Source: an uncultured virus (IMG/VR IMGVR_UViG_3300029319_000022) (taxonomy: Duplodnaviria; Heunggongvirae; Uroviricota; Caudoviricetes). Taken from it: 64,000 nucleotides of DNA. Location of the stretch: IMG/VR virus record IMGVR_UViG_3300029319_000022; one strand, written 5' to 3'. The notes under the pieces are model-generated. The model saw only the letters and a program-made list of their open reading frames with translations, did no database searches and had not been told where the DNA came from. Below, piece after piece: positions 1-64,000 of the stretch (within the stretch, counting starts at the first letter, position 1; the number at the start of each line of letters is the position of its first letter). The position numbers and the translations under genes are program-made.

Positions 1-75
1 TGATATGGAGAGCTTGGATATACTGTCTACCCTTTTTAATTAATTAAATATAATTTTAATTCATTTTAAATAACT

Positions 76-201
76 ATGGACAATTTTTACCCTTGGGGCT
101 TTATTATTATGTTCTTCTCTCTACTTATACTCTCTATTACTAGGGGGGAGAAAACATCACATCAGGATGATGATATAGATGACTACTGGAGCGATGGTTA
201 G
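76..201 (+). CDS. small putative membrane peptide (41 aa, MDNFYPWGFIIMFFSLLILSIT...)
   Basis: ATG 76 to TAG 201 read by eye; one hydrophobic stretch; below the ORF-track cutoff. Confidence 0.4.
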   Translation: MDNFYPWGFIIMFFSLLILSITRGEKTSHQDDDIDDYWSDG

Positions 202-366
202 TGTAGTATATATATAACCCCCAATAAAAGAAAACAAATGACACGGATAGAGTCGGTTTTATATCTATTATTTTTTATTATTGCAGTTTATATATTGTAT
301 AGTTATGTGACATAATTGAAACAACAATATTCTTCAAGTCGATTACAAATAAGCGTAATAATAAAC

Positions 367-519
367 ATGGAAGAAGAAATGAATCCAAGAGTGAACCAGA
401 GAAAGCGTAATAAACAAGAGGCGAAACAATATAAAAAACTTTATGCCACTCCGTGGGATATTCCAATATCGATTCTGACACTCTTAATAATAGCACTATT
501 AGTTATCTGTTTCAAATGA
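367..519 (+). CDS. small protein with C-terminal transmembrane helix
   Basis: ORF track 316..519, ATG at 367; basic N-terminus followed by hydrophobic IPISILTLLIIALLVICFK. Confidence 0.5.
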   Translation: MEEEMNPRVNQRKRNKQEAKQYKKLYATPWDIPISILTLLIIALLVICFK

Positions 520-643
520 TCCCAGATCAAATAAGTGGGGCTAAATAAACACATACAAATAATACATATATACCCAGATCTAATATCTAATATCAAATAA
601 CTTAATAACTAATAAGCCCAGATCAAATAACCAGTATTAAATA

Positions 644-664
644 AAGGCCCGCCATGCGGGCCTT
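644..664. terminator. GC hairpin where + and - transcription converge
   Basis: AAGGCCCGC-CAT-GCGGGCCTT perfect stem; weak U tract on the minus strand. Confidence 0.55.
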
Positions 665-689
665 CGTTGTGTATATACATATAAGCTAT

Positions 690-768
690 CGTAAGTGGTT
701 GATTATCAAGGACTTACGCATAGAGGGGGGCCGCGCATGCGTAACTCGTTCATGCTGAACGAGTTACA
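690..768. repeat. 79-bp double-palindrome element, copy 1
   Basis: CGTAAGTGGTT-GATTATC-AAGGACTTACG + 21-bp linker CATAGAGGGGGGCCGCGCATG + CGTAACTCGTT-CATGCTG-AACGAGTTACA. Confidence 0.95.
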
Positions 769-894
769 GCACCAGTTAAGTGATCACAAAAGGTTAGAAA
801 GAATGGGGTAATGACTCCCCGAAAACAACCCGTCGCAGGATCTCTCTGCGCTCTACTCCTAACTGGTGCGTATTTGTTGCGTATAACAAAACTT

Positions 895-1074
895 TTATTT
901 TTTTGCTTTTGCCTGTTTATATTCTTTATTCATTTGTTCTTTGAATCCATATGTGCCGATGCCTTTCTTGCGAAGCCATGCTTCGCAAGCATCGCCTACG
1001 ACCTTAGCGAGATTAGTATAAACCTCTTTTTTTTCTTGGTCTTTTATATTTGGTTCGTGTGGTATGCTTGTCAT
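895..1074 (-). CDS. hypothetical protein (59 aa, MTSIPHEPNIKDQEKKEVY...)
   Basis: ATG-to-TAA ORF read by eye, co-oriented with its neighbours; just under the track cutoff. Confidence 0.55.
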   Translation of the reverse strand: MTSIPHEPNIKDQEKKEVYTNLAKVVGDACEAWLRKKGIGTYGFKEQMNKEYKQAKAKK

Positions 1075-1142
1075 CTTAGTGCTAAAATTAAAAGTGCGAT
1101 TGCTAAAACAAAGATTAAACTTATTTGGTGATCCATTTTTTT

Positions 1143-1415
1143 TTACATCGTCATCCCCTCGGATAACTTACCACGCCTATCCATATAAATCAACTCAATT
1201 GCTTTCTGATTCATCTCGTCACTCTCTGAGTAGTAACTTGGCATTTCCTCAAGAACCTCTGAGCCATCTATATTAGTTATAGGTTTATACATCTTTAACT
1301 GATGCGTCTTGACTGCGTGAGTAATCCCCTTGGAATTATCGTATCGCAAGTCTATAAGAACATTAGTCTTAGTTAGTAAAAAACGGATTTGATTTGTGTA
1401 GTTAACTTCTTTCAT
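1143..1415 (-). CDS. hypothetical protein
   Basis: ORF track; ATGA overlap with the upstream ORF. Confidence 0.65.
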   Translation of the reverse strand: MKEVNYTNQIRFLLTKTNVLIDLRYDNSKGITHAVKTHQLKMYKPITNIDGSEVLEEMPSYYSESDEMNQKAIELIYMDRRGKLSEGMTM

Positions 1416-1585
1416 TTTAAATGTGTTTGTTTACATGGTACTATATCATAAGACCAGTCATTGCCAAATTGTTTTCTTAGTAGATAGATTTTTTTTCTCA
1501 ACCGATCAGCTGTAAAAAAACCTTTTACATTGTTATGTTCTGGGCCTCCTATTATTTTTAGTTTATATACTATATCGTCTTTCAT
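1412..1585 (-). CDS. hypothetical protein (MKDDIVYK...)
   Basis: ORF track 1412..1624; likely start at ATG 1585, directly after the upstream stop. Confidence 0.6.
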   Translation of the reverse strand: MKDDIVYKLKIIGGPEHNNVKGFFTADRLRKKIYLLRKQFGNDWSYDIVPCKQTHLK

Positions 1586-1587
1586 AT

Positions 1588-1794
1588 TTAATTTTTTACT
1601 TTTAAGAATTGTGTTCCGTCCCACTCAAGACCGTGTTCGGTCTCAAGATAGTTTTCTATCACTAACGCATCATTGTCTATTTCATTACTGCCCTCGTTAT
1701 CCCCACCATTAGCTAGCTCTTTGGACGCTTTATTTAAATCCGTGTGATAATCCTTTAGCACATCGACTATATCTCTTTCTTCCCAACTTCTCAT
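1588..1794 (-). CDS. hypothetical acidic protein
   Basis: ORF track; ATGA overlap with the Gp88-like gene. Confidence 0.6.
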   Translation of the reverse strand: MRSWEERDIVDVLKDYHTDLNKASKELANGGDNEGSNEIDNDALVIENYLETEHGLEWDGTQFLKVKN

Positions 1795-2498
1795 TTGTTT
1801 TTTACTTTTACAACAAAGCCAGAGTTATCTTGCTTTGCTTTTCCTTTTGCTTCTAGTCCGACTATTTTACCATGAGGATCAGTAAAACGCAAGTCGTGAT
1901 CGTCGCCACTGATAACTTCCATGCCTTCCCAAGTTTTCGGAATCTCATCGAACACAACGGCAACATTACCACCTTTTTTAATTACTTCTTTTATAAACTC
2001 AATGTCTGTTGTTTCGTCTCTACTAAAAGTAAGATGATAATTGTGAGGCATTTCAGAGTTATATCCTAGACCGCGACCGAGGAAAGCTCTCATTCTTTGT
2101 TTGCTCTTTGTGTAGTCGTAGAACTGTTGTTTTGGAAACTCTTGCATGATGCCATATTTTTCCCAACGGATATCACTTGTTAAGTTTAAACGAAAGCAAA
2201 CATTCATTTCTTTACGTGTTGCAAACCTTATACCTGCTTGGATATCCTTTACCAACTGAAGCACAAACTCAAACTTATTATCAAAGAATTTATTTGTTTT
2301 GTTTATCCTAGCCTCTTGAACCATATTCATCATTCCCCGACCTGCCGTATTTAAACAAGCTGTTGCACATCCTGGGGATGCGTTCGGGCAAACATTACGC
2401 CCCGACAAAGTAGACGGTGCAAAGTGCAAGCCGTAAGTTATGAAACCTTTTTGGAATCCCTTTAAAATTTTTGAGTTGCTAAGTGTTAAGTATCTCAT
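1791..2498 (-). CDS. Gp88-like phage protein (Cys-cluster protein)
   Basis: N-terminal NSKILKG, CPNASPGCATACLNTAGRG, RLNLTSDIRWE, FYDYTK, YHLTFS and GDDHDLRF motifs typical of the GP88 family. Confidence 0.8.
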   Translation of the reverse strand: MRYLTLSNSKILKGFQKGFITYGLHFAPSTLSGRNVCPNASPGCATACLNTAGRGMMNMVQEARINKTNKFFDNKFEFVLQLVKDIQAGIRFATRKEMNVCFRLNLTSDIRWEKYGIMQEFPKQQFYDYTKSKQRMRAFLGRGLGYNSEMPHNYHLTFSRDETTDIEFIKEVIKKGGNVAVVFDEIPKTWEGMEVISGDDHDLRFTDPHGKIVGLEAKGKAKQDNSGFVVKVKNK

Positions 2499-2503
2499 AT
2501 CAA

Positions 2504-2725
2504 TTAAATGCTATTAAGCTGATAGACTGTGTTGTCTAACAATATTTCAAATTTAGCCACTTGTCTATCAGTATCTGAGTTTTCGCTTTTATATTTCTTG
2601 ATATACTGAACCGCACCATCATAAGTAAACCATCCATTAATTGATTGGTCGCCATTTTGATGTAACATAAAGACCTGAAAGTCTTTTTTATCTTTATCTA
2701 TATTTATTGGATAGTCTTCTATCAT
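2504..2725 (-). CDS. hypothetical protein
   Basis: ORF track; own promoter immediately upstream. Confidence 0.7.
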   Translation of the reverse strand: MIEDYPINIDKDKKDFQVFMLHQNGDQSINGWFTYDGAVQYIKKYKSENSDTDRQVAKFEILLDNTVYQLNSI

Positions 2726-2731
2726 GTGTTA

Positions 2732-2760
2732 AAAGTAAACTATGATATATTCCATGTCAA
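2732..2760 (-). promoter_or_regulatory. sigma70-type leaderless promoter
   Basis: TTGACA-17-TACTTT, 6 nt before ATG 2725. Confidence 0.7.
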
Positions 2761-2823
2761 ATAAAAAATCATTTAATATAATTAAAATTAATTTTAATTA
2801 TAGCTTGACATATAGTTTTGCTT

Positions 2824-2902
2824 CATAACTCGTTGAGTATCAACGAGTTACGCACTGCGGGGGGCCGCGCATGCGTAAGTCGTTCATACTGAACGACTTA
2901 CG
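2824..2902. repeat. 79-bp double-palindrome element, copy 2
   Basis: CATAACTCGTT-GAGTATC-AACGAGTTACG + CACTGCGGGGGGCCGCGCATG + CGTAAGTCGTT-CATACTG-AACGACTTACG. Confidence 0.95.
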
Positions 2903-2939
2903 TAAGTTATTACTCAGACCCCTGTCAAGTTAAAAACAC

Positions 2940-2972
2940 AAAAAAAACCCGCACCCCTTTCGGGATGCGGGC
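2940..2972 (-). terminator. intrinsic terminator of the DUF932 gene
   Basis: minus strand CCCGCATCCC-GAAA-GGGGTGCGGG followed by a T8 tract. Confidence 0.85.
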
Positions 2973-2994
2973 GTGGTTGGTAAGGCGGGGCTAG

Positions 2995-3819
2995 TTATGC
3001 GGGTAAAACGACCTCCTCAGCTTCTATGATCTCAGGTGTATGACCTGCAACAGAATCAAAAAGACTCTGCATTTTCATAGTACGCTCTGGGAGCTTGGAC
3101 AAATCACCGCCCTTGAGATTTTCAGTTACGGAGTTGTACAAATTCCAGAGAGTGTTGCCTCTGAACTCAGGATGACGAGGATCACGAAACTCTTTGACAG
3201 TCTTGTAAACATCACGCTCTGGAAGAGCTTTGATCTCGGCAAGATCCACAACAAGATTAGAAGCCCTCTCAGGAGAGATTTCAGAATCTTTGTAAGCCAT
3301 GATTCTCTCGCCCATGTCATGCCATGACGAAACGATGCGACCGATAGCCTTGGCAAGCATCCCATCAAGATCACGAAGAATGTTGACAGTGTGACGGCGA
3401 GCGAGCTTAACGTCAGACGAAAAGCACATATTGTCGCAAACCAACATAGAATTACCCATGCAAGCGGAAGCCGCTGTGGACTTGTCGCTAGAGTTACGCA
3501 AGCCGAAAACAAGCCTCCTATCATCGCCCTTGATATCATCACCAGTTAAAGCGAATCCACCAAAGTAACGCTGACCGCCACGGGCCAGAGCGTGTTCCTC
3601 TTCAGTGATTGCAAAACCTGCACGATCTAAAGCCTTGCGAGTTTTATCAACTAGCAAGCTGTGAGGGATAGGCGTATGACTATCCGTTTTTGGGGGAGTC
3701 TTAACCGCCCGAAGTTGATCATCTACAGAGAGAGTCTCAACGTTATGTGAAGTCCAAACCGATCCTGCACTTGGGCGTGTGATCGGCTCCAGTTTATTTT
3801 TTGCGAATATAAGTGACAT
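2995..3819 (-). CDS. DUF932/DUF945-family protein
   Basis: TPPKTDSHTPIPH, FGLRNSSDKS, VCDNMCF, RRHT and TLWNLYNSVTENLK motifs; start placed at ATG 3819 after the promoter. Confidence 0.8.
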   Translation of the reverse strand: MSLIFAKNKLEPITRPSAGSVWTSHNVETLSVDDQLRAVKTPPKTDSHTPIPHSLLVDKTRKALDRAGFAITEEEHALARGGQRYFGGFALTGDDIKGDDRRLVFGLRNSSDKSTAASACMGNSMLVCDNMCFSSDVKLARRHTVNILRDLDGMLAKAIGRIVSSWHDMGERIMAYKDSEISPERASNLVVDLAEIKALPERDVYKTVKEFRDPRHPEFRGNTLWNLYNSVTENLKGGDLSKLPERTMKMQSLFDSVAGHTPEIIEAEEVVLPA

Positions 3820-3828
3820 AATGAGGTA

Positions 3829-3857
3829 ACTATAACCGCAGAAAACAAAAAAGTAAA
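3829..3857 (-). promoter_or_regulatory. sigma70-type promoter with very short leader
   Basis: TTTACT-17-TATAGT, 9 nt before ATG 3819. Confidence 0.7.
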
Positions 3858-3955
3858 GAGAAAAAAACAAAAAAGTTTAGGTTAAATATTTGCTTGACAA
3901 ATATTTATTATATTATTACTTGACAAAGTTATCATGGCGTATGAGTAGGATCATT

Positions 3956-4034
3956 TGTAACTCGTTGAGTATCAACGAGTTACGCACCGCGGGGGGCCGC
4001 GCATGCGTAAGTCGTTCATACTGAACGACTTACG
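3956..4034. repeat. 79-bp double-palindrome element, copy 3
   Basis: differs from copy 2 at only 3 positions (first two bases and one linker base). Confidence 0.95.
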
Positions 4035-4050
4035 TAAGCACTTAACAGCA

Positions 4051-4415
4051 CAAAAAAAAACCGCCGACAGTTTCTGAAGAGCATAACAGCCCTCTTATTC
4101 CTGCCGACGGCTTTATTTTAAGAAACCGCCGATAGCTTCGAGTCATTAAGGTCTATTTAAAGACCGCTCTGTCACTATCGACGGCTCCCCTACTGGCGGG
4201 AGCGCTCCGTTGGGGCTTGCCTCCAGTATTTAGGTTTGGGATTGTTCTCCGTAGAGTTGGCGGTAAATCCCTTTATAACCATACCAATGTTTCATCGTCA
4301 CTTGCCTTGGAGTCGAAACCCAACAAGGGGGCGAGCTTAGGGAAACAGTTTGCACTGTGGCTCGTTCCTTTCGGAAGTCATTACCTTAACCTGTAAACTC
4401 GGTGACTATACCCTC
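4051..4415 (-). ncRNA. candidate structured non-coding RNA (chain of stem-loop domains ending in a terminator-like stem and U tract)
   Basis: no ORF of 60 aa or more; GC higher than flanks; many nested stems, including TTCC-GAAA-GGAA, CAGT-GCAA-ACTG, TACTGG..CCAGTA, GGGATT..AATCCC and two GCCGTCG..TCGGCGGT stems. Confidence 0.5.
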
Positions 4416-4634
4416 CTAGGATTCTTCTGCGTGTAACGCAAATTTTTCGTTTAATGTATTAGCGTGTTTACGTGTCCACTTTACATTATCCATAAAGTTA
4501 TCAAGCTTGTCATCTGCAACGTCAGCCATTCTGTCGGCTAGTGTTTGATGTACTACGCCCAAGGCATAGTTAAGCAAAGTTGCTTGGTCTTTATTTTTTA
4601 CTTCAATGCGAACTGATTCAGTTGTTTTTGCCAT
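4416..4634 (-). CDS. hypothetical protein
   Basis: ORF track. Confidence 0.7.
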   Translation of the reverse strand: MAKTTESVRIEVKNKDQATLLNYALGVVHQTLADRMADVADDKLDNFMDNVKWTRKHANTLNEKFALHAEES

Positions 4635-4706
4635 ATTATATATTTGTTGTTAAGTTAAAAAGATTTGTCGGCTTTAAGGCTATTCCAGCATCTAGGAACT
4701 GACCGA

Positions 4707-4871
4707 CTACCTTTCCGCGAAAATGTCATTATGGAGTAGCTCAACAGCTTCATCATCCATTTTCTCGTAAACGTACATTAACAAAAGGTCGATTATCTCA
4801 GCCTCATCCATCGAGTGGAATTCTCTTTCAGCTAACTCAAAGCGTTTTTGTTTAAGCTCGTCTGTATTCAT
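4707..4871 (-). CDS. hypothetical acidic protein (54 aa, MNTDELKQKRFELAERE...)
   Basis: ATG-to-TAG ORF read by eye. Confidence 0.6.
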   Translation of the reverse strand: MNTDELKQKRFELAEREFHSMDEAEIIDLLLMYVYEKMDDEAVELLHNDIFAER

Positions 4872-4949
4872 ATTATTAAATTATTTTTAAGGAGTGGATG
4901 ACGAGACTCACCCCCATGAACATCTCGCCATCCGTCCTTAACTCCAGTT

Positions 4950-5207
4950 TTATACTATGACATTGATGCTGTCAATATATAAATTTCTATATTTTTCCAC
5001 TCCAGAATCATCTACATCTGAGACCTTTGCAGTTATGAACTGCTCACTTGTTTCCCAGTGTCTCCCGACCCTATCAATGGATTCGATTTTAAAAGTTCTC
5101 ACTCCGTTATCAGTAACGGATGATTTGTTTTGTGTGTTTGTGTACCTGACAGTTTTACCTGCTAAGTATGACGCTAGTTGAGTTGGATTTAAGGATTGTA
5201 ATTTCAT
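4950..5207 (-). CDS. hypothetical protein (possible SH3-like beta fold)
   Basis: ORF track; own promoter. Confidence 0.7.
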   Translation of the reverse strand: MKLQSLNPTQLASYLAGKTVRYTNTQNKSSVTDNGVRTFKIESIDRVGRHWETSEQFITAKVSDVDDSGVEKYRNLYIDSINVIV

Positions 5208-5213
5208 GTCTCT

Positions 5214-5242
5214 AATCTACCACAGATTTAAAAGGGGTGCAA
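5214..5242 (-). promoter_or_regulatory. sigma70-type leaderless promoter
   Basis: TTGCAC-17-TAGATT with TG extension, 6 nt to ATG. Confidence 0.7.
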
Positions 5243-5258
5243 GTATTTTTTTGCTTTT

Positions 5259-5465
5259 TTATTTTTTTGTTAAGGGTTTCGCTTCAATGTCAGAGATATC
5301 AGTGCCGACATACCTAACATTAAACTCAAGTTGATCATTGAGTTCATCAGGATTATGAAGAAGATCTTTAGCAACGATTTCGCCATTTTCAACAAAGAGG
5401 CAGAAACCGCCGTCTACAGATGCACTATTTAAATGTGCCATTATTTCATCAATTCTATTGTTCAT
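5259..5465 (-). CDS. hypothetical protein
   Basis: ORF track; own promoter. Confidence 0.7.
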   Translation of the reverse strand: MNNRIDEIMAHLNSASVDGGFCLFVENGEIVAKDLLHNPDELNDQLEFNVRYVGTDISDIEAKPLTKK

Positions 5466-5471
5466 GATCGA

Positions 5472-5500
5472 ACTATAAACTATAAATAGACAAATAGCAA
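5472..5500 (-). promoter_or_regulatory. sigma70-type leaderless promoter
   Basis: TTGCTA-17-TATAGT, 6 nt to ATG. Confidence 0.7.
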
Positions 5501-5547
5501 ATATAAATTAATAAAAAAGAATAAAAATTCAAGTACGTATTAACTTA

Positions 5548-5626
5548 TGTAAGTCGTTGAGTATCAACGACTTACGCACCGCGGGCGGCCGCGCCCGCGT
5601 AACTCCTTCATTATGAGGGAGTTACG
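5548..5626. repeat. 79-bp double-palindrome element, copy 4
   Basis: TGTAAGTCGTT-GAGTATC-AACGACTTACG + CACCGCGGGCGGCCGCGCCCG + CGTAACTCCTT-CATTATG-AGGGAGTTACG. Confidence 0.95.
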
Positions 5627-5713
5627 TCAGGTTTTATGCGCTTACCTGACAGGCTATGAAAATGACCAGAGAGGAAAATCAAGTAAACCCCACCGACGCA
5701 ATACCTAACTCTA

Positions 5714-5986
5714 CTAAAAAAATCTTTTCTTTGCTACTAGCTCTTCAAGGTCTTCGAGCTTTTGAACTATCTCTTTTTTATTCCATTTAAATCGCATATC
5801 ATTACGCAAGAAGTGAAGCTCGAACTTTATATCTCCTAACATTCTTAAAAGATTACTTCTGTTTTGATTTTGGATTTTTTCTTCCCTGTCTATTATTGGA
5901 GCTAAGTTTTTTTCATTCATGTTTTTTATTTGCCAGTTTTTTCCTAAGTTAAGAATTGCTTCGTTTAGTTTTTCGAATTTAGTCAT
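5714..5986 (-). CDS. hypothetical coiled-coil protein
   Basis: ORF track. Confidence 0.65.
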   Translation of the reverse strand: MTKFEKLNEAILNLGKNWQIKNMNEKNLAPIIDREEKIQNQNRSNLLRMLGDIKFELHFLRNDMRFKWNKKEIVQKLEDLEELVAKKRFF

Positions 5987-5987
5987 G

Positions 5988-6230
5988 TTAGATTTTTGAA
6001 TTTAGTTTATCTACTGCCCAATCAAAGCACGTTAGTATGAAGCCCCACACTAACGGAAGCCCAAACATTATGAACATGACTGAGTCGCCATTCCAACCTC
6101 TTATACTATCTCTAAGAGAATCCCCAGAGCCGAATGAGATTGCGAGTATCATTATTAGGAGGGTAGCGATTAGACTTGCTAAGCAAGCGACCAAGTACCA
6201 GTGAATGAATTTATTTAATATTTTTTTCAT
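5988..6230 (-). CDS. small protein with two transmembrane helices
   Basis: ORF track; two hydrophobic segments. Confidence 0.7.
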   Translation of the reverse strand: MKKILNKFIHWYLVACLASLIATLLIMILAISFGSGDSLRDSIRGWNGDSVMFIMFGLPLVWGFILTCFDWAVDKLNSKI

Positions 6231-6235
6231 GATTA

Positions 6236-6267
6236 AGTATAGTTGACCTTGCCCCGAAGGGCAAGGT
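6236..6267 (-). promoter_or_regulatory. leaderless promoter whose -35 box and spacer form a TTCG-loop hairpin
   Basis: TTGCCC-17-TATACT; ACCTTGCCC-TTCG-GGGCAAGGT. Confidence 0.7.
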
Positions 6268-6280
6268 TTATTTTATAATT

Positions 6281-6508
6281 TTATCCGAAGATTATTTTAT
6301 CAAAGTCATCTTCTTTTAAAGCCTTGTCTAGACCTGTTTCAACTTTTTTGAAGTCTTGAGTTGCGAGATGCCATCTCGCCGCACCACCGACTTTAGAGCC
6401 GTCATGCCATTCTGACATAGCGGAAAGCTGACCTGATGCCATGATCATTTCAGTGCGGAGTTTATTGTGAGCGGTGATTAATGCGTTGATTTTTTCTTTA
6501 TCTGTCAT
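6281..6508 (-). CDS. hypothetical protein
   Basis: ORF track; own promoter. Confidence 0.7.
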   Translation of the reverse strand: MTDKEKINALITAHNKLRTEMIMASGQLSAMSEWHDGSKVGGAARWHLATQDFKKVETGLDKALKEDDFDKIIFG

Positions 6509-6514
6509 GATTTG

Positions 6515-6543
6515 AATATACTTTATTATTGGAGTTAATGCAA
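6515..6543 (-). promoter_or_regulatory. sigma70-type leaderless promoter
   Basis: TTGCAT-17-TATATT, 6 nt to ATG. Confidence 0.7.
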
Positions 6544-6562
6544 GAATTTATTTTATTTTTTT

Positions 6563-6769
6563 TTAGAACCAAGCTTTGAGGATCTCAGGCTCGATTACCT
6601 CAAAAACCACTTCATCCATTTCGTCAACTCTTACGTGTACGATTCTATTACCTTCGACCCAGTCGCAATCGTCTTCAATGTGAAACACAACCCCAGTGTC
6701 AACAAACTCCAGGTTATCGCCATGCTTAAAAGTTACTCTGTCATTGATTTCTATATCAGTTATTTTCAT
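6563..6769 (-). CDS. hypothetical acidic protein (MKITDIEINDRVTF...)
   Basis: ORF track; start moved to ATG 6769 because the upstream codons are the promoter. Confidence 0.7.
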   Translation of the reverse strand: MKITDIEINDRVTFKHGDNLEFVDTGVVFHIEDDCDWVEGNRIVHVRVDEMDEVVFEVIEPEILKAWF

Positions 6770-6775
6770 GTGGTA

Positions 6776-6804
6776 ACTATACCACACCTTGAAAGAAAAA
6801 GCAA
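6776..6804 (-). promoter_or_regulatory. sigma70-type leaderless promoter
   Basis: TTGCTT-17-TATAGT with TG extension. Confidence 0.75.
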
Positions 6805-6832
6805 GTAAAAAAAGTATTTTTTTTATTTTATT

Positions 6833-6911
6833 TGTAAGTCGTTCAGTGTGAACGACTTACGCATCGGCGGGGGCCGCGCCCGCGTAACTCCTTGATACTC
6901 AAGGAGTTACG
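6833..6911. repeat. 79-bp double-palindrome element, copy 5
   Basis: TGTAAGTCGTT-CAGTGTG-AACGACTTACG + CATCGGCGGGGGCCGCGCCCG + CGTAACTCCTT-GATACTC-AAGGAGTTACG. Confidence 0.95.
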
Positions 6912-6925
6912 TAAGCTTTTACTGG

Positions 6926-7165
6926 TCAATCCCAGCGGTCAAAGATGACCTTGTTGCCCTTGGTGAGCATTTTGCGGCCCATGATAGGCACACCCTGCTC
7001 ACCATACTCGCGGATGGATGGACGGACCTCCATGGAGGTGGCCCGCTTGGCAGAGCGGGACATGTACACGTAGGTGGTCTCCCCACACTCCCAGTTGCCC
7101 CCGCAAGACGGCGGATTTTGCATATACTCGGTGACAGTGAATTTATAGATATTGGAATTTCTCAT
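6926..7165 (-). CDS. hypothetical protein, GC-rich gene (MRNSNIYK...)
   Basis: ORF track; start moved to ATG 7165. Confidence 0.7.
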   Translation of the reverse strand: MRNSNIYKFTVTEYMQNPPSCGGNWECGETTYVYMSRSAKRATSMEVRPSIREYGEQGVPIMGRKMLTKGNKVIFDRWD

Positions 7166-7171
7166 GATGTA

Positions 7172-7200
7172 ACTATAACACAGATTAGAATTAAAAGCAA
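7172..7200 (-). promoter_or_regulatory. sigma70-type leaderless promoter
   Basis: TTGCTT-17-TATAGT with TG extension. Confidence 0.75.
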
Positions 7201-7221
7201 GAACTTTTTTGTGTTTTTTTC

Positions 7222-7449
7222 TCACCCCTCGGTGAGCGCGTCGAGGCGAAGATCAGGCTCATCCTGCTCTGCCCATTTCGCATCCATGTGAGCGCGAGCG
7301 TCGTCCATGCGACTGTCAAGCCACGCCTCGAACTCCTCGCGCTCCTGCGCCTCATTGAGAAGCTCGTTGATCGCGCGATTGTCCACGCCGAACTCGGTTC
7401 CTTCGTTAGTAAGATCTCTAATGTCTGAAGTAGTAAGTGAATTTTTCAT
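7222..7449 (-). CDS. hypothetical acidic protein, GC-rich gene (MKNSLTTSD...)
   Basis: ORF track; start moved to ATG 7449. Confidence 0.7.
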   Translation of the reverse strand: MKNSLTTSDIRDLTNEGTEFGVDNRAINELLNEAQEREEFEAWLDSRMDDARAHMDAKWAEQDEPDLRLDALTEG

Positions 7450-7455
7450 GCCCAG

Positions 7456-7484
7456 AGTATAACACAGATTAAAAAGATAGTCAA
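7456..7484 (-). promoter_or_regulatory. sigma70-type leaderless promoter
   Basis: TTGACT-17-TATACT with TG extension. Confidence 0.8.
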
Positions 7485-7584
7485 ACAATTTTGTTTATTT
7501 TTTTGTAGATCGCAGGTCGTGGGTTAAATAGTAAATAGATTAATAGTAAATAGTACTTGACACATAGCCTTGCGTAAGAACTTA

Positions 7585-7663
7585 CGTAAGTCGTTGAGTA
7601 TCAACGACTTACGCCGCCGCGGCGGGCGCTCGTGCGTAACTCGTTCAATATCAAAGAGTTACG
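7585..7663. repeat. 79-bp double-palindrome element, copy 6
   Basis: CGTAAGTCGTT-GAGTATC-AACGACTTACG + CCGCCGCGGCGGGCGCTCGTG + CGTAACTCGTT-CAATATC-AAAGAGTTACG. Confidence 0.95.
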
Positions 7664-7695
7664 ATAGTAGTTGATAACCGTGTTTTATATACTTT

Positions 7696-7774
7696 AGTAA
7701 CTCGTTAAGTATCAACGACTTACGCAAGAAGGGCGGCCCGCGCCGCGTAACTCGTTGGCTGTCAACGAGTTACG
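7696..7774. repeat. 79-bp double-palindrome element, copy 7
   Basis: AGTAACTCGTT-AAGTATC-AACGACTTACG + CAAGAAGGGCGGCCCGCGCCG + CGTAACTCGTT-GGCTGTC-AACGAGTTACG; only 32 bp from copy 6. Confidence 0.95.
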
Positions 7775-7783
7775 TAAGGTTAT

Positions 7784-7933
7784 TTATTTTTCTATCAGCT
7801 GACTCAATTCTCTCATTTTGTCAAGAATTATTTTTGATTTTTCTCGGCGACTTAACTGATCAGATTTTTCAACCCACTGGCAAAATTCTCCGATGACTCT
7901 GATTTTTTCTCTGGTGGCAAACTTATTTTTCAT
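7784..7933 (-). CDS. small helical protein (49 aa), paralog of 8581..8790
   Basis: MKNKFATREKIRVIGEFCQWVEKSDQLSRREKSKIILDKMRELSQLIEK read by eye; own promoter. Confidence 0.7.
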   Translation of the reverse strand: MKNKFATREKIRVIGEFCQWVEKSDQLSRREKSKIILDKMRELSQLIEK

Positions 7934-7938
7934 ATCTG

Positions 7939-7967
7939 AATTTAACACAGAATTTTATTTAACGCAA
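7939..7967 (-). promoter_or_regulatory. sigma70-type leaderless promoter
   Basis: TTGCGT-17-TAAATT with TG extension, 5 nt to ATG. Confidence 0.7.
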
Positions 7968-7976
7968 GTTTTTATT

Positions 7977-8201
7977 TTATTTTTTTTCAAACTCTCGCAG
8001 AAGTTTTTCTGCGTTAGCTCTGAAGTCTCCAGAGATCGCCACATCCAAAGCCAACCAGACGATGTTGCGAACTGTTCGCTTGTCATCGGTGGCAAGCTCT
8101 TTACAGATGAGATCTGTCAACAAGTCAGCATCCTCAATGTAACGAGGTGCAGATTTAAGGGCGAGGCAAGCGATGTCGTAAGTATTGATATTATTTTTCA
8201 T
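7977..8201 (-). CDS. hypothetical protein (MKNNINTYDIAC...)
   Basis: ORF track; start moved to ATG 8201. Confidence 0.7.
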   Translation of the reverse strand: MKNNINTYDIACLALKSAPRYIEDADLLTDLICKELATDDKRTVRNIVWLALDVAISGDFRANAEKLLREFEKK

Positions 8202-8206
8202 GCCTG

Positions 8207-8235
8207 AATATAACACAGGTGCAGAGAAAAAGCAA
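8207..8235 (-). promoter_or_regulatory. sigma70-type leaderless promoter
   Basis: TTGCTT-17-TATATT with TG extension. Confidence 0.75.
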
Positions 8236-8302
8236 GTAAAAAGTTTATTTTTTTTCGATTATTTTTTTGTATAATGCCCGATAACCGCCTTTTGACTACT
8301 TT

Positions 8303-8381
8303 AGTAAGTCGTTAAGCGTCAACGACTTACGCAGGACGGGCCGCCCGCGGTGCGTAACTCGTTGAGTGTCAACGACTTACG
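8303..8381. repeat. 79-bp double-palindrome element, copy 8
   Basis: AGTAAGTCGTT-AAGCGTC-AACGACTTACG + CAGGACGGGCCGCCCGCGGTG + CGTAACTCGTT-GAGTGTC-AACGACTTACG. Confidence 0.95.
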
Positions 8382-8412
8382 AAGGTTTTTTTAGCACACT
8401 CTCGCCGACCTG

Positions 8413-8571
8413 TCAAGTATTTTTTTTACTTTTTTTGTCAAGTATTTTTTTCCATTTTTTTTGCGCGCCGTCGGCGGTTCCTTCAGATCTTAGAAGAATC
8501 TTAAAAGTTTCCCAAGGTGGTTTAGGCGCTCTTAACGAGCGCCACATTTTCATTCGTTCGTTTGGTGTCAT
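8413..8571 (-). CDS. possible small basic protein (52 aa, MTPNERMKMWRSL...)
   Basis: ORF read by eye, 9 nt after the upstream stop; 3' half is low complexity. Confidence 0.35.
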   Translation of the reverse strand: MTPNERMKMWRSLRAPKPPWETFKILLRSEGTADGAQKKWKKILDKKSKKNT

Positions 8572-8580
8572 GTTAGAGAT

Positions 8581-8790
8581 TTATCTTTTAAGAATTTTTA
8601 CTAGTGACTTGATAGGCTTTGCCACAGCGTCTGCCTCAGCTTGAAGTGCTGACAGCTCTCGCATTTTCTTAGTGACGAAGTCAGCTTTTTCATTAGCTGA
8701 GAGATCATCTCTGCCCATTGCCCAATCACATAAATCTGCGATGGCTGACATTTCTGCGGTAAGTTTTAAAAGTTTATCAGTGTTTTTCAT
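8581..8790 (-). CDS. small helical protein, paralog of 7784..7933
   Basis: ORF track; own promoter. Confidence 0.7.
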   Translation of the reverse strand: MKNTDKLLKLTAEMSAIADLCDWAMGRDDLSANEKADFVTKKMRELSALQAEADAVAKPIKSLVKILKR

Positions 8791-8796
8791 GATTTA

Positions 8797-8825
8797 AGTT
8801 TACCACAGATTTTTATTTAACGCAA
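8797..8825 (-). promoter_or_regulatory. sigma70-type leaderless promoter
   Basis: TTGCGT-17-TAAACT with TG extension. Confidence 0.75.
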
Positions 8826-8829
8826 GTAT

Positions 8830-9012
8830 TTATTTTGTTTTTTTATAGAATTCTTGATTCATGAGTGCCTCGGCAATCTCATCGGCTAGCTCTTTAAAGT
8901 TTTTTGAAGTTGGACCAATTGGCAAAATGCCATGATCCATGAGACGGCTTTGGGCCTCTGTTAAACATTTGATGTAGTCGGTATCTGTTAAGTGCTTAGG
9001 TGCTTTTTTCAT
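8830..9012 (-). CDS. hypothetical protein
   Basis: ORF track; own promoter. Confidence 0.7.
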   Translation of the reverse strand: MKKAPKHLTDTDYIKCLTEAQSRLMDHGILPIGPTSKNFKELADEIAEALMNQEFYKKTK

Positions 9013-9018
9013 GATTTA

Positions 9019-9051
9019 AGTATACTCGATCTTGCGCCGAAGCGCAAGATC
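9019..9051 (-). promoter_or_regulatory. leaderless promoter whose -35 box and spacer form a TTCG-loop hairpin
   Basis: TTGCGC-17-TATACT; GATCTTGCGC-TTCG-GCGCAAGATC. Confidence 0.7.
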
Positions 9052-9065
9052 TTTTTAATGTTTTT

Positions 9066-9317
9066 TTACCAAGCTAACTCATGCGAGCTTCTCCTATCTG
9101 CATCTCGTCTAGCTTCATCTAGCGCGGCCCACTCTTCGGCCTCTTCGCGCTCCATCATTTCGATTACTTCACCTTCAGAAAACAGGTATCCGTCTTCGTC
9201 GATAAAGCTATCGCCATTTACTGGCTTCAGATTTTTATCCTCTGCGAACTGATATAATTCTTTCTCGAATTCTGATAACTCAAGACCTTCTAGTGAATCT
9301 ATTTTAATTTTTTCCAT
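9066..9317 (-). CDS. highly acidic small protein
   Basis: ORF track; very D/E-rich. Confidence 0.7.
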   Translation of the reverse strand: MEKIKIDSLEGLELSEFEKELYQFAEDKNLKPVNGDSFIDEDGYLFSEGEVIEMMEREEAEEWAALDEARRDADRRSSHELAW

Positions 9318-9322
9318 GATTA

Positions 9323-9351
9323 AGTTTACTCTACTTTTTATTTAAACGCAA
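9323..9351 (-). promoter_or_regulatory. sigma70-type leaderless promoter
   Basis: TTGCGT-17-TAAACT, 5 nt to ATG. Confidence 0.75.
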
Positions 9352-9367
9352 GATCTTTTTTGTTTTT

Positions 9368-9598
9368 TTATATGCTCAACTTGTTGAGCATAGGAGACCA
9401 ATCACGGCTGACCATGTCGGCTAAACTTTCGCTTATGTCATCGATGGAGTCGATGGCGATCTCCTGCTCGCCTCCGTCTTGATCCATACCCCACACAAAC
9501 CCATTTTCGAAGTCTGTATCTACCACGACAAACCACTCACCACGCGCGGTGAACTCAACTCCATTACCTAAACGATTGATTAATTCTTTATTTTTCAT
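9368..9598 (-). CDS. hypothetical acidic protein
   Basis: ORF track; own promoter. Confidence 0.7.
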   Translation of the reverse strand: MKNKELINRLGNGVEFTARGEWFVVVDTDFENGFVWGMDQDGGEQEIAIDSIDDISESLADMVSRDWSPMLNKLSI

Positions 9599-9604
9599 AC
9601 TGTA

Positions 9605-9633
9605 AGTATACCACAGAATCGCATAAAAGTAAA
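9605..9633 (-). promoter_or_regulatory. sigma70-type leaderless promoter
   Basis: TTTACT-17-TATACT with TG extension, 6 nt to ATG. Confidence 0.75.
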
Positions 9634-9830
9634 GCTTTTTTTACATTTTTTTTTATTTTTTTTTATTAATATTTTGCTTGACAAGTACCCTACCCCATTT
9701 CTAGAAAAAACTTGACAAGATATACGTAGCAAGTCGCGGGGGGTGTCCGATTTCAATTTCTAAATGACGTTCACCGCATGAATATTTTTCATGGTAGCGT
9801 AGACTGAGCAGAGTGTAAAACACTGTGCCC

Positions 9831-10097
9831 ATGCACAAAAACAAAAAACTAATTAAGGAAATTAGAATGCGCCGAAACAAAGTTCGGTTTGAGCGTTACT
9901 ATGTTGATGGAGTGCCAAAGTTTTTAATTTACGCGGAAGGGCCGCATTATCAAATATGGAAGCGGGTGAACGCAGATTACTATATCGCGAAGGAGAGTTT
10001 TTATAGATATAGATTTTTTGTGTGGTTTATTGATTTGTTTAATGATTTTTATCCTGTTACAAGACTTATATGTTTATTGATGAATAAATTGATATGA
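9831..10097 (+). CDS. hypothetical protein
   Basis: ORF track; GTGTAA at 9813. Confidence 0.5.
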   Translation: MHKNKKLIKEIRMRRNKVRFERYYVDGVPKFLIYAEGPHYQIWKRVNADYYIAKESFYRYRFFVWFIDLFNDFYPVTRLICLLMNKLI

Positions 10098-10181
10098 CCC
10101 CCCGTTTTTGTAAAAAAATATAAATCGGGGGCAATTTAATTTTTATTGTTTAAAAAAAATAATCGGCACGTATAATTTGGT

Positions 10182-10343
10182 ATGCCGCTTGATTTAATCA
10201 CAAAGTATGTCCCATTGGTAGCTGGGATTATGTATACATTTGTTGCGACTGCCTATTTTTTAAAAAAAGAATATGGTTGGGGTATAATCTGGATATCATA
10301 TGCTACTGCTAATTTTGGGCTTATAGTAGTTGGTAATGAATAA
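10182..10343 (+). CDS. small protein with two transmembrane helices (53 aa, MPLDLITKYVPLVAGIMY...)
   Basis: ORF read by eye; two hydrophobic segments. Confidence 0.6.
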   Translation: MPLDLITKYVPLVAGIMYTFVATAYFLKKEYGWGIIWISYATANFGLIVVGNE

Positions 10344-10361
10344 TAGGTGTAATAAACTGGG

Positions 10362-11207
10362 ATGAGTTTATTATATAGTGAAGTTCCTGTTTATGTGGGC
10401 GCGGCAAACGCTACAACTATAACAGAGAATACTGCTTATGTGCCAGCTTTGGATGCTAGTGTAGATTTTGGCGCACAATTAGTTGGTAAAAGGTTTTTGG
10501 GGCAGGATGTAACATCAACCGATCAATTTAAGACAGCTGGTCCTCGTGAGGCTTCTATTTCTATAAAAGCTATATTAGATCCATTTACTGATGCGGCATT
10601 TGCATTTGCAAAGTCTAGTAATCAGGATGCGTCTTTTCCTATAAGAATTGGAAACAATACATATCAGGATTGTTTCTTGAGTGATTTTAGTTTATCTGTT
10701 GATAATTTCGCGCCAGTTACAATTGATGCTAATTTTGTTTCTCTTTCGCCGCCTACTGGTGGTAATGTTTCTGGAGATGCAAGCCCTTATGCAGGTGGAA
10801 CTATACCATTTGATCCTGATGATATTGTGTATGGTTATACCTGTAGTTTGTCAAATGCTACTCAAGCTGTTGGAAATGTTCAGTATAGAGTAAGTTACAA
10901 AAAGACTTTCAATAGAACTCCTGTTTATACTTTGGGCGCGGCCAATGCTACTTCTATGTTACTTAATGGAGTTGAATCTGAGATGAGCATAGAATCGACT
11001 GGTTTAAATTCTTTGATTGATTTTAGTGGTGGGGCCATAAGTTCTGATGTGACTTTGGGATTAAATAATATAGATGGAGATGGATTATCCACAAACCTAC
11101 CTAATGTTGTCATGGTTAACGGTTCGAAAGTTGTTACCCAGAGTTACAGCATAGCAGGTAGTGATACTGTAAATACAAGAGCAACAATAAAACAAATAGA
11201 TTTATAA
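10362..11207 (+). CDS. virion structural protein, tail-tube-like (paralog of 35385..36200)
   Basis: S/T/G/N-rich beta composition; shared motifs (FLSDFSLSV..APV vs YLNNWSINC..APV; NRTPVYTLG vs NRKPYYSIG). Confidence 0.6.
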   Translation: MSLLYSEVPVYVGAANATTITENTAYVPALDASVDFGAQLVGKRFLGQDVTSTDQFKTAGPREASISIKAILDPFTDAAFAFAKSSNQDASFPIRIGNNTYQDCFLSDFSLSVDNFAPVTIDANFVSLSPPTGGNVSGDASPYAGGTIPFDPDDIVYGYTCSLSNATQAVGNVQYRVSYKKTFNRTPVYTLGAANATSMLLNGVESEMSIESTGLNSLIDFSGGAISSDVTLGLNNIDGDGLSTNLPNVVMVNGSKVVTQSYSIAGSDTVNTRATIKQIDL

Positions 11208-11692
11208 TGGATTTAGAATTAGATTTTAGCGACGAAATAAGGGCTAAGTGGAGTATGAAGCGCAAGCGTAAGATTGATTGCGACAACCCCAAAGGATTTA
11301 GTCAGAAGCAGTATTGTAAAAGACAAGAGCGAGGTGGAGCATACAAAACAAAAGCAGATGAAAAAAGAACCCCCGAAAAAAGAAAAGATGGCACTAAGAG
11401 GCCAAAGTCTGAACATTCTGATTTGTATACAGATGAAGACCCCAAAGGTACTATAAAAGGGCTTGGATTCAAAGATGCTGAGACTGCTAAAAAAAGTGTT
11501 GCTATTATTGAGAAAGCAAGAAGGCCACATAAACATAAAGTGCAAGCCACCATGGCTATGGAGCAAAGATCTAGGTTTGCAGCTAAAAATGCTAAAGATC
11601 CTGAGAAAAAGAAAAAACTCACTGCCGCGAATAAAATATATAAAGCTTATCTAGAAAAATTAAAGAAAAGGACTAAGGAGCGAAACAAATAG
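11207..11692 (+). CDS. basic modular phage protein (possible internal head protein)
   Basis: DCDNPKGFSQKQYC and HSDLYTDEDPKGTIKGLGFKD modules, recalled from aquatic phage hypothetical proteins. Confidence 0.6.
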   Translation: MDLELDFSDEIRAKWSMKRKRKIDCDNPKGFSQKQYCKRQERGGAYKTKADEKRTPEKRKDGTKRPKSEHSDLYTDEDPKGTIKGLGFKDAETAKKSVAIIEKARRPHKHKVQATMAMEQRSRFAAKNAKDPEKKKKLTAANKIYKAYLEKLKKRTKERNK

Positions 11693-11707
11693 GTGTAAAT
11701 ATAATAA

Positions 11708-12427
11708 ATGCCCCGAAAAAAATCGAGTCAATCTTCACCATTTGATTTTAGCTCTCAAATACACTCTATAAACTTCAAGCAAAGGGAGTTTAACTTTTCC
11801 AACAAACAGCAGTTATTGCTAGAGGCAGTCTTAGATCCTGAGATGAAAATTATTTTTGTTTCAGGGCCAGCGGGATCTAGTAAGACTTACATGTCAGTTT
11901 ATGGCTGTTTACAGATAATGGCTAAAGATTTTAGTAAAGATCTAATATACATAAGAAGTATTGCTGAAAGTGCTGACAAAGGATTAGGCAGTTTGCCTGG
12001 AGATATATCAGATAAGTTCAATCCGTTTTTGATGCCGCTTTACGATAAGTTGGATGAAATGGTACATGAAGGCGATACAGCCTACATGAAAAAAATAGAA
12101 CGCATATCGGCAGTGCCAATTAACTTTTTAAGAGGAGCTAACTGGAACAATAAGCTCATTGTGGCAGATGAGGCTCAAAACTTTACATTTAAAGAATTAA
12201 CTACTCTGATTACTAGAATAGGTGAGAATACAAAATTAATTATATGCGGCGATTTCATGCAGAGCGACATAAACGGCAGAAGCGGGTTCAAAGAAATGTT
12301 TGATCTGTTTAATTGTGAAGAATCTAAAGAGCAAGGTATAACTTCATTTAAGTTCAACAACAGAGATATAGTTAGAAGTAAAATTTTAAAATATATTGTA
12401 TCTAAGATAGAAAAACACAAAAAATAA
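11708..12427 (+). CDS. phoH: PhoH-family ATPase
   Basis: GPAGSSKT Walker A, LGSLPGD, FLRG, DEAQN, TRIGE, GDFMQSD, DIVRS. Confidence 0.95.
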   Translation: MPRKKSSQSSPFDFSSQIHSINFKQREFNFSNKQQLLLEAVLDPEMKIIFVSGPAGSSKTYMSVYGCLQIMAKDFSKDLIYIRSIAESADKGLGSLPGDISDKFNPFLMPLYDKLDEMVHEGDTAYMKKIERISAVPINFLRGANWNNKLIVADEAQNFTFKELTTLITRIGENTKLIICGDFMQSDINGRSGFKEMFDLFNCEESKEQGITSFKFNNRDIVRSKILKYIVSKIEKHKK

Positions 12428-12562
12428 TTGTATTATTATATAACAAGGCAACCGTCTAAGCGACAGCGGCCATCAGCTTTTTTTAAAATTGAGACAATGA
12501 TCTTGTTACTTAAATATAATAAAATAGAAAAAAAATCAATTTTAATCTATAATATATAGCTT

Positions 12563-12913
12563 ATGAGCCATTTTTTTTGTTATAGTTGCGGATTCAAAAT
12601 ACAGTACTCTCGTGTCAAGCCCAATTTTTGTTCTAAGTGCGGGCAGCAATTGGGAGTTACTACAGCCTCAAGTGTCAATACGTTAAGTAAGCCCTCTTTA
12701 GAGGACTTAGACTTAGCAGATGATGAGACAGCATGTGATTCAATTCCAAATATCTCAAAGATACAAGTCGAATATTCATCCGAAACTTATCAAACTCATA
12801 CACTGGGTTCATTAGCAGGAGAGCCACCACATAAAAGTGCTGGCAGAAAACCGCGTTCTAAGTCTGTTAATGAATTCCTTGATGAAAAGAGATCCGAAAA
12901 AGAAAACTTATGA
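12563..12913 (+). CDS. zinc-ribbon protein
   Basis: FCYSCG...PNFCSKCG. Confidence 0.75.
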   Translation: MSHFFCYSCGFKIQYSRVKPNFCSKCGQQLGVTTASSVNTLSKPSLEDLDLADDETACDSIPNISKIQVEYSSETYQTHTLGSLAGEPPHKSAGRKPRSKSVNEFLDEKRSEKENL

Positions 12914-13553
12914 GGAATGCTATGAGATAATCGACCAAGCCATTCAAAAACAAAAATATAAATGGAGATTGAATGCTATCAAATGGTTCGATTTTGAGGA
13001 TGTACAACAAATAATAAAAAGCCACATAGCTAAGAAGTGGCACATGTGGGATCAGTCACGCCCGCTTGAACCTTGGATTGGTAGGATCATATCAAACCAG
13101 CTTAGGAATTTATTAAGGAATCATTATGGTAATTATACAAATCCTTGTAAATCTATGCATTTGCCAAATCACAACCCTTTGAAGTGTCAGGTTTGTTGCA
13201 AATGGGAAAAAACTAAAAAAATTGGTTTGCAGATTAAGATACCTTTGTCTGTAGAGGATTATTCTAAAGAAATACAGAACAAACAACAAGATAATTTTGA
13301 TTTTAAAAGTTCATTAGAAAAGCTTGATAAACTAATGAAAAAAAAATTAAGCCCGATTCATTACAAGGCTTATAGAATGCTGTACTTTGAAAAGAAAACT
13401 GAGCAAGATGTGGCAAAGTACATGGGTTATAAAATATCCGCACAAAAAAATAAGTTAGGTTACAGGCAAGTTAAAAACTTAAAAAAGAAGTTTCTACAAA
13501 CGGCCATAGATTTACTAAAAGAAAACGATATTATTGATGATGGAACTATCTGA
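12882..13553 (+). CDS. phage sigma70-like factor
   Basis: region-2-like DFEDVQQ..WDQSRPLEPWIGRIISNQLRNLLRN; C-terminal HTH (TEQDVAKYMGY); ATG at 12882. Confidence 0.7.
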   Translation: MKRDPKKKTYEECYEIIDQAIQKQKYKWRLNAIKWFDFEDVQQIIKSHIAKKWHMWDQSRPLEPWIGRIISNQLRNLLRNHYGNYTNPCKSMHLPNHNPLKCQVCCKWEKTKKIGLQIKIPLSVEDYSKEIQNKQQDNFDFKSSLEKLDKLMKKKLSPIHYKAYRMLYFEKKTEQDVAKYMGYKISAQKNKLGYRQVKNLKKKFLQTAIDLLKENDIIDDGTI

Positions 13554-14589
13554 AGAGCAAAAAAAGTTTATAGACGAAAATGCTACTAAAATCAAAAACT
13601 TAATTGATTTGACTAAGCAGTGTTTTCAAGATGACACTTTAGATGGCAGATCTAAACAGGGCCGCGCTGTCAGAAAGTATTTAGTTGAGAATTGTATTGA
13701 TTACAAAACAACGGGTCGTGAACAAGTCGAAGCCATAGAACTAACACAACAACAAAAGGATTTTATACTTGAGCAAGCCGAACAAGGCTTGTCATCGCTT
13801 GAAATAGCAAAAATAATATTTGCCGATAGGCAAGTCAAGCCGCTATCAAATGAGCAAAGGACAGTATTAGCATACATTAGAGAGATAAATCCCGACATAA
13901 TGCCATCACAAGACAGTGGTGCGCTGCATTCATACATTGCACCGAAGTCTACGAGTAGAATCATCAAAAAAATCAATGATGCCACTGGTCTAGGCTTAGA
14001 TGACTCTAAGATTAACAGGCAAACGCAAATTTGTATTGAAAAGTTAGGGGTCAATTTGAACAACTCGCGTTTTTTAAAAATAATTAATAATTATTTAAAT
14101 GAATCAGATAGAGTTCTTTTTGAGCATGAATTTGTTAGACTGACTTGGGATAAGCCAGACCTAACTGCGGATGAGATAAATTTATATCTCAACGCATGCA
14201 AGGAAGTTATCAACCTTGAGGTTATAAGCAGTCACTTGAATAAACTTAACGATATGTTTGACGTAGCTGATGATCAAACAGATATGAGCGTTAGGTTAGC
14301 TGAGATAATCAAAGCAAAATCACAAGAATATCATCAATGCGAGACTAGAATAGAAAACCTAACTAAAAAGCTTCAGGGTGACCGTGCTGAGAGAATGAAA
14401 AAGTCTCAGAAAGAAAATGCATCATTTCTTTCGATAGTGCAACTCTTTCAAGAGGAGGAGGAGCGCAAAAACATGATTAGAATCGCTGAGATGCAAAAAT
14501 TAGCGGTCAAAGAGGAATCTGAAAAGTTGGAGGGTATGGCTGAGTGGAAAGCTAGAATTTTAGGGATAGGACCAAGCGATGTCATTTAA
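13537..14589 (+). CDS. packaging-region protein with HTH and coiled coil (possible terminase small subunit)
   Basis: GLSSLEIAKIIF HTH-like segment; long coiled coil; located upstream of the large terminase. Confidence 0.45.
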   Translation: MMELSEEQKKFIDENATKIKNLIDLTKQCFQDDTLDGRSKQGRAVRKYLVENCIDYKTTGREQVEAIELTQQQKDFILEQAEQGLSSLEIAKIIFADRQVKPLSNEQRTVLAYIREINPDIMPSQDSGALHSYIAPKSTSRIIKKINDATGLGLDDSKINRQTQICIEKLGVNLNNSRFLKIINNYLNESDRVLFEHEFVRLTWDKPDLTADEINLYLNACKEVINLEVISSHLNKLNDMFDVADDQTDMSVRLAEIIKAKSQEYHQCETRIENLTKKLQGDRAERMKKSQKENASFLSIVQLFQEEEERKNMIRIAEMQKLAVKEESEKLEGMAEWKARILGIGPSDVI

Positions 14590-15583
14590 TTGTAGAGAAT
14601 GCGGCCAGACTTTTGAGACGTTGCGTAGTTTACACGCACACTTAAAAAAGCACGACATGTTTGTCGGCGATTACTACGTCAAACACTTTGCAAAAAAAGA
14701 CAGGTTTACTGACGAGCTAATACCTTATAAAAATTATTCACAATATTTTTCAAAAGATTTTATTAGCGCCGATAACATGAGACTTTGGTGCGCGACAGCA
14801 CCAAAAAAAGAAGTAAAAGATTACATAGTAACTTCTTTTCAGAAAAAATTAAAAAATAAAAAACTTTCGAAGATTCCACCATCTACTTATCTAAAAAGCG
14901 GGGATATACCAGATATAGAGATTTGTAAGAAAATTTTTGGTTCATACAATAACGCATGTAAAAAAATTAAAATGCTGCCCATGTTATCAAAGGGGCTTCC
15001 TAAGAATTTTGATAAAGATTTTACAAACACAAAAATATTTATAGATACTAGAGAGCAAAACCCTTTATCATTTAAAAACGAAGAATTTTTAAAACTTGAT
15101 GTTGGGGATTATGCTGTCATGGGAGATGATTTTGATTATACCTTTGTAGATAGGAAATCCTTTCAGGACTTTTGCGCTACAGTAACAATTGGACATGAAA
15201 GATTTTTAAATGAGATAGAAAGGTGCAAATCTTTAGGTTGTTATTTGTTTGTGGTGATTGAGACAGCTTTTGATGACATGGAGGCAGAGAACAGCAAGTC
15301 TTACAAAAAATTTAAATTAGATTATGTGTTTCATAAAATGCGTAATATACAAGCTGAGCATTCAGACGCTTGTCAGTTCGTATTTAGTGGCTCCAGAGAT
15401 AAAAGTATATTATTGATTCCTAAAATACTAGTATTAGGCAAAAAACTTTGGGGTGTAGATTTAGAATATTTTTGGAGTAACCAATTAAAACAAAATGGCT
15501 TGGCAAACAGGAAAACAGAAACTAAAAAGACCTTACGCAGATATCAACCAACAAATAATCGAAAAAGAGGGATTTTTGGATGA
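14579..15583 (+). CDS. C2H2 zinc finger + ERCC4 (XPF/Mus81-type) nuclease
   Basis: CRECGQTFETLRSLHAHLKKH; IDTREQ, LDVGDY, DRKSFQDF. Confidence 0.8.
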   Translation: MSFNCRECGQTFETLRSLHAHLKKHDMFVGDYYVKHFAKKDRFTDELIPYKNYSQYFSKDFISADNMRLWCATAPKKEVKDYIVTSFQKKLKNKKLSKIPPSTYLKSGDIPDIEICKKIFGSYNNACKKIKMLPMLSKGLPKNFDKDFTNTKIFIDTREQNPLSFKNEEFLKLDVGDYAVMGDDFDYTFVDRKSFQDFCATVTIGHERFLNEIERCKSLGCYLFVVIETAFDDMEAENSKSYKKFKLDYVFHKMRNIQAEHSDACQFVFSGSRDKSILLIPKILVLGKKLWGVDLEYFWSNQLKQNGLANRKTETKKTLRRYQPTNNRKRGIFG

Positions 15584-17360
15584 GACTGAATCGAAGATAC
15601 TTCTTTATAAATTTTTAAGAGAAAACCCATCTTTCGCTACAGATTTATTTACTGGTGTAAAACTTTTTCCATTCCAACATATGGCTATAAAGGCCATGAT
15701 GGAGTCCGATTACTTTTTGGGCATATGGAGCCGAGGAATGTCCAAAAGCTTCTCTACGGCCATTTTCGCTTTGTTAGACGCTATTCTACATCAAGGTGTT
15801 CAGATAGGTATATTGTCTAAATCATTTAGACAGTCAAAAATGATTTTTAAAAAGATTGAAGACATATCAAAAAGCCCAAAAGCTACATTTTTTGCCCAAT
15901 GTATAACTAGGACATCAAAAATGAATGATGAGTGGATTATGGAGATAGGTTCTAGCAGTATAAGAGCTTTACCTTTAGGTGATGGTGAAAAGTTAAGGGG
16001 TTATAGATTTCAAAGAATAATTATTGATGAGTTATTGTTGATGCCAGAAAAAATCTTTAATGAGGTTATAATGCCCTTTTTGTCTGTCGTTGAAAATCCT
16101 ACAGAGAGGCAAGAGATATATGATCTTGAAACAAAGATGATTGAACAGGGGAAAATGAAAGAGGAGGAGCGAAAACAGTGGCCAAACAACAAAATCATTG
16201 GTCTTTCATCTGCGTCCTACAAATTTGAATATTTATATAAATTATATCAGCAATATGAGAACTTGATACTGAATGAAAATAAACAAGATGGGGCGCATAG
16301 AACAATAATGCATTTTAGCTATGACTGCGCTCCTGCTCAGCTATACGATCAAAACTTAATTAATCAGTCTAAGAATACTATGAGTGAGTCTCAATTCCAA
16401 AGAGAGTTTGGGGCAATATTTACAGATGATAGCTCTGGATATTTTAAAGTAAGCAAAATGGCAGAATGCACGATACCTGATGGGGAAGGGCAATCTGTTG
16501 AAGTTATAGGTAATCCTAAAGATCAATATATATTAGCTTTTGACCCATCTTGGTCAGAGAGTGAAAGTTCGGATGACTTTGCTATGCTGCTTATAAAAAT
16601 TAATTTAGAAACTAGAAAGGGCACTGTTGTACATAGTTATGCATTATCTGGTTCAAGTCTAAAAACGCATATTAAGTATATGGCTTACATACTAACTCAC
16701 TTTAATATTGTAGCTGTGGTTGGTGACTACAATGGTGGTGTGCAATTTGTTAACTCATGTAATGAAAGTGAAATATTCAAAAACAAAAATTTAAAACTTG
16801 GTGTTATAGAGGGCGATTTAGATAATACAAAAGATTATGATAAAAATTTAAGAAGGCTAAAAAACCAGTATAATAAATCAGAAAACAAATTTGTGTTTTT
16901 AAGAAAACCTACTTCTGCTTGGATAAGGCTAGCTAATGAATCTTTACAGTCTGCTTTCGACCATAAAAGGATATTTTTTGCTGGGGCGGCTATGAATGAT
17001 GATTATAACAACCAAAGAAAGTCTAGGGTCCCAGTTGAAGAACTAAAGTTTATTAGGAATGACCCCAATCAAAAGGGCGGTAAAGGTGCTAGAATGATTG
17101 ATTTTGTAGAGCATCAAAAGGACATGATGGACTTAATTAAGGTTCAATGCGCTTTAGTCCAGATAACAACTTCTGCTCAAGGCACTCAAAGTTTTGATTT
17201 GCCGCCAACACTGAGGAAGCAAAAAGGCGCTGATAAAGCTAGAAAAGACTCATATTCAGCTTTAGTTTTAGGCAACTGGATGATGAACATTTATTATGAT
17301 ATGCAAGACTTCAATCAAAATAATAATCAACCGACATTTACCCCTATGTTTATTTCTTAA
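15495..17360 (+). CDS. terL: terminase large subunit
   Basis: LFPFQ, SRGMSKS Walker A variant, LRGYRFQRIIIDE Walker B, nuclease LAFDPS and RKDSYSAL. Confidence 0.9.
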   Translation: MAWQTGKQKLKRPYADINQQIIEKEGFLDETESKILLYKFLRENPSFATDLFTGVKLFPFQHMAIKAMMESDYFLGIWSRGMSKSFSTAIFALLDAILHQGVQIGILSKSFRQSKMIFKKIEDISKSPKATFFAQCITRTSKMNDEWIMEIGSSSIRALPLGDGEKLRGYRFQRIIIDELLLMPEKIFNEVIMPFLSVVENPTERQEIYDLETKMIEQGKMKEEERKQWPNNKIIGLSSASYKFEYLYKLYQQYENLILNENKQDGAHRTIMHFSYDCAPAQLYDQNLINQSKNTMSESQFQREFGAIFTDDSSGYFKVSKMAECTIPDGEGQSVEVIGNPKDQYILAFDPSWSESESSDDFAMLLIKINLETRKGTVVHSYALSGSSLKTHIKYMAYILTHFNIVAVVGDYNGGVQFVNSCNESEIFKNKNLKLGVIEGDLDNTKDYDKNLRRLKNQYNKSENKFVFLRKPTSAWIRLANESLQSAFDHKRIFFAGAAMNDDYNNQRKSRVPVEELKFIRNDPNQKGGKGARMIDFVEHQKDMMDLIKVQCALVQITTSAQGTQSFDLPPTLRKQKGADKARKDSYSALVLGNWMMNIYYDMQDFNQNNNQPTFTPMFIS

Positions 17361-17407
17361 CTTTTAAAAGTTGAAAGTTAACTTTAAGTGTAAAACAAAA
17401 TATTGTT

Positions 17408-19378
17408 ATGGCCAAGAGAAAATATACCAAACGTTCAGAATATTGGAATAAATTTAATAAAGAAAGAAAAACCTATGTACCTATAGGGGAAGGTGGGCAA
17501 GTACAGCCTGATTTACTAGGTGAGCCATTTTATACCTCTGATGCATCTTTTCAAGAAATAGCTCAGGCCAGAAGACAAGCTACTAGCACTAGCGCTTTCT
17601 CTGGTACTAGACAAAACAGGGCAGCTTTTGTAAATCTTAGAAATAGATTTTCAAGTATTGCTATAGGAATGCTGCCATATGAGTACTCTACTGATGGAGT
17701 AAATATTCGAGATGCCATAGAGCTTTGTCAAAAAGCATACGCAAATGTAGCAGTTTTTAGAAATGCTATTGATATCATGTCTGAGTTTACAAATACAGAT
17801 GTTTATTTAGAGGGCGGCTCTAGAAAAAGCAGACAGTTTTTTGAAGAATGGTTTAGAAGGATAAACCTTATTAACATAAAAGATCAGTATTTTAGAGAAT
17901 ACTACCGCAGTGGGAATGTTTTTTTATACAGGATGGACGGAAGGTTTCGGGCTGATGACTATGCAAAAATTATAAATCAGGTTGGCGCAATCAATCCCGC
18001 AGCAAATAAAATACCTCTTAGATATGTTTTACTTAACCCTTATGACATAACAGCTAAAAGATCATCAACATTTTCAAGAAACGCATATGAGAAAGTTCTA
18101 TCTGAATATGAGTTAGCAAGGCTTAGAGATCCTCAAACAGATGAAGAGAGGGCATTGCTAGATAGTTTTGATGAGTATACCCAAAAACTTATAAAGGATG
18201 GTGGCTATACAACCACTGGAGTTAAAATGAAGCTCGACGGAGAAAAACTGTCATATTCATTTTATAAAAAACAAGATTATGAACCTTTTGCTGTTCCATT
18301 TGGTTTCCCAGTTTTAGATGACATAAATGCTAAGATGGAACTAAAGAAAATGGATCAAGCGATTACAAGGACTGTAGAGAATGTAATTTTGTTGATTACT
18401 ATGGGAGCTGATCCAGATAAAGGTGGCGTTAATCCTAACAATCTGGCCGCCATGCAAAATCTATTCAAGAACGAAAGTGTCGGCAGGGTTTTAGTTTCTG
18501 ATTATACTACAAAAGCAGAATTTATAATACCAGAGCTTAATAGAGTTTTGGGGCCAGATAAATATAAGATTCTTAATGAAGATATTAAACAAGGCTTGCA
18601 AAACATTGTTGTAGGCGAGGAAAAATACAACTCTACTCAAGTTAAAGCACAAATATTTATTGATAGATTAAAAGAGTCTAGAAATGGATTTTTAAATGAT
18701 TTTTTACAGAGAGAGATAAAAAGAATAGCATCTGATCTTGGTTTTAGATCTTACCCCCAAGTAAAGATGAAAGATATAGATATGAGAGACGAAACTCAAT
18801 TGATGAGAGTTTCTACTCGATTGATGGAGCTTGGTATACTTACTCCGCAACAAGGAATGGAAATGTTCCATAATGGTAAGTTCCCTGATGCAGAAAATAT
18901 TGCTCCAGCTCAAGAAACATTTATCCAAGAAAGAAAAGGAGGTTTTTACAATCCTTTGGTGGGAGGTGTACCTATGATAGAATCTGACACCCCAAAAACA
19001 AAAACCCCAAATGAGGTAGGCAGACCTGAAGGTACAGTCGATATACCTGTTTCAAACTCAACATATTCTAGAGCAAACATACAATCAACGCTGTATAAAA
19101 TAGATAATTTTATAAATGATTCTAGGGAGAAACTTGTGGCAAAAAGCGGTAAAGGTGAGATTTCTGAATCAATGGGTAACGTCCTAACTGATTTGTGTGA
19201 ATCTATAGTATGTTCCGAAAATGAAGAATCTTGGGCCGAAAGATTTGATTTCTGTGTAAATAACCTTGATGAGATAGAAAATCTAGAAACTTTGACAGAG
19301 GTTTTATCAATATCTGCAAAGCATAATCTTGAATTATATCCATCAGCAATTTTATACCACAGCACCAAAGAATCTTAA
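17408..19378 (+). CDS. portal protein
   Basis: follows terL; VFRNAIDIMSEF and EYYRSGNVFLY portal-like helices; size. Confidence 0.8.
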   Translation: MAKRKYTKRSEYWNKFNKERKTYVPIGEGGQVQPDLLGEPFYTSDASFQEIAQARRQATSTSAFSGTRQNRAAFVNLRNRFSSIAIGMLPYEYSTDGVNIRDAIELCQKAYANVAVFRNAIDIMSEFTNTDVYLEGGSRKSRQFFEEWFRRINLINIKDQYFREYYRSGNVFLYRMDGRFRADDYAKIINQVGAINPAANKIPLRYVLLNPYDITAKRSSTFSRNAYEKVLSEYELARLRDPQTDEERALLDSFDEYTQKLIKDGGYTTTGVKMKLDGEKLSYSFYKKQDYEPFAVPFGFPVLDDINAKMELKKMDQAITRTVENVILLITMGADPDKGGVNPNNLAAMQNLFKNESVGRVLVSDYTTKAEFIIPELNRVLGPDKYKILNEDIKQGLQNIVVGEEKYNSTQVKAQIFIDRLKESRNGFLNDFLQREIKRIASDLGFRSYPQVKMKDIDMRDETQLMRVSTRLMELGILTPQQGMEMFHNGKFPDAENIAPAQETFIQERKGGFYNPLVGGVPMIESDTPKTKTPNEVGRPEGTVDIPVSNSTYSRANIQSTLYKIDNFINDSREKLVAKSGKGEISESMGNVLTDLCESIVCSENEESWAERFDFCVNNLDEIENLETLTEVLSISAKHNLELYPSAILYHSTKES

Positions 19379-20865
19379 TGGATTATAAATATAAAACAAC
19401 TTTTGAATGCCCAATCTCAGTTTGCGAAATAAGCAAGGCTTCTCTAATATCTGAGGCTTCATTAAGTAATCTAGCTCCACTAGTCCCTAAAAATATAGAT
19501 TATAAAAGCAATGTTGATTTACTAGGGGTGGCGTTTAATGCAGCTGTTGTAAATAAATTCAATAGGAATGGCGACGGGATGTCAACCTCAACTGCAATTG
19601 AGTACACGCCAAATTTTATTCATAAACCAACTAATATAGAACATAATAAGCAAAAAATAGTTGGGCATATTGTAGATGCTGGATTTAGCGATATTAAAAC
19701 TAATAAAATTTTAAATGCTGAAGATATAAAAAATAAAAAAAATTCTTTTAATATAGCTCTAGGGGCCGTTATTTACAAATCAGTAAATAAAGATTTTACT
19801 AATCTTGTCCAAAGATCCTTAGACCCAGACGATCCAGCATATCAAAAAGTTTCTGCAAGCTGGGAAGTTGGGTTCAGTAATTTTGTTTTAGCCGTGGGTA
19901 GCGATAACCTAGAAGATGCAAAAATCATCTCAGACCCTGAAAAAATAGCAGAGATGAAAGGATTTTTAAGAAGTTATGGTGGCACTGGAAAAACAGATAA
20001 AGGGGAAAATATATATAGACTGATAACTGGCAAAATATACCCTTTAGGCATTGCCTATACTATGAACCCAGCAGCAAATGTAAAAGGTTTGTACTCAGAT
20101 AAACCTGATACAGAAAAAATTTTTATAAATGATAAACGTGATAAAATTTCACAAAATTTAAATTTAAATGTAAAGAACGAAAAGGATATTAACGCTATGG
20201 AAATCGAAAAAACTATTTCAGAACTTAAAGAGCTTCTAAATGAGAAAAAATTCTCTCAAGAAGCTATCGCTTCAATGACTGACACTTTCTCTAATGCTAT
20301 TAAAGAGCGCGATGAGAAATACCGTGCAGATATTGAGGAAGCTAAGAAACAAAAAGAATTAATTGCTAAAGAATACGAGGATTTAAAAACCTCAGTAGCT
20401 GATCTTGAGCAGAAACTAGGAGAAGCAAATGAGCGCATCTCTGTTTTTGAAAACGAGAAAAAAGCTGAAGAAGCTATAGCTAGATTCAATGAAAGAATGG
20501 ATTCTATTGATGAGTCTTACGACCTTGATGATGAGGATCGTGAATTTTTAGCTAATGAGCTTAAAGATCTTGGTGAAGACGCAGAATTTACTTCTTTTGC
20601 TTCAAAACTAGAAGTTCTTTGGAGACACAAGAATAAAGAGGCACAAGCTTCAATTCAAGAAGAAATCCAAAAGCGTATTGATGAAGAAGTCGCTAAAAGA
20701 GTTTCAAACGCCTCTGAAGAGGTTGAAGTTGAAAAAGTTTTTGACGAAGCTGAAGTGACCGACTCTGAGATCCCTAACGCAAATGAAGCAGTCGCATCTG
20801 ATAACAAATCTTTGATTGAAAGATTCAAAGAGGCTTTCAAGCGTGAAAATATTGAAATTTCTTAA
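19378..20865 (+). CDS. prohead protease/scaffold fusion
   Basis: NRNGDG, KPTNIEH, IVGHI, SASWEV and NPAANV protease-like motifs, followed by an acidic coiled coil. Confidence 0.75.
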   Translation: MDYKYKTTFECPISVCEISKASLISEASLSNLAPLVPKNIDYKSNVDLLGVAFNAAVVNKFNRNGDGMSTSTAIEYTPNFIHKPTNIEHNKQKIVGHIVDAGFSDIKTNKILNAEDIKNKKNSFNIALGAVIYKSVNKDFTNLVQRSLDPDDPAYQKVSASWEVGFSNFVLAVGSDNLEDAKIISDPEKIAEMKGFLRSYGGTGKTDKGENIYRLITGKIYPLGIAYTMNPAANVKGLYSDKPDTEKIFINDKRDKISQNLNLNVKNEKDINAMEIEKTISELKELLNEKKFSQEAIASMTDTFSNAIKERDEKYRADIEEAKKQKELIAKEYEDLKTSVADLEQKLGEANERISVFENEKKAEEAIARFNERMDSIDESYDLDDEDREFLANELKDLGEDAEFTSFASKLEVLWRHKNKEAQASIQEEIQKRIDEEVAKRVSNASEEVEVEKVFDEAEVTDSEIPNANEAVASDNKSLIERFKEAFKRENIEIS

Positions 20866-20898
20866 CTAACTAAACTTTAATTTAACTAAAATAAAATT

Positions 20899-21567
20899 AT
20901 GGGATTACGAATTCTACCTTTCAGACAATACTCTGATCATGATGTCATAAACTTATATTCCGTTATCGGAAGTGATGTTCTTGACTCTACCACTGATACT
21001 GGCGCTGGTGATGCTGGCGTTTTCGTTAAAGTGAGTGATGGTGACTTCGATAAAGAGCCTGTTGAGTATCAAACAAATTCTTATTTGGGTGATAGCAGCT
21101 ATCCGTTCTTAGGTACAACAAAAATGTACCCTGAAGTCAATCTTAAAATTACAGGTGCTAAAGATGAGGATCACGCCATTGGTATGACACTTCTTCAGAC
21201 AGCTAAAAATGATGAAAATGGCGAGAAGCTGCTTTACAATCCAACAAAGCAAGCAGAACTCCAAGCTGTATTACCTGGGCAAGCTGTACCTATTGCAACT
21301 AAAGGAATCTTTACTTTGACCTCTGGCGCATTTGAAGGACCGCTTACTAGTTATGCTCCAGGAAATAGAATTAAGCTTGGTTCAACTGCTGGTAAAATCA
21401 CTGGTTTTGCTTCAATCGCTGCTGGATCTATCACTACTGGTGATTTGGTAGCTGAGGATAAAGTTTTTGGACACGTTCTTGGAACAGGATCTAGATTATC
21501 AACTAGTGGGCCAGTGAACGATCAATTCCAAGGCACTTACATCATTATTTCATTTGATTGTAACTAA
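20899..21567 (+). CDS. capsid decoration/cement protein
   Basis: lies between scaffold and major capsid protein; G/T/A-rich. Confidence 0.6.
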   Translation: MGLRILPFRQYSDHDVINLYSVIGSDVLDSTTDTGAGDAGVFVKVSDGDFDKEPVEYQTNSYLGDSSYPFLGTTKMYPEVNLKITGAKDEDHAIGMTLLQTAKNDENGEKLLYNPTKQAELQAVLPGQAVPIATKGIFTLTSGAFEGPLTSYAPGNRIKLGSTAGKITGFASIAAGSITTGDLVAEDKVFGHVLGTGSRLSTSGPVNDQFQGTYIIISFDCN

Positions 21568-21589
21568 TTTTTAGAAAGGATTTTATAAA

Positions 21590-22732
21590 ATGAAAATTAC
21601 TTTAAAACGTACACCAGAGCAGGTCGAGCTTATAAAAGCTATGGCTTCTCGCAATAAAACTATTGCATATGAGGCTCAGGTTGCACTTGCCGAGTTTATC
21701 GGACCAGTTTTAGCTGAGGTTCTTAACCAAGCTCCAACTGTAAGCAATCTGTTCCAGTCACTTCAGTTTAATGCTGATGATAATCCAAGCATTCCTTTGG
21801 ACCTTTACTACAACATTTCCAATGAGGATTATGTTCAGGTATACAGCCAAAGCCACGCTGGGGGTCTTCCAACTTCACAAGTTCTACCAACTGCATCTGA
21901 GTTGAAACTTGCTACTTATAGCCTTGATAGTGCTGTAAGCTTTGATCGTCGTTATGCTGCTAAAAGCCGCATGGACGTTGTGAGCAAGACTTTCACTCGT
22001 GTTGCTCAGGAGATCTTAATTAAGCAGGAAACTACTTCTGCTACTTTGCTTATGACAGCTGTAGCAAATGCTAGTACAAACGGCAGAGCACACGTTGAGA
22101 CCAACCGAGTTGCTAGCAAGTTTACACTTGCTGATATGAATGATCTGCTTACTCTTGCTAAGAGAATCAACACTTCATTCATTGGCGGCACACCAACAAG
22201 TCGCACAAAAGGCTTAACTGATCTTATTTGTTCGCCAGAAGTTGTTCAAGATATCCGTTCAATAGCTTACAACGCTATTAACTCTGCGGATGCAGACGGA
22301 TCAGTTCCAGGTGGTACAGATGGTCTTGCAGCTCCTGATGAGCTTCGTATGGACATTTTCCGTAACGCAGGTATTCCTGAGTTTTACGGTCTTGGAATTA
22401 TGGAGATCAATGAGCTTGGAACAAACCAAAAGTTTAACACTCTTTTCGATGTAGCTGCTGGTTCAACTACTTATACCAATCCAGCTGGCGCTCCTGATAT
22501 CACTTTCAACACCGCAACTGACGATTTCGTCCTTGGTGTTGATCGCTCCAGAGACGCACTCATTCGTGCAGTCGCTGTCGATGATGAGAGCGGTGGAGAG
22601 TTCAATCTTATTGCTGACGATCAGTACAGCATACGCCAAAACAAGATCGGATATTTCGGATCTATGGAAGAGGGCAGAGTTGTCCTTGACAATAGAGTTC
22701 TTGTAGGTAAGATTATTGGAGCAGCTGATTAA
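21590..22732 (+). CDS. major capsid protein (HK97 fold)
   Basis: 380 aa; synteny; AAGGA RBS-like motif; followed by a strong terminator. Confidence 0.8.
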   Translation: MKITLKRTPEQVELIKAMASRNKTIAYEAQVALAEFIGPVLAEVLNQAPTVSNLFQSLQFNADDNPSIPLDLYYNISNEDYVQVYSQSHAGGLPTSQVLPTASELKLATYSLDSAVSFDRRYAAKSRMDVVSKTFTRVAQEILIKQETTSATLLMTAVANASTNGRAHVETNRVASKFTLADMNDLLTLAKRINTSFIGGTPTSRTKGLTDLICSPEVVQDIRSIAYNAINSADADGSVPGGTDGLAAPDELRMDIFRNAGIPEFYGLGIMEINELGTNQKFNTLFDVAAGSTTYTNPAGAPDITFNTATDDFVLGVDRSRDALIRAVAVDDESGGEFNLIADDQYSIRQNKIGYFGSMEEGRVVLDNRVLVGKIIGAAD

Positions 22733-22753
22733 TCTTCAATTGTTACTCATATT

Positions 22754-22786
22754 AAAAGGTCACCTCGAAAGGGGTGGCCTTTTTTT
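22754..22786 (+). terminator. intrinsic terminator after the major capsid gene
   Basis: AGGTCACCTC-GAAA-GGGGTGGCCT followed by a T tract. Confidence 0.9.
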
Positions 22787-22820
22787 ATTTAAATTATTTA
22801 CTAAGTGTATATAATATTGT

Positions 22821-23255
22821 ATGAACGAAGAAGAAACACCATATGAAGAGGTTACTACAGGTCAAGAAGTGCCTGAAAAAGAAGGTTTACTTGAAGAGCT
22901 AGAGCGTCTTAGAAAAGCTGGAGAAACCAGCACTGCACGTTACCAAGAAGTGCTAAGACAAGTTGAGGTAGCTTTTGGCACAGGGCAAACTAATTTTTTT
23001 GGTACTCATGATATGGAGGAATTAAAGAAAAAGATAAAAAAAATGAATAATGCTGATTTGCATAGTTTTGCAATGAAAGTTGGAATTAACCCTTTTTATG
23101 ATAGACCTGTATTAATTGAAAATATTAAAAAAGAATTTCATAAGTTTCAGAATAAAGGCAACATATTTACCAACCCTGTCCCAGAACCATCAATTAAATT
23201 AGACCCCAAAGATCCTAAACATAAAGAAGTTCTTGATTGGTTAAATACAGATTAA
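22821..23255 (+). CDS. hypothetical protein
   Basis: ORF track; GTGTAT upstream. Confidence 0.7.
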   Translation: MNEEETPYEEVTTGQEVPEKEGLLEELERLRKAGETSTARYQEVLRQVEVAFGTGQTNFFGTHDMEELKKKIKKMNNADLHSFAMKVGINPFYDRPVLIENIKKEFHKFQNKGNIFTNPVPEPSIKLDPKDPKHKEVLDWLNTD

Positions 23256-23271
23256 TAGTGTAATAACTTAC

Positions 23272-23757
23272 ATGACCGCTTTAGAAGACTTAGCTTCAGG
23301 AATTGTAGAAACAGAATTTGATGGTGACACTGGAATAGCAACAGTGGCTTCAGTTAGTGGATGGTTGTTTGAAAATTTAGGAAAACTAAATACACATATA
23401 TACACAGATTTTAGCGGGGCAACCGCAAGCGGAACATATGGCGTAATTGATATTGAAGCTCAAGGCATATTAAAAGAGCTTTATCTTTACAACTATTATA
23501 TCAAACAATCACGAAATGCTTTGAGGGGGATAACTGACTCCTCAGTTAGCGGTGATAATGTTTTATCGTTAAAAGACGGAGAAAGCTCTGTAACGTTCGT
23601 TAACCGTAATGAGGTATCAAAGGTGTACAGAGGTCTTGCAAGCGATTCTATGGCCAATATAGAGCGATTATCAGCAAAGTATAATATATATCAGGCTCAG
23701 CCTAGACAACTTCATGGCGTTGATGGCAGCGGAATATTGACCTACCCAAGCGATTAG
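23272..23757 (+). CDS. putative head-tail adaptor
   Basis: size and synteny; SLKDGESSVTF beta-hairpin typical of adaptors. Confidence 0.55.
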   Translation: MTALEDLASGIVETEFDGDTGIATVASVSGWLFENLGKLNTHIYTDFSGATASGTYGVIDIEAQGILKELYLYNYYIKQSRNALRGITDSSVSGDNVLSLKDGESSVTFVNRNEVSKVYRGLASDSMANIERLSAKYNIYQAQPRQLHGVDGSGILTYPSD

Positions 23758-23760
23758 CCT

Positions 23761-23991
23761 TTAAGCTTTCCTAGTTTTAGCTTCAGCTAAATCTTTTTTC
23801 AACTGTAGTTTAAGCTTAGCTTTTGTTTCTGCATCTTTACCAGCAGCTTCTTTAGCAAATGCTTTTCGCATTTCAGCTGCTGATAATTTAGGCTTAGGCT
23901 TAGGCTTAGGTTTTGGCTTAGCTTTAGGGATTGCAGATTTTTTAGGTACAGTTTTTTTAGCAACTGGGGTTTTTGTTTTTTTATTAGGCAT
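23761..23991 (-). CDS. Lys/Pro/Ala-rich basic protein (histone-H1-like composition)
   Basis: KAKPKPKPKPKPK repeat; very basic. Confidence 0.6.
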   Translation of the reverse strand: MPNKKTKTPVAKKTVPKKSAIPKAKPKPKPKPKPKLSAAEMRKAFAKEAAGKDAETKAKLKLQLKKDLAEAKTRKA

Positions 23992-24030
23992 TATGAGTCT
24001 ACTTTTATAATATGAGATCTTAAATTATGA

Positions 24031-24060
24031 ATAAAAACCCCGCCGAAGCGGGGTTTGTTT
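24031..24060 (-). terminator. intrinsic terminator after the tail tube gene
   Basis: AAACCCCGC-TTCG-GCGGGGTTTTT on the minus strand; may be bidirectional. Confidence 0.85.
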
Positions 24061-24111
24061 TATTTAATAGTTAACTAATCAAGGTGTTGTCTGACTATTT
24101 GAATTACCTCA

Positions 24112-25242
24112 TTATGTGGAGAATTCGAAAGCTGGATCTGTGTTAGCTCCGCTCATAAACAAACCAACACTAGATTCATCTATTCCTCCAACTTGAGTTG
24201 AAAAAGTTAAATCTACAGTTTTATTAGATCCAATAGACGATGACATACTCTCACTATCAATTTTAAGCCCTTTTAAAGTGTAGGTAACAACGTCATTTCC
24301 AGATTTATTTTTTAATGTAACTGAAGCATTTTGAACTCCTGAAGTTAAAGTATTAGCAAGGTTCATATCTGTCTCCTCATTAACCAACGCGCTAACAGAC
24401 ATGCTCACATTAATTGGAAAATCAACTTCACGAGCGAATGGGAATCTGCTTCCCAATCTTTGTAATGGACTTCTTGAGAGAGGCATATTTATTGAAACAC
24501 TTTGTACATGTGCTCCATTAGAATCACTGGATAAATCAGCGGCAGTCTCTCCGTCAAGATTTGTTAAACTAACTGATATATCTCCTGGGCGTAAAGCTTT
24601 AATATCACTTACACCCTGTGAAGGCGTAGGTAGTTTAATTACTTTGTCCTCTGCGGTTCCGTCCTCTTGATCAACTGCTGGGCTGTTAACAAATCCACCA
24701 CCAGCTGTACTATTATCAGAACGCACGTTTGCACCTTCCATACTTACAGATACCGTTGGAATAGATCCAACTGCTAAATCAACAGTGTAATCACTTACAT
24801 AGCAGTTTCCTATACCAATACAACTGTGGTTAGTGCCAGTTACTGCACCATTTAAATCTTTACCTTCTGGACCTGTTAAAATAAAAACGTTTTTGCCAGA
24901 ACTTGCAGTCATGTGTCCTGAAGCAAATTGTGACTCACTGGACCTCTTACCTCCTCCAGTTCTTACGTAAAATCCTAAAAGTCTCTCATTAAATCCATCA
25001 GTTAAATAATATGAAAAGTCCGTGCTAACTGTCGGCGCATCCATTATTACTGAATCAATTCTAGAAAGATCTCCAAATTGGTTAATGTCCTGCCTGTTAA
25101 TGGTATAACTAAAGTTAGCGCTTTGCACTCTCTCTATTTGCTGGACATTTGGCGCACCATCGATTCCAGTCGCTCCTGTTGAAGCTGCGTCATGACTTAC
25201 AAAAAGTCCTTCTGATTGATAAATTACTCTGTTTCTGGCCAT
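24112..25242 (-). CDS. major tail tube protein
   Basis: follows the neck genes; two-domain beta-rich protein (RVQSANFSYTINRQDINQFG; HVQSVSINMPLSRSPLQRLG); terminator downstream. Confidence 0.7.
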   Translation of the reverse strand: MARNRVIYQSEGLFVSHDAASTGATGIDGAPNVQQIERVQSANFSYTINRQDINQFGDLSRIDSVIMDAPTVSTDFSYYLTDGFNERLLGFYVRTGGGKRSSESQFASGHMTASSGKNVFILTGPEGKDLNGAVTGTNHSCIGIGNCYVSDYTVDLAVGSIPTVSVSMEGANVRSDNSTAGGGFVNSPAVDQEDGTAEDKVIKLPTPSQGVSDIKALRPGDISVSLTNLDGETAADLSSDSNGAHVQSVSINMPLSRSPLQRLGSRFPFAREVDFPINVSMSVSALVNEETDMNLANTLTSGVQNASVTLKNKSGNDVVTYTLKGLKIDSESMSSSIGSNKTVDLTFSTQVGGIDESSVGLFMSGANTDPAFEFST

Positions 25243-25290
25243 AATATAAATTCTTTACTTTGTTTACAGTTTTAGTTGAAAAATATGAAA

Positions 25291-26139
25291 TTAGTTAAAT
25301 CGGAATCTGTGTTTATGTATATCAAAATCTATAAAGCCCACGTATAATTCGTGTGCTAATGATTTTCTATCTCTATCGGTTAATTTAGAAGTTCTAACTG
25401 AATTTACATAAAATCCTTGTTCTGATGAATAAGAATCTACAAATCCAGTATAATTATATGAGCCGCCTTTTAAATCTCCTAACTCTGTAATTGGATATCC
25501 AGTCATAGGCAACTCTGTAATATCCTCATCTCTTGAGTCTGCAAAAATAGATAAAATGCCATCAAGTTGATATGTATCTTCGGCTAGGATTACAGCTTTT
25601 ACTGAGCATTGTGTCTCTTGCATACCACCAAGAGCATAAGGTCTATTTTCCATAGTTGCAGTAGATATAAAAACGGCTGGCACAACATCATCATATGGGG
25701 CTATGGCATCCTCAGCGGGTGATGGCAGTCTTGAATTTACAACATATTTATTTTCTATAACTAAATCCTCTTCAGTATCATTAGTGATATATACATTAAA
25801 ATCTTTTACTGCGAACTCTCCAGTTACTGTTAAGTCGGTAGATGAACCTGAGATTAATGACCTTCCATTGTCAAAATCCAAAACAACGCCATTATCTCTA
25901 CCTGAAAAAGATCCACCTATAAAAACTCCCGATGGAATGTTAGCTCCTGAGATTGAGGAATCTGTAACCCATTGTTTATAAGCACTACCATAAGCTTTAT
26001 AAGTAGCATCAAGCCTATCATCTGCATAATAAAATAGCTCCCCTGTTTTATTACTGAAAGCCTCCCCTTTAGTTAATAAAAAATTATCAAACCAGAGAAA
26101 AAATGATGTTGTTAAATTATGTTGAAATTGTGCTTTCAT
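25291..26139 (-). CDS. putative tail terminator/completion protein
   Basis: synteny; VPAVFIS..PYALGG..GFIDFDI. Confidence 0.55.
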   Translation of the reverse strand: MKAQFQHNLTTSFFLWFDNFLLTKGEAFSNKTGELFYYADDRLDATYKAYGSAYKQWVTDSSISGANIPSGVFIGGSFSGRDNGVVLDFDNGRSLISGSSTDLTVTGEFAVKDFNVYITNDTEEDLVIENKYVVNSRLPSPAEDAIAPYDDVVPAVFISTATMENRPYALGGMQETQCSVKAVILAEDTYQLDGILSIFADSRDEDITELPMTGYPITELGDLKGGSYNYTGFVDSYSSEQGFYVNSVRTSKLTDRDRKSLAHELYVGFIDFDIHKHRFRFN

Positions 26140-26717
26140 TTTAAATTTTGAAATCTTTTTTCATATTTCCTTATAAATGATGATATGTAAGCGGTATTTC
26201 TAAACCTACCGCCCCTTACTTTTACACGACTTTGTAACGCAACGCCTGATCTACCTTTGCCTTTTTTTCTTAAAAGGAAGCCTAAACCAGAAATTCCTGT
26301 CTCTATACCCTGCGCCCAACTTCTGCCAATCGCCCAAGGCATCGGGGTTATTGAGAATATTTGTTCTGCCGTGGGTAGTGTTACAGTAAAAACTCCTCCA
26401 ACTTTATTAGTTTGTTTTAATTCTTTTAAATATTGTAGCTGGGTTCTTTCTAAAGCATTTAATATCGGGGCTATTGGTTGATCACCAGAATCAAAACCTA
26501 TGAAAGCAAACAGACTAGTAACTCCACCTAATGTTCCACTTATGTTTGGGGCATCGGGGCCACCTAAAAGTTCTTGTGTTACAGGAAGGCTTAAAAACTC
26601 CTGTATCATTTCTTTTTTAATCTTTTTAAATTTGGTGTTTATCTCCTTTTTTAAAGCAGATTTACCAACCCTAGGCACTTGATTTTTTATTGCATTCTGT
26701 ACTTCCCTATCAACCAT
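26136..26717 (-). CDS. putative neck/tail completion protein
   Basis: synteny; basic C-terminus. Confidence 0.5.
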   Translation of the reverse strand: MVDREVQNAIKNQVPRVGKSALKKEINTKFKKIKKEMIQEFLSLPVTQELLGGPDAPNISGTLGGVTSLFAFIGFDSGDQPIAPILNALERTQLQYLKELKQTNKVGGVFTVTLPTAEQIFSITPMPWAIGRSWAQGIETGISGLGFLLRKKGKGRSGVALQSRVKVRGGRFRNTAYISSFIRKYEKRFQNLK

Positions 26718-26719
26718 AA

Positions 26720-27190
26720 TTACTCATCAATTGGGGTAAGCAAAAAAGTAAAGAACCTATTGCTTGTTAGTCCTCTAGGTTTTCCATCGCTCTTTATTGC
26801 AAATTTTCTGCCATCAAATTCAACCCTTCTAGCCTCTCTTATGAAGTTATATGCGGTTTCTTTCACAACCATTTTTACGCTGCCGTCTGGCAAAATGACT
26901 TTATTTTGCGTACCAACCTGCCCAGTTCCAGCTTCGTCAGCGAGATATTCTTTCTCTAAGTCAACATAATATATTCTAGCGTCGAAAGTGTCTGAAACTG
27001 TAGTGTATTCAACTGAAGTATTAGAACCTGTATTCGTTCTCCTATAGAGAGAGTTCCAAGAAGTAGTTGATGCTATTAGTGTTTTTTTAGCATTTTTATA
27101 TACAGTTATAGTTTGGGCAAATGTCGTATGAAGCGTGTCTGCCAAACTATTAATTTTATTTATTTGATTTTCAGATAAAAACCCAGCCAT
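26720..27190 (-). CDS. putative head closure (stopper) protein
   Basis: synteny; beta-rich, RVEFDGRKFAIK. Confidence 0.5.
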   Translation of the reverse strand: MAGFLSENQINKINSLADTLHTTFAQTITVYKNAKKTLIASTTSWNSLYRRTNTGSNTSVEYTTVSDTFDARIYYVDLEKEYLADEAGTGQVGTQNKVILPDGSVKMVVKETAYNFIREARRVEFDGRKFAIKSDGKPRGLTSNRFFTFLLTPIDE

Positions 27191-27235
27191 GTAGATTTTT
27201 ACACTTTTATTTATATAATAAGATAGTATTCTGCC

Positions 27236-27523
27236 ATGAACGCTAAAAAAAAATTATCCAAAGATTCTTCATCTGAAATATCATCGCTATTTAAACTAAT
27301 GTTAATGATGGTTGAGGATATGAAAAAGGATCACGATTTTCATTATGAGAAGCTGTATAATGAGATACCTAGTGAGTATCATTCAATTTTAAGAGCCGCC
27401 GATCATTTCACAGATGACAAAGTTTCTTGGATTAGGAAAAGAATTTTAGATTTTGGCAATGAATCAATTAGAAATTTAGACTCAAAGTTAGATAATTATA
27501 CTGTTACTTTCATATTTAAATAA
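27236..27523 (+). CDS. hypothetical protein
   Basis: ORF track. Confidence 0.7.
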   Translation: MNAKKKLSKDSSSEISSLFKLMLMMVEDMKKDHDFHYEKLYNEIPSEYHSILRAADHFTDDKVSWIRKRILDFGNESIRNLDSKLDNYTVTFIFK

Positions 27524-27534
27524 GGAAAAAGGCT

Positions 27535-28290
27535 ATGGAATTTAAAGAATTATATTCATTCTCCCTCGATAAAGAGGAGGAAGTAGAAAAAGAAACATCC
27601 AGAAAAAATAAAAAAACTGGCGATATCACTAAAAATATTAAAAAGGTAAAAGAAAAAGTACCTTATGCAATTAGATTAAAAAGACCATCAAGGAGAGAGC
27701 TTGAAGAGGCTGAGCTAGAATATTCAGTCGAGATGAGTAGATGTGTCAAAAAAGGCATTTTAACAAGAGCTATGCTTTTTAAAAAATATAGTGACACTGG
27801 TGGAATGTATACCGATACTGAAGTTGAAGATTATGGTAAAGTTTACAAAGATCTTTTAACTTTACAAAATGAATATGTCAGAATGGATTCTGTTGAAAAG
27901 CCAACAGAAAAGCAAAAAGAAAAGCTAGAAAAGATTAAAGATGATCTAGCTTCTACAAAGAAAAAACTCGTAGAATTTGAATCTAATATGCATTCTTTGT
28001 TTGACCATACAGCTGATACAAAAGCTCAAAACAAACTTTTGATGTGGTATACTTTAATGCTAACTCATATACAAGGTGAGTCAGACGAAACTCCTGTCCC
28101 TTATTTTAAAGGCGATACTTTTGAAGAAAAGACAAAAGATTTTTATGATAAAGAAGACAGTAATGACGAGTTTTATCAAGAAATAGCAAAAAAAGTTACA
28201 ACAATTTTAGCTTTCTGGTTCTTTAATCAGGCTTCAAAACCTGAAGAGTTTAATAACCTAATTGAACAAATGGAAAAAGGTGAGCTTTGA
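27535..28290 (+). CDS. putative tail assembly chaperone
   Basis: upstream of the tape measure gene; coiled coil; AAGG RBS-like motif. Confidence 0.55.
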   Translation: MEFKELYSFSLDKEEEVEKETSRKNKKTGDITKNIKKVKEKVPYAIRLKRPSRRELEEAELEYSVEMSRCVKKGILTRAMLFKKYSDTGGMYTDTEVEDYGKVYKDLLTLQNEYVRMDSVEKPTEKQKEKLEKIKDDLASTKKKLVEFESNMHSLFDHTADTKAQNKLLMWYTLMLTHIQGESDETPVPYFKGDTFEEKTKDFYDKEDSNDEFYQEIAKKVTTILAFWFFNQASKPEEFNNLIEQMEKGEL

Positions 28291-29270
28291 ATGAAGAATT
28301 TTATATCTCTTTAATAGGCGAGGCTTTTGATGGTTATACTGAATGCAAAATAGATAAAAAGGATGTTTATCTAAAACACATAAGTATAAGAGATCAAAGG
28401 TATCTGCATAAGTATTATGAGAAATATAAACAACTAGCCTTAGATCGAGGGTTAGAAACAGAGGCTGATAGAATAGACGCTGTCATTAAAGATGAGGTCT
28501 GGACTAAAGATGACGATACTCAAATTTCATCATTAGAAAATGAAGTAGAAAATTTAAAAGCCACAATAAAGGCCACTTTTTTACCCTCGCAAAGACAAGC
28601 TCTTGAAGATGATTTAAAAAAACGTAGGGCTGAGCTTGCTGACCTCATGATAAAAAGGAAAGAGGTCATAGGTAAAACCGCTGAGGATTATGCCACTGTA
28701 AGAAGTGGGGATGAGCTTTTAAGGTGTTTGCTTTATAAAGATGCAAATTTAAAAAATTATTTATATTCAGACGATGAATTTGCTGAGCTAGAAACTTGGG
28801 AAGTTTCTGATATAGCTAAAATACAACAGGACTTAGGATCAAAGTTTTCTGATTCAGTAATTCAACAGGCTGTTTTAAGACCTTTTTTCAGCATGTATTT
28901 ATCATCATGCGAAAACATGGCTCAATTTTATGGTAAACCAGTTGTAGACCTAACCATTTATCAATTAAAGGTCGCAGCTTATGGAAGAATGTTTTTTAAT
29001 ATTTTTCAAAATGTTTCAGACATACCAGATAATATAAAAGATAATCCTGAACAATTAATTGCTTTTAGTGATGCTCAAATGAATAAGCATAAAAATTCTG
29101 GAGGTATAGATGAGAATGCTGATGCAACAGCAGTTTTTGGGGCAACTAAGGAAGATATTGATACAGTCGCAGGAGGAGGTAAAACAGTTAGATTATCTGA
29201 AGAGTTAGAAAAGCATGGTGGTAAATTAAATATGGAACAAATGATGCGATTAGCGGGCCATGATGTGTAA
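28287..29270 (+). CDS. putative second tail assembly chaperone
   Basis: immediately upstream of the tape measure gene; FYGKPVVDLTIYQ; TTG start overlaps the upstream TGA. Confidence 0.55.
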   Translation: MNEEFYISLIGEAFDGYTECKIDKKDVYLKHISIRDQRYLHKYYEKYKQLALDRGLETEADRIDAVIKDEVWTKDDDTQISSLENEVENLKATIKATFLPSQRQALEDDLKKRRAELADLMIKRKEVIGKTAEDYATVRSGDELLRCLLYKDANLKNYLYSDDEFAELETWEVSDIAKIQQDLGSKFSDSVIQQAVLRPFFSMYLSSCENMAQFYGKPVVDLTIYQLKVAAYGRMFFNIFQNVSDIPDNIKDNPEQLIAFSDAQMNKHKNSGGIDENADATAVFGATKEDIDTVAGGGKTVRLSEELEKHGGKLNMEQMMRLAGHDV

Positions 29271-29307
29271 ATCCTTGTGTAATTAAACATAAAAGGTTTA
29301 CGGACAT

Positions 29308-32300
29308 ATGGCAGCAGAAATACCAGGAAAATTTGTAGGACTAGAAAAAAGCATTCAAGATGCAGCTAAAAACGCGGGCAGAAATCTAAAGATTAATTTA
29401 GGGACAAGCGCTAGAAGCATAGAGGCTTTATCTCAACCATTAGGTAGAATCACAGGAAGGGCTGATGAATTTACCAAGTCAATGGAAGCTGCTAACGCTC
29501 GTGTTTTAGCTTTCGGTGCTTCTGTTGGAGTTTTAAGAAGTGTCACAAATAGCTTCAAAGAATTAGTTGCAACAACAATTCAAGTTGAAAAGCAGATGGC
29601 TAGCATAAACGCTATCTTGGGCGCATCAACTGGAGAACTAAGTAAATTTAAAAAAGAAATTTTTGATGTCGCTAGAAATACAGAGCAATCTTTTGAAACA
29701 GTTTCGACCGCTGCATTAGAATTAAGTCGTCAAGGTTTAGCTGCTGAGGAGGTTGTTAAAAGATTGAATGACTCTTTGATTTTAAGTAGGTTGTCTGGGC
29801 AGAGTGCGGCAGATGCAGTAGCTGGACTTACCTCAGCTATCAACGGTTTTAAAAGTTCGGGGATTGCAAGCACTGATGTAGTTAATAAATTTTCAGAAGC
29901 TGCTAAAAGTGCAGCGGTGTCAGAGAGAGACTTGGCTGAAGCTTTCAAACGAGCTGGAGCTGTTGCTGGACAGGCGGGAGTAACATTTGATGAACTTGTT
30001 GGTATTGTCAGTGCGGTTCAAGAAAAAACTTCTAGGGGTGGATCAGTTATAGGTAACTCATTTAAGACAATTTTTACAAGAATACAAAGTCTTGAAAAGT
30101 TGACAACAATGCAGGATTTAGGGGTTGAAGTTACTGATAGTGCTGGACAAGTTTTATCTGCAACAAAAATCATACAGAATTTAGCAAGTGTCCTTCAATC
30201 ATTTCCTGATGCAAGACGACTTCAGATAGCTGAGAACTTAGTAGGTAAATTCCAAGTTGCGCCATTCATATCTCTTTTAGAAGATTATAATGATGAGACT
30301 TCAAAAGCTATAAAAATTACAGAGATTTCTGCTAATGCTACGACAGCTGCTTATGAACGTAATGCAGCTTTGAATTTAACTCTCTCTGCTGCCATAAATG
30401 AGGCTAGAGTAAATGTAGAACAGCTTTTCGAGACTTTAGGTAAAATAGGCGTTACTGAGGGTTTGCAAAATATCTTAGGGTTTTTTAATAATTTAGTTGA
30501 AAATTTAAGAGGATTACTAGATGAAGAAACTGGAAGTGACATAGCCAAAGGTTTAGTAAAAGGTATAGGTAATGTTATATCTGGACCTGGATTAGCTATA
30601 TTTGCCGCTATCATTGGTAAATTAACTAAGGATCTTGTCAGCTTTGGATTAGGCTCTATGAGAACTTTCTTTGGTTTGAATAAAGCCGCAAAAGAACAGG
30701 CTGCCGTACAAGGTCAGATAGCCTCAACCCTTTTAGGGAATTCTGATATTCAAAAAAGAATTCTAGCTATAGAAAATTCACAACTATCAACAGAGCAAAA
30801 GAAACTCGCACAGACTAAGTTTTTTACCACTGCTCTTAATGAGCAGTTAGCTGTGATGCAAAGAATGCAGACCATAGCTACGCGTGTAGCACCTGGAGTG
30901 ATAGCAGGTACAAGGGCGCGTAGAGGGGCTGGAGGTTACATTCCTAACTTTGCTGGAGGGTCAGCGTTCGGGTCAGAACAAGCCGATATCAATCGCGGTG
31001 TTGGCGGTGCTCCTCGTTCAGCTAGACCTGTAGCGATACCTAATTTTAATTTTGGTGGCGGTCAGCGTGGCACAATGGTTGCCAATACAAGTGAATTTAT
31101 TGTTCCTAATTTTGCTGGTGGTTCTGCTATATTCAATCAGAACATGGCAGCATCCATGGGACTTCCAGCTGGCGCTAGACCAGTAGGAGCAGCTGGAGGT
31201 TATATACCTAACTTTTCTGTTAAATTAGATCCGTTTTCAGGCAAGCTTAAAAGCAGGGGTAATTACTTTGACGCACAGGGCGAACCAAGGAGTAAAGCCA
31301 TTAGAGAGGCTATGAAAAAAGATGACGATATTGGGAGAGGATTAAGGGCAATGCAAGGTGCTAACCAAGTATTTAAATCTTCTACTGGTAAAGGTGGGCC
31401 AGCAGGAAAAGGCCCATATGTTATGTTGGTTCCACAAACGGGAGTAAGATCAATCATTTCAAAGACCTTTACTAAACCTAGAGGGCCATTCAAATCTTTT
31501 AGAGGTAGAGCTTATGGTATAAAGCCTAACTTAGAAGGTACGTTAAATAAATTTACAAATTTAGAAAATGAAATAGATGAGTCTTTAGCTGGTGCGGCTA
31601 ACAAGGTAGTTAATTTTTTATCAGATGATATTAATCTTAAACCTAGCCCTGTCACAGCAGGTAACCTTGATGCCTTAATAAGTTCTGAAGGTGGACCTGG
31701 GGCAATAGGAGCATTAAAAGGTGCAATGTTTGAATCTATTTTAAACGCTGTAATAGATGCTTCAAAATTTGACAGCGCTGCATCAAGAGAAAGGAGAGGT
31801 CAGCTAGACATAGATTTTAAACCAAATAGAGACCTTTTAGAAAAAATATTTGGCCTACCTAAAAAGAGATTTATGCTAGGAGATTATAAATCTAGTATGA
31901 ACGCCAGAGGCACATACATAGATCAAGTAATGATAAATGACGGCGCTTATACAAGACCAAAGAAAGGTCAAGCTGCTGGCGGTTATATACCTAATTACGC
32001 AAGTGATTTAGAAAATGCGATAGGCAGAGAAGCTGCCGCTGGTATACCTATCAACCAGATAAGAATAAATCAAAAAGGCACACTAAGAAACTCAGCAAAC
32101 CCAATGGGTCTTGCTGTTACTAATACTAGAGATGAGCCTACTGGAGCGATTCCTAATTTCAAGAAAAAAACCCCAGACGGGAGCGGTGAAGTTGCAGAAG
32201 CTAATCGTGATTTATTAGGAACTATATTTGGAGTTCAAATGGGACTAAGCTTATTGACAGGTGCAACTTCAGATTCTGAAAATGGTTTAGTAAAATTTAC

Positions 32301-35300
32301 AAATAGTTTAGCAAGTGCCGCGTCTACTTTAACTACAGGTTTATTAGCTGGTCAAGCTTTAGGTCAAATGGGTCAAGGTATGATGGGAACACAAAGAACT
32401 GGTTTTATGGGAGGTCTTACTAAAAAATTTGGTGGCTTGATTGCGGTTACAGGAAAGGTTGGGATAGCGCTTGCCGCCGCAGGAGCTGGCTTTAAATTGA
32501 TTAATGATTTATACAGAGATGGATCAGGTATAACTGACTTAAATAATAAAGCAATGGCTAATTTTAATGATAAACTCAAAGAAGCCACTTTTAGTTTGAA
32601 TGATTTTTCTGAGGCTCAGCGGATGGATCTAACCGAGCAAATTAATCAGGCTCTTGAAAAAGACACCTCTGGCAAGCTTAAAAACAAACTAGAAAGGGGC
32701 GGTATAAACTTAGGGTTTGGTAGTTTTAATGAGGCTTTAGAAGACCCAACAGTACGTAGAGCTTTAACACTTGGTGCTTTAAAAGGTTTTGAAATTGATG
32801 ACTTAATCGCGATAATGATGAATGAGCGAGATAAAGGGCGTGTTCTAGCGGGCGGTGCGGGAAGGCAAAAGATGAAACAAGTAGGTGATCGTAAATTAAC
32901 TGAGAAGGGTGAAATAGAAAGAGCTTTAAAGGCGATAGAAGATTTAGCAGACATGGGTAAACTGGGTAGAGACTTTGTAAGTTCATTTAGTTTGAAATTA
33001 CCACAAGCCGCTCAGAATATCGTCAACAAAGCGAAAGCTATAAGTGATAACGCTGGTAAAGTAGCAAGAGCTTTGGCTAGAAACGCGCAAATTGAAACGA
33101 TGAAAGCTGAGCTTCAGGAAGAATTTCCTAAAGCGAACAAAATGGTTCTAGATAAAGTCCTTGAAACGTATGAAAGACGAATTAAAGAGTTTGATGACAA
33201 TACTGATAAATTAATTGACGCTGATAAAGAGTTGATTAGCAAAACTAAAGCTTTAGCATCAGTATTTGAAATCTCAAAAAACATTAGAGATGATTTTGAA
33301 GCTACACAAAAAGGTATTGATGCGCGTAGCGCCCGACTTTCAGCAGGTTTACTGTCAGCTGATCAATCATTTAACATATCTAGAGACCAAGCAATTCTCG
33401 ATAAGAATAGAAGGGACAGCGATAGACTTATAGATTTAGCTAATAAAATAATACAGGATACTAAAAATATTAACTTAGTTCAAGCTGACGATAAGCTTAA
33501 AGAATTTATAAATTTAGACCCAGAGCAGGTTACCTTTGAAAAAATTCAAGAGTTAGACCAAGCATTATCTACTCAAGCAGATGCAACTTCAGGAGAACTT
33601 AGAAGGAAAATACTTGATTTTGCAAAAGCTAAGGATAAAGATGATCGAGAACATAGGATAAAACTTGCAAAAATTGATGCCGATGCGGGCGCAGCTCAGA
33701 TGGATTTAGCAAAGGCTTCATTAAAAGCTGCAATCGATGCTAAAAATAGATTCAATACTTTTGATCTACAGTTTAGAAGAGCAATGGCGACTGGCTTTGA
33801 AAGACGTAGTTTAACTAGAGAGATTAATTTTTTAGATGAAATGCGTAAACTTGAAGACAAGCCTGACGGTGAAAGAATTATTGCCCAAGCCTCCCTTACA
33901 AGAGCGAAAGAGCTTGGAGATATTTTAGATGATGCATCTAAAAATTTTGTCGATTCAATAACTAATGGTTTAATAGACGCGATTGTTCAAGGTGAAAGTT
34001 TAGGGAATGTTTTAAGATCTGCTGCTACAGATTTCTTTACTATGCTGTCAAGAGCTTACATGCAGCAAGCTGTTAATAGTATTGTAGATCGCGGCGGCGG
34101 CGGTGGTGGCGGCGGCGGTAATTTTTTATCAACTGTTTTAGGATTTTTTGGATTCAATCGCGGTGGAATGATAAGAGGTGGCTCTGGAACTAGAGATGAT
34201 GTTCCTGCTCTACTAACTGGTGGAGAGTTTGTCATGAGAAAAAGTTCGGTGGATAAATATGGAACTGGATTTATGAGCGCTCTAAACCAAGGAGCTGTTC
34301 CAAAGTTTGCCAACGGAGGGATGTTTGTCCCAGGAAGTTATGGACAAGGTGCAATCAGAGGAAAATCTGATTTGCTAGGATTTGCAACTCAAACTGGAAC
34401 CTCTACAGCGGCTGACAGAATGGTCAGTGGAGCTAATTTTGCAGCTATAGCTTTAGCGCCCGAAAGCATTGCGATGACAAGCTTAGGTCGATCTATGAGT
34501 CCAGCCTTTAAGAGAACTCAAGAGGCTAAATCTCAAGCATTTAATTTATTTGTACAACAACTACAAGCAGACGAACAACGTAAAGAACAGCTTAGGCAAC
34601 AAGCAGAAGCTAAAAAACAACAAAGAAGAGGATTGCTTGCCTCTTTTGGAATGGCTGCTTTAAGTGGCTTTGTCTTTGGGGGTGGATTAGATAATTTGTT
34701 TGGGGGGCGAAAAACTACTATTCCTAGCACTGCTAGCACTGCTCCTAGATATGGCTACGGAGCAGACATTAATCCAAACATTGCAAATCCATTTGCAGGT
34801 CCACAGATAGCTCCTCCAGCTTCACCAGTAGGCGCACTTAAAGCCCAAGAGTATCTTAAATTGCCGTCCTTTTTTGAAGGTGCAAGATCTGCGGATAATC
34901 TACTTTTTTTAAGTAGCGATGACACACCAGTTTATGATTTTGCGAATAGACCAATGTTTCAAGGATTTAATCCTCAACCTATACCTAAATTTAATAGAAA
35001 TCCATTTGCTCCTTTAAATCGACCCATGGGTGGAATGATTCCATACATGGCTGGTGGAGGTGGAGTTGGCTACGCTGCTGGTGTTGACACGGTTCCAGCA
35101 ATGTTATCTGGCGGTGAATTTGTTATGAACGCTGCTGCAACCTCAAGAATTGGCGCATCTAATTTACAAGCTTTAAATTCTGGAGCTTCTATGGGAGGTG
35201 GTAGCACCTCTATAACTAAAGGAGATACCAATATAAATATAGTAGTTAATTCTAATGGATCTGTTAATCAAAATGCTTCAGCTGATGCAGGGGCTGCTGA

Positions 35301-35385
35301 TAAAGGTTTAGCGGTAAGATTAAAGGACGCAGTAAAAGGAGTTCTTGCTGAAGAAACAAGATTAGGAGGAATGCTCTCAGCTTAA
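29308..35385 (+). CDS. tail tape measure protein (TP901-type core)
   Basis: 2025 aa; AVSERDLAEAFKRAG..GVTFDELVG..GSVIGNSFKTIFTRI; C-terminal DDVPALLTGGEFVM and DTVPAMLSGGEFVM. Confidence 0.92.
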   Translation: MAAEIPGKFVGLEKSIQDAAKNAGRNLKINLGTSARSIEALSQPLGRITGRADEFTKSMEAANARVLAFGASVGVLRSVTNSFKELVATTIQVEKQMASINAILGASTGELSKFKKEIFDVARNTEQSFETVSTAALELSRQGLAAEEVVKRLNDSLILSRLSGQSAADAVAGLTSAINGFKSSGIASTDVVNKFSEAAKSAAVSERDLAEAFKRAGAVAGQAGVTFDELVGIVSAVQEKTSRGGSVIGNSFKTIFTRIQSLEKLTTMQDLGVEVTDSAGQVLSATKIIQNLASVLQSFPDARRLQIAENLVGKFQVAPFISLLEDYNDETSKAIKITEISANATTAAYERNAALNLTLSAAINEARVNVEQLFETLGKIGVTEGLQNILGFFNNLVENLRGLLDEETGSDIAKGLVKGIGNVISGPGLAIFAAIIGKLTKDLVSFGLGSMRTFFGLNKAAKEQAAVQGQIASTLLGNSDIQKRILAIENSQLSTEQKKLAQTKFFTTALNEQLAVMQRMQTIATRVAPGVIAGTRARRGAGGYIPNFAGGSAFGSEQADINRGVGGAPRSARPVAIPNFNFGGGQRGTMVANTSEFIVPNFAGGSAIFNQNMAASMGLPAGARPVGAAGGYIPNFSVKLDPFSGKLKSRGNYFDAQGEPRSKAIREAMKKDDDIGRGLRAMQGANQVFKSSTGKGGPAGKGPYVMLVPQTGVRSIISKTFTKPRGPFKSFRGRAYGIKPNLEGTLNKFTNLENEIDESLAGAANKVVNFLSDDINLKPSPVTAGNLDALISSEGGPGAIGALKGAMFESILNAVIDASKFDSAASRERRGQLDIDFKPNRDLLEKIFGLPKKRFMLGDYKSSMNARGTYIDQVMINDGAYTRPKKGQAAGGYIPNYASDLENAIGREAAAGIPINQIRINQKGTLRNSANPMGLAVTNTRDEPTGAIPNFKKKTPDGSGEVAEANRDLLGTIFGVQMGLSLLTGATSDSENGLVKFTNSLASAASTLTTGLLAGQALGQMGQGMMGTQRTGFMGGLTKKFGGLIAVTGKVGIALAAAGAGFKLINDLYRDGSGITDLNNKAMANFNDKLKEATFSLNDFSEAQRMDLTEQINQALEKDTSGKLKNKLERGGINLGFGSFNEALEDPTVRRALTLGALKGFEIDDLIAIMMNERDKGRVLAGGAGRQKMKQVGDRKLTEKGEIERALKAIEDLADMGKLGRDFVSSFSLKLPQAAQNIVNKAKAISDNAGKVARALARNAQIETMKAELQEEFPKANKMVLDKVLETYERRIKEFDDNTDKLIDADKELISKTKALASVFEISKNIRDDFEATQKGIDARSARLSAGLLSADQSFNISRDQAILDKNRRDSDRLIDLANKIIQDTKNINLVQADDKLKEFINLDPEQVTFEKIQELDQALSTQADATSGELRRKILDFAKAKDKDDREHRIKLAKIDADAGAAQMDLAKASLKAAIDAKNRFNTFDLQFRRAMATGFERRSLTREINFLDEMRKLEDKPDGERIIAQASLTRAKELGDILDDASKNFVDSITNGLIDAIVQGESLGNVLRSAATDFFTMLSRAYMQQAVNSIVDRGGGGGGGGGNFLSTVLGFFGFNRGGMIRGGSGTRDDVPALLTGGEFVMRKSSVDKYGTGFMSALNQGAVPKFANGGMFVPGSYGQGAIRGKSDLLGFATQTGTSTAADRMVSGANFAAIALAPESIAMTSLGRSMSPAFKRTQEAKSQAFNLFVQQLQADEQRKEQLRQQAEAKKQQRRGLLASFGMAALSGFVFGGGLDNLFGGRKTTIPSTASTAPRYGYGADINPNIANPFAGPQIAPPASPVGALKAQEYLKLPSFFEGARSADNLLFLSSDDTPVYDFANRPMFQGFNPQPIPKFNRNPFAPLNRPMGGMIPYMAGGGGVGYAAGVDTVPAMLSGGEFVMNAAATSRIGASNLQALNSGASMGGGSTSITKGDTNINIVVNSNGSVNQNASADAGAADKGLAVRLKDAVKGVLAEETRLGGMLSA

Positions 35386-36200
35386 TGTTTGGCACTAAAT
35401 TAAATTACGATTCAAGATTATTTCTAGAGGGCGAAGAGGTCTCTGGAATAAATACTGTTGATTTTTCGTATTCTAATTCTACACCAACTATAAATCCACT
35501 AGGTTTTAGCGATGGATTGACAACTATCAATGGAGAAACGCGACAAAGTTTTTCTTTTACTAGAGATTTAGTTTACAAATCGATTGTAGCTTCTGGAGTT
35601 GGTGGAAGTAGTTCTTTTACTGGATCTAATAACTTATCAGGTAGCATTCATTACAATGGGGAGTCTTATGGATTTCAAAGTGGATATCTTAACAACTGGT
35701 CAATAAATTGTGCTGTTGGAGCGCCTGTAAAAGAAACTTGTTCTTTTGTTGTTTATGATGACATGAGAAGTGGCGCGAGCGCTTCAGGTTCTGCTACAGC
35801 ACCAAGCTTGAGCATACCAAGCCAAGGCAGTATTACTGCCACATGCGACAATAGCACCACTAATAGAGTCATAGGGTTTGATTATGCAGTTACTTGTAAT
35901 AGAAAGCCTTACTATTCAATAGGTAATAAGTCGCCCACAGAAGTTAAATTTATACCACCGATAAGGGTTACTGCTGCGGTTCAAGTAGAAGTTGATGACG
36001 CTTTTATGGAAAGTGGTAGAAATTTTTTAGAAACAGGTAAAAGCAGTAGAACAGTTAGTTTAAAAGTAAATGGCAGAAATGGCGGCCCAACTCTTGTTGA
36101 TGCCTCAGTGCCTAATGCTTGTTTAGTAAGTGAATCTTTAAGTGCATCTTCAGATGGAAGTTTAAGGTTAACTCTTAATTATATGGGGCATACATCATGA
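35385..36200 (+). CDS. tail-tip/tube-like structural protein
   Basis: follows the tape measure gene; beta-rich; paralog of 10362..11207. Confidence 0.6.
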   Translation: MFGTKLNYDSRLFLEGEEVSGINTVDFSYSNSTPTINPLGFSDGLTTINGETRQSFSFTRDLVYKSIVASGVGGSSSFTGSNNLSGSIHYNGESYGFQSGYLNNWSINCAVGAPVKETCSFVVYDDMRSGASASGSATAPSLSIPSQGSITATCDNSTTNRVIGFDYAVTCNRKPYYSIGNKSPTEVKFIPPIRVTAAVQVEVDDAFMESGRNFLETGKSSRTVSLKVNGRNGGPTLVDASVPNACLVSESLSASSDGSLRLTLNYMGHTS

Positions 36201-37180
36201 GTACTTTAACAGGATTAGAATCAGAAAACTTACTTTATAACAGAGATAGAAATATTTCTGGGGTCACTGCGCCAACACATTTTACTGGTTTAAGTTTAAC
36301 ACCAATTTATGGATCGACAGCGCAGTTTCAATCTAAATTGAACACTTTTATCACTGATGACTTTTACTATGAACTTGCGCCTTTATCTTTGAATAGTTTA
36401 GTCGTTAATTTTAATGTGGGTTATCAAACTGATGAAACCAACGCTAGAAAACTAGCTAACTTTTTTGAAAGTAAGTCTGGGTTTTTACCGATGGAGTTTA
36501 ATGCTGACAATTCTGGAATATATAAAAATGTAACTGGATTTTGTAATTCTTATCAAGTAACAGCTGAGAATAACCAAAACTTCAATGTAGCAGCAGCGGT
36601 TACAATCGATACAGCTCCTAATCTTTTAAATTGGTCAGGTAATAATTTTACAAATATAGATTTCCAAAACTGGGTTCCGTCTAGAGCATATAAAAAATAT
36701 GATGTTGTTTTTTCTGGCGTTAACACAAACAACTTAAACAATTTCTTTTATTGTACTGGAGATCACACTTCGTCTTCTGCTAACAGCCCAACTGGTGCAT
36801 CAACTAATTGGACTCAAAAGTTTTTCTTTGAGCCTGATCAAAACCAAAATTTTGAAGTGGGTATAAAATCTGATGTTGTTGAATTTAACAACTCTTTTAC
36901 TCAGAGGCTAGGTGGAGATAAAAATACAAAAAATATAGCTAAATTTGACATAGCTTATAACTTTACAAACATATCTAATCATCAGTTAAAGTCCATGTTG
37001 CATTTTTTAGAAAATAAAGCTGGCTATAGGAGGTTTGAACATCAAATACCATCGGTTTATAACAGGCCAAAAGTTTATTATTGTCCTGCTTGGACACATA
37101 CTTGGGTATATAGTAACACAAATAATTTAAGTGTAAACTTTGTCGAAGATCCGTTAGGCGTAATTCCAACAGAGGTTTAA
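36197..37180 (+). CDS. minor tail (distal-tail-like) protein with duplicated domain and central carbohydrate-binding-like module
   Basis: repeated LANFFESKSGF / MLHFLENKAGY; WVPSRAYKKYDVV..FYCTGDHTS module. Confidence 0.6.
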   Translation: MSTLTGLESENLLYNRDRNISGVTAPTHFTGLSLTPIYGSTAQFQSKLNTFITDDFYYELAPLSLNSLVVNFNVGYQTDETNARKLANFFESKSGFLPMEFNADNSGIYKNVTGFCNSYQVTAENNQNFNVAAAVTIDTAPNLLNWSGNNFTNIDFQNWVPSRAYKKYDVVFSGVNTNNLNNFFYCTGDHTSSSANSPTGASTNWTQKFFFEPDQNQNFEVGIKSDVVEFNNSFTQRLGGDKNTKNIAKFDIAYNFTNISNHQLKSMLHFLENKAGYRRFEHQIPSVYNRPKVYYCPAWTHTWVYSNTNNLSVNFVEDPLGVIPTEV

Positions 37181-37181
37181 A

Positions 37182-38651
37182 ATGTCAAGAGCTATAATAC
37201 AGAGTCAAAAAGCAATAGTCGCCGCAAGTAATGATACTGGATCATTTAAAACGACTAATATTGATTTAAATTTAATTAATAATGTTCAAAACGCCAGTTT
37301 TTCTATTGCTTTTCCCCATGAAAAATCAAAGCAATTAGGGAGACAGGACTTCAGTATCGATAACACTTTCATACAGCCAGATGTAGAATTAACCTTGTCA
37401 TATATACCAGAGGCTAAATTACAGAACGAGATAAATAGTAATTTTATAAGTGGCAGTAATTCTTACGCCACTAGCGTTCAAGCTCTTGCTGGTTCGTTAC
37501 CTAAAAATACTAATTTTTTAATTATAAATAGCCCCGATGATGGCAAAGATGCGCTAGATTCAGTTACAGTTGGTGGATCAGCGGTAGACCTCACTGGTTT
37601 TGAAGCTGCCGCTTTTGGAAACTGTTTTTTAACTTCTTACGGATTAACATATGGCGTAAATTCTTTACCAATTGTTACCACTTCATATGTGGCATCAAAC
37701 GCAAAGTTTGAAAAATTAACTGGCACTAGTATGGAATCGCCAGCCATAAATTTACTTCAAGGCAATAACAATAATGTAGGGCTTTTAAATTTTACTTTTG
37801 ATAATGGCACTAAAGATCCAAAAGTTCCAACGCCGAATGATTCTAACAGTTCTATATCCTTTGAAAACTTACAAGTAGGAGGTCAAGCTATCTCTGGCAG
37901 TCATTTAGTTCAATCTGTTGATATGTCAGTAGCTTTGCAAAGAGTTTCTAATTATGGTTTTGGCAGTGATTTTTCTTATGATAGAAAAGCTGAAATGCCA
38001 GCTAATGGATCATTTTCTATATCATCATTAGTATCAGGTTATGGAAACGGTAATATAACTGGTGTTTTGGATACAGAACAAAAGTATAATTTTGATTTAA
38101 TTTTAAGCGCTAGCAGCTCTCATGATTACGCCATAGATGGAACTTTTTCTGAGGGGTACGGTGCTGGTAATTGGAGTTCTTCAAATTCTGCGCAGGTTGT
38201 TATTAATACTGCCTCTAATTTAGTACACTTTAATACAACGGCCACACAAACTTTAACGCAGACAGACCCATTACCTTTAAGAGCGGTAAGAGTTTTAATT
38301 ACATTTACAATATCAGATTATACAGCAGGTGGAATAAAACTTACAATGCCTACTCCATCAGCTGGAACAGTATTTGACGCTGATGGCACTTATCAAGTAG
38401 AGGTAACAACAAGCCCGCTTTTAGCTAATTATAATGATATTCGGTTTACTAGTGTGGGCGCTACTAATCTTAAACTAAGTAATGTTTCAGCTGTACAAGT
38501 CCCTGAAAAACTTAAATACTCAGTTTCTGATGCTAGATTAGAATCTTACAGCTCATCAATTCCAGTAAATGGTATTATGTCTTTTGACGCTTCATTTACA
38601 TTCCCTGTAAATGAAACTGTAGGACTTACATTAAGTGGAACGCCATACTAA
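37182..38651 (+). CDS. tail-tube paralog with inserted beta domain
   Basis: aligns by eye with 24112..25242 (NVQNASFSI / RVQSANFSY; FGNCFLTSY / IGNCYVSDY; LVQSVDMSV / HVQSVSINM). Confidence 0.65.
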   Translation: MSRAIIQSQKAIVAASNDTGSFKTTNIDLNLINNVQNASFSIAFPHEKSKQLGRQDFSIDNTFIQPDVELTLSYIPEAKLQNEINSNFISGSNSYATSVQALAGSLPKNTNFLIINSPDDGKDALDSVTVGGSAVDLTGFEAAAFGNCFLTSYGLTYGVNSLPIVTTSYVASNAKFEKLTGTSMESPAINLLQGNNNNVGLLNFTFDNGTKDPKVPTPNDSNSSISFENLQVGGQAISGSHLVQSVDMSVALQRVSNYGFGSDFSYDRKAEMPANGSFSISSLVSGYGNGNITGVLDTEQKYNFDLILSASSSHDYAIDGTFSEGYGAGNWSSSNSAQVVINTASNLVHFNTTATQTLTQTDPLPLRAVRVLITFTISDYTAGGIKLTMPTPSAGTVFDADGTYQVEVTTSPLLANYNDIRFTSVGATNLKLSNVSAVQVPEKLKYSVSDARLESYSSSIPVNGIMSFDASFTFPVNETVGLTLSGTPY

Positions 38652-39034
38652 TCGTACTCAATTTTTACGTTTTTGCTTTCGTAGCCTTTTTCTTTTATTT
38701 GATTTATATGTTTAGCTCCATGGCGAGCTTTTGAATAATTTTTATAATATTTTTCTTTTACAGGATCAACACCTCCATTTTTCTGCGCTCTTTTTTCACT
38801 AAGCTCTTTAGAGTAATCCAACATGTTACCCACTGTCCCTTTTTTTGCGGCGGTGTTTTCTAAAAATTGTCTACTATTAAATGGATCAGCATCAGAATCA
38901 ATGGATGCATTAGGAGCGAGAAAAACTCGCTCCCATGCTAAGCCATCTTGTTCATATACATGTTCATCATTCATACCTTGAAGGACTTCAACATATTCTT
39001 CCTTATCAGGATGTTTATAAACGTAAATAGGCAT
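38648..39034 (-). CDS. FmdB-like protein (degenerate zinc ribbon)
   Basis: MPIYVYKH...EVLQGM N-terminus with the cysteines missing. Confidence 0.55.
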   Translation of the reverse strand: MPIYVYKHPDKEEYVEVLQGMNDEHVYEQDGLAWERVFLAPNASIDSDADPFNSRQFLENTAAKKGTVGNMLDYSKELSEKRAQKNGGVDPVKEKYYKNYSKARHGAKHINQIKEKGYESKNVKIEYD

Positions 39035-39339
39035 TAAGTAATTTTTATTTCTTTACCTTCATTTACACCTTTTTTTGGCAATGTTAATTTTAATAACCCA
39101 TGCGTATATTCAGCTACTATGTGATCTATGGCAACTTGATTAGCAAGTCTGACAGTTCTTTTCTTAGAATCTTTTTTATTTTTAGCTTCCACAGTCAATA
39201 CGCTGTCCGTGGCGCTTATTTTTATTTGACTCTTAGAAAAACCAGCAAATGAAAGTTCGATTTCATAAGCGTCTTTATTATCTTTCGGTTGGACTGGGTA
39301 TTGTAATTGTTCGTTTAGTAAGTTAAATAATGTGTTCAT
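39034..39339 (-). CDS. small heat-shock protein (Hsp20 family)
   Basis: YEIELSFAGFSKSQIKI..AEYTHGLLKLTLPK. Confidence 0.9.
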   Translation of the reverse strand: MNTLFNLLNEQLQYPVQPKDNKDAYEIELSFAGFSKSQIKISATDSVLTVEAKNKKDSKKRTVRLANQVAIDHIVAEYTHGLLKLTLPKKGVNEGKEIKIT

Positions 39340-39375
39340 AATGCTTCATATATCAACATTAAATGTGCCAATCAT

Positions 39376-40455
39376 TTAAGCCTTAAAAACAAGGGATAAA
39401 ATAGAATCAACAGTCTTTTCATAGGTCATTTTGTCTCCCATTTTGACACCCTCTGTGTTAACTTGACCCACTTTAGATTCAGCTAACTCCATCGCTGAAA
39501 TAGCCTCCTCCTCTGTCCAACTATAAAAAGTACCTTGATTAAAAGGTTGGTTTTGATTAAAAAATACCCCATCGCTAACTGCTATTTCTCCAGATGGCTC
39601 TATCAAAATTGAATTTTCTTTAGTGGCCCAGTCTTTATGCGAAGTAGAATTTAGAACAACACTCCACTTACCAAGGCATGTCGCGTTGAACGATGGTAAA
39701 TTCCAACCCTCACCACCAGAAAGGCCGCCAAGATCAATATCTATCGAGTTTAAGTACTCATTAACTTCTGAATTAGTCGCTAAATGAGGTAAAAAATTAA
39801 TGTTATTGTAATGTTTACCTTGCAAAGTTTGGTTTATCAAACCCTTCATTTGCTCTGGTTGAAAAAATGGGTTGTTTATACAGCAAGTAAGCAAATACTT
39901 ATTGTTGTTGCCATATTTTTTAAGCCAAGTTTGTATAATTTTTTGAGTATGTTTTCTATTTTCATACTTGCCCATTAACCCAAAATGAACACAGTCCTGC
40001 ATATAGGTTTTGTTAGTCACTTTAAAAGTGTCATCCAAACCTAGAGGAACCGCCTCACAATTTTCTAAACCCTTATTTAGAAAATGATCTCGTGCGTAAG
40101 TTGAACTAAATATAGTTTTTTCTTGATTAGCAACTATCGCAGTTTCTATTTCAGTGGGCTGATTGCATTCATAGAATGTGTATAAAAACTGATTTTTATT
40201 TTTCCTATTATCAGCACCGTTTATATGCCACAGCTTTAAAGATGGTATATCCTCAGATAAAAATTTATACCTGCTATTTACAGCATCTTCGATATATTTT
40301 TTAAAATCTTGATCTAAAGAAAACGCATCTATGTTTATATCTGAAATAGGGAAAAGACCTATCTCGATATTCTTTTTATACAATTGTTTTAGAATGTTTA
40401 CAGAAACATTACCAAAACTTAAATTGTTTAGAGCGGCTTCTACTAAGACCTTCAT
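39376..40455 (-). CDS. GT-B (GT4-like) glycosyltransferase
   Basis: GKYENRKH, SGGEGWNLPSFNATCLGK. Confidence 0.8.
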   Translation of the reverse strand: MKVLVEAALNNLSFGNVSVNILKQLYKKNIEIGLFPISDINIDAFSLDQDFKKYIEDAVNSRYKFLSEDIPSLKLWHINGADNRKNKNQFLYTFYECNQPTEIETAIVANQEKTIFSSTYARDHFLNKGLENCEAVPLGLDDTFKVTNKTYMQDCVHFGLMGKYENRKHTQKIIQTWLKKYGNNNKYLLTCCINNPFFQPEQMKGLINQTLQGKHYNNINFLPHLATNSEVNEYLNSIDIDLGGLSGGEGWNLPSFNATCLGKWSVVLNSTSHKDWATKENSILIEPSGEIAVSDGVFFNQNQPFNQGTFYSWTEEEAISAMELAESKVGQVNTEGVKMGDKMTYEKTVDSILSLVFKA

Positions 40456-40823
40456 TAAAAAGGAACTTCTTCAGCAACTTTTTCTGTACTTACAGGTGCG
40501 CTAGAATCATCGGACTCTTTTTTCTTTGATGACAAAAACTGCAAATCTTTACCTCTTATAAAATATTTACTAAAGTTTTTACCATCTTTTTCCCAAGATG
40601 ACATTGATAGTTCACCTTGAACAATAAACTCTCTGCCTTTAGAAAGGTATTTTTCAGCGATCTCAGCTTGCTTGTCCCAGTATTGAACATCGACATAACA
40701 TTTATCTTTCACATTAGATGATGAGATGCCAACTCTTAGATTTACAACTTTTTTACCAGTAGAAGTTGTTCTAGATTCTGGATCTTTAACCAGATAAGCG
40801 GCAGCAGTTATTGAATTATACAT
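40455..40823 (-). CDS. ssb: single-stranded DNA-binding protein
   Basis: LVKDPESR, YWDKQAEIAEKYLSKG, acidic EEVPF tail. Confidence 0.92.
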   Translation of the reverse strand: MYNSITAAAYLVKDPESRTTSTGKKVVNLRVGISSSNVKDKCYVDVQYWDKQAEIAEKYLSKGREFIVQGELSMSSWEKDGKNFSKYFIRGKDLQFLSSKKKESDDSSAPVSTEKVAEEVPF

Positions 40824-41424
40824 ATTTAGTTTGTTTGTTTATTTTAGTTAAAAATTTATTATGAATATTTATACAGCCTTGAATGCTCATGTCAAGCTCT
40901 TCAGCTATAATTTTCCAAGGTGTGAGCTTATGATTATCGACATTATACCTTTTGTCAATTATTTTTCTAACTCTATCATCTTTTTCTTTATCTAAAAATT
41001 TTGATAGTATTTTTAAAATCTCATCTTTGCTCAAATTTTCTAAAAATGACTCACATTGAGGCTCTATGAAAACATCATCATCTTGGAATGATATTTCTTG
41101 GTGTTTCTTTTTTTTATTTAAAACTCCTAAACATTTCCACTTTGTATGATTTGCTAAGTAAGTTGGGAACTTAGTGTTTTTAGATGGGTCAAATTTTAAA
41201 GCGCACGAGTAAACCTCATGAACTTTTTCATCTAAAAGTGTATCCTTGTCTGCTACGTTTTTTGGGCCAGATAAAAAACTATTTACCATTGTATGGTAGA
41301 TACCAGAGTGCCTGTTTATTAGCTCTAATAAACTGCTCTCATCGTTACGCTCTTTAATTTTATTAATTAAAGAAATATCGCTCTCCAGAGCCTCTGGCTC
41401 TGTAAATTTTAAACCTTTTTCCAT
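40816..41424 (-). CDS. second phage sigma70-like factor
   Basis: LINRHSGI, KFDPSKNTKFPTYL (region 2); PWKIIAEELDMSIQGCINIH (region 4 HTH). Confidence 0.8.
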   Translation of the reverse strand: MEKGLKFTEPEALESDISLINKIKERNDESSLLELINRHSGIYHTMVNSFLSGPKNVADKDTLLDEKVHEVYSCALKFDPSKNTKFPTYLANHTKWKCLGVLNKKKKHQEISFQDDDVFIEPQCESFLENLSKDEILKILSKFLDKEKDDRVRKIIDKRYNVDNHKLTPWKIIAEELDMSIQGCINIHNKFLTKINKQTKYV

Positions 41425-41639
41425 TCTTTTTATATATATTATATATAATTTATATATAAATTATAAAACGTAATGTATACAGAATAACGTATAGCTTTAC
41501 TATAACGTAATAGGTATAGATAACGTCCTTAAACCGTTATACGGTATAATAACAACTAAATTGAATTTGTCAAATAAAAAAAAATTTTTTTCAAATACGG
41601 GTTGACAGCTAGCCCAAGGATGGTGTAAAAACAGTAGTC

Positions 41640-42611
41640 ATGATTTTCGAAGAACAAATATCAAGGAAGCCCGACCATTATCCATGGGCACAAGAATTTA
41701 TTGAGGCAATGCACAACGGTTTTTGGACCGACAAAGAGTTTAGTTTTAGCAGCGATATACAAGATTTCAATGTAAACTTAGATTCAGAGGAAAAAGAAAT
41801 TATTATCAGAACACTTTCAGCTATTGGACAGATTGAGGTAGCCGTAAAGAAATTTTGGAGTAAATTAGGCGATAATCTGCCCCATCCTAGCTTAACAGAC
41901 TTAGGCTATGTCATGGCAAATGTTGAGGTAATTCATAACAATGCTTATGAAAGATTACTGAAAGTTTTGGGTCTTGAAGATGTCTTTGAGAAAAATCTAG
42001 AGCTTGATTTTATTCAAGGCAGGGTAAACTATCTTAGAAAATATAATCATAAATTTTACAAAGATTCAAAAAAGCAATATGTGTATTCGATCATTCTTTT
42101 CACGCTTTTTGTGGAAAATGTTTCTCTGTTTTCGCAGTTCTATATTATTAACTGGTTTAATCGTTATCGGAATATACTTAAAGATACTGGACAGCAAGTC
42201 AAGTATACTCGCAATGAAGAAAACATTCATGCGTTGGCTGGGATCAAAATAATCAATACTATTAGAAGCGAGCACCCAGAATTATTTGATGATGAGTTAG
42301 AAGCTAGAATAGTACATGAAGCTCAAGAGGCTTTTAAAGCTGAAAGTAAAATTGTTGATTGGATGATCAACGGCTTCAATGAAACAGGTCTTAACGGTGA
42401 TATCTTAAAAGAATTTATTAAAAATAGAATAAATGACTCTTTAGAAAAAATAGGGTTTTCTTCTGCATTTAATGTTGACACTTCTGTTTTAGAAAATACA
42501 ATGTGGTTCGAGGAAGAATTGATGGGCAATAATGCTACTGATTTTTTTCATTCTCGACCTGTTGAATATTCTAAAAACTCACAGACATTTGACGCAGACG
42601 ATCTATTTTAA
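41640..42611 (+). CDS. nrdB: ribonucleotide reductase class Ia beta subunit
   Basis: EVIHNNAY, VENVSLFSQF, EENIH, DFFHSRPVEY. Confidence 0.95.
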   Translation: MIFEEQISRKPDHYPWAQEFIEAMHNGFWTDKEFSFSSDIQDFNVNLDSEEKEIIIRTLSAIGQIEVAVKKFWSKLGDNLPHPSLTDLGYVMANVEVIHNNAYERLLKVLGLEDVFEKNLELDFIQGRVNYLRKYNHKFYKDSKKQYVYSIILFTLFVENVSLFSQFYIINWFNRYRNILKDTGQQVKYTRNEENIHALAGIKIINTIRSEHPELFDDELEARIVHEAQEAFKAESKIVDWMINGFNETGLNGDILKEFIKNRINDSLEKIGFSSAFNVDTSVLENTMWFEEELMGNNATDFFHSRPVEYSKNSQTFDADDLF

Positions 42612-44257
42612 TGAACAAATATTACTGGCTAAATAAAGATTCAAAGGCTTTTTTAAAAAGGGGTTATTTACAAGCTGGAGAAACTCCAGAGCAAAGAATT
42701 TCAGATATTGCTAAAGCTGCTGAAAATTATTTAAAAGTAAAAGGTTTTGCCGCAAAATTTGAAGATTATATGGCTAGAGGTTTTTACTCTTTAGCTAGCC
42801 CAGTTTGGGCAAACTTTGGTAGAGAAAGAGGTCTGCCAATCTCTTGCAATGGGGTTTATATTGAGGACCGAATGGATTCTATTTTAGACAAGCAAGCTGA
42901 GGTTGGCATGCAAACTAAACACGGATCAGGAACGTCAGCTTATTTTGGAGCACTTAGAGGTAGAGGTGCAGAAATATCCTCTGGCGGCACTTCTAGTGGA
43001 TCAGTGCATTTCATGGAGCTTTTTGACAAAGTTTCATCTGTTGTTTCTCAAAGTAATGTCAGAAGAGGTTCTTTCGCGGGGTATCTACCTATTGACCATC
43101 CAGACATAAAAGAGTTTTTACGGATAAGAAGTGAGGGTCACCCAATACAAGATTTATCTTTTGGCGTTTGCATAAGTGATTCTTGGATGAGAGAATTGAT
43201 ATCTGGAGATAAATCAAAGAGGTATATTTGGGCCGCTCTCATAAAGAAAAGATTTGAAACAGGATATCCTTACATATTTTTTACTGATACTGTTAACAAT
43301 TCATCCCCTCAACCTTATCAGGATAAAAATTTAAAAATACACGCCTCTAACCTTTGTAGCGAAATAGCTTTGCACTCATCTGAAGAGGAGTCTTTTGTTT
43401 GCTGTTTGTCATCTTTAAATTTAGTGAACTGGGAGGAAATCAAAGAGACTGACGCTGTCGAAACTTTGACATTTTTCTTAGATGCAGTGATGGAGGAGTA
43501 CGTACAAAAAACAGAGAATATCCCATTCATGAAAAGCTCTCATGAGTTTGCTAAAAGACAAAGAGCAATAGGTTTAGGAGTTTTGGGCTGGCATTCTTAT
43601 TTACAAGATAAAATGATAGCTTTTGAGAGTTTAGAGGCTAAATTCTTAAATCAAGAAATACATCAGCTTATAAAAGAGCGCTGTGATAAAGCAACAGAAA
43701 ATTTAGCTGTTTTACTAGGTGAACCTGAATATTTAAAAGGCTACGGCAGACGTAATCTAACAACGATGGCGATAGCTCCTACGACCTCAAGCTCATTTAT
43801 TTTGGGTCAAGTTTCGCCATCTATAGAACCTTTGAATAGTAATTACTTTACAAAAGACTTAGCAAAAGGAAAATTCACATACAAAAATCCTTACCTAGAA
43901 AAACTTTTAACCGAAAAGAAAAAGAATACCCAAACTACATGGAAATCCATTCTAGTTAAAGGTGGATCTGTACAACACTTAGATTTCCTGTCCGATGAAG
44001 AAAAGGATGTTTTTAAAACATTTGGCGAGATTTCACAAAAAGAAATAGTATTACAGGCGGCTCAACGGCAAAAATACATAGACCAAAGTCAAAGCCTAAA
44101 CTTAATGATAGCCCCTAAATGCCCACCAAAACAGGTAAGCGAACTACTAATTTTTGGCTGGGAACAAGGTATAAAAAGCTTTTATTACCAAAGAAGCGCC
44201 AATCCTAGTCAAGAGCTTGCAAGATCCATACTATCTTGTTCATCTTGCGAGGCTTAA
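42611..44257 (+). CDS. nrdA: ribonucleotide reductase class Ia alpha subunit (short, no ATP cone)
   Basis: PISC, SNLCSEI, CCLSSLN, APTTSSS, SFYYQRS, C-terminal CSSCEA. Confidence 0.95.
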   Translation: MNKYYWLNKDSKAFLKRGYLQAGETPEQRISDIAKAAENYLKVKGFAAKFEDYMARGFYSLASPVWANFGRERGLPISCNGVYIEDRMDSILDKQAEVGMQTKHGSGTSAYFGALRGRGAEISSGGTSSGSVHFMELFDKVSSVVSQSNVRRGSFAGYLPIDHPDIKEFLRIRSEGHPIQDLSFGVCISDSWMRELISGDKSKRYIWAALIKKRFETGYPYIFFTDTVNNSSPQPYQDKNLKIHASNLCSEIALHSSEEESFVCCLSSLNLVNWEEIKETDAVETLTFFLDAVMEEYVQKTENIPFMKSSHEFAKRQRAIGLGVLGWHSYLQDKMIAFESLEAKFLNQEIHQLIKERCDKATENLAVLLGEPEYLKGYGRRNLTTMAIAPTTSSSFILGQVSPSIEPLNSNYFTKDLAKGKFTYKNPYLEKLLTEKKKNTQTTWKSILVKGGSVQHLDFLSDEEKDVFKTFGEISQKEIVLQAAQRQKYIDQSQSLNLMIAPKCPPKQVSELLIFGWEQGIKSFYYQRSANPSQELARSILSCSSCEA

Positions 44258-44297
44258 AAATTCATTTTAATTAATTTTTTGTGTAAATCATTGCTAG

Positions 44298-45278
44298 ATG
44301 GAGTACGATTTTTCAGATAAAGCAAAGGAATTTTTGGAATCACAGGCCGCCAAACGACCTGGGCCAAGGAGTGGAGCACAGACCCCAGCCAAACCATCAG
44401 AACGCAGAAAGGGATCAAAGAAAAATCCTAAAGGGTCAGCTGGTGGCGGCAAAAAAGCTCCAAAAATTACTTTCTCTGAAAAAGTTGTAACTGCCTTAAA
44501 AAACAAAGTCAAAGAGCACAACTCTAAACACTCAAGAAAAGTTACATTAGGTCAACTTAAAAAAGTTTACAGGCGAGGTGCTGGCGCTTTTTCAAGCACT
44601 CACAGACCTGGTAAATCTAGAGGTCAATGGGCTATGGCTAGGGTTAATACATTTTTAAGAATGATGAGGGGAGGCAAAGTAAAAAAATCTTATAGAGCCG
44701 CCGATTCAGACATAGCTAGGGGCAGCGAAGAATACTATAATGAAGAAGCAAGATTTGTATATGATGACTTTTCTGAACTCAATTTTGCTTTAGCTAAAAT
44801 AGATTTACTAAACGCTGGAGTTCTTGAGGAAGAAATGAATCAAGATATTGATGATATAGATTATTCAGAGGCAGAAAAAAAAACTTTAAATAAGCCGTTT
44901 AGATTGCCTTCTGGCTCAAAAAAAAAATTTGGGGTTTACGTAAAGAATGAAAAAGGTAATGTCGTTATGGTCAAGTTTGGTGATCCAAACATGGAAATAA
45001 AAAGAGACGACCCCGAACGAAGAAAAAGCTTTAGAGCTAGACATCAATGCGACACAAACCCAGGTCCAAAGTACAAAGCTAGGTATTGGTCGTGCAGATT
45101 TTGGAGCAAAAAGCCAGTTAGCAAGATGACATCAAGCGATGCTGTCGCGTGGGATGATGACGAAATTTTAAGTGAGTGGGCATGGAATGATGAGAGCTTT
45201 GTGGAACAAAGTGACTTAATTGCTGAAAACTCAGATTTAGAAAACGTATCAATTTTTATTGAAGAGCGCGATCTGTAA
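44298..45278 (+). CDS. basic modular phage protein (possible internal head protein)
   Basis: LKKVYRRGAGAF..QWAMARVN and KTLNKPFR..KFGDPNM..SFRARHQC..ARYWSC modules separated by acidic linkers. Confidence 0.65.
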   Translation: MEYDFSDKAKEFLESQAAKRPGPRSGAQTPAKPSERRKGSKKNPKGSAGGGKKAPKITFSEKVVTALKNKVKEHNSKHSRKVTLGQLKKVYRRGAGAFSSTHRPGKSRGQWAMARVNTFLRMMRGGKVKKSYRAADSDIARGSEEYYNEEARFVYDDFSELNFALAKIDLLNAGVLEEEMNQDIDDIDYSEAEKKTLNKPFRLPSGSKKKFGVYVKNEKGNVVMVKFGDPNMEIKRDDPERRKSFRARHQCDTNPGPKYKARYWSCRFWSKKPVSKMTSSDAVAWDDDEILSEWAWNDESFVEQSDLIAENSDLENVSIFIEERDL

Positions 45279-45297
45279 GATATAATCATGCAATAGC

Positions 45298-46146
45298 ATG
45301 AAAATCTTATTTGTATCTGACTATACACTAGCCCAAAGAGAGGGTGGGGCACAAAGAAGTAATAGCCTTTTAATTAAAAAAGGTAAAGAATTAGGCCACG
45401 AAATAATAGAGCATAGTTACGAGTCTTCAATAACAGACTTTCTAGCGTCTTATGATTTAATAATACACTCTAATTTAGAACATATAAATTCAATCAACCC
45501 TGAAAAAATTGATTTTATAAAAAGATTACCTAATTGTATTAGAGTTGAGCATGACTCATGTCATTATCTAGACACTAGAGCAAGGGCGCATTTATTTACA
45601 ACATCAATTAAAAACTTCTTTCTCAGTGATTTTCACCTCTCTTTTTTTAAAGAACTTTATGGTGATTACTTTATAAATACAGAAATAGTTTATGATCCAA
45701 TTGACACAGAACTTTTTTGCAAAACAGATCAAGAAAAAATTTATGATGTAGTATATTGTGGGTTCATTCATGAACTCAAAGGTGCTGAAAAAATAATTAA
45801 TTTTGCTAGAAAAAACCCAGAAAAACAAATATCAATTTTTGGCTGGTCGCATAGGAATCCTTATGAACTATTTGAAAATGAAAAAAATATTCACTTTGGT
45901 GGACTCAAAACTCAAGAGGAGGTAGCTTCTATTTTAAAACAAAGTAAAGCCATATTTCATTCACCTATAGTCAATGAACCGTTTTGTAGAATGGTTGCTG
46001 AAGCATTACTGTGTGGTGTTGAGGAAGTAATAGGAGAAGTAGATAAAATTGGCTCATATTTAGAGTTTCAAAAATTTGGCTATGATGAATTTAAAAATAA
46101 ATGCGGAAATGCGGCTGAAAATTTTTGGGAAAAAGTAGAAAAATGA
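45298..46146 (+). CDS. GT4-like glycosyltransferase
   Basis: GGAQRS, KGAEKI, EPFCRMVAEALLCG. Confidence 0.85.
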   Translation: MKILFVSDYTLAQREGGAQRSNSLLIKKGKELGHEIIEHSYESSITDFLASYDLIIHSNLEHINSINPEKIDFIKRLPNCIRVEHDSCHYLDTRARAHLFTTSIKNFFLSDFHLSFFKELYGDYFINTEIVYDPIDTELFCKTDQEKIYDVVYCGFIHELKGAEKIINFARKNPEKQISIFGWSHRNPYELFENEKNIHFGGLKTQEEVASILKQSKAIFHSPIVNEPFCRMVAEALLCGVEEVIGEVDKIGSYLEFQKFGYDEFKNKCGNAAENFWEKVEK

Positions 46147-46976
46147 AATTTTTAAATGGCACATACTTCAAGCACGAATGCAAAGTTCAATTGACAGACT
46201 ACAAAGATGAGAGAACTCCAGTCTTTAAATTAAAAGTAGATGATAACATAAAAAATAATTTTGTTTTTTGTAAGCCAGAGTTTTTACAGTTATTTGAAAA
46301 GTCTAAAGCGATTGGCTCCTCTGAATTTACTTTAGTAACTCACAATTCTGATATAAATTTTACTTATGAATATGTCAAAGCTGTCATTGATTTTTTCCCT
46401 AAAATGCAGCATTGGTACACTCAAAATTTATTATGTGAGCACCCTAAAGTTTCTCCAATACCAATAGGTATTGCCAACCCTAAATGGTCTCATGGTAATC
46501 AGGATAGATTCAAAAAAATAATAAATGAAAAAAATGAAAAGGATAATTTGTATTATGCTAATTTTAACATATCAACTAATCCAACAGAAAGAAATTATTG
46601 CTATGAGTGTTTAGGAATTAAAGCTCCAATAAGCTATCCAGATGCCGCGTCTATAAAAGATCACGATGATTTTGTTAATCATACTCAAGAGAATTATTTA
46701 AGAGATATTTCTAAATCTTATTTTACAGTTTCGCCTGATGGAAACGGCAAAGATTGCCACAAAACGTGGGAGGCTTTGTATATGAAAAGCATTCCAATTG
46801 TAAAAAAATGGTATGGAGTTGAAAGATTTAAAAAACTAGGCATACCGATGATTATTATAAATGATTGGTCTGAATTTAAAGATTTAAAATTAGATAAAAA
46901 TCTATATGATAGTATTTGGGGTGATTTTAAAGTTGAATCACTTAACTTTGATTTATTTAAAAAACCTAAACAATGA
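46143..46976 (+). CDS. exostosin/GT47-like glycosyltransferase
   Basis: LVTHNSD, PIPIG, SPDGNGKDCHKTWEALYMKSIPIV. Confidence 0.75.
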   Translation: MKFLNGTYFKHECKVQLTDYKDERTPVFKLKVDDNIKNNFVFCKPEFLQLFEKSKAIGSSEFTLVTHNSDINFTYEYVKAVIDFFPKMQHWYTQNLLCEHPKVSPIPIGIANPKWSHGNQDRFKKIINEKNEKDNLYYANFNISTNPTERNYCYECLGIKAPISYPDAASIKDHDDFVNHTQENYLRDISKSYFTVSPDGNGKDCHKTWEALYMKSIPIVKKWYGVERFKKLGIPMIIINDWSEFKDLKLDKNLYDSIWGDFKVESLNFDLFKKPKQ

Positions 46977-47902
46977 AGAATGTAAAAATAAAATTTGCCT
47001 GTCATTGGGACACTCCACAAGGTTTAGCTGACAGGGTGGTTAGAAATTGGGGTAAGCCGCCTCAAGGACTAGAAATAACTTCAGAGGATGAGTTTGATTA
47101 CTTGATTACTTTTAATAATAGTCAAGAAATGTTAAGTGTTCCTAAAGAAAAAAATATAGTTTTTACTATGGAACCTAGCTGGAGTCATTGTGTTCAAGAT
47201 GCAGTTCTTGATAACAGTTTTAAGGTATTCAGTAGTGTTGATAGATTTTCATCTAGAGATAATGTAGAGATGGCCCCAACTTTAATGTTTAGTGAGGATT
47301 CAGGGGGGTCTACGCTACAACATGTAAAACAAGCTGGCGAGGGTATAAAGACCACCATGGATCAATACTTATCTGATAATAATTTTAATAAAAGCAAAAA
47401 ATGTTCAATTATATTAGCAGCGCATGGAGCTATAGCTGGCGTTCCCAAGCATCAAGATTCTATATATTTTAACAGAGAAAAACTGTTAGTTAAAATTTTC
47501 GAATCTGATTTAGATATAGATGTTTATGGTAGAGGGTGGAATATAGATGATCCAAGATATAAAGGATATGCGGAGTATAAAGAGGATGCACTTAGAGATT
47601 ATGAATTTAGTATAGGTATAGAAAACTCTAGAGAGGATTATTACATATCAGAAAAAATTACAGACTGTTTTATGAATAATTGTGTGCCTATTTATGATGG
47701 CTGCAATTTAGTTCATGAATTTTACAATCCTAAATCTTTTGAGAAAATTAACATTGATAGTGAGAACGTAATTGAAGATATTAGAAAAATAATTTCTGGT
47801 TCAAATGAAAAATATGTTGATTACGTAAAAGAATCAAAAATTAAATATTTTACAGATTACAACATATATACTTACTTAGAAAAATGCATATCATTCAAAT
47901 AG
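46973..47902 (+). CDS. GT10 (fucosyltransferase-like) glycosyltransferase
   Basis: YEFSIGIENSREDYYISEKITDCFMNNCVPIYDG. Confidence 0.8.
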   Translation: MKNVKIKFACHWDTPQGLADRVVRNWGKPPQGLEITSEDEFDYLITFNNSQEMLSVPKEKNIVFTMEPSWSHCVQDAVLDNSFKVFSSVDRFSSRDNVEMAPTLMFSEDSGGSTLQHVKQAGEGIKTTMDQYLSDNNFNKSKKCSIILAAHGAIAGVPKHQDSIYFNREKLLVKIFESDLDIDVYGRGWNIDDPRYKGYAEYKEDALRDYEFSIGIENSREDYYISEKITDCFMNNCVPIYDGCNLVHEFYNPKSFEKINIDSENVIEDIRKIISGSNEKYVDYVKESKIKYFTDYNIYTYLEKCISFK

Positions 47903-48609
47903 GCTCCCATACAGGAGACGACCCTTTTATTGAGTTCTTTTCTTCAAAGCATGAAGAAATAAAAAAATGTTTAATAGTGGAGGCGCTATCATCATCTTTA
48001 GACATTTGTAAAAATACATATGAAAAAAAATTTACTAAAGATAAATTAAATAAAATTTCTTTTATAAATAAAGCTATAGTCGAAGATCCTACAATTGATT
48101 TTATCGACTTCTTTTATCCAAAAGGAGAGCACAAAAACGACGGTCAGATCCATTATACTGCATTTAGTTCCACATGTAAAAATCATTTAATTTCTCATGG
48201 AGTTAAGGACATTGAAAAAAAAGAAGTTCCAGCAATTACTCTTTCAAAATTATTTAAAGAACAAGAATTTAAAAAAGTTGATAGATTATATTTAGACGCT
48301 GAAGGGTTAGACGCTAAAATTATATTATCTTTAGATTTAAAAGAAATTGATATTCCTTTCATGTGTTTTGAAGCTGCTCATACAGACGGTGCATTCACTA
48401 GAGGCGAAACTGCTGGAGAAGTTTTTAAATTTTTAACTGAGCATAATTATGGTATATATACTTTTTTTCACAAGATAGACAATCAAATGGATTGGAATTG
48501 GTGGGCAATTAAGGACAATGATCAAGAGATCGCCAAAGATATTGTTGAATTTGGTGGCCACAATACCAAGGTTAAATCACAAGATTCAATTTTAGTTAAA
48601 TTACAGTAG
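47884..48609 (+). CDS. FkbM-family methyltransferase
   Basis: IQIGSHTG, VEA, ITLSKLF, LYLDAEGLD. Confidence 0.8.
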   Translation: MHIIQIGSHTGDDPFIEFFSSKHEEIKKCLIVEALSSSLDICKNTYEKKFTKDKLNKISFINKAIVEDPTIDFIDFFYPKGEHKNDGQIHYTAFSSTCKNHLISHGVKDIEKKEVPAITLSKLFKEQEFKKVDRLYLDAEGLDAKIILSLDLKEIDIPFMCFEAAHTDGAFTRGETAGEVFKFLTEHNYGIYTFFHKIDNQMDWNWWAIKDNDQEIAKDIVEFGGHNTKVKSQDSILVKLQ

Positions 48610-48613
48610 TAAA

Positions 48614-49300
48614 ATGTCTTTAATTTCAAAAGTTTATATAATCCACTATACCAAACTATCTGAGAGAAAGGCTCATATGCTTGAGCAGATCAAACAGTGG
48701 CTACCTAATGTTGAACATAAGTTTGTAGAAGATTTTGATCAGGAGGATTTAACAGATAAAATAATTCACGAAAATTTTGATGTGGAAAGGTTTAGAGATA
48801 GATTTGATAGAGACATGCTTAGATCAGAGATGTCGCTTTGCATGAAATATAAAAAAACTATAAATGAAATAGCTGATTTAGAAAATGGGGAAGAATTTTT
48901 CATTTTAGAGGATGATGTAATATTTAAGGAAGACCCTTTAAATTACATTGAGGCAATGCATAAACTTTGTAATAATCATCATATTAAGTATGATTGCGTA
49001 TTTTTAGGAGAGGCATGGATTAGAAGGGGCGATAATAGAGATATTTTTGGCAAAAAATCACACCCCGCAACAAATGGTTTGTGCACTGTATTATACAAAA
49101 AAAAGTCCTTACAAAGACTTGATAATTTACTGCAAAAAAACAGAATAAGCCAGCCCATGGATTGGGAGCTAAATGATAGATTTAAAGACTTAGACTTTCA
49201 GGTTTATTGGGGTAAAGCCATAACAAAACATGGCAGTGTCCTAGCGCTAGAAAATGACACATATAAAAAACTTAAATCTACACTTAGAGAAAAATACTAA
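48614..49300 (+). CDS. GT25-like glycosyltransferase
   Basis: YIIH..LSERK, EMSL, ILEDDV, PMDW. Confidence 0.75.
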   Translation: MSLISKVYIIHYTKLSERKAHMLEQIKQWLPNVEHKFVEDFDQEDLTDKIIHENFDVERFRDRFDRDMLRSEMSLCMKYKKTINEIADLENGEEFFILEDDVIFKEDPLNYIEAMHKLCNNHHIKYDCVFLGEAWIRRGDNRDIFGKKSHPATNGLCTVLYKKKSLQRLDNLLQKNRISQPMDWELNDRFKDLDFQVYWGKAITKHGSVLALENDTYKKLKSTLREKY

Positions 49301-49842
49301 TGCAAACTAATACTACCGTAAAATTTTTAAAAAGTATAGGAGTTGACCCTAAAGAAATAAAACTGTGTATAGAAACTGGCACATATAAGGGTTGGGGTAC
49401 TAAGAAATGGGCTGAGTTTTTTGATGAAGTAATAACAATAGAGCTTTCAAAAGATCTTTTTGAGTATTGCAAAAAAATATATAATTTTGAAAACGTAAAG
49501 TTTTTACAAGGTTCTAGTAATAAAATTTTAACAAAGATAATTGATGAAATAAATTGCCCATACTTTCTTTTTCTTGATGCACATGGGTCAGGAGGCGATA
49601 CTACTTTTGATGATGATATTGGTAGATTTGGATCTCCAGTAATTAAAGAAATACAAGCTGTTAAAAAAAACCCACCTAAAATTATAGCTGTGGATGACTT
49701 ATCTGATTTTTCAGATATAAAATCTTATCCAAGCCCAGAGCAAATAAAAAAAGAAGTGGCTAAAATTGGTGAATACACTTCTTCAGTATATAAGGAAGAT
49801 GATTTTACAAAAGGAATTTTAGTCTTCAAGTTAAATGAGTAA
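49300..49842 (+). CDS. class I SAM-dependent methyltransferase
   Basis: IETGTYKG, TIEL, FLDAH, VDD. Confidence 0.8.
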   Translation: MQTNTTVKFLKSIGVDPKEIKLCIETGTYKGWGTKKWAEFFDEVITIELSKDLFEYCKKIYNFENVKFLQGSSNKILTKIIDEINCPYFLFLDAHGSGGDTTFDDDIGRFGSPVIKEIQAVKKNPPKIIAVDDLSDFSDIKSYPSPEQIKKEVAKIGEYTSSVYKEDDFTKGILVFKLNE

Positions 49843-50572
49843 AAATTGTTTGATTATACAACCTGGAGCTTTTGGAGATATTTTTTTATGTGCACCTATA
49901 GCTAAATTTTATAGCGATAAAGGTTATAAAGTTTATTGGCCTGTGACTAAAAAATTTATTTCTACTTTAGAGTATTTCCCTTACGTAAAGCCAATTATTT
50001 TATCTGATGAGATTTTACATGAAGACTGGCTGAGATCAGATGTTATGAAAATCTTACCTCAACTTCATAAGTATGAAAAGGTTATAAATTTAGCAGATCG
50101 AGGCCCACATCCTACAGCTCAACAATATTGGGAAAATTTTGAACAATGTAAATATAGATTATCGGGAGTGCCATTTTCTGAAAAAAATAATTTAAATTGG
50201 CAAAGGGACAAAAATAAAGAAAAAGAATTATTTAATTTATTAGATATAGCAGAGAACGAGGATTATGCAGTGGTTCATAAAACAGATTCACTTGGTGAAA
50301 CAGCCTCTGTGCCAAATATAGATATTAAAACGATTGAGGTGCAACCCATAAAATCTTTCAACATACCTGATTGGTTTAAAGTATTTAAGAAAGCTAAAAA
50401 AATTTATTGTATAGAAAGCTCAGTTCATCAATTCATGGACGGAGTTGTTCAAAAACTTACACCAAAGAGGTTTTTATTGAAGAGGCCATCTGCTGGGATT
50501 AATTGTAGATTTACGGTTTCATCTAATTGGAAACTGGACTATGTAGGAAAAGAAAGTATAATACGTGGATAA
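49835..50572 (+). CDS. GT9 (heptosyltransferase)-like glycosyltransferase
   Basis: QPGAFGDIFLCAPI N-terminal motif; CIESSVHQ. Confidence 0.6.
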   Translation: MSKNCLIIQPGAFGDIFLCAPIAKFYSDKGYKVYWPVTKKFISTLEYFPYVKPIILSDEILHEDWLRSDVMKILPQLHKYEKVINLADRGPHPTAQQYWENFEQCKYRLSGVPFSEKNNLNWQRDKNKEKELFNLLDIAENEDYAVVHKTDSLGETASVPNIDIKTIEVQPIKSFNIPDWFKVFKKAKKIYCIESSVHQFMDGVVQKLTPKRFLLKRPSAGINCRFTVSSNWKLDYVGKESIIRG

Positions 50573-50573
50573 T

Positions 50574-51551
50574 ATGAAATATTTAGTTACTGGAACAACA
50601 GGTTTCGCTGGCCCACATTTAGTTAAGCTTTTGTTAAAGGAAGGTCATGAAGTGCATGGAATTGTTAGAACAGCAAATGGTAGAGAAACCGATTTGCTAG
50701 ACATATTAAGCACTAAAGAATTAGAGAGTGTTAAATTTCACTATATAGACCTAAAAGATTATGGCTCTTTGCAAAAAGTTTTATTACAAAAATTTGACGG
50801 AGTTTTTCATTTAGCTGCTCAAAGTCATCCCCCAACTAGCTTTAGTGACCCAATTTTAACTTGGAATGAAAATGTGACTGCCAGCATGAACTTAATTACT
50901 TTGCTTGAGGGTCAAGATACAAAACTTATGTTTTGTAGCACATCGGAAGTTTATGGAGATACTTGTAAAGATGTTGGCAAACTTAATGTTGACAGTCGAG
51001 TATTGCCTAGCAATCCTTATGGAGCCTCAAAAGCTGCCATTGATTTATATCTTCAGGAAAGATTTATAAACAAAAAAAATAAAGGTTATATCACCAGAGC
51101 ATTTAGTCACACTGGACCACGTAGAGGAAAAATTTTCAGTATAAGTTCAGACGCTTATCAAATAGCCAAGATGGAGCTTGGTCTTCAAGAAAAAATATTA
51201 AAAATAGGAAATTTAAAAACTGAGAGAGTAGTCATAGATGTTAGAGACTGCGTAAACGCATATTACCTTTTAATGATTTCTGAAAATAGTGATGGTAAGG
51301 TCTATAATGTTTGCGGCGAGGAAGTGCACCAGATGCAGTATTATACAGATTGTTTAATTAATTCTTCTAAATTTGATTATAAAGAAGTTAAACAACAAAT
51401 TTATAAGCCTTACTATAGAGATATAGATATACAAATTCAAATTGGAGACATAACAGATTTAAAAACAGACACCAATTGGCAGCCCACTATTTCTCTAGAA
51501 AAAACAATGGACGATTTATTAAACTATTGGAGAAAAAAACTTGCAAAATGA
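50574..51551 (+). CDS. GDP-sugar dehydratase/reductase (GMD/RMD-like extended SDR)
   Basis: VTGTTGFAG, HLAAQSH, STSEVYG, YGASK, RAFSHTGPRRG. Confidence 0.85.
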   Translation: MKYLVTGTTGFAGPHLVKLLLKEGHEVHGIVRTANGRETDLLDILSTKELESVKFHYIDLKDYGSLQKVLLQKFDGVFHLAAQSHPPTSFSDPILTWNENVTASMNLITLLEGQDTKLMFCSTSEVYGDTCKDVGKLNVDSRVLPSNPYGASKAAIDLYLQERFINKKNKGYITRAFSHTGPRRGKIFSISSDAYQIAKMELGLQEKILKIGNLKTERVVIDVRDCVNAYYLLMISENSDGKVYNVCGEEVHQMQYYTDCLINSSKFDYKEVKQQIYKPYYRDIDIQIQIGDITDLKTDTNWQPTISLEKTMDDLLNYWRKKLAK

Positions 51552-51948
51552 TTTACAGATAGTGTGGACAAATGGCTGTTTTGATATACTGCATAGAGGA
51601 CACATAGAACTTTTTAAATATGCTAAATCTCTAGGAGATGTTCTTTATGTGGGTATTGACTCAGACTCAAAAGTAAAAAAAGACAAAGGCAATAAAAGAC
51701 CCTACAATAATGAAGTTGATAGGATTGAACTTTTAAAATCAATTAAATATATAGATAAAATATTTCTTTTTGAAAACTCAAAACAATTAGATAATATTAT
51801 TAAATCTATAAAACCAAATGTTATGGTTATAGGTTCTGATTGGAAAAATAAAATTATAGTAGGAGAATCTCATTCTAAAAAAGTCGTTTTTTTTGATAGA
51901 ATCCCCAACTACTCAACAACTAATATACTAAAATGTTATCACCCATAG
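51541..51948 (+). CDS. HldE/RfaE domain-II-like adenylyl/cytidylyltransferase
   Basis: WTNGCFDILHRGH, KGNKRP, IGSDW, YSTT. Confidence 0.88.
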   Translation: MQNDLQIVWTNGCFDILHRGHIELFKYAKSLGDVLYVGIDSDSKVKKDKGNKRPYNNEVDRIELLKSIKYIDKIFLFENSKQLDNIIKSIKPNVMVIGSDWKNKIIVGESHSKKVVFFDRIPNYSTTNILKCYHP

Positions 51949-52304
51949 TTTTTAACACCGAAAAATGCTCAGAATGTATCGTACATAAAAGTTGGGGGCA
52001 CGAAATTATTTTCGAAAATAATGAAAAGTATTGCGGTAAACTTCTTGTTTTTAATAAGGACTCGAACTTTTCAATGCATTATCATTTGATAAAAGATGAA
52101 GCTTGGTATGTGCAAAGCGGAGAATTTTTGTTCACTTGGATAGATCTTGAAAAAGCAGAAAAAAAAGAAAAAAAAATAGTAAAAGGCGATTGCGTAAGAA
52201 TTCGCACTGGTCAACCGCATCAATTAAAAACTTTAACTGGGGGAACTATTTTTGAAGTTTCAACTAAACATTTTGATGAAGATTCTTACAGAATTTGGAG
52301 ATGA
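51933..52304 (+). CDS. cupin (sugar isomerase-like)
   Basis: KSWGHE, SMHYHLIKDEAWYV, EVST. Confidence 0.8.
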   Translation: MLSPIVFNTEKCSECIVHKSWGHEIIFENNEKYCGKLLVFNKDSNFSMHYHLIKDEAWYVQSGEFLFTWIDLEKAEKKEKKIVKGDCVRIRTGQPHQLKTLTGGTIFEVSTKHFDEDSYRIWR

Positions 52305-52594
52305 AAATATACGTAGACATAGATGAAACAATTTGTTTTTATACAGGCAAGCGTAGATATGAATTAGCAGAGCCTAACTACGATAATATAAAAAAAATAA
52401 ATGATCTTTATGATGATGGCCACAATATAATTTACTGGACTGCTAGGGGATGCCGATCAAAAACTGATTGCACAGAGCTAACATTGAAACAACTTAAAGA
52501 TTGGAATTGTAAGTATCATAAAATAATTTGTAACGAAAAGCCTGACTATGATCTTCTTATTTGCGATAAAACAAAAAGAATTGAAGAATTGTGA
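52301..52594 (+). CDS. small HAD-family phosphatase
   Basis: VDIDETI, YWTARG, KPDYDLLICDK. Confidence 0.85.
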   Translation: MKIYVDIDETICFYTGKRRYELAEPNYDNIKKINDLYDDGHNIIYWTARGCRSKTDCTELTLKQLKDWNCKYHKIICNEKPDYDLLICDKTKRIEEL

Positions 52595-53319
52595 GAGTCT
52601 TAGTTGTAGGTGATAGCTGTATTGATAAATTTGTTTACGGTAATGTAAGTAGAATTTGCCCTGAAGCTCCAGTTCCGATATTTGAACCTTTGCATAAGAC
52701 TTCAAATCAGGGTATGGCAGCAAATGTTGCTAATAATCTAAAGTCTTTAGGGCTATCTGTTGATCTAGTTACGAATAAAAACAAAATATTAAAAACTAGA
52801 TATATTGATGATAAGTCTGGTCAAATGTTGATTAGAGTTGATGAACAAGATTATTGTGAGCCAATAAAAGAGTGTAAAAAATTTAATAAAAACTATGACG
52901 CTTTAATTATATCTGATTACAACAAAGGCTTTCTTAGTCTTGATTACCTGCAAAAAATTAGTGAACAATTTACAATCCCAAAATTTATAGATACAAAAAA
53001 GAATTTAGGCGCTTGGATTAAAAATTTTAATTATATAAAAGTTAATAAATTTGAGTGGGATAAACGAGATAAAAATCATAATTACGATAATGCTATAATT
53101 ACTAAAGGCTCTTGTGGAGCCTTATACAAAAATGTGCTTTATCCAGTGCAAAAAAAAGTTACAGTTTCTAATGTTTCTGGAGCTGGAGATACTTTTTTAG
53201 CATGTTTAGTGTTTGAATATTTAAAAACGCAAGATATAATTAGTGGAATTAAATTCGCTAACGATTGCGCTAGCAAAGTGATTCAACAAAGAGGAGTAAC
53301 TACAATTAAATTAAAATAA
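52591..53319 (+). CDS. HldE/RfaE domain-I-like PfkB sugar kinase
   Basis: VVGDSCID, RICPEAPVP, GMAANVA, ISDYNKG, GAGDTFLA. Confidence 0.88.
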   Translation: MRVLVVGDSCIDKFVYGNVSRICPEAPVPIFEPLHKTSNQGMAANVANNLKSLGLSVDLVTNKNKILKTRYIDDKSGQMLIRVDEQDYCEPIKECKKFNKNYDALIISDYNKGFLSLDYLQKISEQFTIPKFIDTKKNLGAWIKNFNYIKVNKFEWDKRDKNHNYDNAIITKGSCGALYKNVLYPVQKKVTVSNVSGAGDTFLACLVFEYLKTQDIISGIKFANDCASKVIQQRGVTTIKLK

Positions 53320-53324
53320 ATTTT

Positions 53325-53996
53325 ATGAAACACGACAAATCACTTATACATAGAGTTCATGGAAGCAACCCTTTAATTGAAAAAAATCTTTATAATGATA
53401 AATCAATTAAGCTTGAGGACATGAAAATAATTAATCGTAGATTTATGGGGGCTGGGATGTCCCAATCATACGCTGCGATTTATTGGCAAGAGTATTATTA
53501 TGAGGCTAATAGATTTGAATACGTGGTTGAATTTGGTAGCCAAAAAGGAAGTTTGTCCACTTATTTTGCAAACATGGCAGCTATAAGTGAGGCTTTCTTT
53601 TTTGATACTTTTGAACTTTATCCTGACACTGATTGGTATAGCAAGCCAAATGAAGGCGCAGGTCATTGGTTTGATAAATTATCTGACAGCAGCCCATTCA
53701 TAAATTACTTTCATCAAGATGTTTTTCATGAAGATTCTATGAATAGAATAAAAGAAAATGTAAATCAATTTAAAACATTTATATTTTGTGACGGAGGCAG
53801 TAAAATAGGAGAATTTGAATTATACGCCCCAATACTTAAAAAAGGAGATTGCATAGCTGTGCACGATTGGAACTATGAAATTGGACCTATGCACACTAAA
53901 CCTATTTGCGAACAACATGATTTAGAGCCTCATGAACCCTATGCGACTTCTGCTATGGGATTAGAGACACAAATTATGCCTTTTATTAAAAAATGA
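53325..53996 (+). CDS. SAM-dependent methyltransferase (CmcI-like)
   Basis: VVEFGSQKGSLS, FCDGG, AVHD. Confidence 0.7.
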   Translation: MKHDKSLIHRVHGSNPLIEKNLYNDKSIKLEDMKIINRRFMGAGMSQSYAAIYWQEYYYEANRFEYVVEFGSQKGSLSTYFANMAAISEAFFFDTFELYPDTDWYSKPNEGAGHWFDKLSDSSPFINYFHQDVFHEDSMNRIKENVNQFKTFIFCDGGSKIGEFELYAPILKKGDCIAVHDWNYEIGPMHTKPICEQHDLEPHEPYATSAMGLETQIMPFIKK

Positions 53997-54748
53997 AAGA
54001 CAAAATAGATATAGTTATTCAGGGAGGTGTTTGGCCTAATACTAAAAGCACTATAGAAACATATTTTCAATTACCCTTTGTTAATAATATCATATTCTCA
54101 ACTTGGGAGGATGATCGTGAAAAAATAGATTTTCAAGCATCCAAAATCGTTTTTTCAAAACCTCCTGCAAATGATGGTGGTGGTAATTTAAATTATCAAA
54201 TCATTTCTTCTAGAAATGGTCTGAAAGAGTGTGTTACAGATGTGGTTATAAAAATGCGCTCTGATCAAACCATTCTTACCGATGAAATGATAAAGATGAA
54301 ACATTTTTATGAAGAAAACACAAATGGCCATGATGTGTTTGTGCTTGGATTAATGGGTTTAGATCTCCCAAGCCATCCTTATCACCCTCAAGATCATGTT
54401 TTTTGGGGCAAAATACAGGATGTCAAAGAAATATTTGATATACCCCTTTCTAACTGGACTACATACAAACCAAATGGCGAGGAGGATTTTTCAAAAAATA
54501 TGAGATCACCAATTTATCTAGGTGCTTATAAGTATGCGCGTATTAGCGAAATAGCTAAAAAACATATAGAAAACCCTCATGAATATTTGCTTGATAACTC
54601 ACCTAAAAGACACGAAGCTTTTGAAGAATATGGTAGAATTAGGGAGGAATGTTTTAAACCATTTCCACGTATTAATTTGAATTGGCATAAGTTTAATCAA
54701 GGCTACCCTTATTCATTTTATTACGATCAAGGAGAAAGATATGGTTAA
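53993..54748 (+). CDS. WavE-like LPS synthesis protein
   Basis: IVIQG, STW, NLNYQIIS..GL, KMRSD, DHVFWG. Confidence 0.7.
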   Translation: MKDKIDIVIQGGVWPNTKSTIETYFQLPFVNNIIFSTWEDDREKIDFQASKIVFSKPPANDGGGNLNYQIISSRNGLKECVTDVVIKMRSDQTILTDEMIKMKHFYEENTNGHDVFVLGLMGLDLPSHPYHPQDHVFWGKIQDVKEIFDIPLSNWTTYKPNGEEDFSKNMRSPIYLGAYKYARISEIAKKHIENPHEYLLDNSPKRHEAFEEYGRIREECFKPFPRINLNWHKFNQGYPYSFYYDQGERYG

Positions 54749-55445
54749 TTTAAAACTTGGTCTTTTTGGCAAAACTTATTTAGACACAATATTTTATTTA
54801 GATCATTTTGTTTTAGGAGAAACTAATAATTGTAAAACCGTCGCTAAAACATTTGGGGGTATACACAATATTCAAAAAGCTAATATAAACTGTGTTACAC
54901 CTTATTGCTTTTCAGATGGTGAGGTAAAAGCGTTTATAATCAGCGAATCAAGTTCCTGCACAAGAACCTCCGTCGTTCACTCTGTATCTGAAACAAAACA
55001 ACCTAAAATTGAAACAAATTCAATTGACTGGTTACATGTAGCCTATATTGATGATTTACTAAATGGCCACCTTCTAAATAAGATAAACAAACAAATTAGT
55101 TTAGATTTTTGCACCGTCAATCCCAGAGAGGATTATATAAAAATAATTAAAAAATCGTCTTTGATATTTGATTCTAGAGAGAGAAAAAATTTATATAATA
55201 ATCTTAAATTTAAAACTCCATTAATATTACATGATAAAAATGGATGTGAGTGCGTTGTTGATGGACGTATTGTTGGCGAGGGATTTACTAATCCAGAGAG
55301 CAATCTTCACGTTAATGGCGCTGGAGATATTTTTGCTGGAATTTTTATCAAAAAATTCTATACTAATGGTCTAGATTGTGCCATAGCTGAAACAGCAGAG
55401 GAAACAAAAAATCACTTACTAAAATGTCAAAATATAATTTATTAA
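54741..55445 (+). CDS. PfkB-family carbohydrate kinase
   Basis: GGIHN, DWLHVAY, VNGAGDIFAG. Confidence 0.75.
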   Translation: MVNLKLGLFGKTYLDTIFYLDHFVLGETNNCKTVAKTFGGIHNIQKANINCVTPYCFSDGEVKAFIISESSSCTRTSVVHSVSETKQPKIETNSIDWLHVAYIDDLLNGHLLNKINKQISLDFCTVNPREDYIKIIKKSSLIFDSRERKNLYNNLKFKTPLILHDKNGCECVVDGRIVGEGFTNPESNLHVNGAGDIFAGIFIKKFYTNGLDCAIAETAEETKNHLLKCQNIIY

Positions 55446-56608
55446 TTCCAATGGCTGGAATGGGTCAGCGGTTTTTAGATGCTGGTTACAATGTGCCAAA
55501 ACAGTTTATTTACTGTAAAGAAAAACAACTTTTAGATATTTCTTTAGATTGTATAGATAAAGTTAATTGTAAATTAATATTTATCGTCAGAGACGACCAA
55601 ATATCTAATTATGGAGTGGATAAACTTTTAAGAGAAAAATATAGCGACTATGATATTGAGATTGTGGTTACAGATGGATTAACAAAAGGATCTGTGTGCA
55701 GCTGTTTATTAGCGAACAAGCACATAGACAATGATATACCTTTATTTATACACACTCTTGATATTGAGTTTAAACCTAATGTAAATCCATCAGAGGTGGT
55801 TAAAGGTGACTATGATGGACTAATTTTTACTTTTAAATCTAACTGTGATAATTATAGTTACGCTTTAAAAACAGCTAACGACGAAGACGGGCTTGTAAAA
55901 AAAACAGCGGAGAAAAAAGTTATAAGCGATGAAGCTTGTGTAGGAATTTATTATTTCAAAAGTGGAAATATTTTTTGTCGAGCCGCTGAGACAATGATAA
56001 AAAAAGATTTGAAAACTAAAGGTGAGTTTTACATTTCTCCTCTTTATAATATTTTAATTGATGATGGGTTACGTATTAAAACTAAATTAGTCGAAAAAAT
56101 GTATGTTTTTGGCACTCCTTCAGAGTTCGTTTTTTATAAAAAAAATGTTACTAAATGTTTTACAGAAAAACCAATAGCTCTGTGTAGCGATCACTCAGGA
56201 TTTGATTGTAAAAATCAATTTAAAAAAATACTAGACTATAATAATATTAAATACATTGATTTTGGAACATTTTTACCTGATGATTGTGATTATCAATACT
56301 TTATAAAACAAGCGGTTAATTCTAAAAATGAGGATGTTTGCGATTTTATATTTGGTTTTTGTAGGACAGGCCAAGGAGTTAATATGTGCGCTAATAAATT
56401 TTCTGGCGTTAGAGCCGCTTTAATTTATGATAAATATTCTGCGGAAATGGCTATAAGACATAACTGTGCCAATTTTTTTTCTTTTCCTTCATCCGTATTT
56501 GGAACAAACAAAGATTTAATTTCAGAAACTTTAAAAATAATACTCAATAATACTTTTGATGGGGGTCGTCATCAATTAAGAGTTCAAGAGATAGAAAATG
56601 CAAATTAA
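55424..56608 (+). CDS. nucleotidyltransferase fused to a RpiB/LacAB sugar-phosphate isomerase
   Basis: IPMAGMGQRF..PK, EKKVIS, EFYISPLYN, GTP; then SDHSG, CRTGQG, ANKFSGVRAA, RHNCAN, FDGGRHQLRV. Confidence 0.85.
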   Translation: MSKYNLLIPMAGMGQRFLDAGYNVPKQFIYCKEKQLLDISLDCIDKVNCKLIFIVRDDQISNYGVDKLLREKYSDYDIEIVVTDGLTKGSVCSCLLANKHIDNDIPLFIHTLDIEFKPNVNPSEVVKGDYDGLIFTFKSNCDNYSYALKTANDEDGLVKKTAEKKVISDEACVGIYYFKSGNIFCRAAETMIKKDLKTKGEFYISPLYNILIDDGLRIKTKLVEKMYVFGTPSEFVFYKKNVTKCFTEKPIALCSDHSGFDCKNQFKKILDYNNIKYIDFGTFLPDDCDYQYFIKQAVNSKNEDVCDFIFGFCRTGQGVNMCANKFSGVRAALIYDKYSAEMAIRHNCANFFSFPSSVFGTNKDLISETLKIILNNTFDGGRHQLRVQEIENAN

Positions 56609-56939
56609 TCATATTTCTAATTTTACTAACGGTTGGTTTATTGGTGATTTTGAACCATCATTATTTAAAAATCCTTTTTTTGAGGTTGCTCATCAACACC
56701 ATAAAAAAGGTAAAATAGGTGATAAACATTTTCATAAACTTACAACTGAGGTTACGTATATTGTTACTGGTTCAATGAAGATAAATGATCTTGCACTTAA
56801 TAGAGAGCGATTTTTAGAAGCTGGTAATATGTTTACTTTCTTTCCTAACGAAGTATCTGATGTAGAGTTTTTAGAGGATTCTGATCTCATAGTTTTAAGA
56901 TATCCATCTATACCAACAGATAAATATCTAATTGAATGA
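56598..56939 (+). CDS. cupin-fold protein
   Basis: GWFIGDFEPS, HFHKLTTE, PSIPTDKY. Confidence 0.75.
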   Translation: MQINHISNFTNGWFIGDFEPSLFKNPFFEVAHQHHKKGKIGDKHFHKLTTEVTYIVTGSMKINDLALNRERFLEAGNMFTFFPNEVSDVEFLEDSDLIVLRYPSIPTDKYLIE

Positions 56940-57355
56940 AAATCATATCCCATAGAGGGAATATCTCTGGCCCAGACTATAAAAACGAAAATCATCCAGA
57001 TCAAATTTTAAAAGTCTTAAATAAAAATATTGATTGTGAAATAGATGTTTGGAGAATGGACGGAACATTCTACACTGGTCATGATAAACCTAATTATCAG
57101 ATAGACTGGAAATTTATATGCAAACCTAACTTATGGGTCCACGCTAAAAATTTAGAAGCTTTAACGAATCTACCTAACTATGTTAATTTTTTTTGGCATG
57201 AATCTGACGCATATACTTTAACATCAAACGGTTACATTTGGACTTTTCCTGAACAACAGACATGCAAAAAAAGTATTATTGTCGATAAAAATAGAAATTG
57301 GAGAGACAAAAATTATAATTGCTTTGGAATTTGCACAGATTATATTTTAAATTAA
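56936..57355 (+). CDS. GDPD/PLC-like phosphodiesterase
   Basis: ISHRGN, EN, EIDVW, GHD, WVHAKN, GICTD. Confidence 0.75.
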   Translation: MKIISHRGNISGPDYKNENHPDQILKVLNKNIDCEIDVWRMDGTFYTGHDKPNYQIDWKFICKPNLWVHAKNLEALTNLPNYVNFFWHESDAYTLTSNGYIWTFPEQQTCKKSIIVDKNRNWRDKNYNCFGICTDYILN

Positions 57356-57361
57356 AAAAAA

Positions 57362-58384
57362 ATGGATAAAACAGCATTAATTTTAGGAGGTGGAGGCTTT
57401 ATTGGTGGGCATCTGGCTAGGAAACTTAAAAATGAAGGATACTGGGTAAGAGCAGTGGATATTAAGCATCATGAGTACTTTGATTGGTCGGAGATATGTG
57501 ATGAATTTATTCGGGCTGATTTGACAGATGCAAAAATAATGTCTGAAGTTGTAGAACTTGGCCCAAATCATTCTTTTGATGAAGTTTATCAATTAGCCGC
57601 AGATATGGGCGGGGCAGGTTATATATTTACAGGGGAGAACGACGCTAACGTGATGCATAATTCTGCGTTGATTAATTTACATTTAGCTAAAGAGGCGGTC
57701 AAACAAAAAGTTGGCAAAATATTTTATTCATCTTCAGCATGCATGTATCCAGAGCATAATCAGCTTGATCCTGATAATCCTAATTGCGAAGAGTCTTCAG
57801 CGTACCCTGCAAATCCAGATTCTGAATATGGCTGGGAAAAACTTTTTAGTGAGAGATTATATTTAGCATTTCAAAGAAATTATGACCTTAAAATTAGAAT
57901 AGGCAGATTTCATAATATTTTTGGCCCTCAAGGAACTTGGACAGGCGGCAAAGAAAAAGCTCCAGCTGCGATGTGTCGTAAAGTAGCAGAATGTGAAGAC
58001 GGGGGAGAAATTGAGGTATGGGGAGATGGAAAACAAACTCGTTCTTTTTTATATATTGATGAGTGTTTAAAAGCTATTGAAAAGTTTATGGCTCAAGATC
58101 ATTTTTCTGGCCCAGTTAACATTGGCTCAGAGGAAATGGTTACTATTAATGAATTAGCAGAGCTAGCTATTAAATCATCAGGCAAAAACATATCTATTAA
58201 AAATCTTTTTGGTGAAGAGTTTGAGCAAAAGTATGGTCATAAATGCCCATTAGGAGTGAAGGGTAGAAACTCTGACAACACACTTTTCAAAGATCAAATT
58301 GGCTGGGAATCACAAAAACCATTACTAGAGGGAGTGTCTTCAACATATAAATGGGTAGAAGAAAAAGTTAATGAAAAAAGATAA
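57362..58384 (+). CDS. GDP-mannose 3,5-epimerase-like extended SDR
   Basis: GGGGFIG, LAADMGGAG, SSSACMYP, YGWEKL, RFHNIFGP, GGKEKAPAAMCRK, GVKGRNSDN. Confidence 0.88.
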   Translation: MDKTALILGGGGFIGGHLARKLKNEGYWVRAVDIKHHEYFDWSEICDEFIRADLTDAKIMSEVVELGPNHSFDEVYQLAADMGGAGYIFTGENDANVMHNSALINLHLAKEAVKQKVGKIFYSSSACMYPEHNQLDPDNPNCEESSAYPANPDSEYGWEKLFSERLYLAFQRNYDLKIRIGRFHNIFGPQGTWTGGKEKAPAAMCRKVAECEDGGEIEVWGDGKQTRSFLYIDECLKAIEKFMAQDHFSGPVNIGSEEMVTINELAELAIKSSGKNISIKNLFGEEFEQKYGHKCPLGVKGRNSDNTLFKDQIGWESQKPLLEGVSSTYKWVEEKVNEKR

Positions 58385-59450
58385 TATTGTAATTATTATC
58401 ACTGGGGTTACTGGGCAAGACGGTAGTCTCATGACAGATTACTTACTCAAAAATACAAAGCACACAATTATTGGGGGCGCTAGACGGCTAAGTGTTAAAA
58501 ATCACGATAATATTTCACATTTGCTTGATCATCCAAGATTTTTTCTTATTGACTTAGATGTCACTGACCCTCAAAACATAGATAAAGTAATAGCTGAGCA
58601 TAAACCTCATTACTTTATAAATTTTGCAGCAAATTCTTTTGTTGGGAATAGCTGGACACAGCCAGTAAATCACATGGTGACAAACTGTATGTCTGTTTTA
58701 CATCAATTAGAAGCCATAAAAAGGCACTGCCCACAATGTAGATACTACAATGCTGGATCGTCTGAGGAATTTGGCGATGTCATAACACAACCACAAAATG
58801 AAGAACATCCACTCAGACCAAGAAGTCCTTATGGCGCTTCAAAATGTTCCGCTAGGCACTTAGTAAAAGTATATCGAGACTCTTATGGGTTATATGCAAT
58901 TCAAGGTTGGCTTTTTAATCATGAAGGTGTACGTAGAGGTTCAGAATTTGTCACTAGAAAGATTACTCAAAATGTTGCACGTATTAGCAATGAATACGTT
59001 AATAAAAAAAATTTTGAACCTTTGAAACTTGGAAATGTAGAGTCTAGAAGAGATTGGAGCGATACTGAAGATTTTATGGATGGTGTATGGAGAATGTTAA
59101 ATCAAGAACAATATTCAACTAAAACTTCTAAAAAAACTCCTGACGATTATGTTTTATCTTCAGATGAAACACATAGCATAAAAGAATTTGTTGAGGAGGC
59201 GTTTCATATAGCTGGATTTCACAGATCAATGTGTAGATGGGAGGGATTTGAGGAAAACACTAAGTATTTTCATGGTGATGATTTATTAATGGAGGTTGAT
59301 CCAAAGTTTTACAGACCAGCAGAAGTTGACTTACTGCTTGGTGATTCAACCAGAGCTAGAAATGAGCTTGGCTGGGAGCCTAAAAGCACTTTTGTAGACT
59401 TAGTAAGAAAAATGGTTGACAATGATTTAAAAATTGTAAATTCTTATTAG
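58371..59450 (+). CDS. gmd: GDP-mannose 4,6-dehydratase
   Basis: ITGVTGQDGS, SSEEFG, PRSPYGASK, LFNHE, FVTRKIT, RDW, YRPAEVDLLLGD. Confidence 0.92.
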   Translation: MKKDNIVIIITGVTGQDGSLMTDYLLKNTKHTIIGGARRLSVKNHDNISHLLDHPRFFLIDLDVTDPQNIDKVIAEHKPHYFINFAANSFVGNSWTQPVNHMVTNCMSVLHQLEAIKRHCPQCRYYNAGSSEEFGDVITQPQNEEHPLRPRSPYGASKCSARHLVKVYRDSYGLYAIQGWLFNHEGVRRGSEFVTRKITQNVARISNEYVNKKNFEPLKLGNVESRRDWSDTEDFMDGVWRMLNQEQYSTKTSKKTPDDYVLSSDETHSIKEFVEEAFHIAGFHRSMCRWEGFEENTKYFHGDDLLMEVDPKFYRPAEVDLLLGDSTRARNELGWEPKSTFVDLVRKMVDNDLKIVNSY

Positions 59451-59797
59451 TGGCTAAGAAACTAAAGCTTAATAAAAGACAAATTTTAGAAAAGCTTTTA
59501 ATCATCCCAGAAAAGGGTCGTAGACCTTTTTTTTCTCGCGAGATGAAGCTTTTGAACGATTTATGTTCTAAGTACTCACAAGAATTTATGAGTATTGTTT
59601 CTTTTCCAAAAAAGTTTGATTCATTAACTTACTTGATTAGCCCAAAGCTGACAGATAAATTAGATGAAAAGTTTAGAGCATTTAATTTTAAAGTAGACTT
59701 TTCAAAATACCCACGGTATAATATCGGCGATAAGTTTGGCAAGGATGCCAAAATCAAACCTAATAAAAAAACAATTAGAGATTTTTTAAATGAGTGA
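59450..59797 (+). CDS. hypothetical protein
   Basis: ORF track; coupled to its neighbours. Confidence 0.65.
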   Translation: MAKKLKLNKRQILEKLLIIPEKGRRPFFSREMKLLNDLCSKYSQEFMSIVSFPKKFDSLTYLISPKLTDKLDEKFRAFNFKVDFSKYPRYNIGDKFGKDAKIKPNKKTIRDFLNE

Positions 59798-60899
59798 CGG
59801 ACCAGACCCAAATGAACTTCTTGGCAATTTTTTGAAATCAAACAAAAGCGATCATTATAACTTTGAAAAAGAGTGCGATTACAAAGTCTCTAGTGGATCT
59901 TTGCAGTTTGACCTTTGTATGAATGGAGGCTTTGGACCTGGATTACATCGCTTTACTGGGCTGACTGAGGGAGGTAAAACCTCTGAAGCCTTGGAAGTAA
60001 TGAAGAATTTCTTAAACACTGTAGAGAAGCCAAGAGGTTTGTACATCAAAGCTGAAGGTAGACTCGCTCCAGAAATAAGAGAAAGATCAGGTGTAAAGTT
60101 TGTTTGGTCAGCCGATGAATGGGAGGATGGTACTTGTTTTGTGCTAGAAACGAATATATATGAAACAGCTATGACTTGCATCAAGCAACTTATAGATAAT
60201 GTAAAAAACCCACAAAAATATTGTTTTATATTAGATTCTGTTGATGGATTAACAGCGAAAAATGACGCATCTAAAGGTTTTGAAGAGTTTGCTAAAATAG
60301 CCTCTGGAGCGTCTATTGCAGCTAGGTGGTGTGCTCAAACTAGTATAGCTTTAGGCAAGAGAGGTCACATGGCTATTTTTATTAGTCAGGTAAGATCAGA
60401 AATGAGAGATCAATATTCTAAAGAGCCGCCTAGACAATCTGTAGCTACAGGTGGATATGCTTTACAGCATTATGCTAATACTTGCATACAGTTTCAACCT
60501 AGGTATAAAGCCGACTTGATTCTTCAGAACCCAAGTTTAAAAACTATTGATGAGAAAAAAAACCCAATCATTGGCCATTTTGCAAAGGTTTTAATAGCTA
60601 AATCCCCTAATGAAAAATCAAATGTCACTTTAACTTATCCTGTTAGGTACAATAGATCTGGTGGCAACTCTATATGGATTGAAAAAGAGGTAGTTGATTT
60701 ACTTTATGCTTGGGACTTTGTAGAAAAAAAAGGATCTTGGATCAAACCTACAGATGATTTCAAAGATTTATTAAATGATAATAAATTAGAGTTTCCTGAG
60801 CAAGTTCAAGGAGATAACAATTTATTTAAAATCCTTGATGAAGATCAAAAACTTTGCAAATTTTTAATTGATTACTTCAAACAGCAAATAACCTCATGA
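59790..60899 (+). CDS. recA: RecA/UvsX-like recombinase
   Basis: SSGSLQFD, GLTEGGKTS, ILDSV, IFISQVR, TGGYALQHYA. Confidence 0.88.
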   Translation: MSDGPDPNELLGNFLKSNKSDHYNFEKECDYKVSSGSLQFDLCMNGGFGPGLHRFTGLTEGGKTSEALEVMKNFLNTVEKPRGLYIKAEGRLAPEIRERSGVKFVWSADEWEDGTCFVLETNIYETAMTCIKQLIDNVKNPQKYCFILDSVDGLTAKNDASKGFEEFAKIASGASIAARWCAQTSIALGKRGHMAIFISQVRSEMRDQYSKEPPRQSVATGGYALQHYANTCIQFQPRYKADLILQNPSLKTIDEKKNPIIGHFAKVLIAKSPNEKSNVTLTYPVRYNRSGGNSIWIEKEVVDLLYAWDFVEKKGSWIKPTDDFKDLLNDNKLEFPEQVQGDNNLFKILDEDQKLCKFLIDYFKQQITS

Positions 60900-61303
60900 A
60901 GTTTGTTGATCAATATGGTAAACAAAGAAATCTTAAAAACGCAAAAAAATATTTAATAGATTGGCATAAACCTAGTCGTAGCAAATTTCAAACAAAGGTT
61001 AAGAAATTTCTTTTTGAATATTGGCAGAACGATATTGTTTTTGAGGAGTTCAGAGTTGTAGGGACTAGATTAACTTTAGATTTTTATAACGCCAATAAAA
61101 AAATTGCTGTTGAAGTTCAAGGGGCGCAACATACAAAGTATGTAAAATTCTTCCATAAAAATCACTTTAAATATTCTGATCAGTTAAAAAGAGATGAAAA
61201 GAAACTTGATTTCTGTCAAGCAAATGGCATAAAGTTAGCAGAGGTTTATCCTCAAGATGAGATACAGGCATCATTATTTAAGAATCAAGATATATACCTA
61301 TGA
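60896..61303 (+). CDS. DUF559/Vsr-like endonuclease
   Basis: LDFY..IAVEVQGAQH..RDEKKLDFC..GIKL. Confidence 0.8.
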   Translation: MKFVDQYGKQRNLKNAKKYLIDWHKPSRSKFQTKVKKFLFEYWQNDIVFEEFRVVGTRLTLDFYNANKKIAVEVQGAQHTKYVKFFHKNHFKYSDQLKRDEKKLDFCQANGIKLAEVYPQDEIQASLFKNQDIYL

Positions 61304-61545
61304 ACATTGAAGATGAGGAAAGTGATTTCCATATACCAAGCGAGATGGTTGATAAGCTATATGAGCTTTCAGGTGGCGCAGATAAATATAAAGGAATTAT
61401 AATGGCTGTTTCATCTGAAAATGGTAAACCTTTGATTTACAGAAAGTTTGATTGTGCAATGACTGAGCTTGCGTTAAGTAAATGCTTGCAAGACTTTCTT
61501 GATAGCTCTACTGTAGAAAAGCGATCTCAAGATGACGAAGAATGA
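61300..61545 (+). CDS. hypothetical protein
   Basis: ORF track; ATGA overlaps on both sides. Confidence 0.65.
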   Translation: MNIEDEESDFHIPSEMVDKLYELSGGADKYKGIIMAVSSENGKPLIYRKFDCAMTELALSKCLQDFLDSSTVEKRSQDDEE

Positions 61546-63062
61546 TATACTCTTACGAATTAGAAAAACAGCTTTTAGCAGGTTTGTTAAAAGAGCCTCA
61601 AGCTTTAACAGAAATATGCAACTTCATAAGTGTTTCTGATTTTTACTCTGAGCAGTCATCTTTAAATAGCACTATATTTAGAATTATAGAGCAAGCTGTA
61701 AATGCTGGTGAGGATGTCGATGAGATTATTATAGCTCAAAGAGTTAATGAGGTAGGTATATCATTTGAGGATAATCTAAATCCATCAGACTATATAAAAT
61801 CTTTATGCCTGAGAAAAGTTCCGTCTGGCAACACAATAAAAACCGCTAAAGAACTTAAAAAGTATTCAATTAGGCGCGAAATCCTTAAATCATCAAACAC
61901 TATAGCTAAAAAGATGAAAGGCATGTCTCCTGAGACATCTTATGCCGATATTATCGAAGCCGCAGATAAAATTTACAATTCAAAAATAAATTTATATGAG
62001 ATTGGCAATGACATTCCTGTTAACATATATGATGACATGGAAAGTATTATTGAGCATAGAGGCAACAATCCTGTCACTGAGTTCGGTATGTTTGGCCCTC
62101 ATGACAAAATCAATAGTATATATGGATCTTTATTAAGACCTGGAAATATAACTGTTGTTGTCGCTAGATCTGGGGTTGGTAAAACTCAGTTTTGTATGGA
62201 TTATTGCACTAAAGTTAGTCTAAAATATAATGTTCCTGTTTTGCATTTTGATAACGGAGAGATGAGCAAAGAGGAGCTTATTATGAGACAGTGCTCTGCT
62301 CTCTCAAACATACCCATGCATTTATTAGAGAGTGGTAAGTGGAGACAGGCGGGTAAAACAGTTGTAGATAAAGTTAGATCAGTTTGGGCTAAAGTAAAAG
62401 ATTTAAAATTTTACTATTATAATGTGGGGGGTATGGATGTAGACTCAATGATAAATACTTTAAAAAGATTTTATTACTCTAAAGTCGGCAGAGGCAATCA
62501 GATGATTTTTTCTTTTGATTATATTAAAACAACCTCTGAATCCATGATGAATAAATCTGAGTGGCAAATTGTTGGAGAGATGGTTGATAAATTTAAAAAA
62601 TGTGTTCAGAAAGAAATTTTGTATGATGGCGAGCCGATTATTCCTATGATTACCTCAGTTCAATCAAATAGGTATGGCATAACGAATAACCGAAATTCAG
62701 ATACAATAGTAGACGATGAATCAGTTGTTTCATTATCTGACAGGATCACACAGTTCTGTTCTCATATGTTTATATTAAGAAATAAAACTGCTGATGAAAT
62801 AGAGAGGGAGGGTGCGTCTTTTGGCACACATAAGCTTATAAATGTAAAATCTAGACATTTAGGAAACGATATAGCTGGCGCTATAGAACCTGTTAGAGTT
62901 GGAGATACCTTGAGAAAAAATTCAATTAATTTAGATTTTAATAATTTTAATATTACTGAGAGGGGCGATTTGAGAGATATAGCTCGTGTATTAAATGGTG
63001 ACATTGAGTTAAATACAGATGGACAGCAACAAGAAATACCAGACTTCGATCAGCTCGGATGA
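61542..63062 (+). CDS. dnaB: DnaB-like replicative helicase
   Basis: ARSGVGKT, DNGEMS, FDYIK, VQSNR, KSRHLG. Confidence 0.92.
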   Translation: MIYSYELEKQLLAGLLKEPQALTEICNFISVSDFYSEQSSLNSTIFRIIEQAVNAGEDVDEIIIAQRVNEVGISFEDNLNPSDYIKSLCLRKVPSGNTIKTAKELKKYSIRREILKSSNTIAKKMKGMSPETSYADIIEAADKIYNSKINLYEIGNDIPVNIYDDMESIIEHRGNNPVTEFGMFGPHDKINSIYGSLLRPGNITVVVARSGVGKTQFCMDYCTKVSLKYNVPVLHFDNGEMSKEELIMRQCSALSNIPMHLLESGKWRQAGKTVVDKVRSVWAKVKDLKFYYYNVGGMDVDSMINTLKRFYYSKVGRGNQMIFSFDYIKTTSESMMNKSEWQIVGEMVDKFKKCVQKEILYDGEPIIPMITSVQSNRYGITNNRNSDTIVDDESVVSLSDRITQFCSHMFILRNKTADEIEREGASFGTHKLINVKSRHLGNDIAGAIEPVRVGDTLRKNSINLDFNNFNITERGDLRDIARVLNGDIELNTDGQQQEIPDFDQLG

Positions 63063-64000
63063 TTTTCAACAAACCTTAGAGTCTTTAGGTTACAATCTTA
63101 TAGATTGTGGAGATCACTGGAGAACTCAAGCTTTGTATAGAAATGGCGATAACAAAACAGCTGTAAAAATATATAAAAATACAGGCGTTTGGATGGATTT
63201 TGTTCAAAACAAAGGCTCTCAACCCTTTGAATCACTTGTTAGGGCTACCGCATCATTAAAAAACGAGGATTATAGTTCAATTATTTCAAAAATTAAGTCT
63301 GGCACTGTAGAACAATATGTAAAAAAGCAGACTATTGAAATGGAAAAAGTTTACCCTGCAAAATCTCTAGACAAATTATTTCCTAATTATAAATTTTATA
63401 ATGATAGGAACATATCTGAGGAGACCCAACAGCTTTTTGATGTTGGTTTAGCTGGCGTAGGAAAAATGTATCGAAGGATGGTTTTTCCGATATATAATGA
63501 GCATGAACAAATTATAGGATTTTCTGGTAGAAAAGTTGATGATAACAATAATTATCCAAAATGGAAGCATATAGGCAGAAGAAACAACTGGGTTTATCCT
63601 GCATTTAATGTAAAAACAGGTGTTAACCAAGCCATAGAACAAAATAAAACAGTAATACTAGTAGAAAGTATAGGAGATGCCCTTGCCCTTTATGAACAAA
63701 ATATTAAGAACGTGCTTGTCATATTTGGCTTATGCGTTAACAACAATATTATTAATTTTCTTAGCAGTAAGTGTGTCAACAATATCTATATTTGTACTAA
63801 TAATGATGACCATAGTTCGCAAAATAGAGGACATATTGCAGCTGTTAAAAATTATTTAAAATTATCGAAATACTTCGATTTACAAAATTTAAGTATAAAA
63901 ATGCCGCCAAAACCTTATAATGATTTTGGTGATGCTAATTTAGACGATTTTGAACTTAAAAATTGGTACTATGATAGCGTAGACCAACCTAAACAATTTC
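63019..64000 (+). CDS. dnaG: DnaG-like primase (TOPRIM), truncated by the window end
   Basis: open frame from ATG 63019 with no stop; RMVFPIYNEH..IGFSGR, PKWKH, ILVESIGDAL, DFGD; absent from the ORF track because it has no stop. Confidence 0.85.
   Translation, partial: MDSNKKYQTSISSDDFQQTLESLGYNLIDCGDHWRTQALYRNGDNKTAVKIYKNTGVWMDFVQNKGSQPFESLVRATASLKNEDYSSIISKIKSGTVEQYVKKQTIEMEKVYPAKSLDKLFPNYKFYNDRNISEETQQLFDVGLAGVGKMYRRMVFPIYNEHEQIIGFSGRKVDDNNNYPKWKHIGRRNNWVYPAFNVKTGVNQAIEQNKTVILVESIGDALALYEQNIKNVLVIFGLCVNNNIINFLSSKCVNNIYICTNNDDHSSQNRGHIAAVKNYLKLSKYFDLQNLSIKMPPKPYNDFGDANLDDFELKNWYYDSVDQPKQF

Follow-up and report, generated by a model that had tools for sequence, protein, structure and literature searches.

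Double-palindrome elements at the seams of early gene units in an uncultured phage: candidate docking sites for a DNA-binding protein

The small early genes of the uncultured marine phage examined here are punctuated by a repeated double palindrome, and the question raised by this arrangement is whether its copies are exchange sites at which a recombinase shuffles gene cassettes in the manner of an integron, or sites at which a protein binds to the early DNA. Both readings had been put forward in a first-pass annotation of the 64,000-nt stretch of DNA analysed (the window). We find that the copies look like docking sites for a putative DNA-binding protein and not for a cut-and-paste recombinase.

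Anatomy and setting of the element

A pattern search of the 64-kb window, with up to three mismatches allowed, recovered 16 palindromes in eight units and gave no match in any of 100 shuffled sequences, so that all eight annotated copies are confirmed (Table 1). The matches share one register, the second palindrome of a unit always lies at +50 from the first, and every unit measures 29 + 21 + 29 = 79 bp. No copy was found in the window outside positions 690-8381, and all eight are intergenic, between minus-strand ORFs, which upholds their description as confined to the spaces between genes of this region; the blocks between successive elements, said to hold 0-6 genes, were counted as 6, 1, 4, 4, 2, 0 and 2 ORFs. 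Almost none of the 26 small ORFs among which the elements sit matches a family.

The anatomy first proposed, 11-bp arms around a 7-bp core, has to be redrawn. In most copies and in the relatives the arm is 13 bp long (CGTAAsTCGTTGA) and surrounds a 3-bp centre. Each unit is made up of four 13-bp half-sites, paired into a 29-bp palindrome on either side of a GC-rich spacer (80% G+C in a genome of 35% G+C). The half-site is never solitary, since all 30 matches in a half-site search fell within the 16 palindromes, and always as inverted pairs. The sequence directly before element 6, together with the first bases of that element, makes a small extra palindrome. The linker of element 8, when reverse-complemented, starts like that of element 4 (by eye only).

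Table 1. Elements and neighbouring features of the early region, in window coordinates
Feature	Position	Strand	Remarks
Terminator-like hairpin	644-664		Follows element 1
Element 1	690..768		Palindromes 690-718 and 740-768, GC linker 719-739; most degenerate copy, last in the direction of early transcription
TTGACA boxes flanking element 2	2805-2810, 2928-2923	+, -	Pointing inward
Element 2	2824..2902		Lies after intrinsic terminator of DUF932 gene
Intrinsic terminator of DUF932 gene	2947-2972	-	
TTGACA boxes at element 3	3894, 3920	+	Pointing into element 3
Element 3	3956..4034		Upstream of DUF932 gene promoter
Element 4	5548..5626		Second palindrome altered on both arms (TCCTT / AGGGA)
PeSL-like classical promoters	6233-6290, 9016-9073		With embedded GC hairpin
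Repeated gene promoter	6498..9653	-	Nine copies
Element 5	6833..6911		14 nt past stop of ORF 6926-7225, 28 nt before next UP/-35
TTGACA box at element 6	7557-7562	+	Pointing into element 6
Element 6	7585..7663		First of tandem pair
Element 7	7696..7774		Second of tandem pair, 9 nt past stop of ORF 7784-7948
Element 8	8303..8381		TTGACA boxes 8416-8411 and 8441-8436 (minus strand) point inward
Possible decayed element remnant	9712..9745	+	Read by eye, unscored
Sigma-70/ECF-like protein	12837-13553		Next to early region, conserved in 10 sequence groups

An element follows the last stop codon at 9-126 nt, or stands just past an intrinsic terminator, and precedes the next -35 sequence by 28-107 nt, a distance that is variable, unlike that of a classical operator; a higher-GC relative has the same layout of elements relative to stops and promoters. 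The flanks (262 compared) carry CTTGACA boxes with A/T tracts, 109 of which point into the element as against 25 that point away. Because the distance of the inward boxes from the element edge peaks at 20-22 and 29-32 nt, the geometry suggests a fixed arrangement with something bound at the element. A canonical -10 stood 16-18 nt from inward boxes in 0/21 and 3/41 cases, compared with 60/786 for controls, and the true gene promoters are a repeat separate from these boxes, with an A-rich tract, a TTGCTT-like -35, a TGn-TATAGT-like -10 and the ATG 5-9 nt further on. The possible remnant of an element (Table 1), in which a TTGACA box precedes a stretch resembling an arm and a run of Gs, sits where the leftward and rightward gene blocks meet, and the relatives L025 and L060 have an intact element in its place.

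The arms might themselves be bidirectional promoters for a phage-encoded ECF-like sigma factor, with GTAAC as a -35-like and CGA as a -10-like block. They resemble the blocks of ECF promoters, a gene for such a protein adjoins the early region, and the conservation of such a factor would account for that of the motif. This idea is very improbable, however: the two blocks are spaced by 14 nt, which is shorter than in ECF promoters, promoters do not show perfect two-fold symmetry, and the motif occurs neither as a single half-site nor ahead of structural or replication genes.

Conservation of sequence and of base pairing

Arm identity is 0.86 within lineages of the related phages and 0.85 between them, whereas that of the linker drops from 0.66 to 0.49. 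Five arm positions are invariant among 377 unique palindromes, a figure inflated by the search pattern, and the one pair of arm positions that is freely variable, 6 with 24, varies independently (CC 100, CG 96, GC 92 and GG 74). Among 73 aligned elements, pairing stood at 86.9%, and at 85.8% once the partners had been shuffled. Pair 6-24 was unpaired in 33 of the 73 rows (~45%, both helices), and mismatches on the gene-sense strand were of the G.U type in 146 cases and of the A.C type in 139. What is kept in the arms is the sequence and not the base pairing, and for this reason recognition of double-stranded DNA by a dimeric protein appears most likely. Of the two interpretations offered at first, that of protein-binding sites thus seems to fit the pattern of conservation best, and that of recombinase sites is not supported, for reasons given below.

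Some pairing constraint is possible in the lineage of the window, because 14 of its 16 palindromes have complementary bases at positions 6 and 24, a few double changes were more frequent than expected (C9-G21 was observed 10 times against ~3 expected), and the covariation score was equalled in 1 of 500 shuffles. In the lineage L056/L167, one arm variant that has become fixed keeps G.U pairing possible on the sense strand (G.U 50, A.C 27). These features bear on the alternative that arm, GC-rich linker and arm form a cluster of RNA hairpins that attenuates or terminates read-through transcription or protects the 3' ends of mRNAs. The full complementarity at positions 6 and 24 in most window palindromes and the G.U-compatible variant would both fit such hairpins, as would the placement of copies directly after stop codons and the GC-rich linker, which folds better than its shuffled versions (mean z of -1.17, a modest value, with z below -2 in 29% of linkers). 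Moreover, the poly-G/poly-C stem-loops of the promoter-early stem-loop (PeSL) cassettes of the T4-type phages RB49 and phi1 terminated transcription in a reporter assay (Arbiol et al. 2010, PMC2839356).

We nevertheless regard RNA hairpins as an unlikely explanation of the element. Column conservation accounts for the pairing, the sole freely varying pair is so often unpaired, and G.U does not exceed A.C on the sense strand; an element kept for its structure only should drift with compensatory changes, and the arms are equally alike between and within lineages. Two copies are already downstream of canonical terminators, and one window linker is, by eye, inverted relative to another. When the flanks were read for a U-run or T-run directly after the hairpins, no consistent run was found after any of them, and the element does not conform to the definition of a Rho-independent terminator as a GC-rich hairpin followed by a U-run. 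A terminator scan flagged three of the outer palindromes, weakly and on the opposite strand from the genes, and listed no linker. A scan of window positions 1-12000 with the Rfam covariance models (E up to 1) gave no match on the elements, its one match (6213-6306) being at chance level and away from them.

Distribution and exchange among relatives

The element recurs in at least 187 IMG/VR stretches, and all 15 of the TerL-related loci that reach at least 6.6 kb upstream of TerL carry it. The 133 unique pairs from these stretches range in length from 63 to 89 bp (79 bp in 66, 87 bp in 27 and 80 bp in 12 of them), so that the constant length claimed for the element holds within this genome and not among related phages. 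Of the palindromes that appeared to be single, 122/146 have a degenerate partner. TerL-like matches in the element-bearing loci span ~54% to 86% identity, and the carriers differ in base composition, from ~35% G+C in the window to a clearly GC-richer relative. In whole relatives the sites fall within 7 kb of a 109-kb genome, within 9.6 kb of a 134-kb genome and in two 3-kb clusters of a 148-kb genome, the other intergenic spaces of these genomes being free of elements. Copy number differs between close relatives and the gene content around the elements is plastic; the units of the DUF932 and GP88 genes keep synteny, together with their flanking elements, across lineages. The matches listed in a scan of bacterial genomes were dispersed single hairpins and small phage contigs that had been binned wrongly. 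Among these matches, full double elements were confined to small MAG contigs whose taxonomy was inconsistent, and no bacterial genome had the complete site as an array or regulon.

This distribution has to be weighed against two further possibilities. The sites might be bound by a protein of the host, either an architectural one (an IHF-like bender, for instance) or an enzyme such as DNA gyrase, that manages supercoiling and DNA shape at the very strong early promoters. The BIME elements of enterobacteria, whose two palindromic units are likewise inverted and joined by a linker, are reported to do so; no phage-encoded binder was found among the ORFs scanned, and conservation across differing base compositions would fit a universal host factor. 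The inner part of the half-site also agrees with the E. coli IHF consensus, provided that the centre ends in W-A, a state that is more frequent than any other but short of a majority (position 16 is A in 151/377). We consider host sites distinctly unlikely. Many centres depart from that consensus, and the half-site has far more conserved positions than it. No bacterial genome with an array or regulon stood among the matches listed, and for a general architectural site it would be odd to occupy no more than 10 kb of a genome of 110-150 kb.

Alternatively, the element might be a selfish, non-autonomous palindromic repeat of the MITE or REP kind that persists in a plastic region without serving the phage. 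It is strictly intergenic, lies (by eye) in both orientations, varies in copy number between close relatives and occurs in tandem, its linkers are more similar within a lineage than between lineages, and one site is seemingly decayed in the window and intact in relatives. A selfish origin is improbable all the same, considering that the complete relatives are without a Y1 HUH or other transposase, that the flanks show no target-site duplication and prolong the inverted symmetry instead, that arm identity is still 0.85 at the TerL-like divergence given above, and that elsewhere in the genomes the spaces between genes are without elements.

Copies of the element do exchange with one another by ordinary homologous recombination. 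In the close relative L300 (97% TerL identity), a single hybrid copy stands in place of the tandem elements 6 and 7 and one linker is swapped for that of another copy, and in near-identical phages the orthologous elements vary in the linker only, palindromes and flanks being identical. The exchange between copies that the annotation envisaged is therefore retained in a weaker, homology-based form. L300 also is without element 5 and, along with it, three ORFs. Between the window and L300, the one close pair for which breakpoints were analysed at this detail, repeated promoters account for four of the five rearrangement breakpoints; the remaining one is inside the elements, in or near a linker, as expected for homologous exchange. 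The expectation that gene content would change at element boundaries was thus not borne out in this pair. The repeated promoters within 6498..9653 bound most of the genes gained or lost between relatives.

What had recommended integron-like sites for site-specific recombination were the inverted arms around a variable centre, the punctuation of an array of small accessory genes and the exchange of copies, to which can be added metagenome contigs that join parts of different copies (these are short, of 85% likeness, and such joints are often repeat-derived). That reading is now largely refuted, because recombinases were absent from the related records and window ORFs scanned and breakpoints against L300 are mostly at promoters. 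Tyrosine recombinases (PF00589), serine recombinases (PF00239) and Y1 HUH proteins (PF01797) were found in none of four related records (G001-G004, two of them complete, with 13 and 18 palindromes); the same models matched in 14/14, 12/14 and 6/14 control genomes, respectively. No recombinase or HUH match was obtained among the window ORFs scanned, in agreement with the earlier observation that none is visible there. A centre of only 3 bp and the synteny of the DUF932 and GP88 units with their elements likewise argue against it.

A possible boundary module and its known counterparts

The reading that we prefer, with a probability of roughly 0.4, is that the element is a symmetric recognition module in double-stranded DNA that is bound by dimers and acts as a boundary or operator at the seams of early units. 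Each palindrome would bind a dimer of a sequence-specific protein that is conserved across the phage clade and probably phage-encoded. Situated between the last stop or terminator of a unit and the promoter region of the unit that follows, the bound module might halt or silence transcription arriving on either flank, and the early units, whose promoters are very strong, would thereby be insulated from each other. The GC-rich spacer tends toward a stem-loop, and the copies, being dispersed repeats, also recombine by homology. As to the binder, the early ORFs gave no Pfam match to an HTH or other DNA-binding domain, and no HU/IHF gene was found in the four related records. The best-conserved small early protein (4950-5207) was modelled as an Sm/WYL-like barrel with a weak structural match and, by that model, would not be a classical DNA binder.

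Several known systems share parts of this arrangement. Integron attC sites and the core sites of tyrosine recombinases also have inverted arms and a variable centre between small cassettes, but they come with a recombinase and a 6-8-bp overlap in place of 3 bp; here breakpoints are mostly away from the elements and, unlike in attC, sequence is conserved and not folded structure. REP/BIME sequences are extragenic, lie at the ends of transcription units and have been proposed to bind architectural proteins. The element resembles them in its position and in having two inverted palindromic units with a short linker, and differs in residing in a phage and not a chromosome, in its unrelated arm sequence, in the absence of a RAYT/Y1 transposase from the four related records and of a host-genome array from the matches listed.

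The stoperators of cluster A mycobacteriophages and the conserved inverted repeats of phiC31 are dispersed repressor sites among co-oriented early genes, reported to stop or repress transcription, in phages that encode a known repressor; the stoperators are short and asymmetric. Many copies of a putative recognition sequence in short intergenic spaces are common to both; the present element differs in its four half-sites per unit and GC spacer, no repressor was found among the ORFs scanned here, and lysogeny genes are absent from the window and the complete relatives.

Among known systems the PeSL cassette comes nearest, the mechanism here being a proposal. The element departs from PeSL in that two clade-wide, sequence-conserved 29-bp palindromes flank its GC stem-loop, that it is two-fold symmetric and found (by eye) in both orientations, that its flanking -35 boxes point inward and lack a -10, and that most shuffling breakpoints are at separate gene promoters. 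What the two have in common is a short intergenic module, repeated in a hyperplastic region of small early ORFan genes, with a G-run/C-run stem-loop and nearby sigma-70-type -35 boxes and AT-rich tracts, whose copies recombine (here a hybrid copy and a swapped linker) and thereby reshuffle DNA, genes being gained and lost at repeated regulatory sequences (PMC2839356).

Double-palindrome units and the phages that carry them

When the window was searched with the pattern CGTAAsTCGTT-N7-AACGAsTTACG, with up to 3 mismatches allowed, 16 matches were found that form 8 pairs (at 690, 2824, 3956, 5548, 6833, 7585, 7696 and 8303), the second palindrome being offset by 50 bases from the first in every pair and each unit measuring 79 bp. 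None of 100 dinucleotide-preserving shuffles of the window gave any match, so that the eight units of the first-pass annotation, each consisting of two palindromes around a GC-rich linker, are borne out, and a repeat finder recovered the identical 8 copies. They were also correctly placed between genes, all of them lying between minus-strand ORFs. A search with the 12-base half-site gave 30 matches, 30/30 within the 16 palindromes, which means that a solitary half-site was never found in the window. The arms had been described as 11 bp around a 7-bp core; most copies have 13-base arms and a 3-base centre instead. A single long hairpin over all 79 nt was considered and rejected, as the two centres of a unit are generally not reverse complements on reading of the unique pairs.

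An exact scan of IMG/VR with a 25-base core of the element found at least 187 stretches, from which 178 loci were obtained that fall into 78 groups by sequence overlap. In these loci 133 unique paired units occur, with lengths from 63 to 89 bp (79 bp, n=66; 87 bp, n=27; 80 bp, n=12), and the unvarying length claimed earlier therefore holds throughout this genome but not among the related phages. Of the palindromes that at first seem to stand alone (n=146), 122 are accompanied by a degenerate partner at a distance of 34-62 bases, background best scores being far worse; pairing of the palindromes is therefore the rule. By tblastn with the window ORFs, the carriers belong to one phage family, with TerL-like matches at ~54-86% identity; PhoH, a sigma-like protein, a 351-aa protein, DUF932 (21 groups) and GP88 (12 groups) are also common to them. 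Among 80 TerL-related loci examined, palindromes are present in 15 of the 15 that extend at least 6.6 kb upstream of TerL and in none of those that extend less far. The 9 sites of a 109-kb record all lie within 25.6-32.4 kb, the 18 of a complete 134-kb record within 64.2-73.8 kb, and the 13 of a complete 148-kb record in two 3-kb clusters. The nearest record, a 31.7-kb fragment (G001), is without the motif; it begins only ~4.6 kb upstream of TerL and hence lacks the early region.

Searches of a cultured-phage collection gave no match to the early region by megablast and blastn, and with a 111-bp query at E up to 10 they gave chance-level matches only and no record with the element. Rfam has no match on the elements, and full-text searches of the literature on intergenic palindromic repeats in phage early regions and on DUF932 found no description of them. 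The window comes from the genome of a large siphovirus-type phage and encodes TerL, a portal protein, a 2025-aa tape measure, ribonucleotide reductase, PhoH, a DnaB-like helicase and a primase; tblastn with TerL against cultured phages found relatives at <30% identity only, and a tRNA scan found none. The region 800-9900 contains ~26 small minus-strand ORFs, with family matches in two only. It is present, whole or at least by half, in DNA contigs of 11 studies (seawater, marine, estuary and biofilter metagenomes), and no RNA runs containing it were found. Past the last element, positions 1-690 are an AT-rich non-coding stretch with short direct repeats (515-549, 611-645) and a strong hairpin (644-664); the early region may end here, or the stretch may serve as an origin or terminus. 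Elsewhere, at 44298-59450, a long series of genes for sugar-nucleotide enzymes and glycosyltransferases, with genes for a GDP-mannose dehydratase-like protein, epimerases, a cytidylyltransferase, an FkbM methyltransferase and several glycosyltransferases, suggests modification of surface glycans or of the phage DNA.

Conserved letters and base pairing in the palindromes

The palindromes might function as clustered hairpins in RNA or as sites for a protein on duplex DNA. In 377 unique palindromes, positions 6 and 24 are the sole freely variable arm positions, and their combinations (CC 100, CG 96, GC 92, GG 74) reflect independent variation. When pairs were counted for a two-hairpin structure in an alignment of 73 units of 79 bp, 86.9% of the cells were paired, versus 85.8% with partners shuffled among the sequences, so that column conservation accounts for nearly all of the pairing; the 6-24 pair is unpaired in 33/73 rows in both helices, and the covariation score (0.112, versus 0.097 in shuffles) shows a slight excess of a kind that kinship alone can yield. 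Sense-strand mismatches in 99 units oriented by flanking-gene homology are almost evenly of the G.U type (146) and the A.C type (139), as they are with a cruder ORF-based orientation (124 versus 117). Arm identity is 0.86 within lineages and 0.85 between them, and linker identity falls from 0.66 to 0.49. Orthologous units of the window and a near-identical relative (L300, 97% TerL) differ in the linker alone, the palindromes and 20 bases of each flank being identical.

The four tests that bear on hairpin versus protein site (variation at 6/24, pairing, G.U against A.C mismatches, and arm identity) agree, and together with the comparison of orthologues they point to selection on the letters of the half-sites and not on their complementarity. 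Judged from these alignments, the pattern of arm conservation is the signature of duplex-DNA recognition by a putative symmetric protein, and the protein-site alternative that the first-pass annotation had also offered becomes the reading best supported by letter conservation. Some signals run counter to this: positions 6 and 24 are complementary in 14/16 window palindromes, double changes are ~threefold over expectation (10 versus 3.1 at 9/21, 6 versus 2.4 at 12/18), and the fixed arm variant of one lineage is G.U-compatible on the sense strand. With these set against the four tests, we consider a cluster of RNA hairpins unlikely.

The linkers average 80% G+C in a genome of ~35% G+C and often consist of a G-run followed by a C-run. 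Their folding is somewhat above that of shuffles (mean z -1.17; z < -2 in 29% of linkers). By eye, the reverse complement of the linker of copy 8303 starts like the linker of copy 5548, which suggests that the unit appears in either orientation.

Gene shuffling and the repeated early promoters

Most early genes have their own promoter, composed of an A-rich tract, a TTGCTT-like -35 and a TGn-extended TATAGT-like -10; as the ATG follows only 5-9 bases after the -10, the early mRNAs are probably leaderless. Two further promoters, at 6233-6290 and 9016-9073 (76% alike), resemble the classical promoter-early stem-loop (PeSL) cassettes of the T4-type phages RB49 and phi1, with a GC hairpin of the CCTTGCCC-loop-GGGCAAGG type over the -35 and spacer. 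On the minus strand, between element 3956 and ORF 4416-4634, ~370 nt without a convincing ORF (4040-4415) end in two tandem terminator-like hairpins whose stems have several minus-strand G.U pairs; this segment has no Rfam match at E up to 1 and could be a small non-coding RNA.

Features of the window, and rearrangements between the window and its near-identical relative L300
Feature	Position	Strand	Remarks
GP88	1791-2498	minus	family match
DUF932	2995-3870	minus	family match
Early promoter repeat	6498-9653, also 5202-5270	minus	at least 9 copies
Zinc-ribbon protein	12563-12913		conserved across clade
ECF-like sigma factor	12837-13553		TIGR02937, E 3e-8; conserved across clade
C2H2 zinc-finger and ERCC4/XPF-type nuclease	14579-15583		directly upstream of large terminase; conserved across clade
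Loss	6243-7215		promoter repeats at bounds
Loss	7988-8191		promoter repeats at bounds
Replacement	8577-9342		end at promoter repeat; 6563-like gene moved beside 9342
Collapse	tandem pair 7585/7696		to one hybrid copy; exchange point in or near linker

Cassette maps of the relatives show a conserved order, with elements at equal places around the DUF932 and GP88 units, and single genes (e.g., 5988-6230 and 5259-5465) that occupy different blocks in different relatives. Five rearrangements were found between the window and L300, among them those listed in the table, and the L300 copy of element 8303 has a linker resembling that of window copy 7696, so that linkers have been exchanged too. The collapse of the tandem pair falls within the elements; the losses are bounded by promoter repeats. 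Logan contigs from 4 runs, aligned at 85% likeness, contain joints between copies of the element and also between promoter repeats; these contigs are short, and such joints often stem from repeats. One joint, from 6771 to 9342, matches L300, and the contigs agree weakly with the L300 comparison. Because the L300 breakpoints lie mostly at promoter repeats, shuffling in this region passes mainly through the repeated promoters, resembling in this the PeSL-mediated shuffling of T4-type phages, which runs via repeated regulatory cassettes (PMC2839356).

The 79-bp units recombine merely as any dispersed repeat would. That they are a selfish repeat is a reading that we hold to be quite improbable. 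The earlier observation is confirmed and extended, and its interpretation as recombinase sites of an integron-like array is unsupported: tyrosine recombinases, serine recombinases and Y1 HUH enzymes were not found in the four related phage records (G001-G004, two of them complete), in searches that each detected their positive controls, none of the three classes was found among the window ORFs scanned, and the breakpoints are mainly at promoter repeats. The joints between copies notwithstanding, site-specific recombination is scarcely credible to us, and we draw the caution that inverted arms around a variable core did not signify a recombinase site here.

Flanking boxes and candidate binding proteins

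Along the gene strand, an element lies 9-126 bases past the last stop codon, or past an intrinsic terminator (copies 2824 and 3956), and is followed by the next -35 at 28-107 bases. The DUF932 gene of a higher-GC relative has the same order of gene, terminator, box, element, box, promoter and gene. In 262 flanks, exact TTGACA hexamers after A/T tracts are directed toward the element in 109 cases and away in 25, the inward distances peaking at 20-22 and 29-32 bases from the element edge; in oriented units the inward and outward counts are 55 versus 10 on the downstream side and 24 versus 5 upstream, and minor additional distance classes lie near 38-39 and 49. The steps of ~10 bases suggest, we infer, a fixed helix face. 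A -10 (A2, T6) at 16-18 bases follows 0/21 and 3/41 boxes of the two main distance classes, versus 60/786 control positions, and the inward boxes are not canonical promoters. That the elements are promoters for a specific sigma factor might be entertained, given the conserved ECF-like sigma encoded next to the early region, and is very improbable. Between the TTGACA boxes and the element, CTAACAG and its complement are repeated in several related lineages (L056, L103, L072-L080) as a lineage-specific extra site. Where the leftward and the rightward gene blocks meet (9678-9745), the window has kept the TTGACA boxes with only an arm-like remnant and a poly-G run, and two relatives have an intact element behind two TTGACA boxes at this junction (L025, 60-210; L060, 2100-2260).

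Searches of Pfam, PHROGs and NCBIfam revealed no DNA binder among the early and conserved ORFs, and no early ORF has an HTH or similar match; PDB sequence searches with the proteins of DUF932 and GP88 came back empty. A conserved module adjoining the early region comprises the ECF-like sigma, the zinc-ribbon protein, the 351-aa protein and the zinc-finger ERCC4 nuclease, of which the 351-aa protein has a weak LuxR-type HTH match (E 0.0012) and returned virus-only hypotheticals in an Atlas search; no member of this module could be linked with the element. An early protein of 85 aa (ORF 4950-5207, minus strand) is widely conserved, with 18 sequence variants that reach down to 25% identity; its AlphaFold model, of high confidence (pLDDT 89.9), best matches the WYL/Sm-like domains of BrxR, CapW and DriD, the matches being weak (best E 0.016, TM 0.44). 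One possibility is that it acts as a decoy of the sensor domains of defence regulators.

The elements might instead be sites for an architectural protein of the host, as no HU/IHF gene was found in the relatives. A pattern scan of bacterial genomes (185,579 genomes) gave at least 120 stretches, and the matches listed include no host in which full sites form an array; those listed come from many phyla and are mostly isolated hairpins whose centres and flanks are unrelated, beside heterogeneous neighboring genes. We regard host architectural sites as rather improbable. By our own arithmetic, chance alone would give ~35 matches in 596 Gb, and natural hairpins would add to that number; the matches are therefore treated as background, no host was drawn from them, and the idea of a host regulon was dropped. 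By our own count, ~15 of the bacterial matches listed adjoin the 3' end of a tRNA, and the neighboring ORFs include several tyrosine integrases. At loci L192, L211, L214, L218, L225, L257, L273, L278, L281 and others, arm-core hairpins stand a few bases past the tRNA 3' end, often with an adjoining tyrosine integrase gene and sometimes with a T-run after them; these hairpins are probably terminators located where integrated elements end, and match the pattern by chance.

Our best reading, with a probability of about 0.4, is that a protein binds the two-fold symmetric element, which would serve as a boundary or operator module separating one early transcription unit from the next. A more specific proposal, which we hold to be doubtful, is that the elements and a putative clade-wide phage protein form a dedicated boundary system. 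A tetramer-like complex would occupy the four half-sites in phase with the inward CTTGACA/A-tract boxes, in ~10-bp steps, and would block or trap host RNA polymerase on both sides, so that the host-takeover region would be split into loops, each gated by itself. If true, this would be the bacterial-virus counterpart of an insulator, which to our knowledge has not been described for any phage. If a cognate protein exists, element and protein would together make a compact, portable transcription boundary and offer a handle on how lytic phages switch off their host-takeover genes. T4-type phages are known to organize and reshuffle their accessory early genes with repeated regulatory cassettes. 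The element is closest to these PeSL cassettes and to dispersed phage operator arrays, yet it differs from both in design, being a symmetric unit of four half-sites, and it is abundant. Its half-site letters are frozen over a large clade of aquatic siphoviruses that are uncultured, in contrast to the fast-evolving spacer that separates the palindromes.

Follow-up and report, generated by a model that had tools for sequence, protein, structure and literature searches.

The window analysed here is a 64,000-nt stretch of DNA from an uncultured marine phage. In its early region, on the minus strand, a gene for a 72-aa protein is followed by a 365-nt tail, which is a folded non-coding RNA made of exchangeable modules and two terminator hairpins. 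The structured stretch (4415-4052) begins 1 nt past the stop codon of this gene and carries a T9 tract (4060-4052) at its end, which just precedes a repeated element and the next gene. The features of the locus are as follows:

4416..4634, minus strand: 72-aa early gene (ORF list); its stop codon TAG (4418-4416) adjoins the structured region.
4407..4415, minus strand: single-stranded 5' flank GAGGGTATA of module A (alignment A2).
4288..4406, minus strand: module A, a three-way junction (RNAalifold, 19 variants).
4232..4287, minus strand: module D (comparison of syntenic and metagenome loci).
4191..4228, minus strand: module C (43 distinct variants).
4120..4187, minus strand: T1, a terminator-type hairpin; basal stem 4186-4175 with 4135-4124, tail TTTCTT.
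4052..4113, minus strand: T2, a terminator-type hairpin; stem 4112-4101 with 4070-4059, then T9 (4060-4052).
3933..4057, no strand assigned: copy of a double-hairpin repeat element, outside the RNA, marking its downstream border.

Using tblastn, we found relatives of the 72-aa protein in 23 viral contigs (63-96% identity), and they are also present in 59 of 86 further loci. The protein has no match in Pfam, PHROG, PADLOC or PDB. The early region of the window is organised as a terminator followed by the repeated element and a promoter. The repeat element is made of palindromes. Its two overlapping families have 7 copies each within positions 1-12000, at 8 places altogether, and a loose pattern places the element behind the terminator in 21 of the 24 syntenic loci.

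The initial annotation had proposed a structured RNA on the minus strand. Strand-specific folding, an excess of stable tetraloops and covariation among relatives bear this out. The minus strand of the whole region folds at -126.8 kcal/mol (z = -2.98), a value reached by 1 of 100 shuffles; for the plus strand, z is -0.57 and 32 of 100 shuffles do as well. The minus strand has 5 hairpins with GNRA or UNCG tetraloops where 1.06 would be expected from 1000 dinucleotide shuffles (P = 0.003), and the plus strand has none. The GNRA loops and strand-specific G-U pairs noticed earlier were confirmed. Because of the G-U pairs and the strand asymmetry, the folded molecule should be RNA rather than duplex DNA. 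The annotation had also made its proposal depend on folding better than that of shuffled sequence, which holds for the whole region and fails for three of its modules. The z values of single modules are -5.93 for T1, -5.12 for T2, -0.91 for A, -0.42 for D and -1.20 for C. Energy-based support is limited to T1 and T2; A, D and C fold no better than shuffles. The main support for a structured RNA is comparative, drawn from alignments of variants in which many are close kin, so that covariation counts are not counts of independent events.

Module A consists of the following parts:

4406-4402 with 4301-4297, minus strand: P1, GTCAC paired with GTGAC in 19 of 19 variants.
4401-4394 with 4339-4332, minus strand: P2, CGAGTTTA paired with TAAGCTCG in 19 of 19 variants.
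4393-4359, minus strand: distal sub-module, including TTCC-GAAA-GGAA (4376-4365).
4358-4345, minus strand: distal hairpin ACAGT-GCAA-ACTGT.
4328-4305, minus strand: P3, with a TTCG tetraloop.
4296-4288, minus strand: conserved tail GATGAAACA.

The RNAalifold consensus of the 19 variants recovered P1, P2, P2a, the GAAA hairpin and P3. It contains 24 pairs, 4 of them with both sides changed, and one pair of P2 changes from T-A to T-G in 9 of the 19 variants. All sequence elements listed in the initial annotation were found on the minus strand where it had placed them. However, two of the helices drawn from them, AGTCA/TGACT and CGAGC/GCTCG, are replaced by P1 and P2, and the loop read as T-loop-like folds as CCTTG/CAAGG plus GGGT-TTCG-ACTC, with a UNCG tetraloop. 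All inserts, which range from 4 to about 43 nt, lie at hairpin tips. One and the same 42-nt sub-module caps P2a in most loci but P3 in L003. The P3 sequence of the window differs from that of the relatives, and the hairpin is still formed. Two elements are invariant in 19 of 19 variants: AGGGTATAG in the 5' flank (alignment A2) and ATGAAACA 3' of P1. In A2, GGG of the flank is complementary to CCC or CCT of the junction, and both hardly change between variants.

Module D, which follows, has three parts:

4287-4272, minus strand: conserved leader.
4271-4266 with 4243-4238, minus strand: outer stem, GGGATT paired with AATCCC.
4256-4247, minus strand: inner hairpin CTC-TACG-GAG.

Where the inner hairpin is present, its stem CTC/GAG is kept and its loop measures 4, 7, 8 or 9 nt; other loci lack the hairpin. 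The outer stem is invariant and hence without covariation.

The region had been called ORF-free. The term is loose, since minus-strand ORFs of 30-41 aa are present, but none of them is conserved. It is conceivable that small proteins are encoded, for example by an ORF of 21 codons that begins with the conserved ATG at 4295-4293 or by a 41-aa ORF at 4230-4355, and the invariance of the element 3' of P1 would agree with this. However, the sequence after the ATG varies between loci in both content and length, from roughly 9 to 38 codons (read by eye), the ATG lies within an extension of helix P1 according to our reading of A2, and the genes of these phages do not use Shine-Dalgarno sequences. The loop lengths of module D shift the frame. 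Variants differ in length at the hairpin tips, mostly by numbers of nucleotides not divisible by three, which breaks the reading frame. Stops occur in all frames, and the 30-41-aa ORFs were not found conserved among relatives. The small-ORF reading was rejected because the frame is not conserved, and we give it next to no weight. The region is non-coding and strand-specific.

Module C has a simple design:

4228-4223 with 4196-4191, minus strand: outer helix, TACTGG paired with CCAGTA.
4222-4197, minus strand: conserved, irregular apical core of 26 nt, closed by the outer helix.

Among its 43 variants, at least 8 different complementary sequences form the outer helix, and the core is kept. The invariance of the core is partly by construction, since the core was fixed by the search patterns; the flanks GAGG and CC were left free only in the viral scan. 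All five variable pairs (5/5) change on both sides. Both-side changes fill 54 cells against 29 +/- 4.6 in shuffles (0 of 500 as high), and the variants contain 66 G-T or T-G pairs and 0 A-C mismatches. By energy, the plus strand of module C folds better (-19.8 kcal/mol, z = -2.31). Module C sits 3' of three unrelated small genes, and in one of the contexts the hairpin between two genes is formed by the module's own helix of 12 bp. Because the helix was rebuilt at least 8 times and in three gene contexts, the core itself is probably under selection. The module C pattern matched 72 metagenome stretches. In the 64-kb window there is 1 copy, both with up to 3 mismatches allowed and with a covariance model. 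Covariance model R1 found only the 9 known copies in the window and loci L001-L023 (190,514 bases).

The last two units had been described as two related domains. They are indeed related, and we identified them as terminator-type hairpins. T1 has z = -5.93 (plus strand -3.02) and T2 has z = -5.12 (plus strand -1.10), with 0 of 200 shuffles as good in either case. The pattern they share occurs as 2 adjacent copies in the window against 0 expected. Like intrinsic terminators or 3' stabiliser hairpins, they have GC-rich stems of about 12 bp and U-rich tails before the next promoter: the 12-13-bp GC-rich stem of T2 is followed by T9, and the stem of T1 by TTTCTT. The loops differ. Textbook terminators have loops of about 3-8 nt, whereas the T family carries structured apical inserts of 4-49 nt, those in the window being 39 nt (T1, structured) and 40 nt. 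A simple consensus terminator scanner called neither T1 nor T2. Also unlike terminators, the T family keeps its basal stem across phages and swaps its tip, with 25 different apical inserts in 29 variants. In the stem, one pair changes from T-A to C-G in 6 of 29 variants, and the T-G and G-T pairs are fixed. At least 8 T among the 10 nt at and after the stem end were found in 23 of 29 variants. Of the 24 syntenic loci, only two, the window and L004, have T1 and T2 together. T-type hairpins are duplicated, with 2 in tandem here and up to 4 in L035.

Related marine phage contigs contain the same modules in differing combinations. Across the 24 syntenic loci, the commonest occupant of the slot behind the gene is a different module, B (14 loci), followed by C and T (9 each), A (8) and D (4); D is also found in further metagenome loci. 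Modules 97-100% identical stand beside a gene that is only 73-87% nucleotide-identical (L004, L005, L013, L014, L015). As judged by these comparisons, the region is conserved, often more strongly than the adjoining gene, and the modules are exchanged as cassettes between related marine phages. In a search for relatives among cultured phages, blastn of positions 3900-4700 against 50,697 phage records gave no match and TerL found only relatives at 22-26% identity. The nearest virus record, the 31.7-kb fragment G001, has no match to the region.

Such a mosaic, with near-identical modules in diverged backgrounds, could also arise if the junction between early-gene cassettes were a recombination hot spot at which hairpin cassettes accumulate and are reshuffled. 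The modules would then be largely neutral or selfish, and the phage would profit from the terminator function alone. The 42-nt sub-module on differing tips and the duplicated T hairpins agree with this, as does the lack of exceptional folding energy in A, D and C. In L009-L011 a single terminator hairpin in the slot suffices. Yet neutral cargo would not be expected to keep the core of module C through at least 8 rebuildings of its helix in three gene contexts, or to maintain helices by compensatory and wobble changes. Module C is also absent from 185,579 cellular genomes apart from one chance-level match without the flanking features. We consider the cargo explanation unlikely.

The initial annotation recognised no known class in this multi-domain region, and our searches agree. 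At the gathering score, Rfam 15 gave 0 matches in the window, with ribozymes, ROOL, GOLLD, 6S, tmRNA, RNase P and IMES included, so the RNA is uncatalogued there. At E <= 10, three chance-level matches appeared, none on the minus strand within 4051-4415, and the tail of a relative (L013) gave one chance-level match. Of the functions suggested earlier, a ribozyme found no support, since no Rfam ribozyme model (hammerhead, twister, pistol, hatchet, HDV-like) matched at E <= 10. The antitoxin mimic fared no better: a ToxI-like antitoxin of a type III system would be an array of short direct repeats in tandem beside a toxin gene, whereas the tail has no more than two related units, 62-68 nt long, and no PADLOC model was matched by any of the 9 neighbouring proteins. 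A tRNA would form a cloverleaf whose T-arm has a 5-bp stem and a 7-nt loop; ARAGORN found 0 tRNAs in the 64 kb, and no tRNA-clan match at E <= 10 lies in 3800-4700. A tRNA-like RNA, a self-cleaving ribozyme, an antitoxin mimic or a feature of the DNA itself (an origin, for instance, or a palindrome that binds a protein) could each be imagined from the multiple hairpins, the loop with TTCGA and the palindromic neighbouring repeat. But that loop is a TTCG tetraloop, and a DNA element is at odds with the G-U pairs and strand asymmetry; taken together, these explanations are very improbable.

RNase P RNA was also considered, from motifs in types of module C and in module B, and was rejected. There is no Rfam RNase P match in the window or L013, and on its sense strand the window's tail shares no word of at least 9 nt with E. 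coli rnpB. The relatives have one 9-mer and one 10-mer in common with rnpB, and the comparison overall gave only isolated 9-11-mers. RF00010 was not found in G001. A literature search by titles and abstract beginnings found no paper describing the tail RNA. In a catalogue of 8,495 viral candidate RNAs (PMC10690425), six IMG/VR sample numbers had no match in the 6 supplementary files covered, and the modules may still stand in supplementary files 1, 2 and 4, alignments included.

The simplest reading is that the tail is the 3' UTR of the 72-aa gene and not a free-standing gene. In a promoter and terminator consensus scan, no promoter-like site was found on the minus strand within 4051-4415. A promoter-like site at 4513-4485, inside the 72-aa ORF, does not look like the early promoters of this phage. 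In RNA libraries of three studies there are contigs over 4075-4292, 4173-4517 and 4204-4517, and the latter two join the ORF to modules A, D and C; such contigs may include DNA, and strand and ends are not visible in them. Within 3700-4900, cover by these contigs is absent at 3905-4068 and 4643-4900. DNA runs from several studies also contain the region.

It is possible, though on balance doubtful, that one or more stable RNAs are cut from the tail and act in trans. Such an RNA might, for example, serve as a decoy or sponge that captures an RNA-binding protein, nuclease or defence sensor of the host, and the mRNA would then be only a precursor, as for 3'UTR-derived sRNAs or flavivirus sfRNA. 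The contig 4075-4292 holds tail sequence alone, and unpaired nucleotides are conserved atop helices of free sequence. In 5 of 23 relatives, the same slot contains a tRNA-Met gene (74-75 bits) behind a terminator-like hairpin. This position suggests read-through and processing, and the hypervariable slot would be a place for small stable RNAs; the region may exceed a passive mRNA end. On the other hand, a promoter of its own is missing from the consensus scan, and antisense targets are not above chance: allowing up to 3 mismatches, the 64-kb window has 7 matches antisense to the C core where 4.75 are expected, and the sole exact one is the motif's own complement.

We return to the 3' UTR, and propose with about even confidence that the tail, a chain of modules that each fold independently, belongs to the transcript of the 72-aa early gene, terminates in T1/T2, and offers unpaired nucleotides of C and A as a docking site for a trans-acting factor. 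T1 and T2 would close the transcription unit and, with A, D and C, would shield the 3' end against 3'-to-5' exonucleases. The docking site would be formed by the invariant unpaired nucleotides of C and of the junction and flanks of A. Once docked, the factor, which would most likely be a protein, would decide what becomes of the 3' end in terms of stability, termination or processing. The modules themselves would have spread via recombination between related phages.

Several known systems resemble this tail in part. The flavivirus 3' UTR (sfRNA) consists of xrRNA, dumbbell and terminal stem-loop modules. Like it, the phage tail is a long 3' UTR of separate, duplicated and exchangeable folded modules, and its first module, as in xrRNA, is a three-way junction (P1, P2 and P3 of A) beside a conserved single-stranded 5' flank. 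Unlike sfRNA, it has no sequence or covariance-model match there, and the host is a bacterium without Xrn1. An xrRNA is defined by a ring-forming pseudoknot, for which the candidate partners in module A would be GGG of the flank and CCC of the junction. By analogy, we can imagine the slot as a hypervariable RNA cassette locus, the counterpart of the protein anti-defence hot spots in phage early regions, whose sfRNA-like decoy tail would be matched to hosts as relatives swap modules or tRNA-Met. Through a putative flank-junction pseudoknot, module A would hold up RNA decay by the host, and a stable tail RNA of about 360 nt would build up as flavivirus sfRNA does. On its arbitrary helix, the invariant C motif of this RNA would then serve as bait, the prey being an RNA-binding protein, a nuclease or an immune sensor of the host. 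This is speculation, and we regard it as quite unlikely.

ROOL and GOLLD are large ornate RNAs of phages and prophages, of unknown function and sometimes beside tRNA genes. The tail is likewise a multi-domain, phage-borne structured RNA in a slot that relatives use for tRNA-Met, but it matches neither model, is smaller, lies behind a coding gene and is built of separable modules instead of one large fold. REP/BIME, BOX and ERIC elements are dispersed mosaic hairpins of 3' intergenic regions, with many copies per genome; they are thought to stabilise the upstream mRNA and to spread by recombination. The tail shares with them short hairpin modules in a mosaic 3' intergenic arrangement. It differs from these elements in that module C has 1 copy in 64 kb, the T pattern has 2 adjacent copies, and the modules are conserved between phage genomes rather than within one. 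Species 1 and 2 of phage T4 are stable RNAs beside tRNA genes and are processed like tRNAs; they too are phage-encoded structured RNAs that share a locus with tRNA genes, a likeness by description only. In the PeSL (promoter-early stem-loop) cassettes of T4-type phages described by Arbiol et al. 2010 (PMC2839356), a promoter and a terminator stand between small early genes, and related phages have shuffled modules there, which resembles the terminator, repeated element and promoter of our window. Unlike the tail, these are simple promoter/stem-loop units, and a 365-nt multi-module RNA with a conserved apical motif has no counterpart among them as described.

A phage lineage common in ocean metagenomes carries an ornate RNA that is absent from the catalogues searched. 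If its function is only termination and protection, this is a useful annotation and no surprise. The nested architecture, in which parts are swapped at the tip, is a natural example of modular RNA evolution. The motif of about 26 nt in module C, carried on unrelated helices, points to a specific partner. Finding this partner would reveal how the end of the early transcript is controlled or how the host RNA machinery is engaged.

The window belongs to the genome of a large tailed phage and encodes a large terminase (TerL), a tape-measure protein of 2025 aa, a DnaB-type helicase and a ribonucleotide reductase. No close cultured relative was found, and TerL shares no more than 26% identity with that of phages in the collection searched. 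Positions 1–10000 contain small minus-strand genes. Among them, the stretch at 4051–4415, with a G+C content of 0.45–0.49, above most of its surroundings, forms on the minus strand a conserved, strand-specific structured RNA whose modules are exchanged between related phages. The landmarks and the modules mapped by comparison are as follows.

4416–4634, minus strand: 72-aa ORF with stop codon TAG at 4418–4416, upstream landmark
4406–4288, minus strand: module A, a three-way junction with helices P1, P2, P2a and P3 (RNAalifold consensus of 19 distinct variants)
4287–4232, minus strand: module D, a hairpin (variant comparison)
4228–4191, minus strand: module C, a hairpin with an apical core (core pattern search and alignment)
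3933–4057: copy of a double-hairpin repeat, downstream landmark

Every motif listed in the initial annotation was found in the window. The minus strand of the whole region (376 nt) folds at −126.8 kcal/mol (z = −2.98), and one of 100 shuffled sequences folded as well; for the plus strand z was −0.57, with 32 of 100 shuffles as good. The z-scores of the separate modules show that the thermodynamic signal comes almost wholly from the two 3′-terminal hairpins of terminator type, T1 and T2.

Folding z-scores of the modules against shuffled sequences
Module A: minus −0.91, plus −0.57
Module D: minus −0.42, plus −0.84
Module C: minus −1.20, plus −2.31
T1: minus −5.93, plus −3.02
T2: minus −5.12, plus −1.10

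Five hairpins with GNRA or UNCG tetraloops were counted on the minus strand versus 1.06 expected (P = 0.003), and none on the plus strand; one of the five, with the loop GGGA, is probably incidental.

Using the 72-aa protein, we found 23 viral contigs with 63–96% identity. It turned out that the DNA behind the gene is a mosaic in these relatives: pieces of the window's tail are 82–100% identical in some loci, missing in others and joined there to other conserved pieces. Over the 24 loci (the window and its 23 relatives), module A occurs in 8, D in 4, C in 9 and a T-type hairpin in 9. Another piece, module B, occurs in 14 of the 24 and is not present in the window. It lies in L005–L008 and L013–L023, about 12–225 nt beyond the stop codon that ends the 72-aa gene homologue, and comprises some 50 nearly invariant nucleotides with a C/T-rich hairpin behind them; Rfam gave no match for it. 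Neutral accumulation of cassettes at a recombination hot spot is a rival explanation for the tail. Modules can be far better conserved than the adjacent gene: modules D, C and T2 are 100% identical in L004 (gene 87% at the nucleotide level), T1 is 100% identical in L014 and L015 (gene 73%), and the first 95 nt of the tail are 98% identical in L013 (gene 74%).

Five loci have a tRNA-Met (CAT) gene in this slot, 227–273 nt behind the 72-aa gene; a terminator-like hairpin immediately precedes it and the repeated element follows (L016 and L023, 3474–3549; L017, L018 and L019, 3428–3502). This favours a rival reading, a processed trans-acting RNA, with which much of the evidence is compatible. In L011 (1200–1265), 66 nt match the Rfam tmRNA model at 49.5 bits, just over its gathering score of 47; this match, roughly 1.7 kb upstream of the homologue of the 72-aa gene, may be a tRNA-like fragment.

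In module A, helix P1 (GTCAC with GTGAC) is invariant. Two of the six pairs of P2 changed on both sides, in one sequence each, and another of them went from T-A to T-G in 9 of 19 variants. The closing pair of the hairpin ACAG.../...CTGT is C-G in seven, T-A in five and T-G in four. The TTCC-GAAA-GGAA hairpin is kept in all 11 variants having that sub-module. P3 was recovered in the consensus; that of the window differs in sequence and is still a hairpin, with a TTCG tetraloop. The pairings AGTCA/TGACT and CGAGC/GCTCG, proposed initially, gave way to these consensus helices; both need a sub-module missing from many variants. Length varies at hairpin tips only: the P2a tip has 4 nt in the window (GCAA) and in L001, and reaches about 43 nt when it carries an inserted two-hairpin sub-module. 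The 42-nt sub-module sits at the P3 tip in L003 (3217–3376), and at the P2a tip in L002 (3218–3352) and most loci. Both insertion sites are preceded by ACAGC or ACAGT, a hint that exchange took place by short homology.

The core pattern of module C was found in 14 viral stretches, one of them (L036) by chance, and in 72 metagenome stretches; in 185,579 cellular genomes it gave one chance-level match without the flanking features. The apical core is kept in 43 distinct 57-nt variants, 13 of its positions having been fixed by the search patterns, and the closing helix consists of at least eight unrelated complementary sequences of 3 to 12 bp. A 3′ flank forms on average 6.0 consecutive pairs with its own 5′ flank versus 2.6 with flanks of other types. 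In the ungapped alignment, all five variable helix pairs changed on both sides. Cells changed on both sides numbered 54 versus 29 ± 4.6 in shuffles (0/500 as high), and the covariation score was 0.227 versus 0.126 (0/500); these counts are not independent events, because many variants are close kin. Each pair has 13–18 unpaired cells, largely in rows with the helix register shifted by one, the window's type among them. One core pair is G-T in 32 variants and G-C in 11. The full set of variants contains 66 G-T or T-G pairs and not a single A-C mismatch, which identifies the minus strand of the window as the RNA strand. Module C has three gene contexts. In the first it follows the 72-aa gene; in the second it separates another gene from the 72-aa gene, its 12-bp helix being the sole hairpin there; in the third it follows a 60-aa gene belonging to a third family. 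Of 86 loci retrieved with the pattern, 59 have the 72-aa gene within the flank that was fetched, and many of the others are truncated.

Module D gives no covariation, since its outer stem and conserved internal-loop sequence never vary. Its inner stem CTC/GAG is kept with a loop of 4, 7, 8 or 9 nt, except where the inner hairpin is absent altogether; such variation fits a hairpin but not a reading frame. The pattern common to T1 and T2 occurs twice in the window versus 0 expected. Their family comprises 29 distinct variants, which have a basal stem of roughly 12 bp in common and carry 25 different apical inserts of 4–49 nt. Among the stem pairs, one is T-A in 22 variants, C-G in six and T-G in one, and two others alternate between A-T and G-T; one T-G pair of the family falls inside the fixed search pattern. 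In 23 of 29 variants, the 10 nt at and after the stem end include at least eight T. T1, T2 and their kin are hairpins of terminator type whose tips are decorated. In L035 (732–1043), four of them stand in tandem with the same basal stem and a different apical insert in each.

All three minus-strand frames of the region contain stops. An ATG (4295–4293), invariant in all 19 module A variants, opens a 21-codon ORF (4230–4295, minus strand); by eye, sequence and length behind it vary among loci, and the frame is not conserved. Loop-length changes break the reading frame. Tests run here speak against coding, tRNA-like, ribozyme, antitoxin and DNA-level readings, which are disfavoured. ARAGORN found no tRNA, Rfam 15 gave no match at gathering score in the whole window, and at E ≤ 10 there was nothing on the minus strand inside 4051–4415.

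Part of the stretch occurs in 20 public runs, six of which are RNA libraries with small shares of it. Contigs of four RNA libraries were placed on 3700–4900: X15, 246 nt, at 4075–4292 (2 differences); X17, 350 nt, at 4173–4517; X18, 319 nt, from the same sample as X17, at 4204–4517; and X16, 164 nt, at 4474–4637, confined to the ORF. Both the X17 and the X18 contig carry the P3 version of most relatives and join the 3′ part of the ORF to modules A, D and C; such contigs report presence and contiguity, not strand, ends or level, and may include DNA carry-over.

The layout of the early region is akin to the PeSL cassettes of T4-type phages, as outlined in PMC2839356. A repeat of about 110 nt, two long hairpins around a GC-rich centre, occurs in eight places (691–791, 2801–2925, 3933–4057, 5525–5649, 6810–6934, 7562–7686, 7673–7797 and 8280–8393), always between a terminator and the next promoter; by a loose pattern it stands at the same place in 21 of 24 loci. 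In many early genes the start codon follows a −10-like hexamer (TATACT, TAAACT or TATAGT) at a distance of about 6 nt, and a −35-like box (TTGC or TTGAC) stands 17 nt upstream; on the minus strand such start codons lie at 5207, 6230, 6508, 7488, 8790, 9012, 9317 and 9598. This arrangement suggests that the mRNAs are leaderless. There is almost no Shine-Dalgarno motif upstream of 37 plus-strand genes. The next downstream gene (2995–3870, minus strand) is G+C-rich (0.45–0.51), has a DUF932 domain (E = 3.5e-11) and probably starts at an ATG near 3818 rather than at the TTG at 3870. The ORF at 1791–2498 has a GP88 domain.

No Rfam family matched the tail RNA. Among titles and abstract openings of the papers listed, no paper describing it was found; it may be listed in the alignments of a published catalogue of 8,495 candidate viral RNAs (PMC10690425). 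The tail RNA is new to the catalogues searched; read as a structured 3′ UTR with terminators, it is of a known type. The evidence best supports taking it for the long, modular 3′ UTR of an early mRNA, with tandem terminators at its end. Because of its position, its U tracts and an invariant, partly unpaired core set against freely changing helices, we infer that the tandem terminators would end the transcript, that its 3′ end would be protected and that a factor may dock on it.
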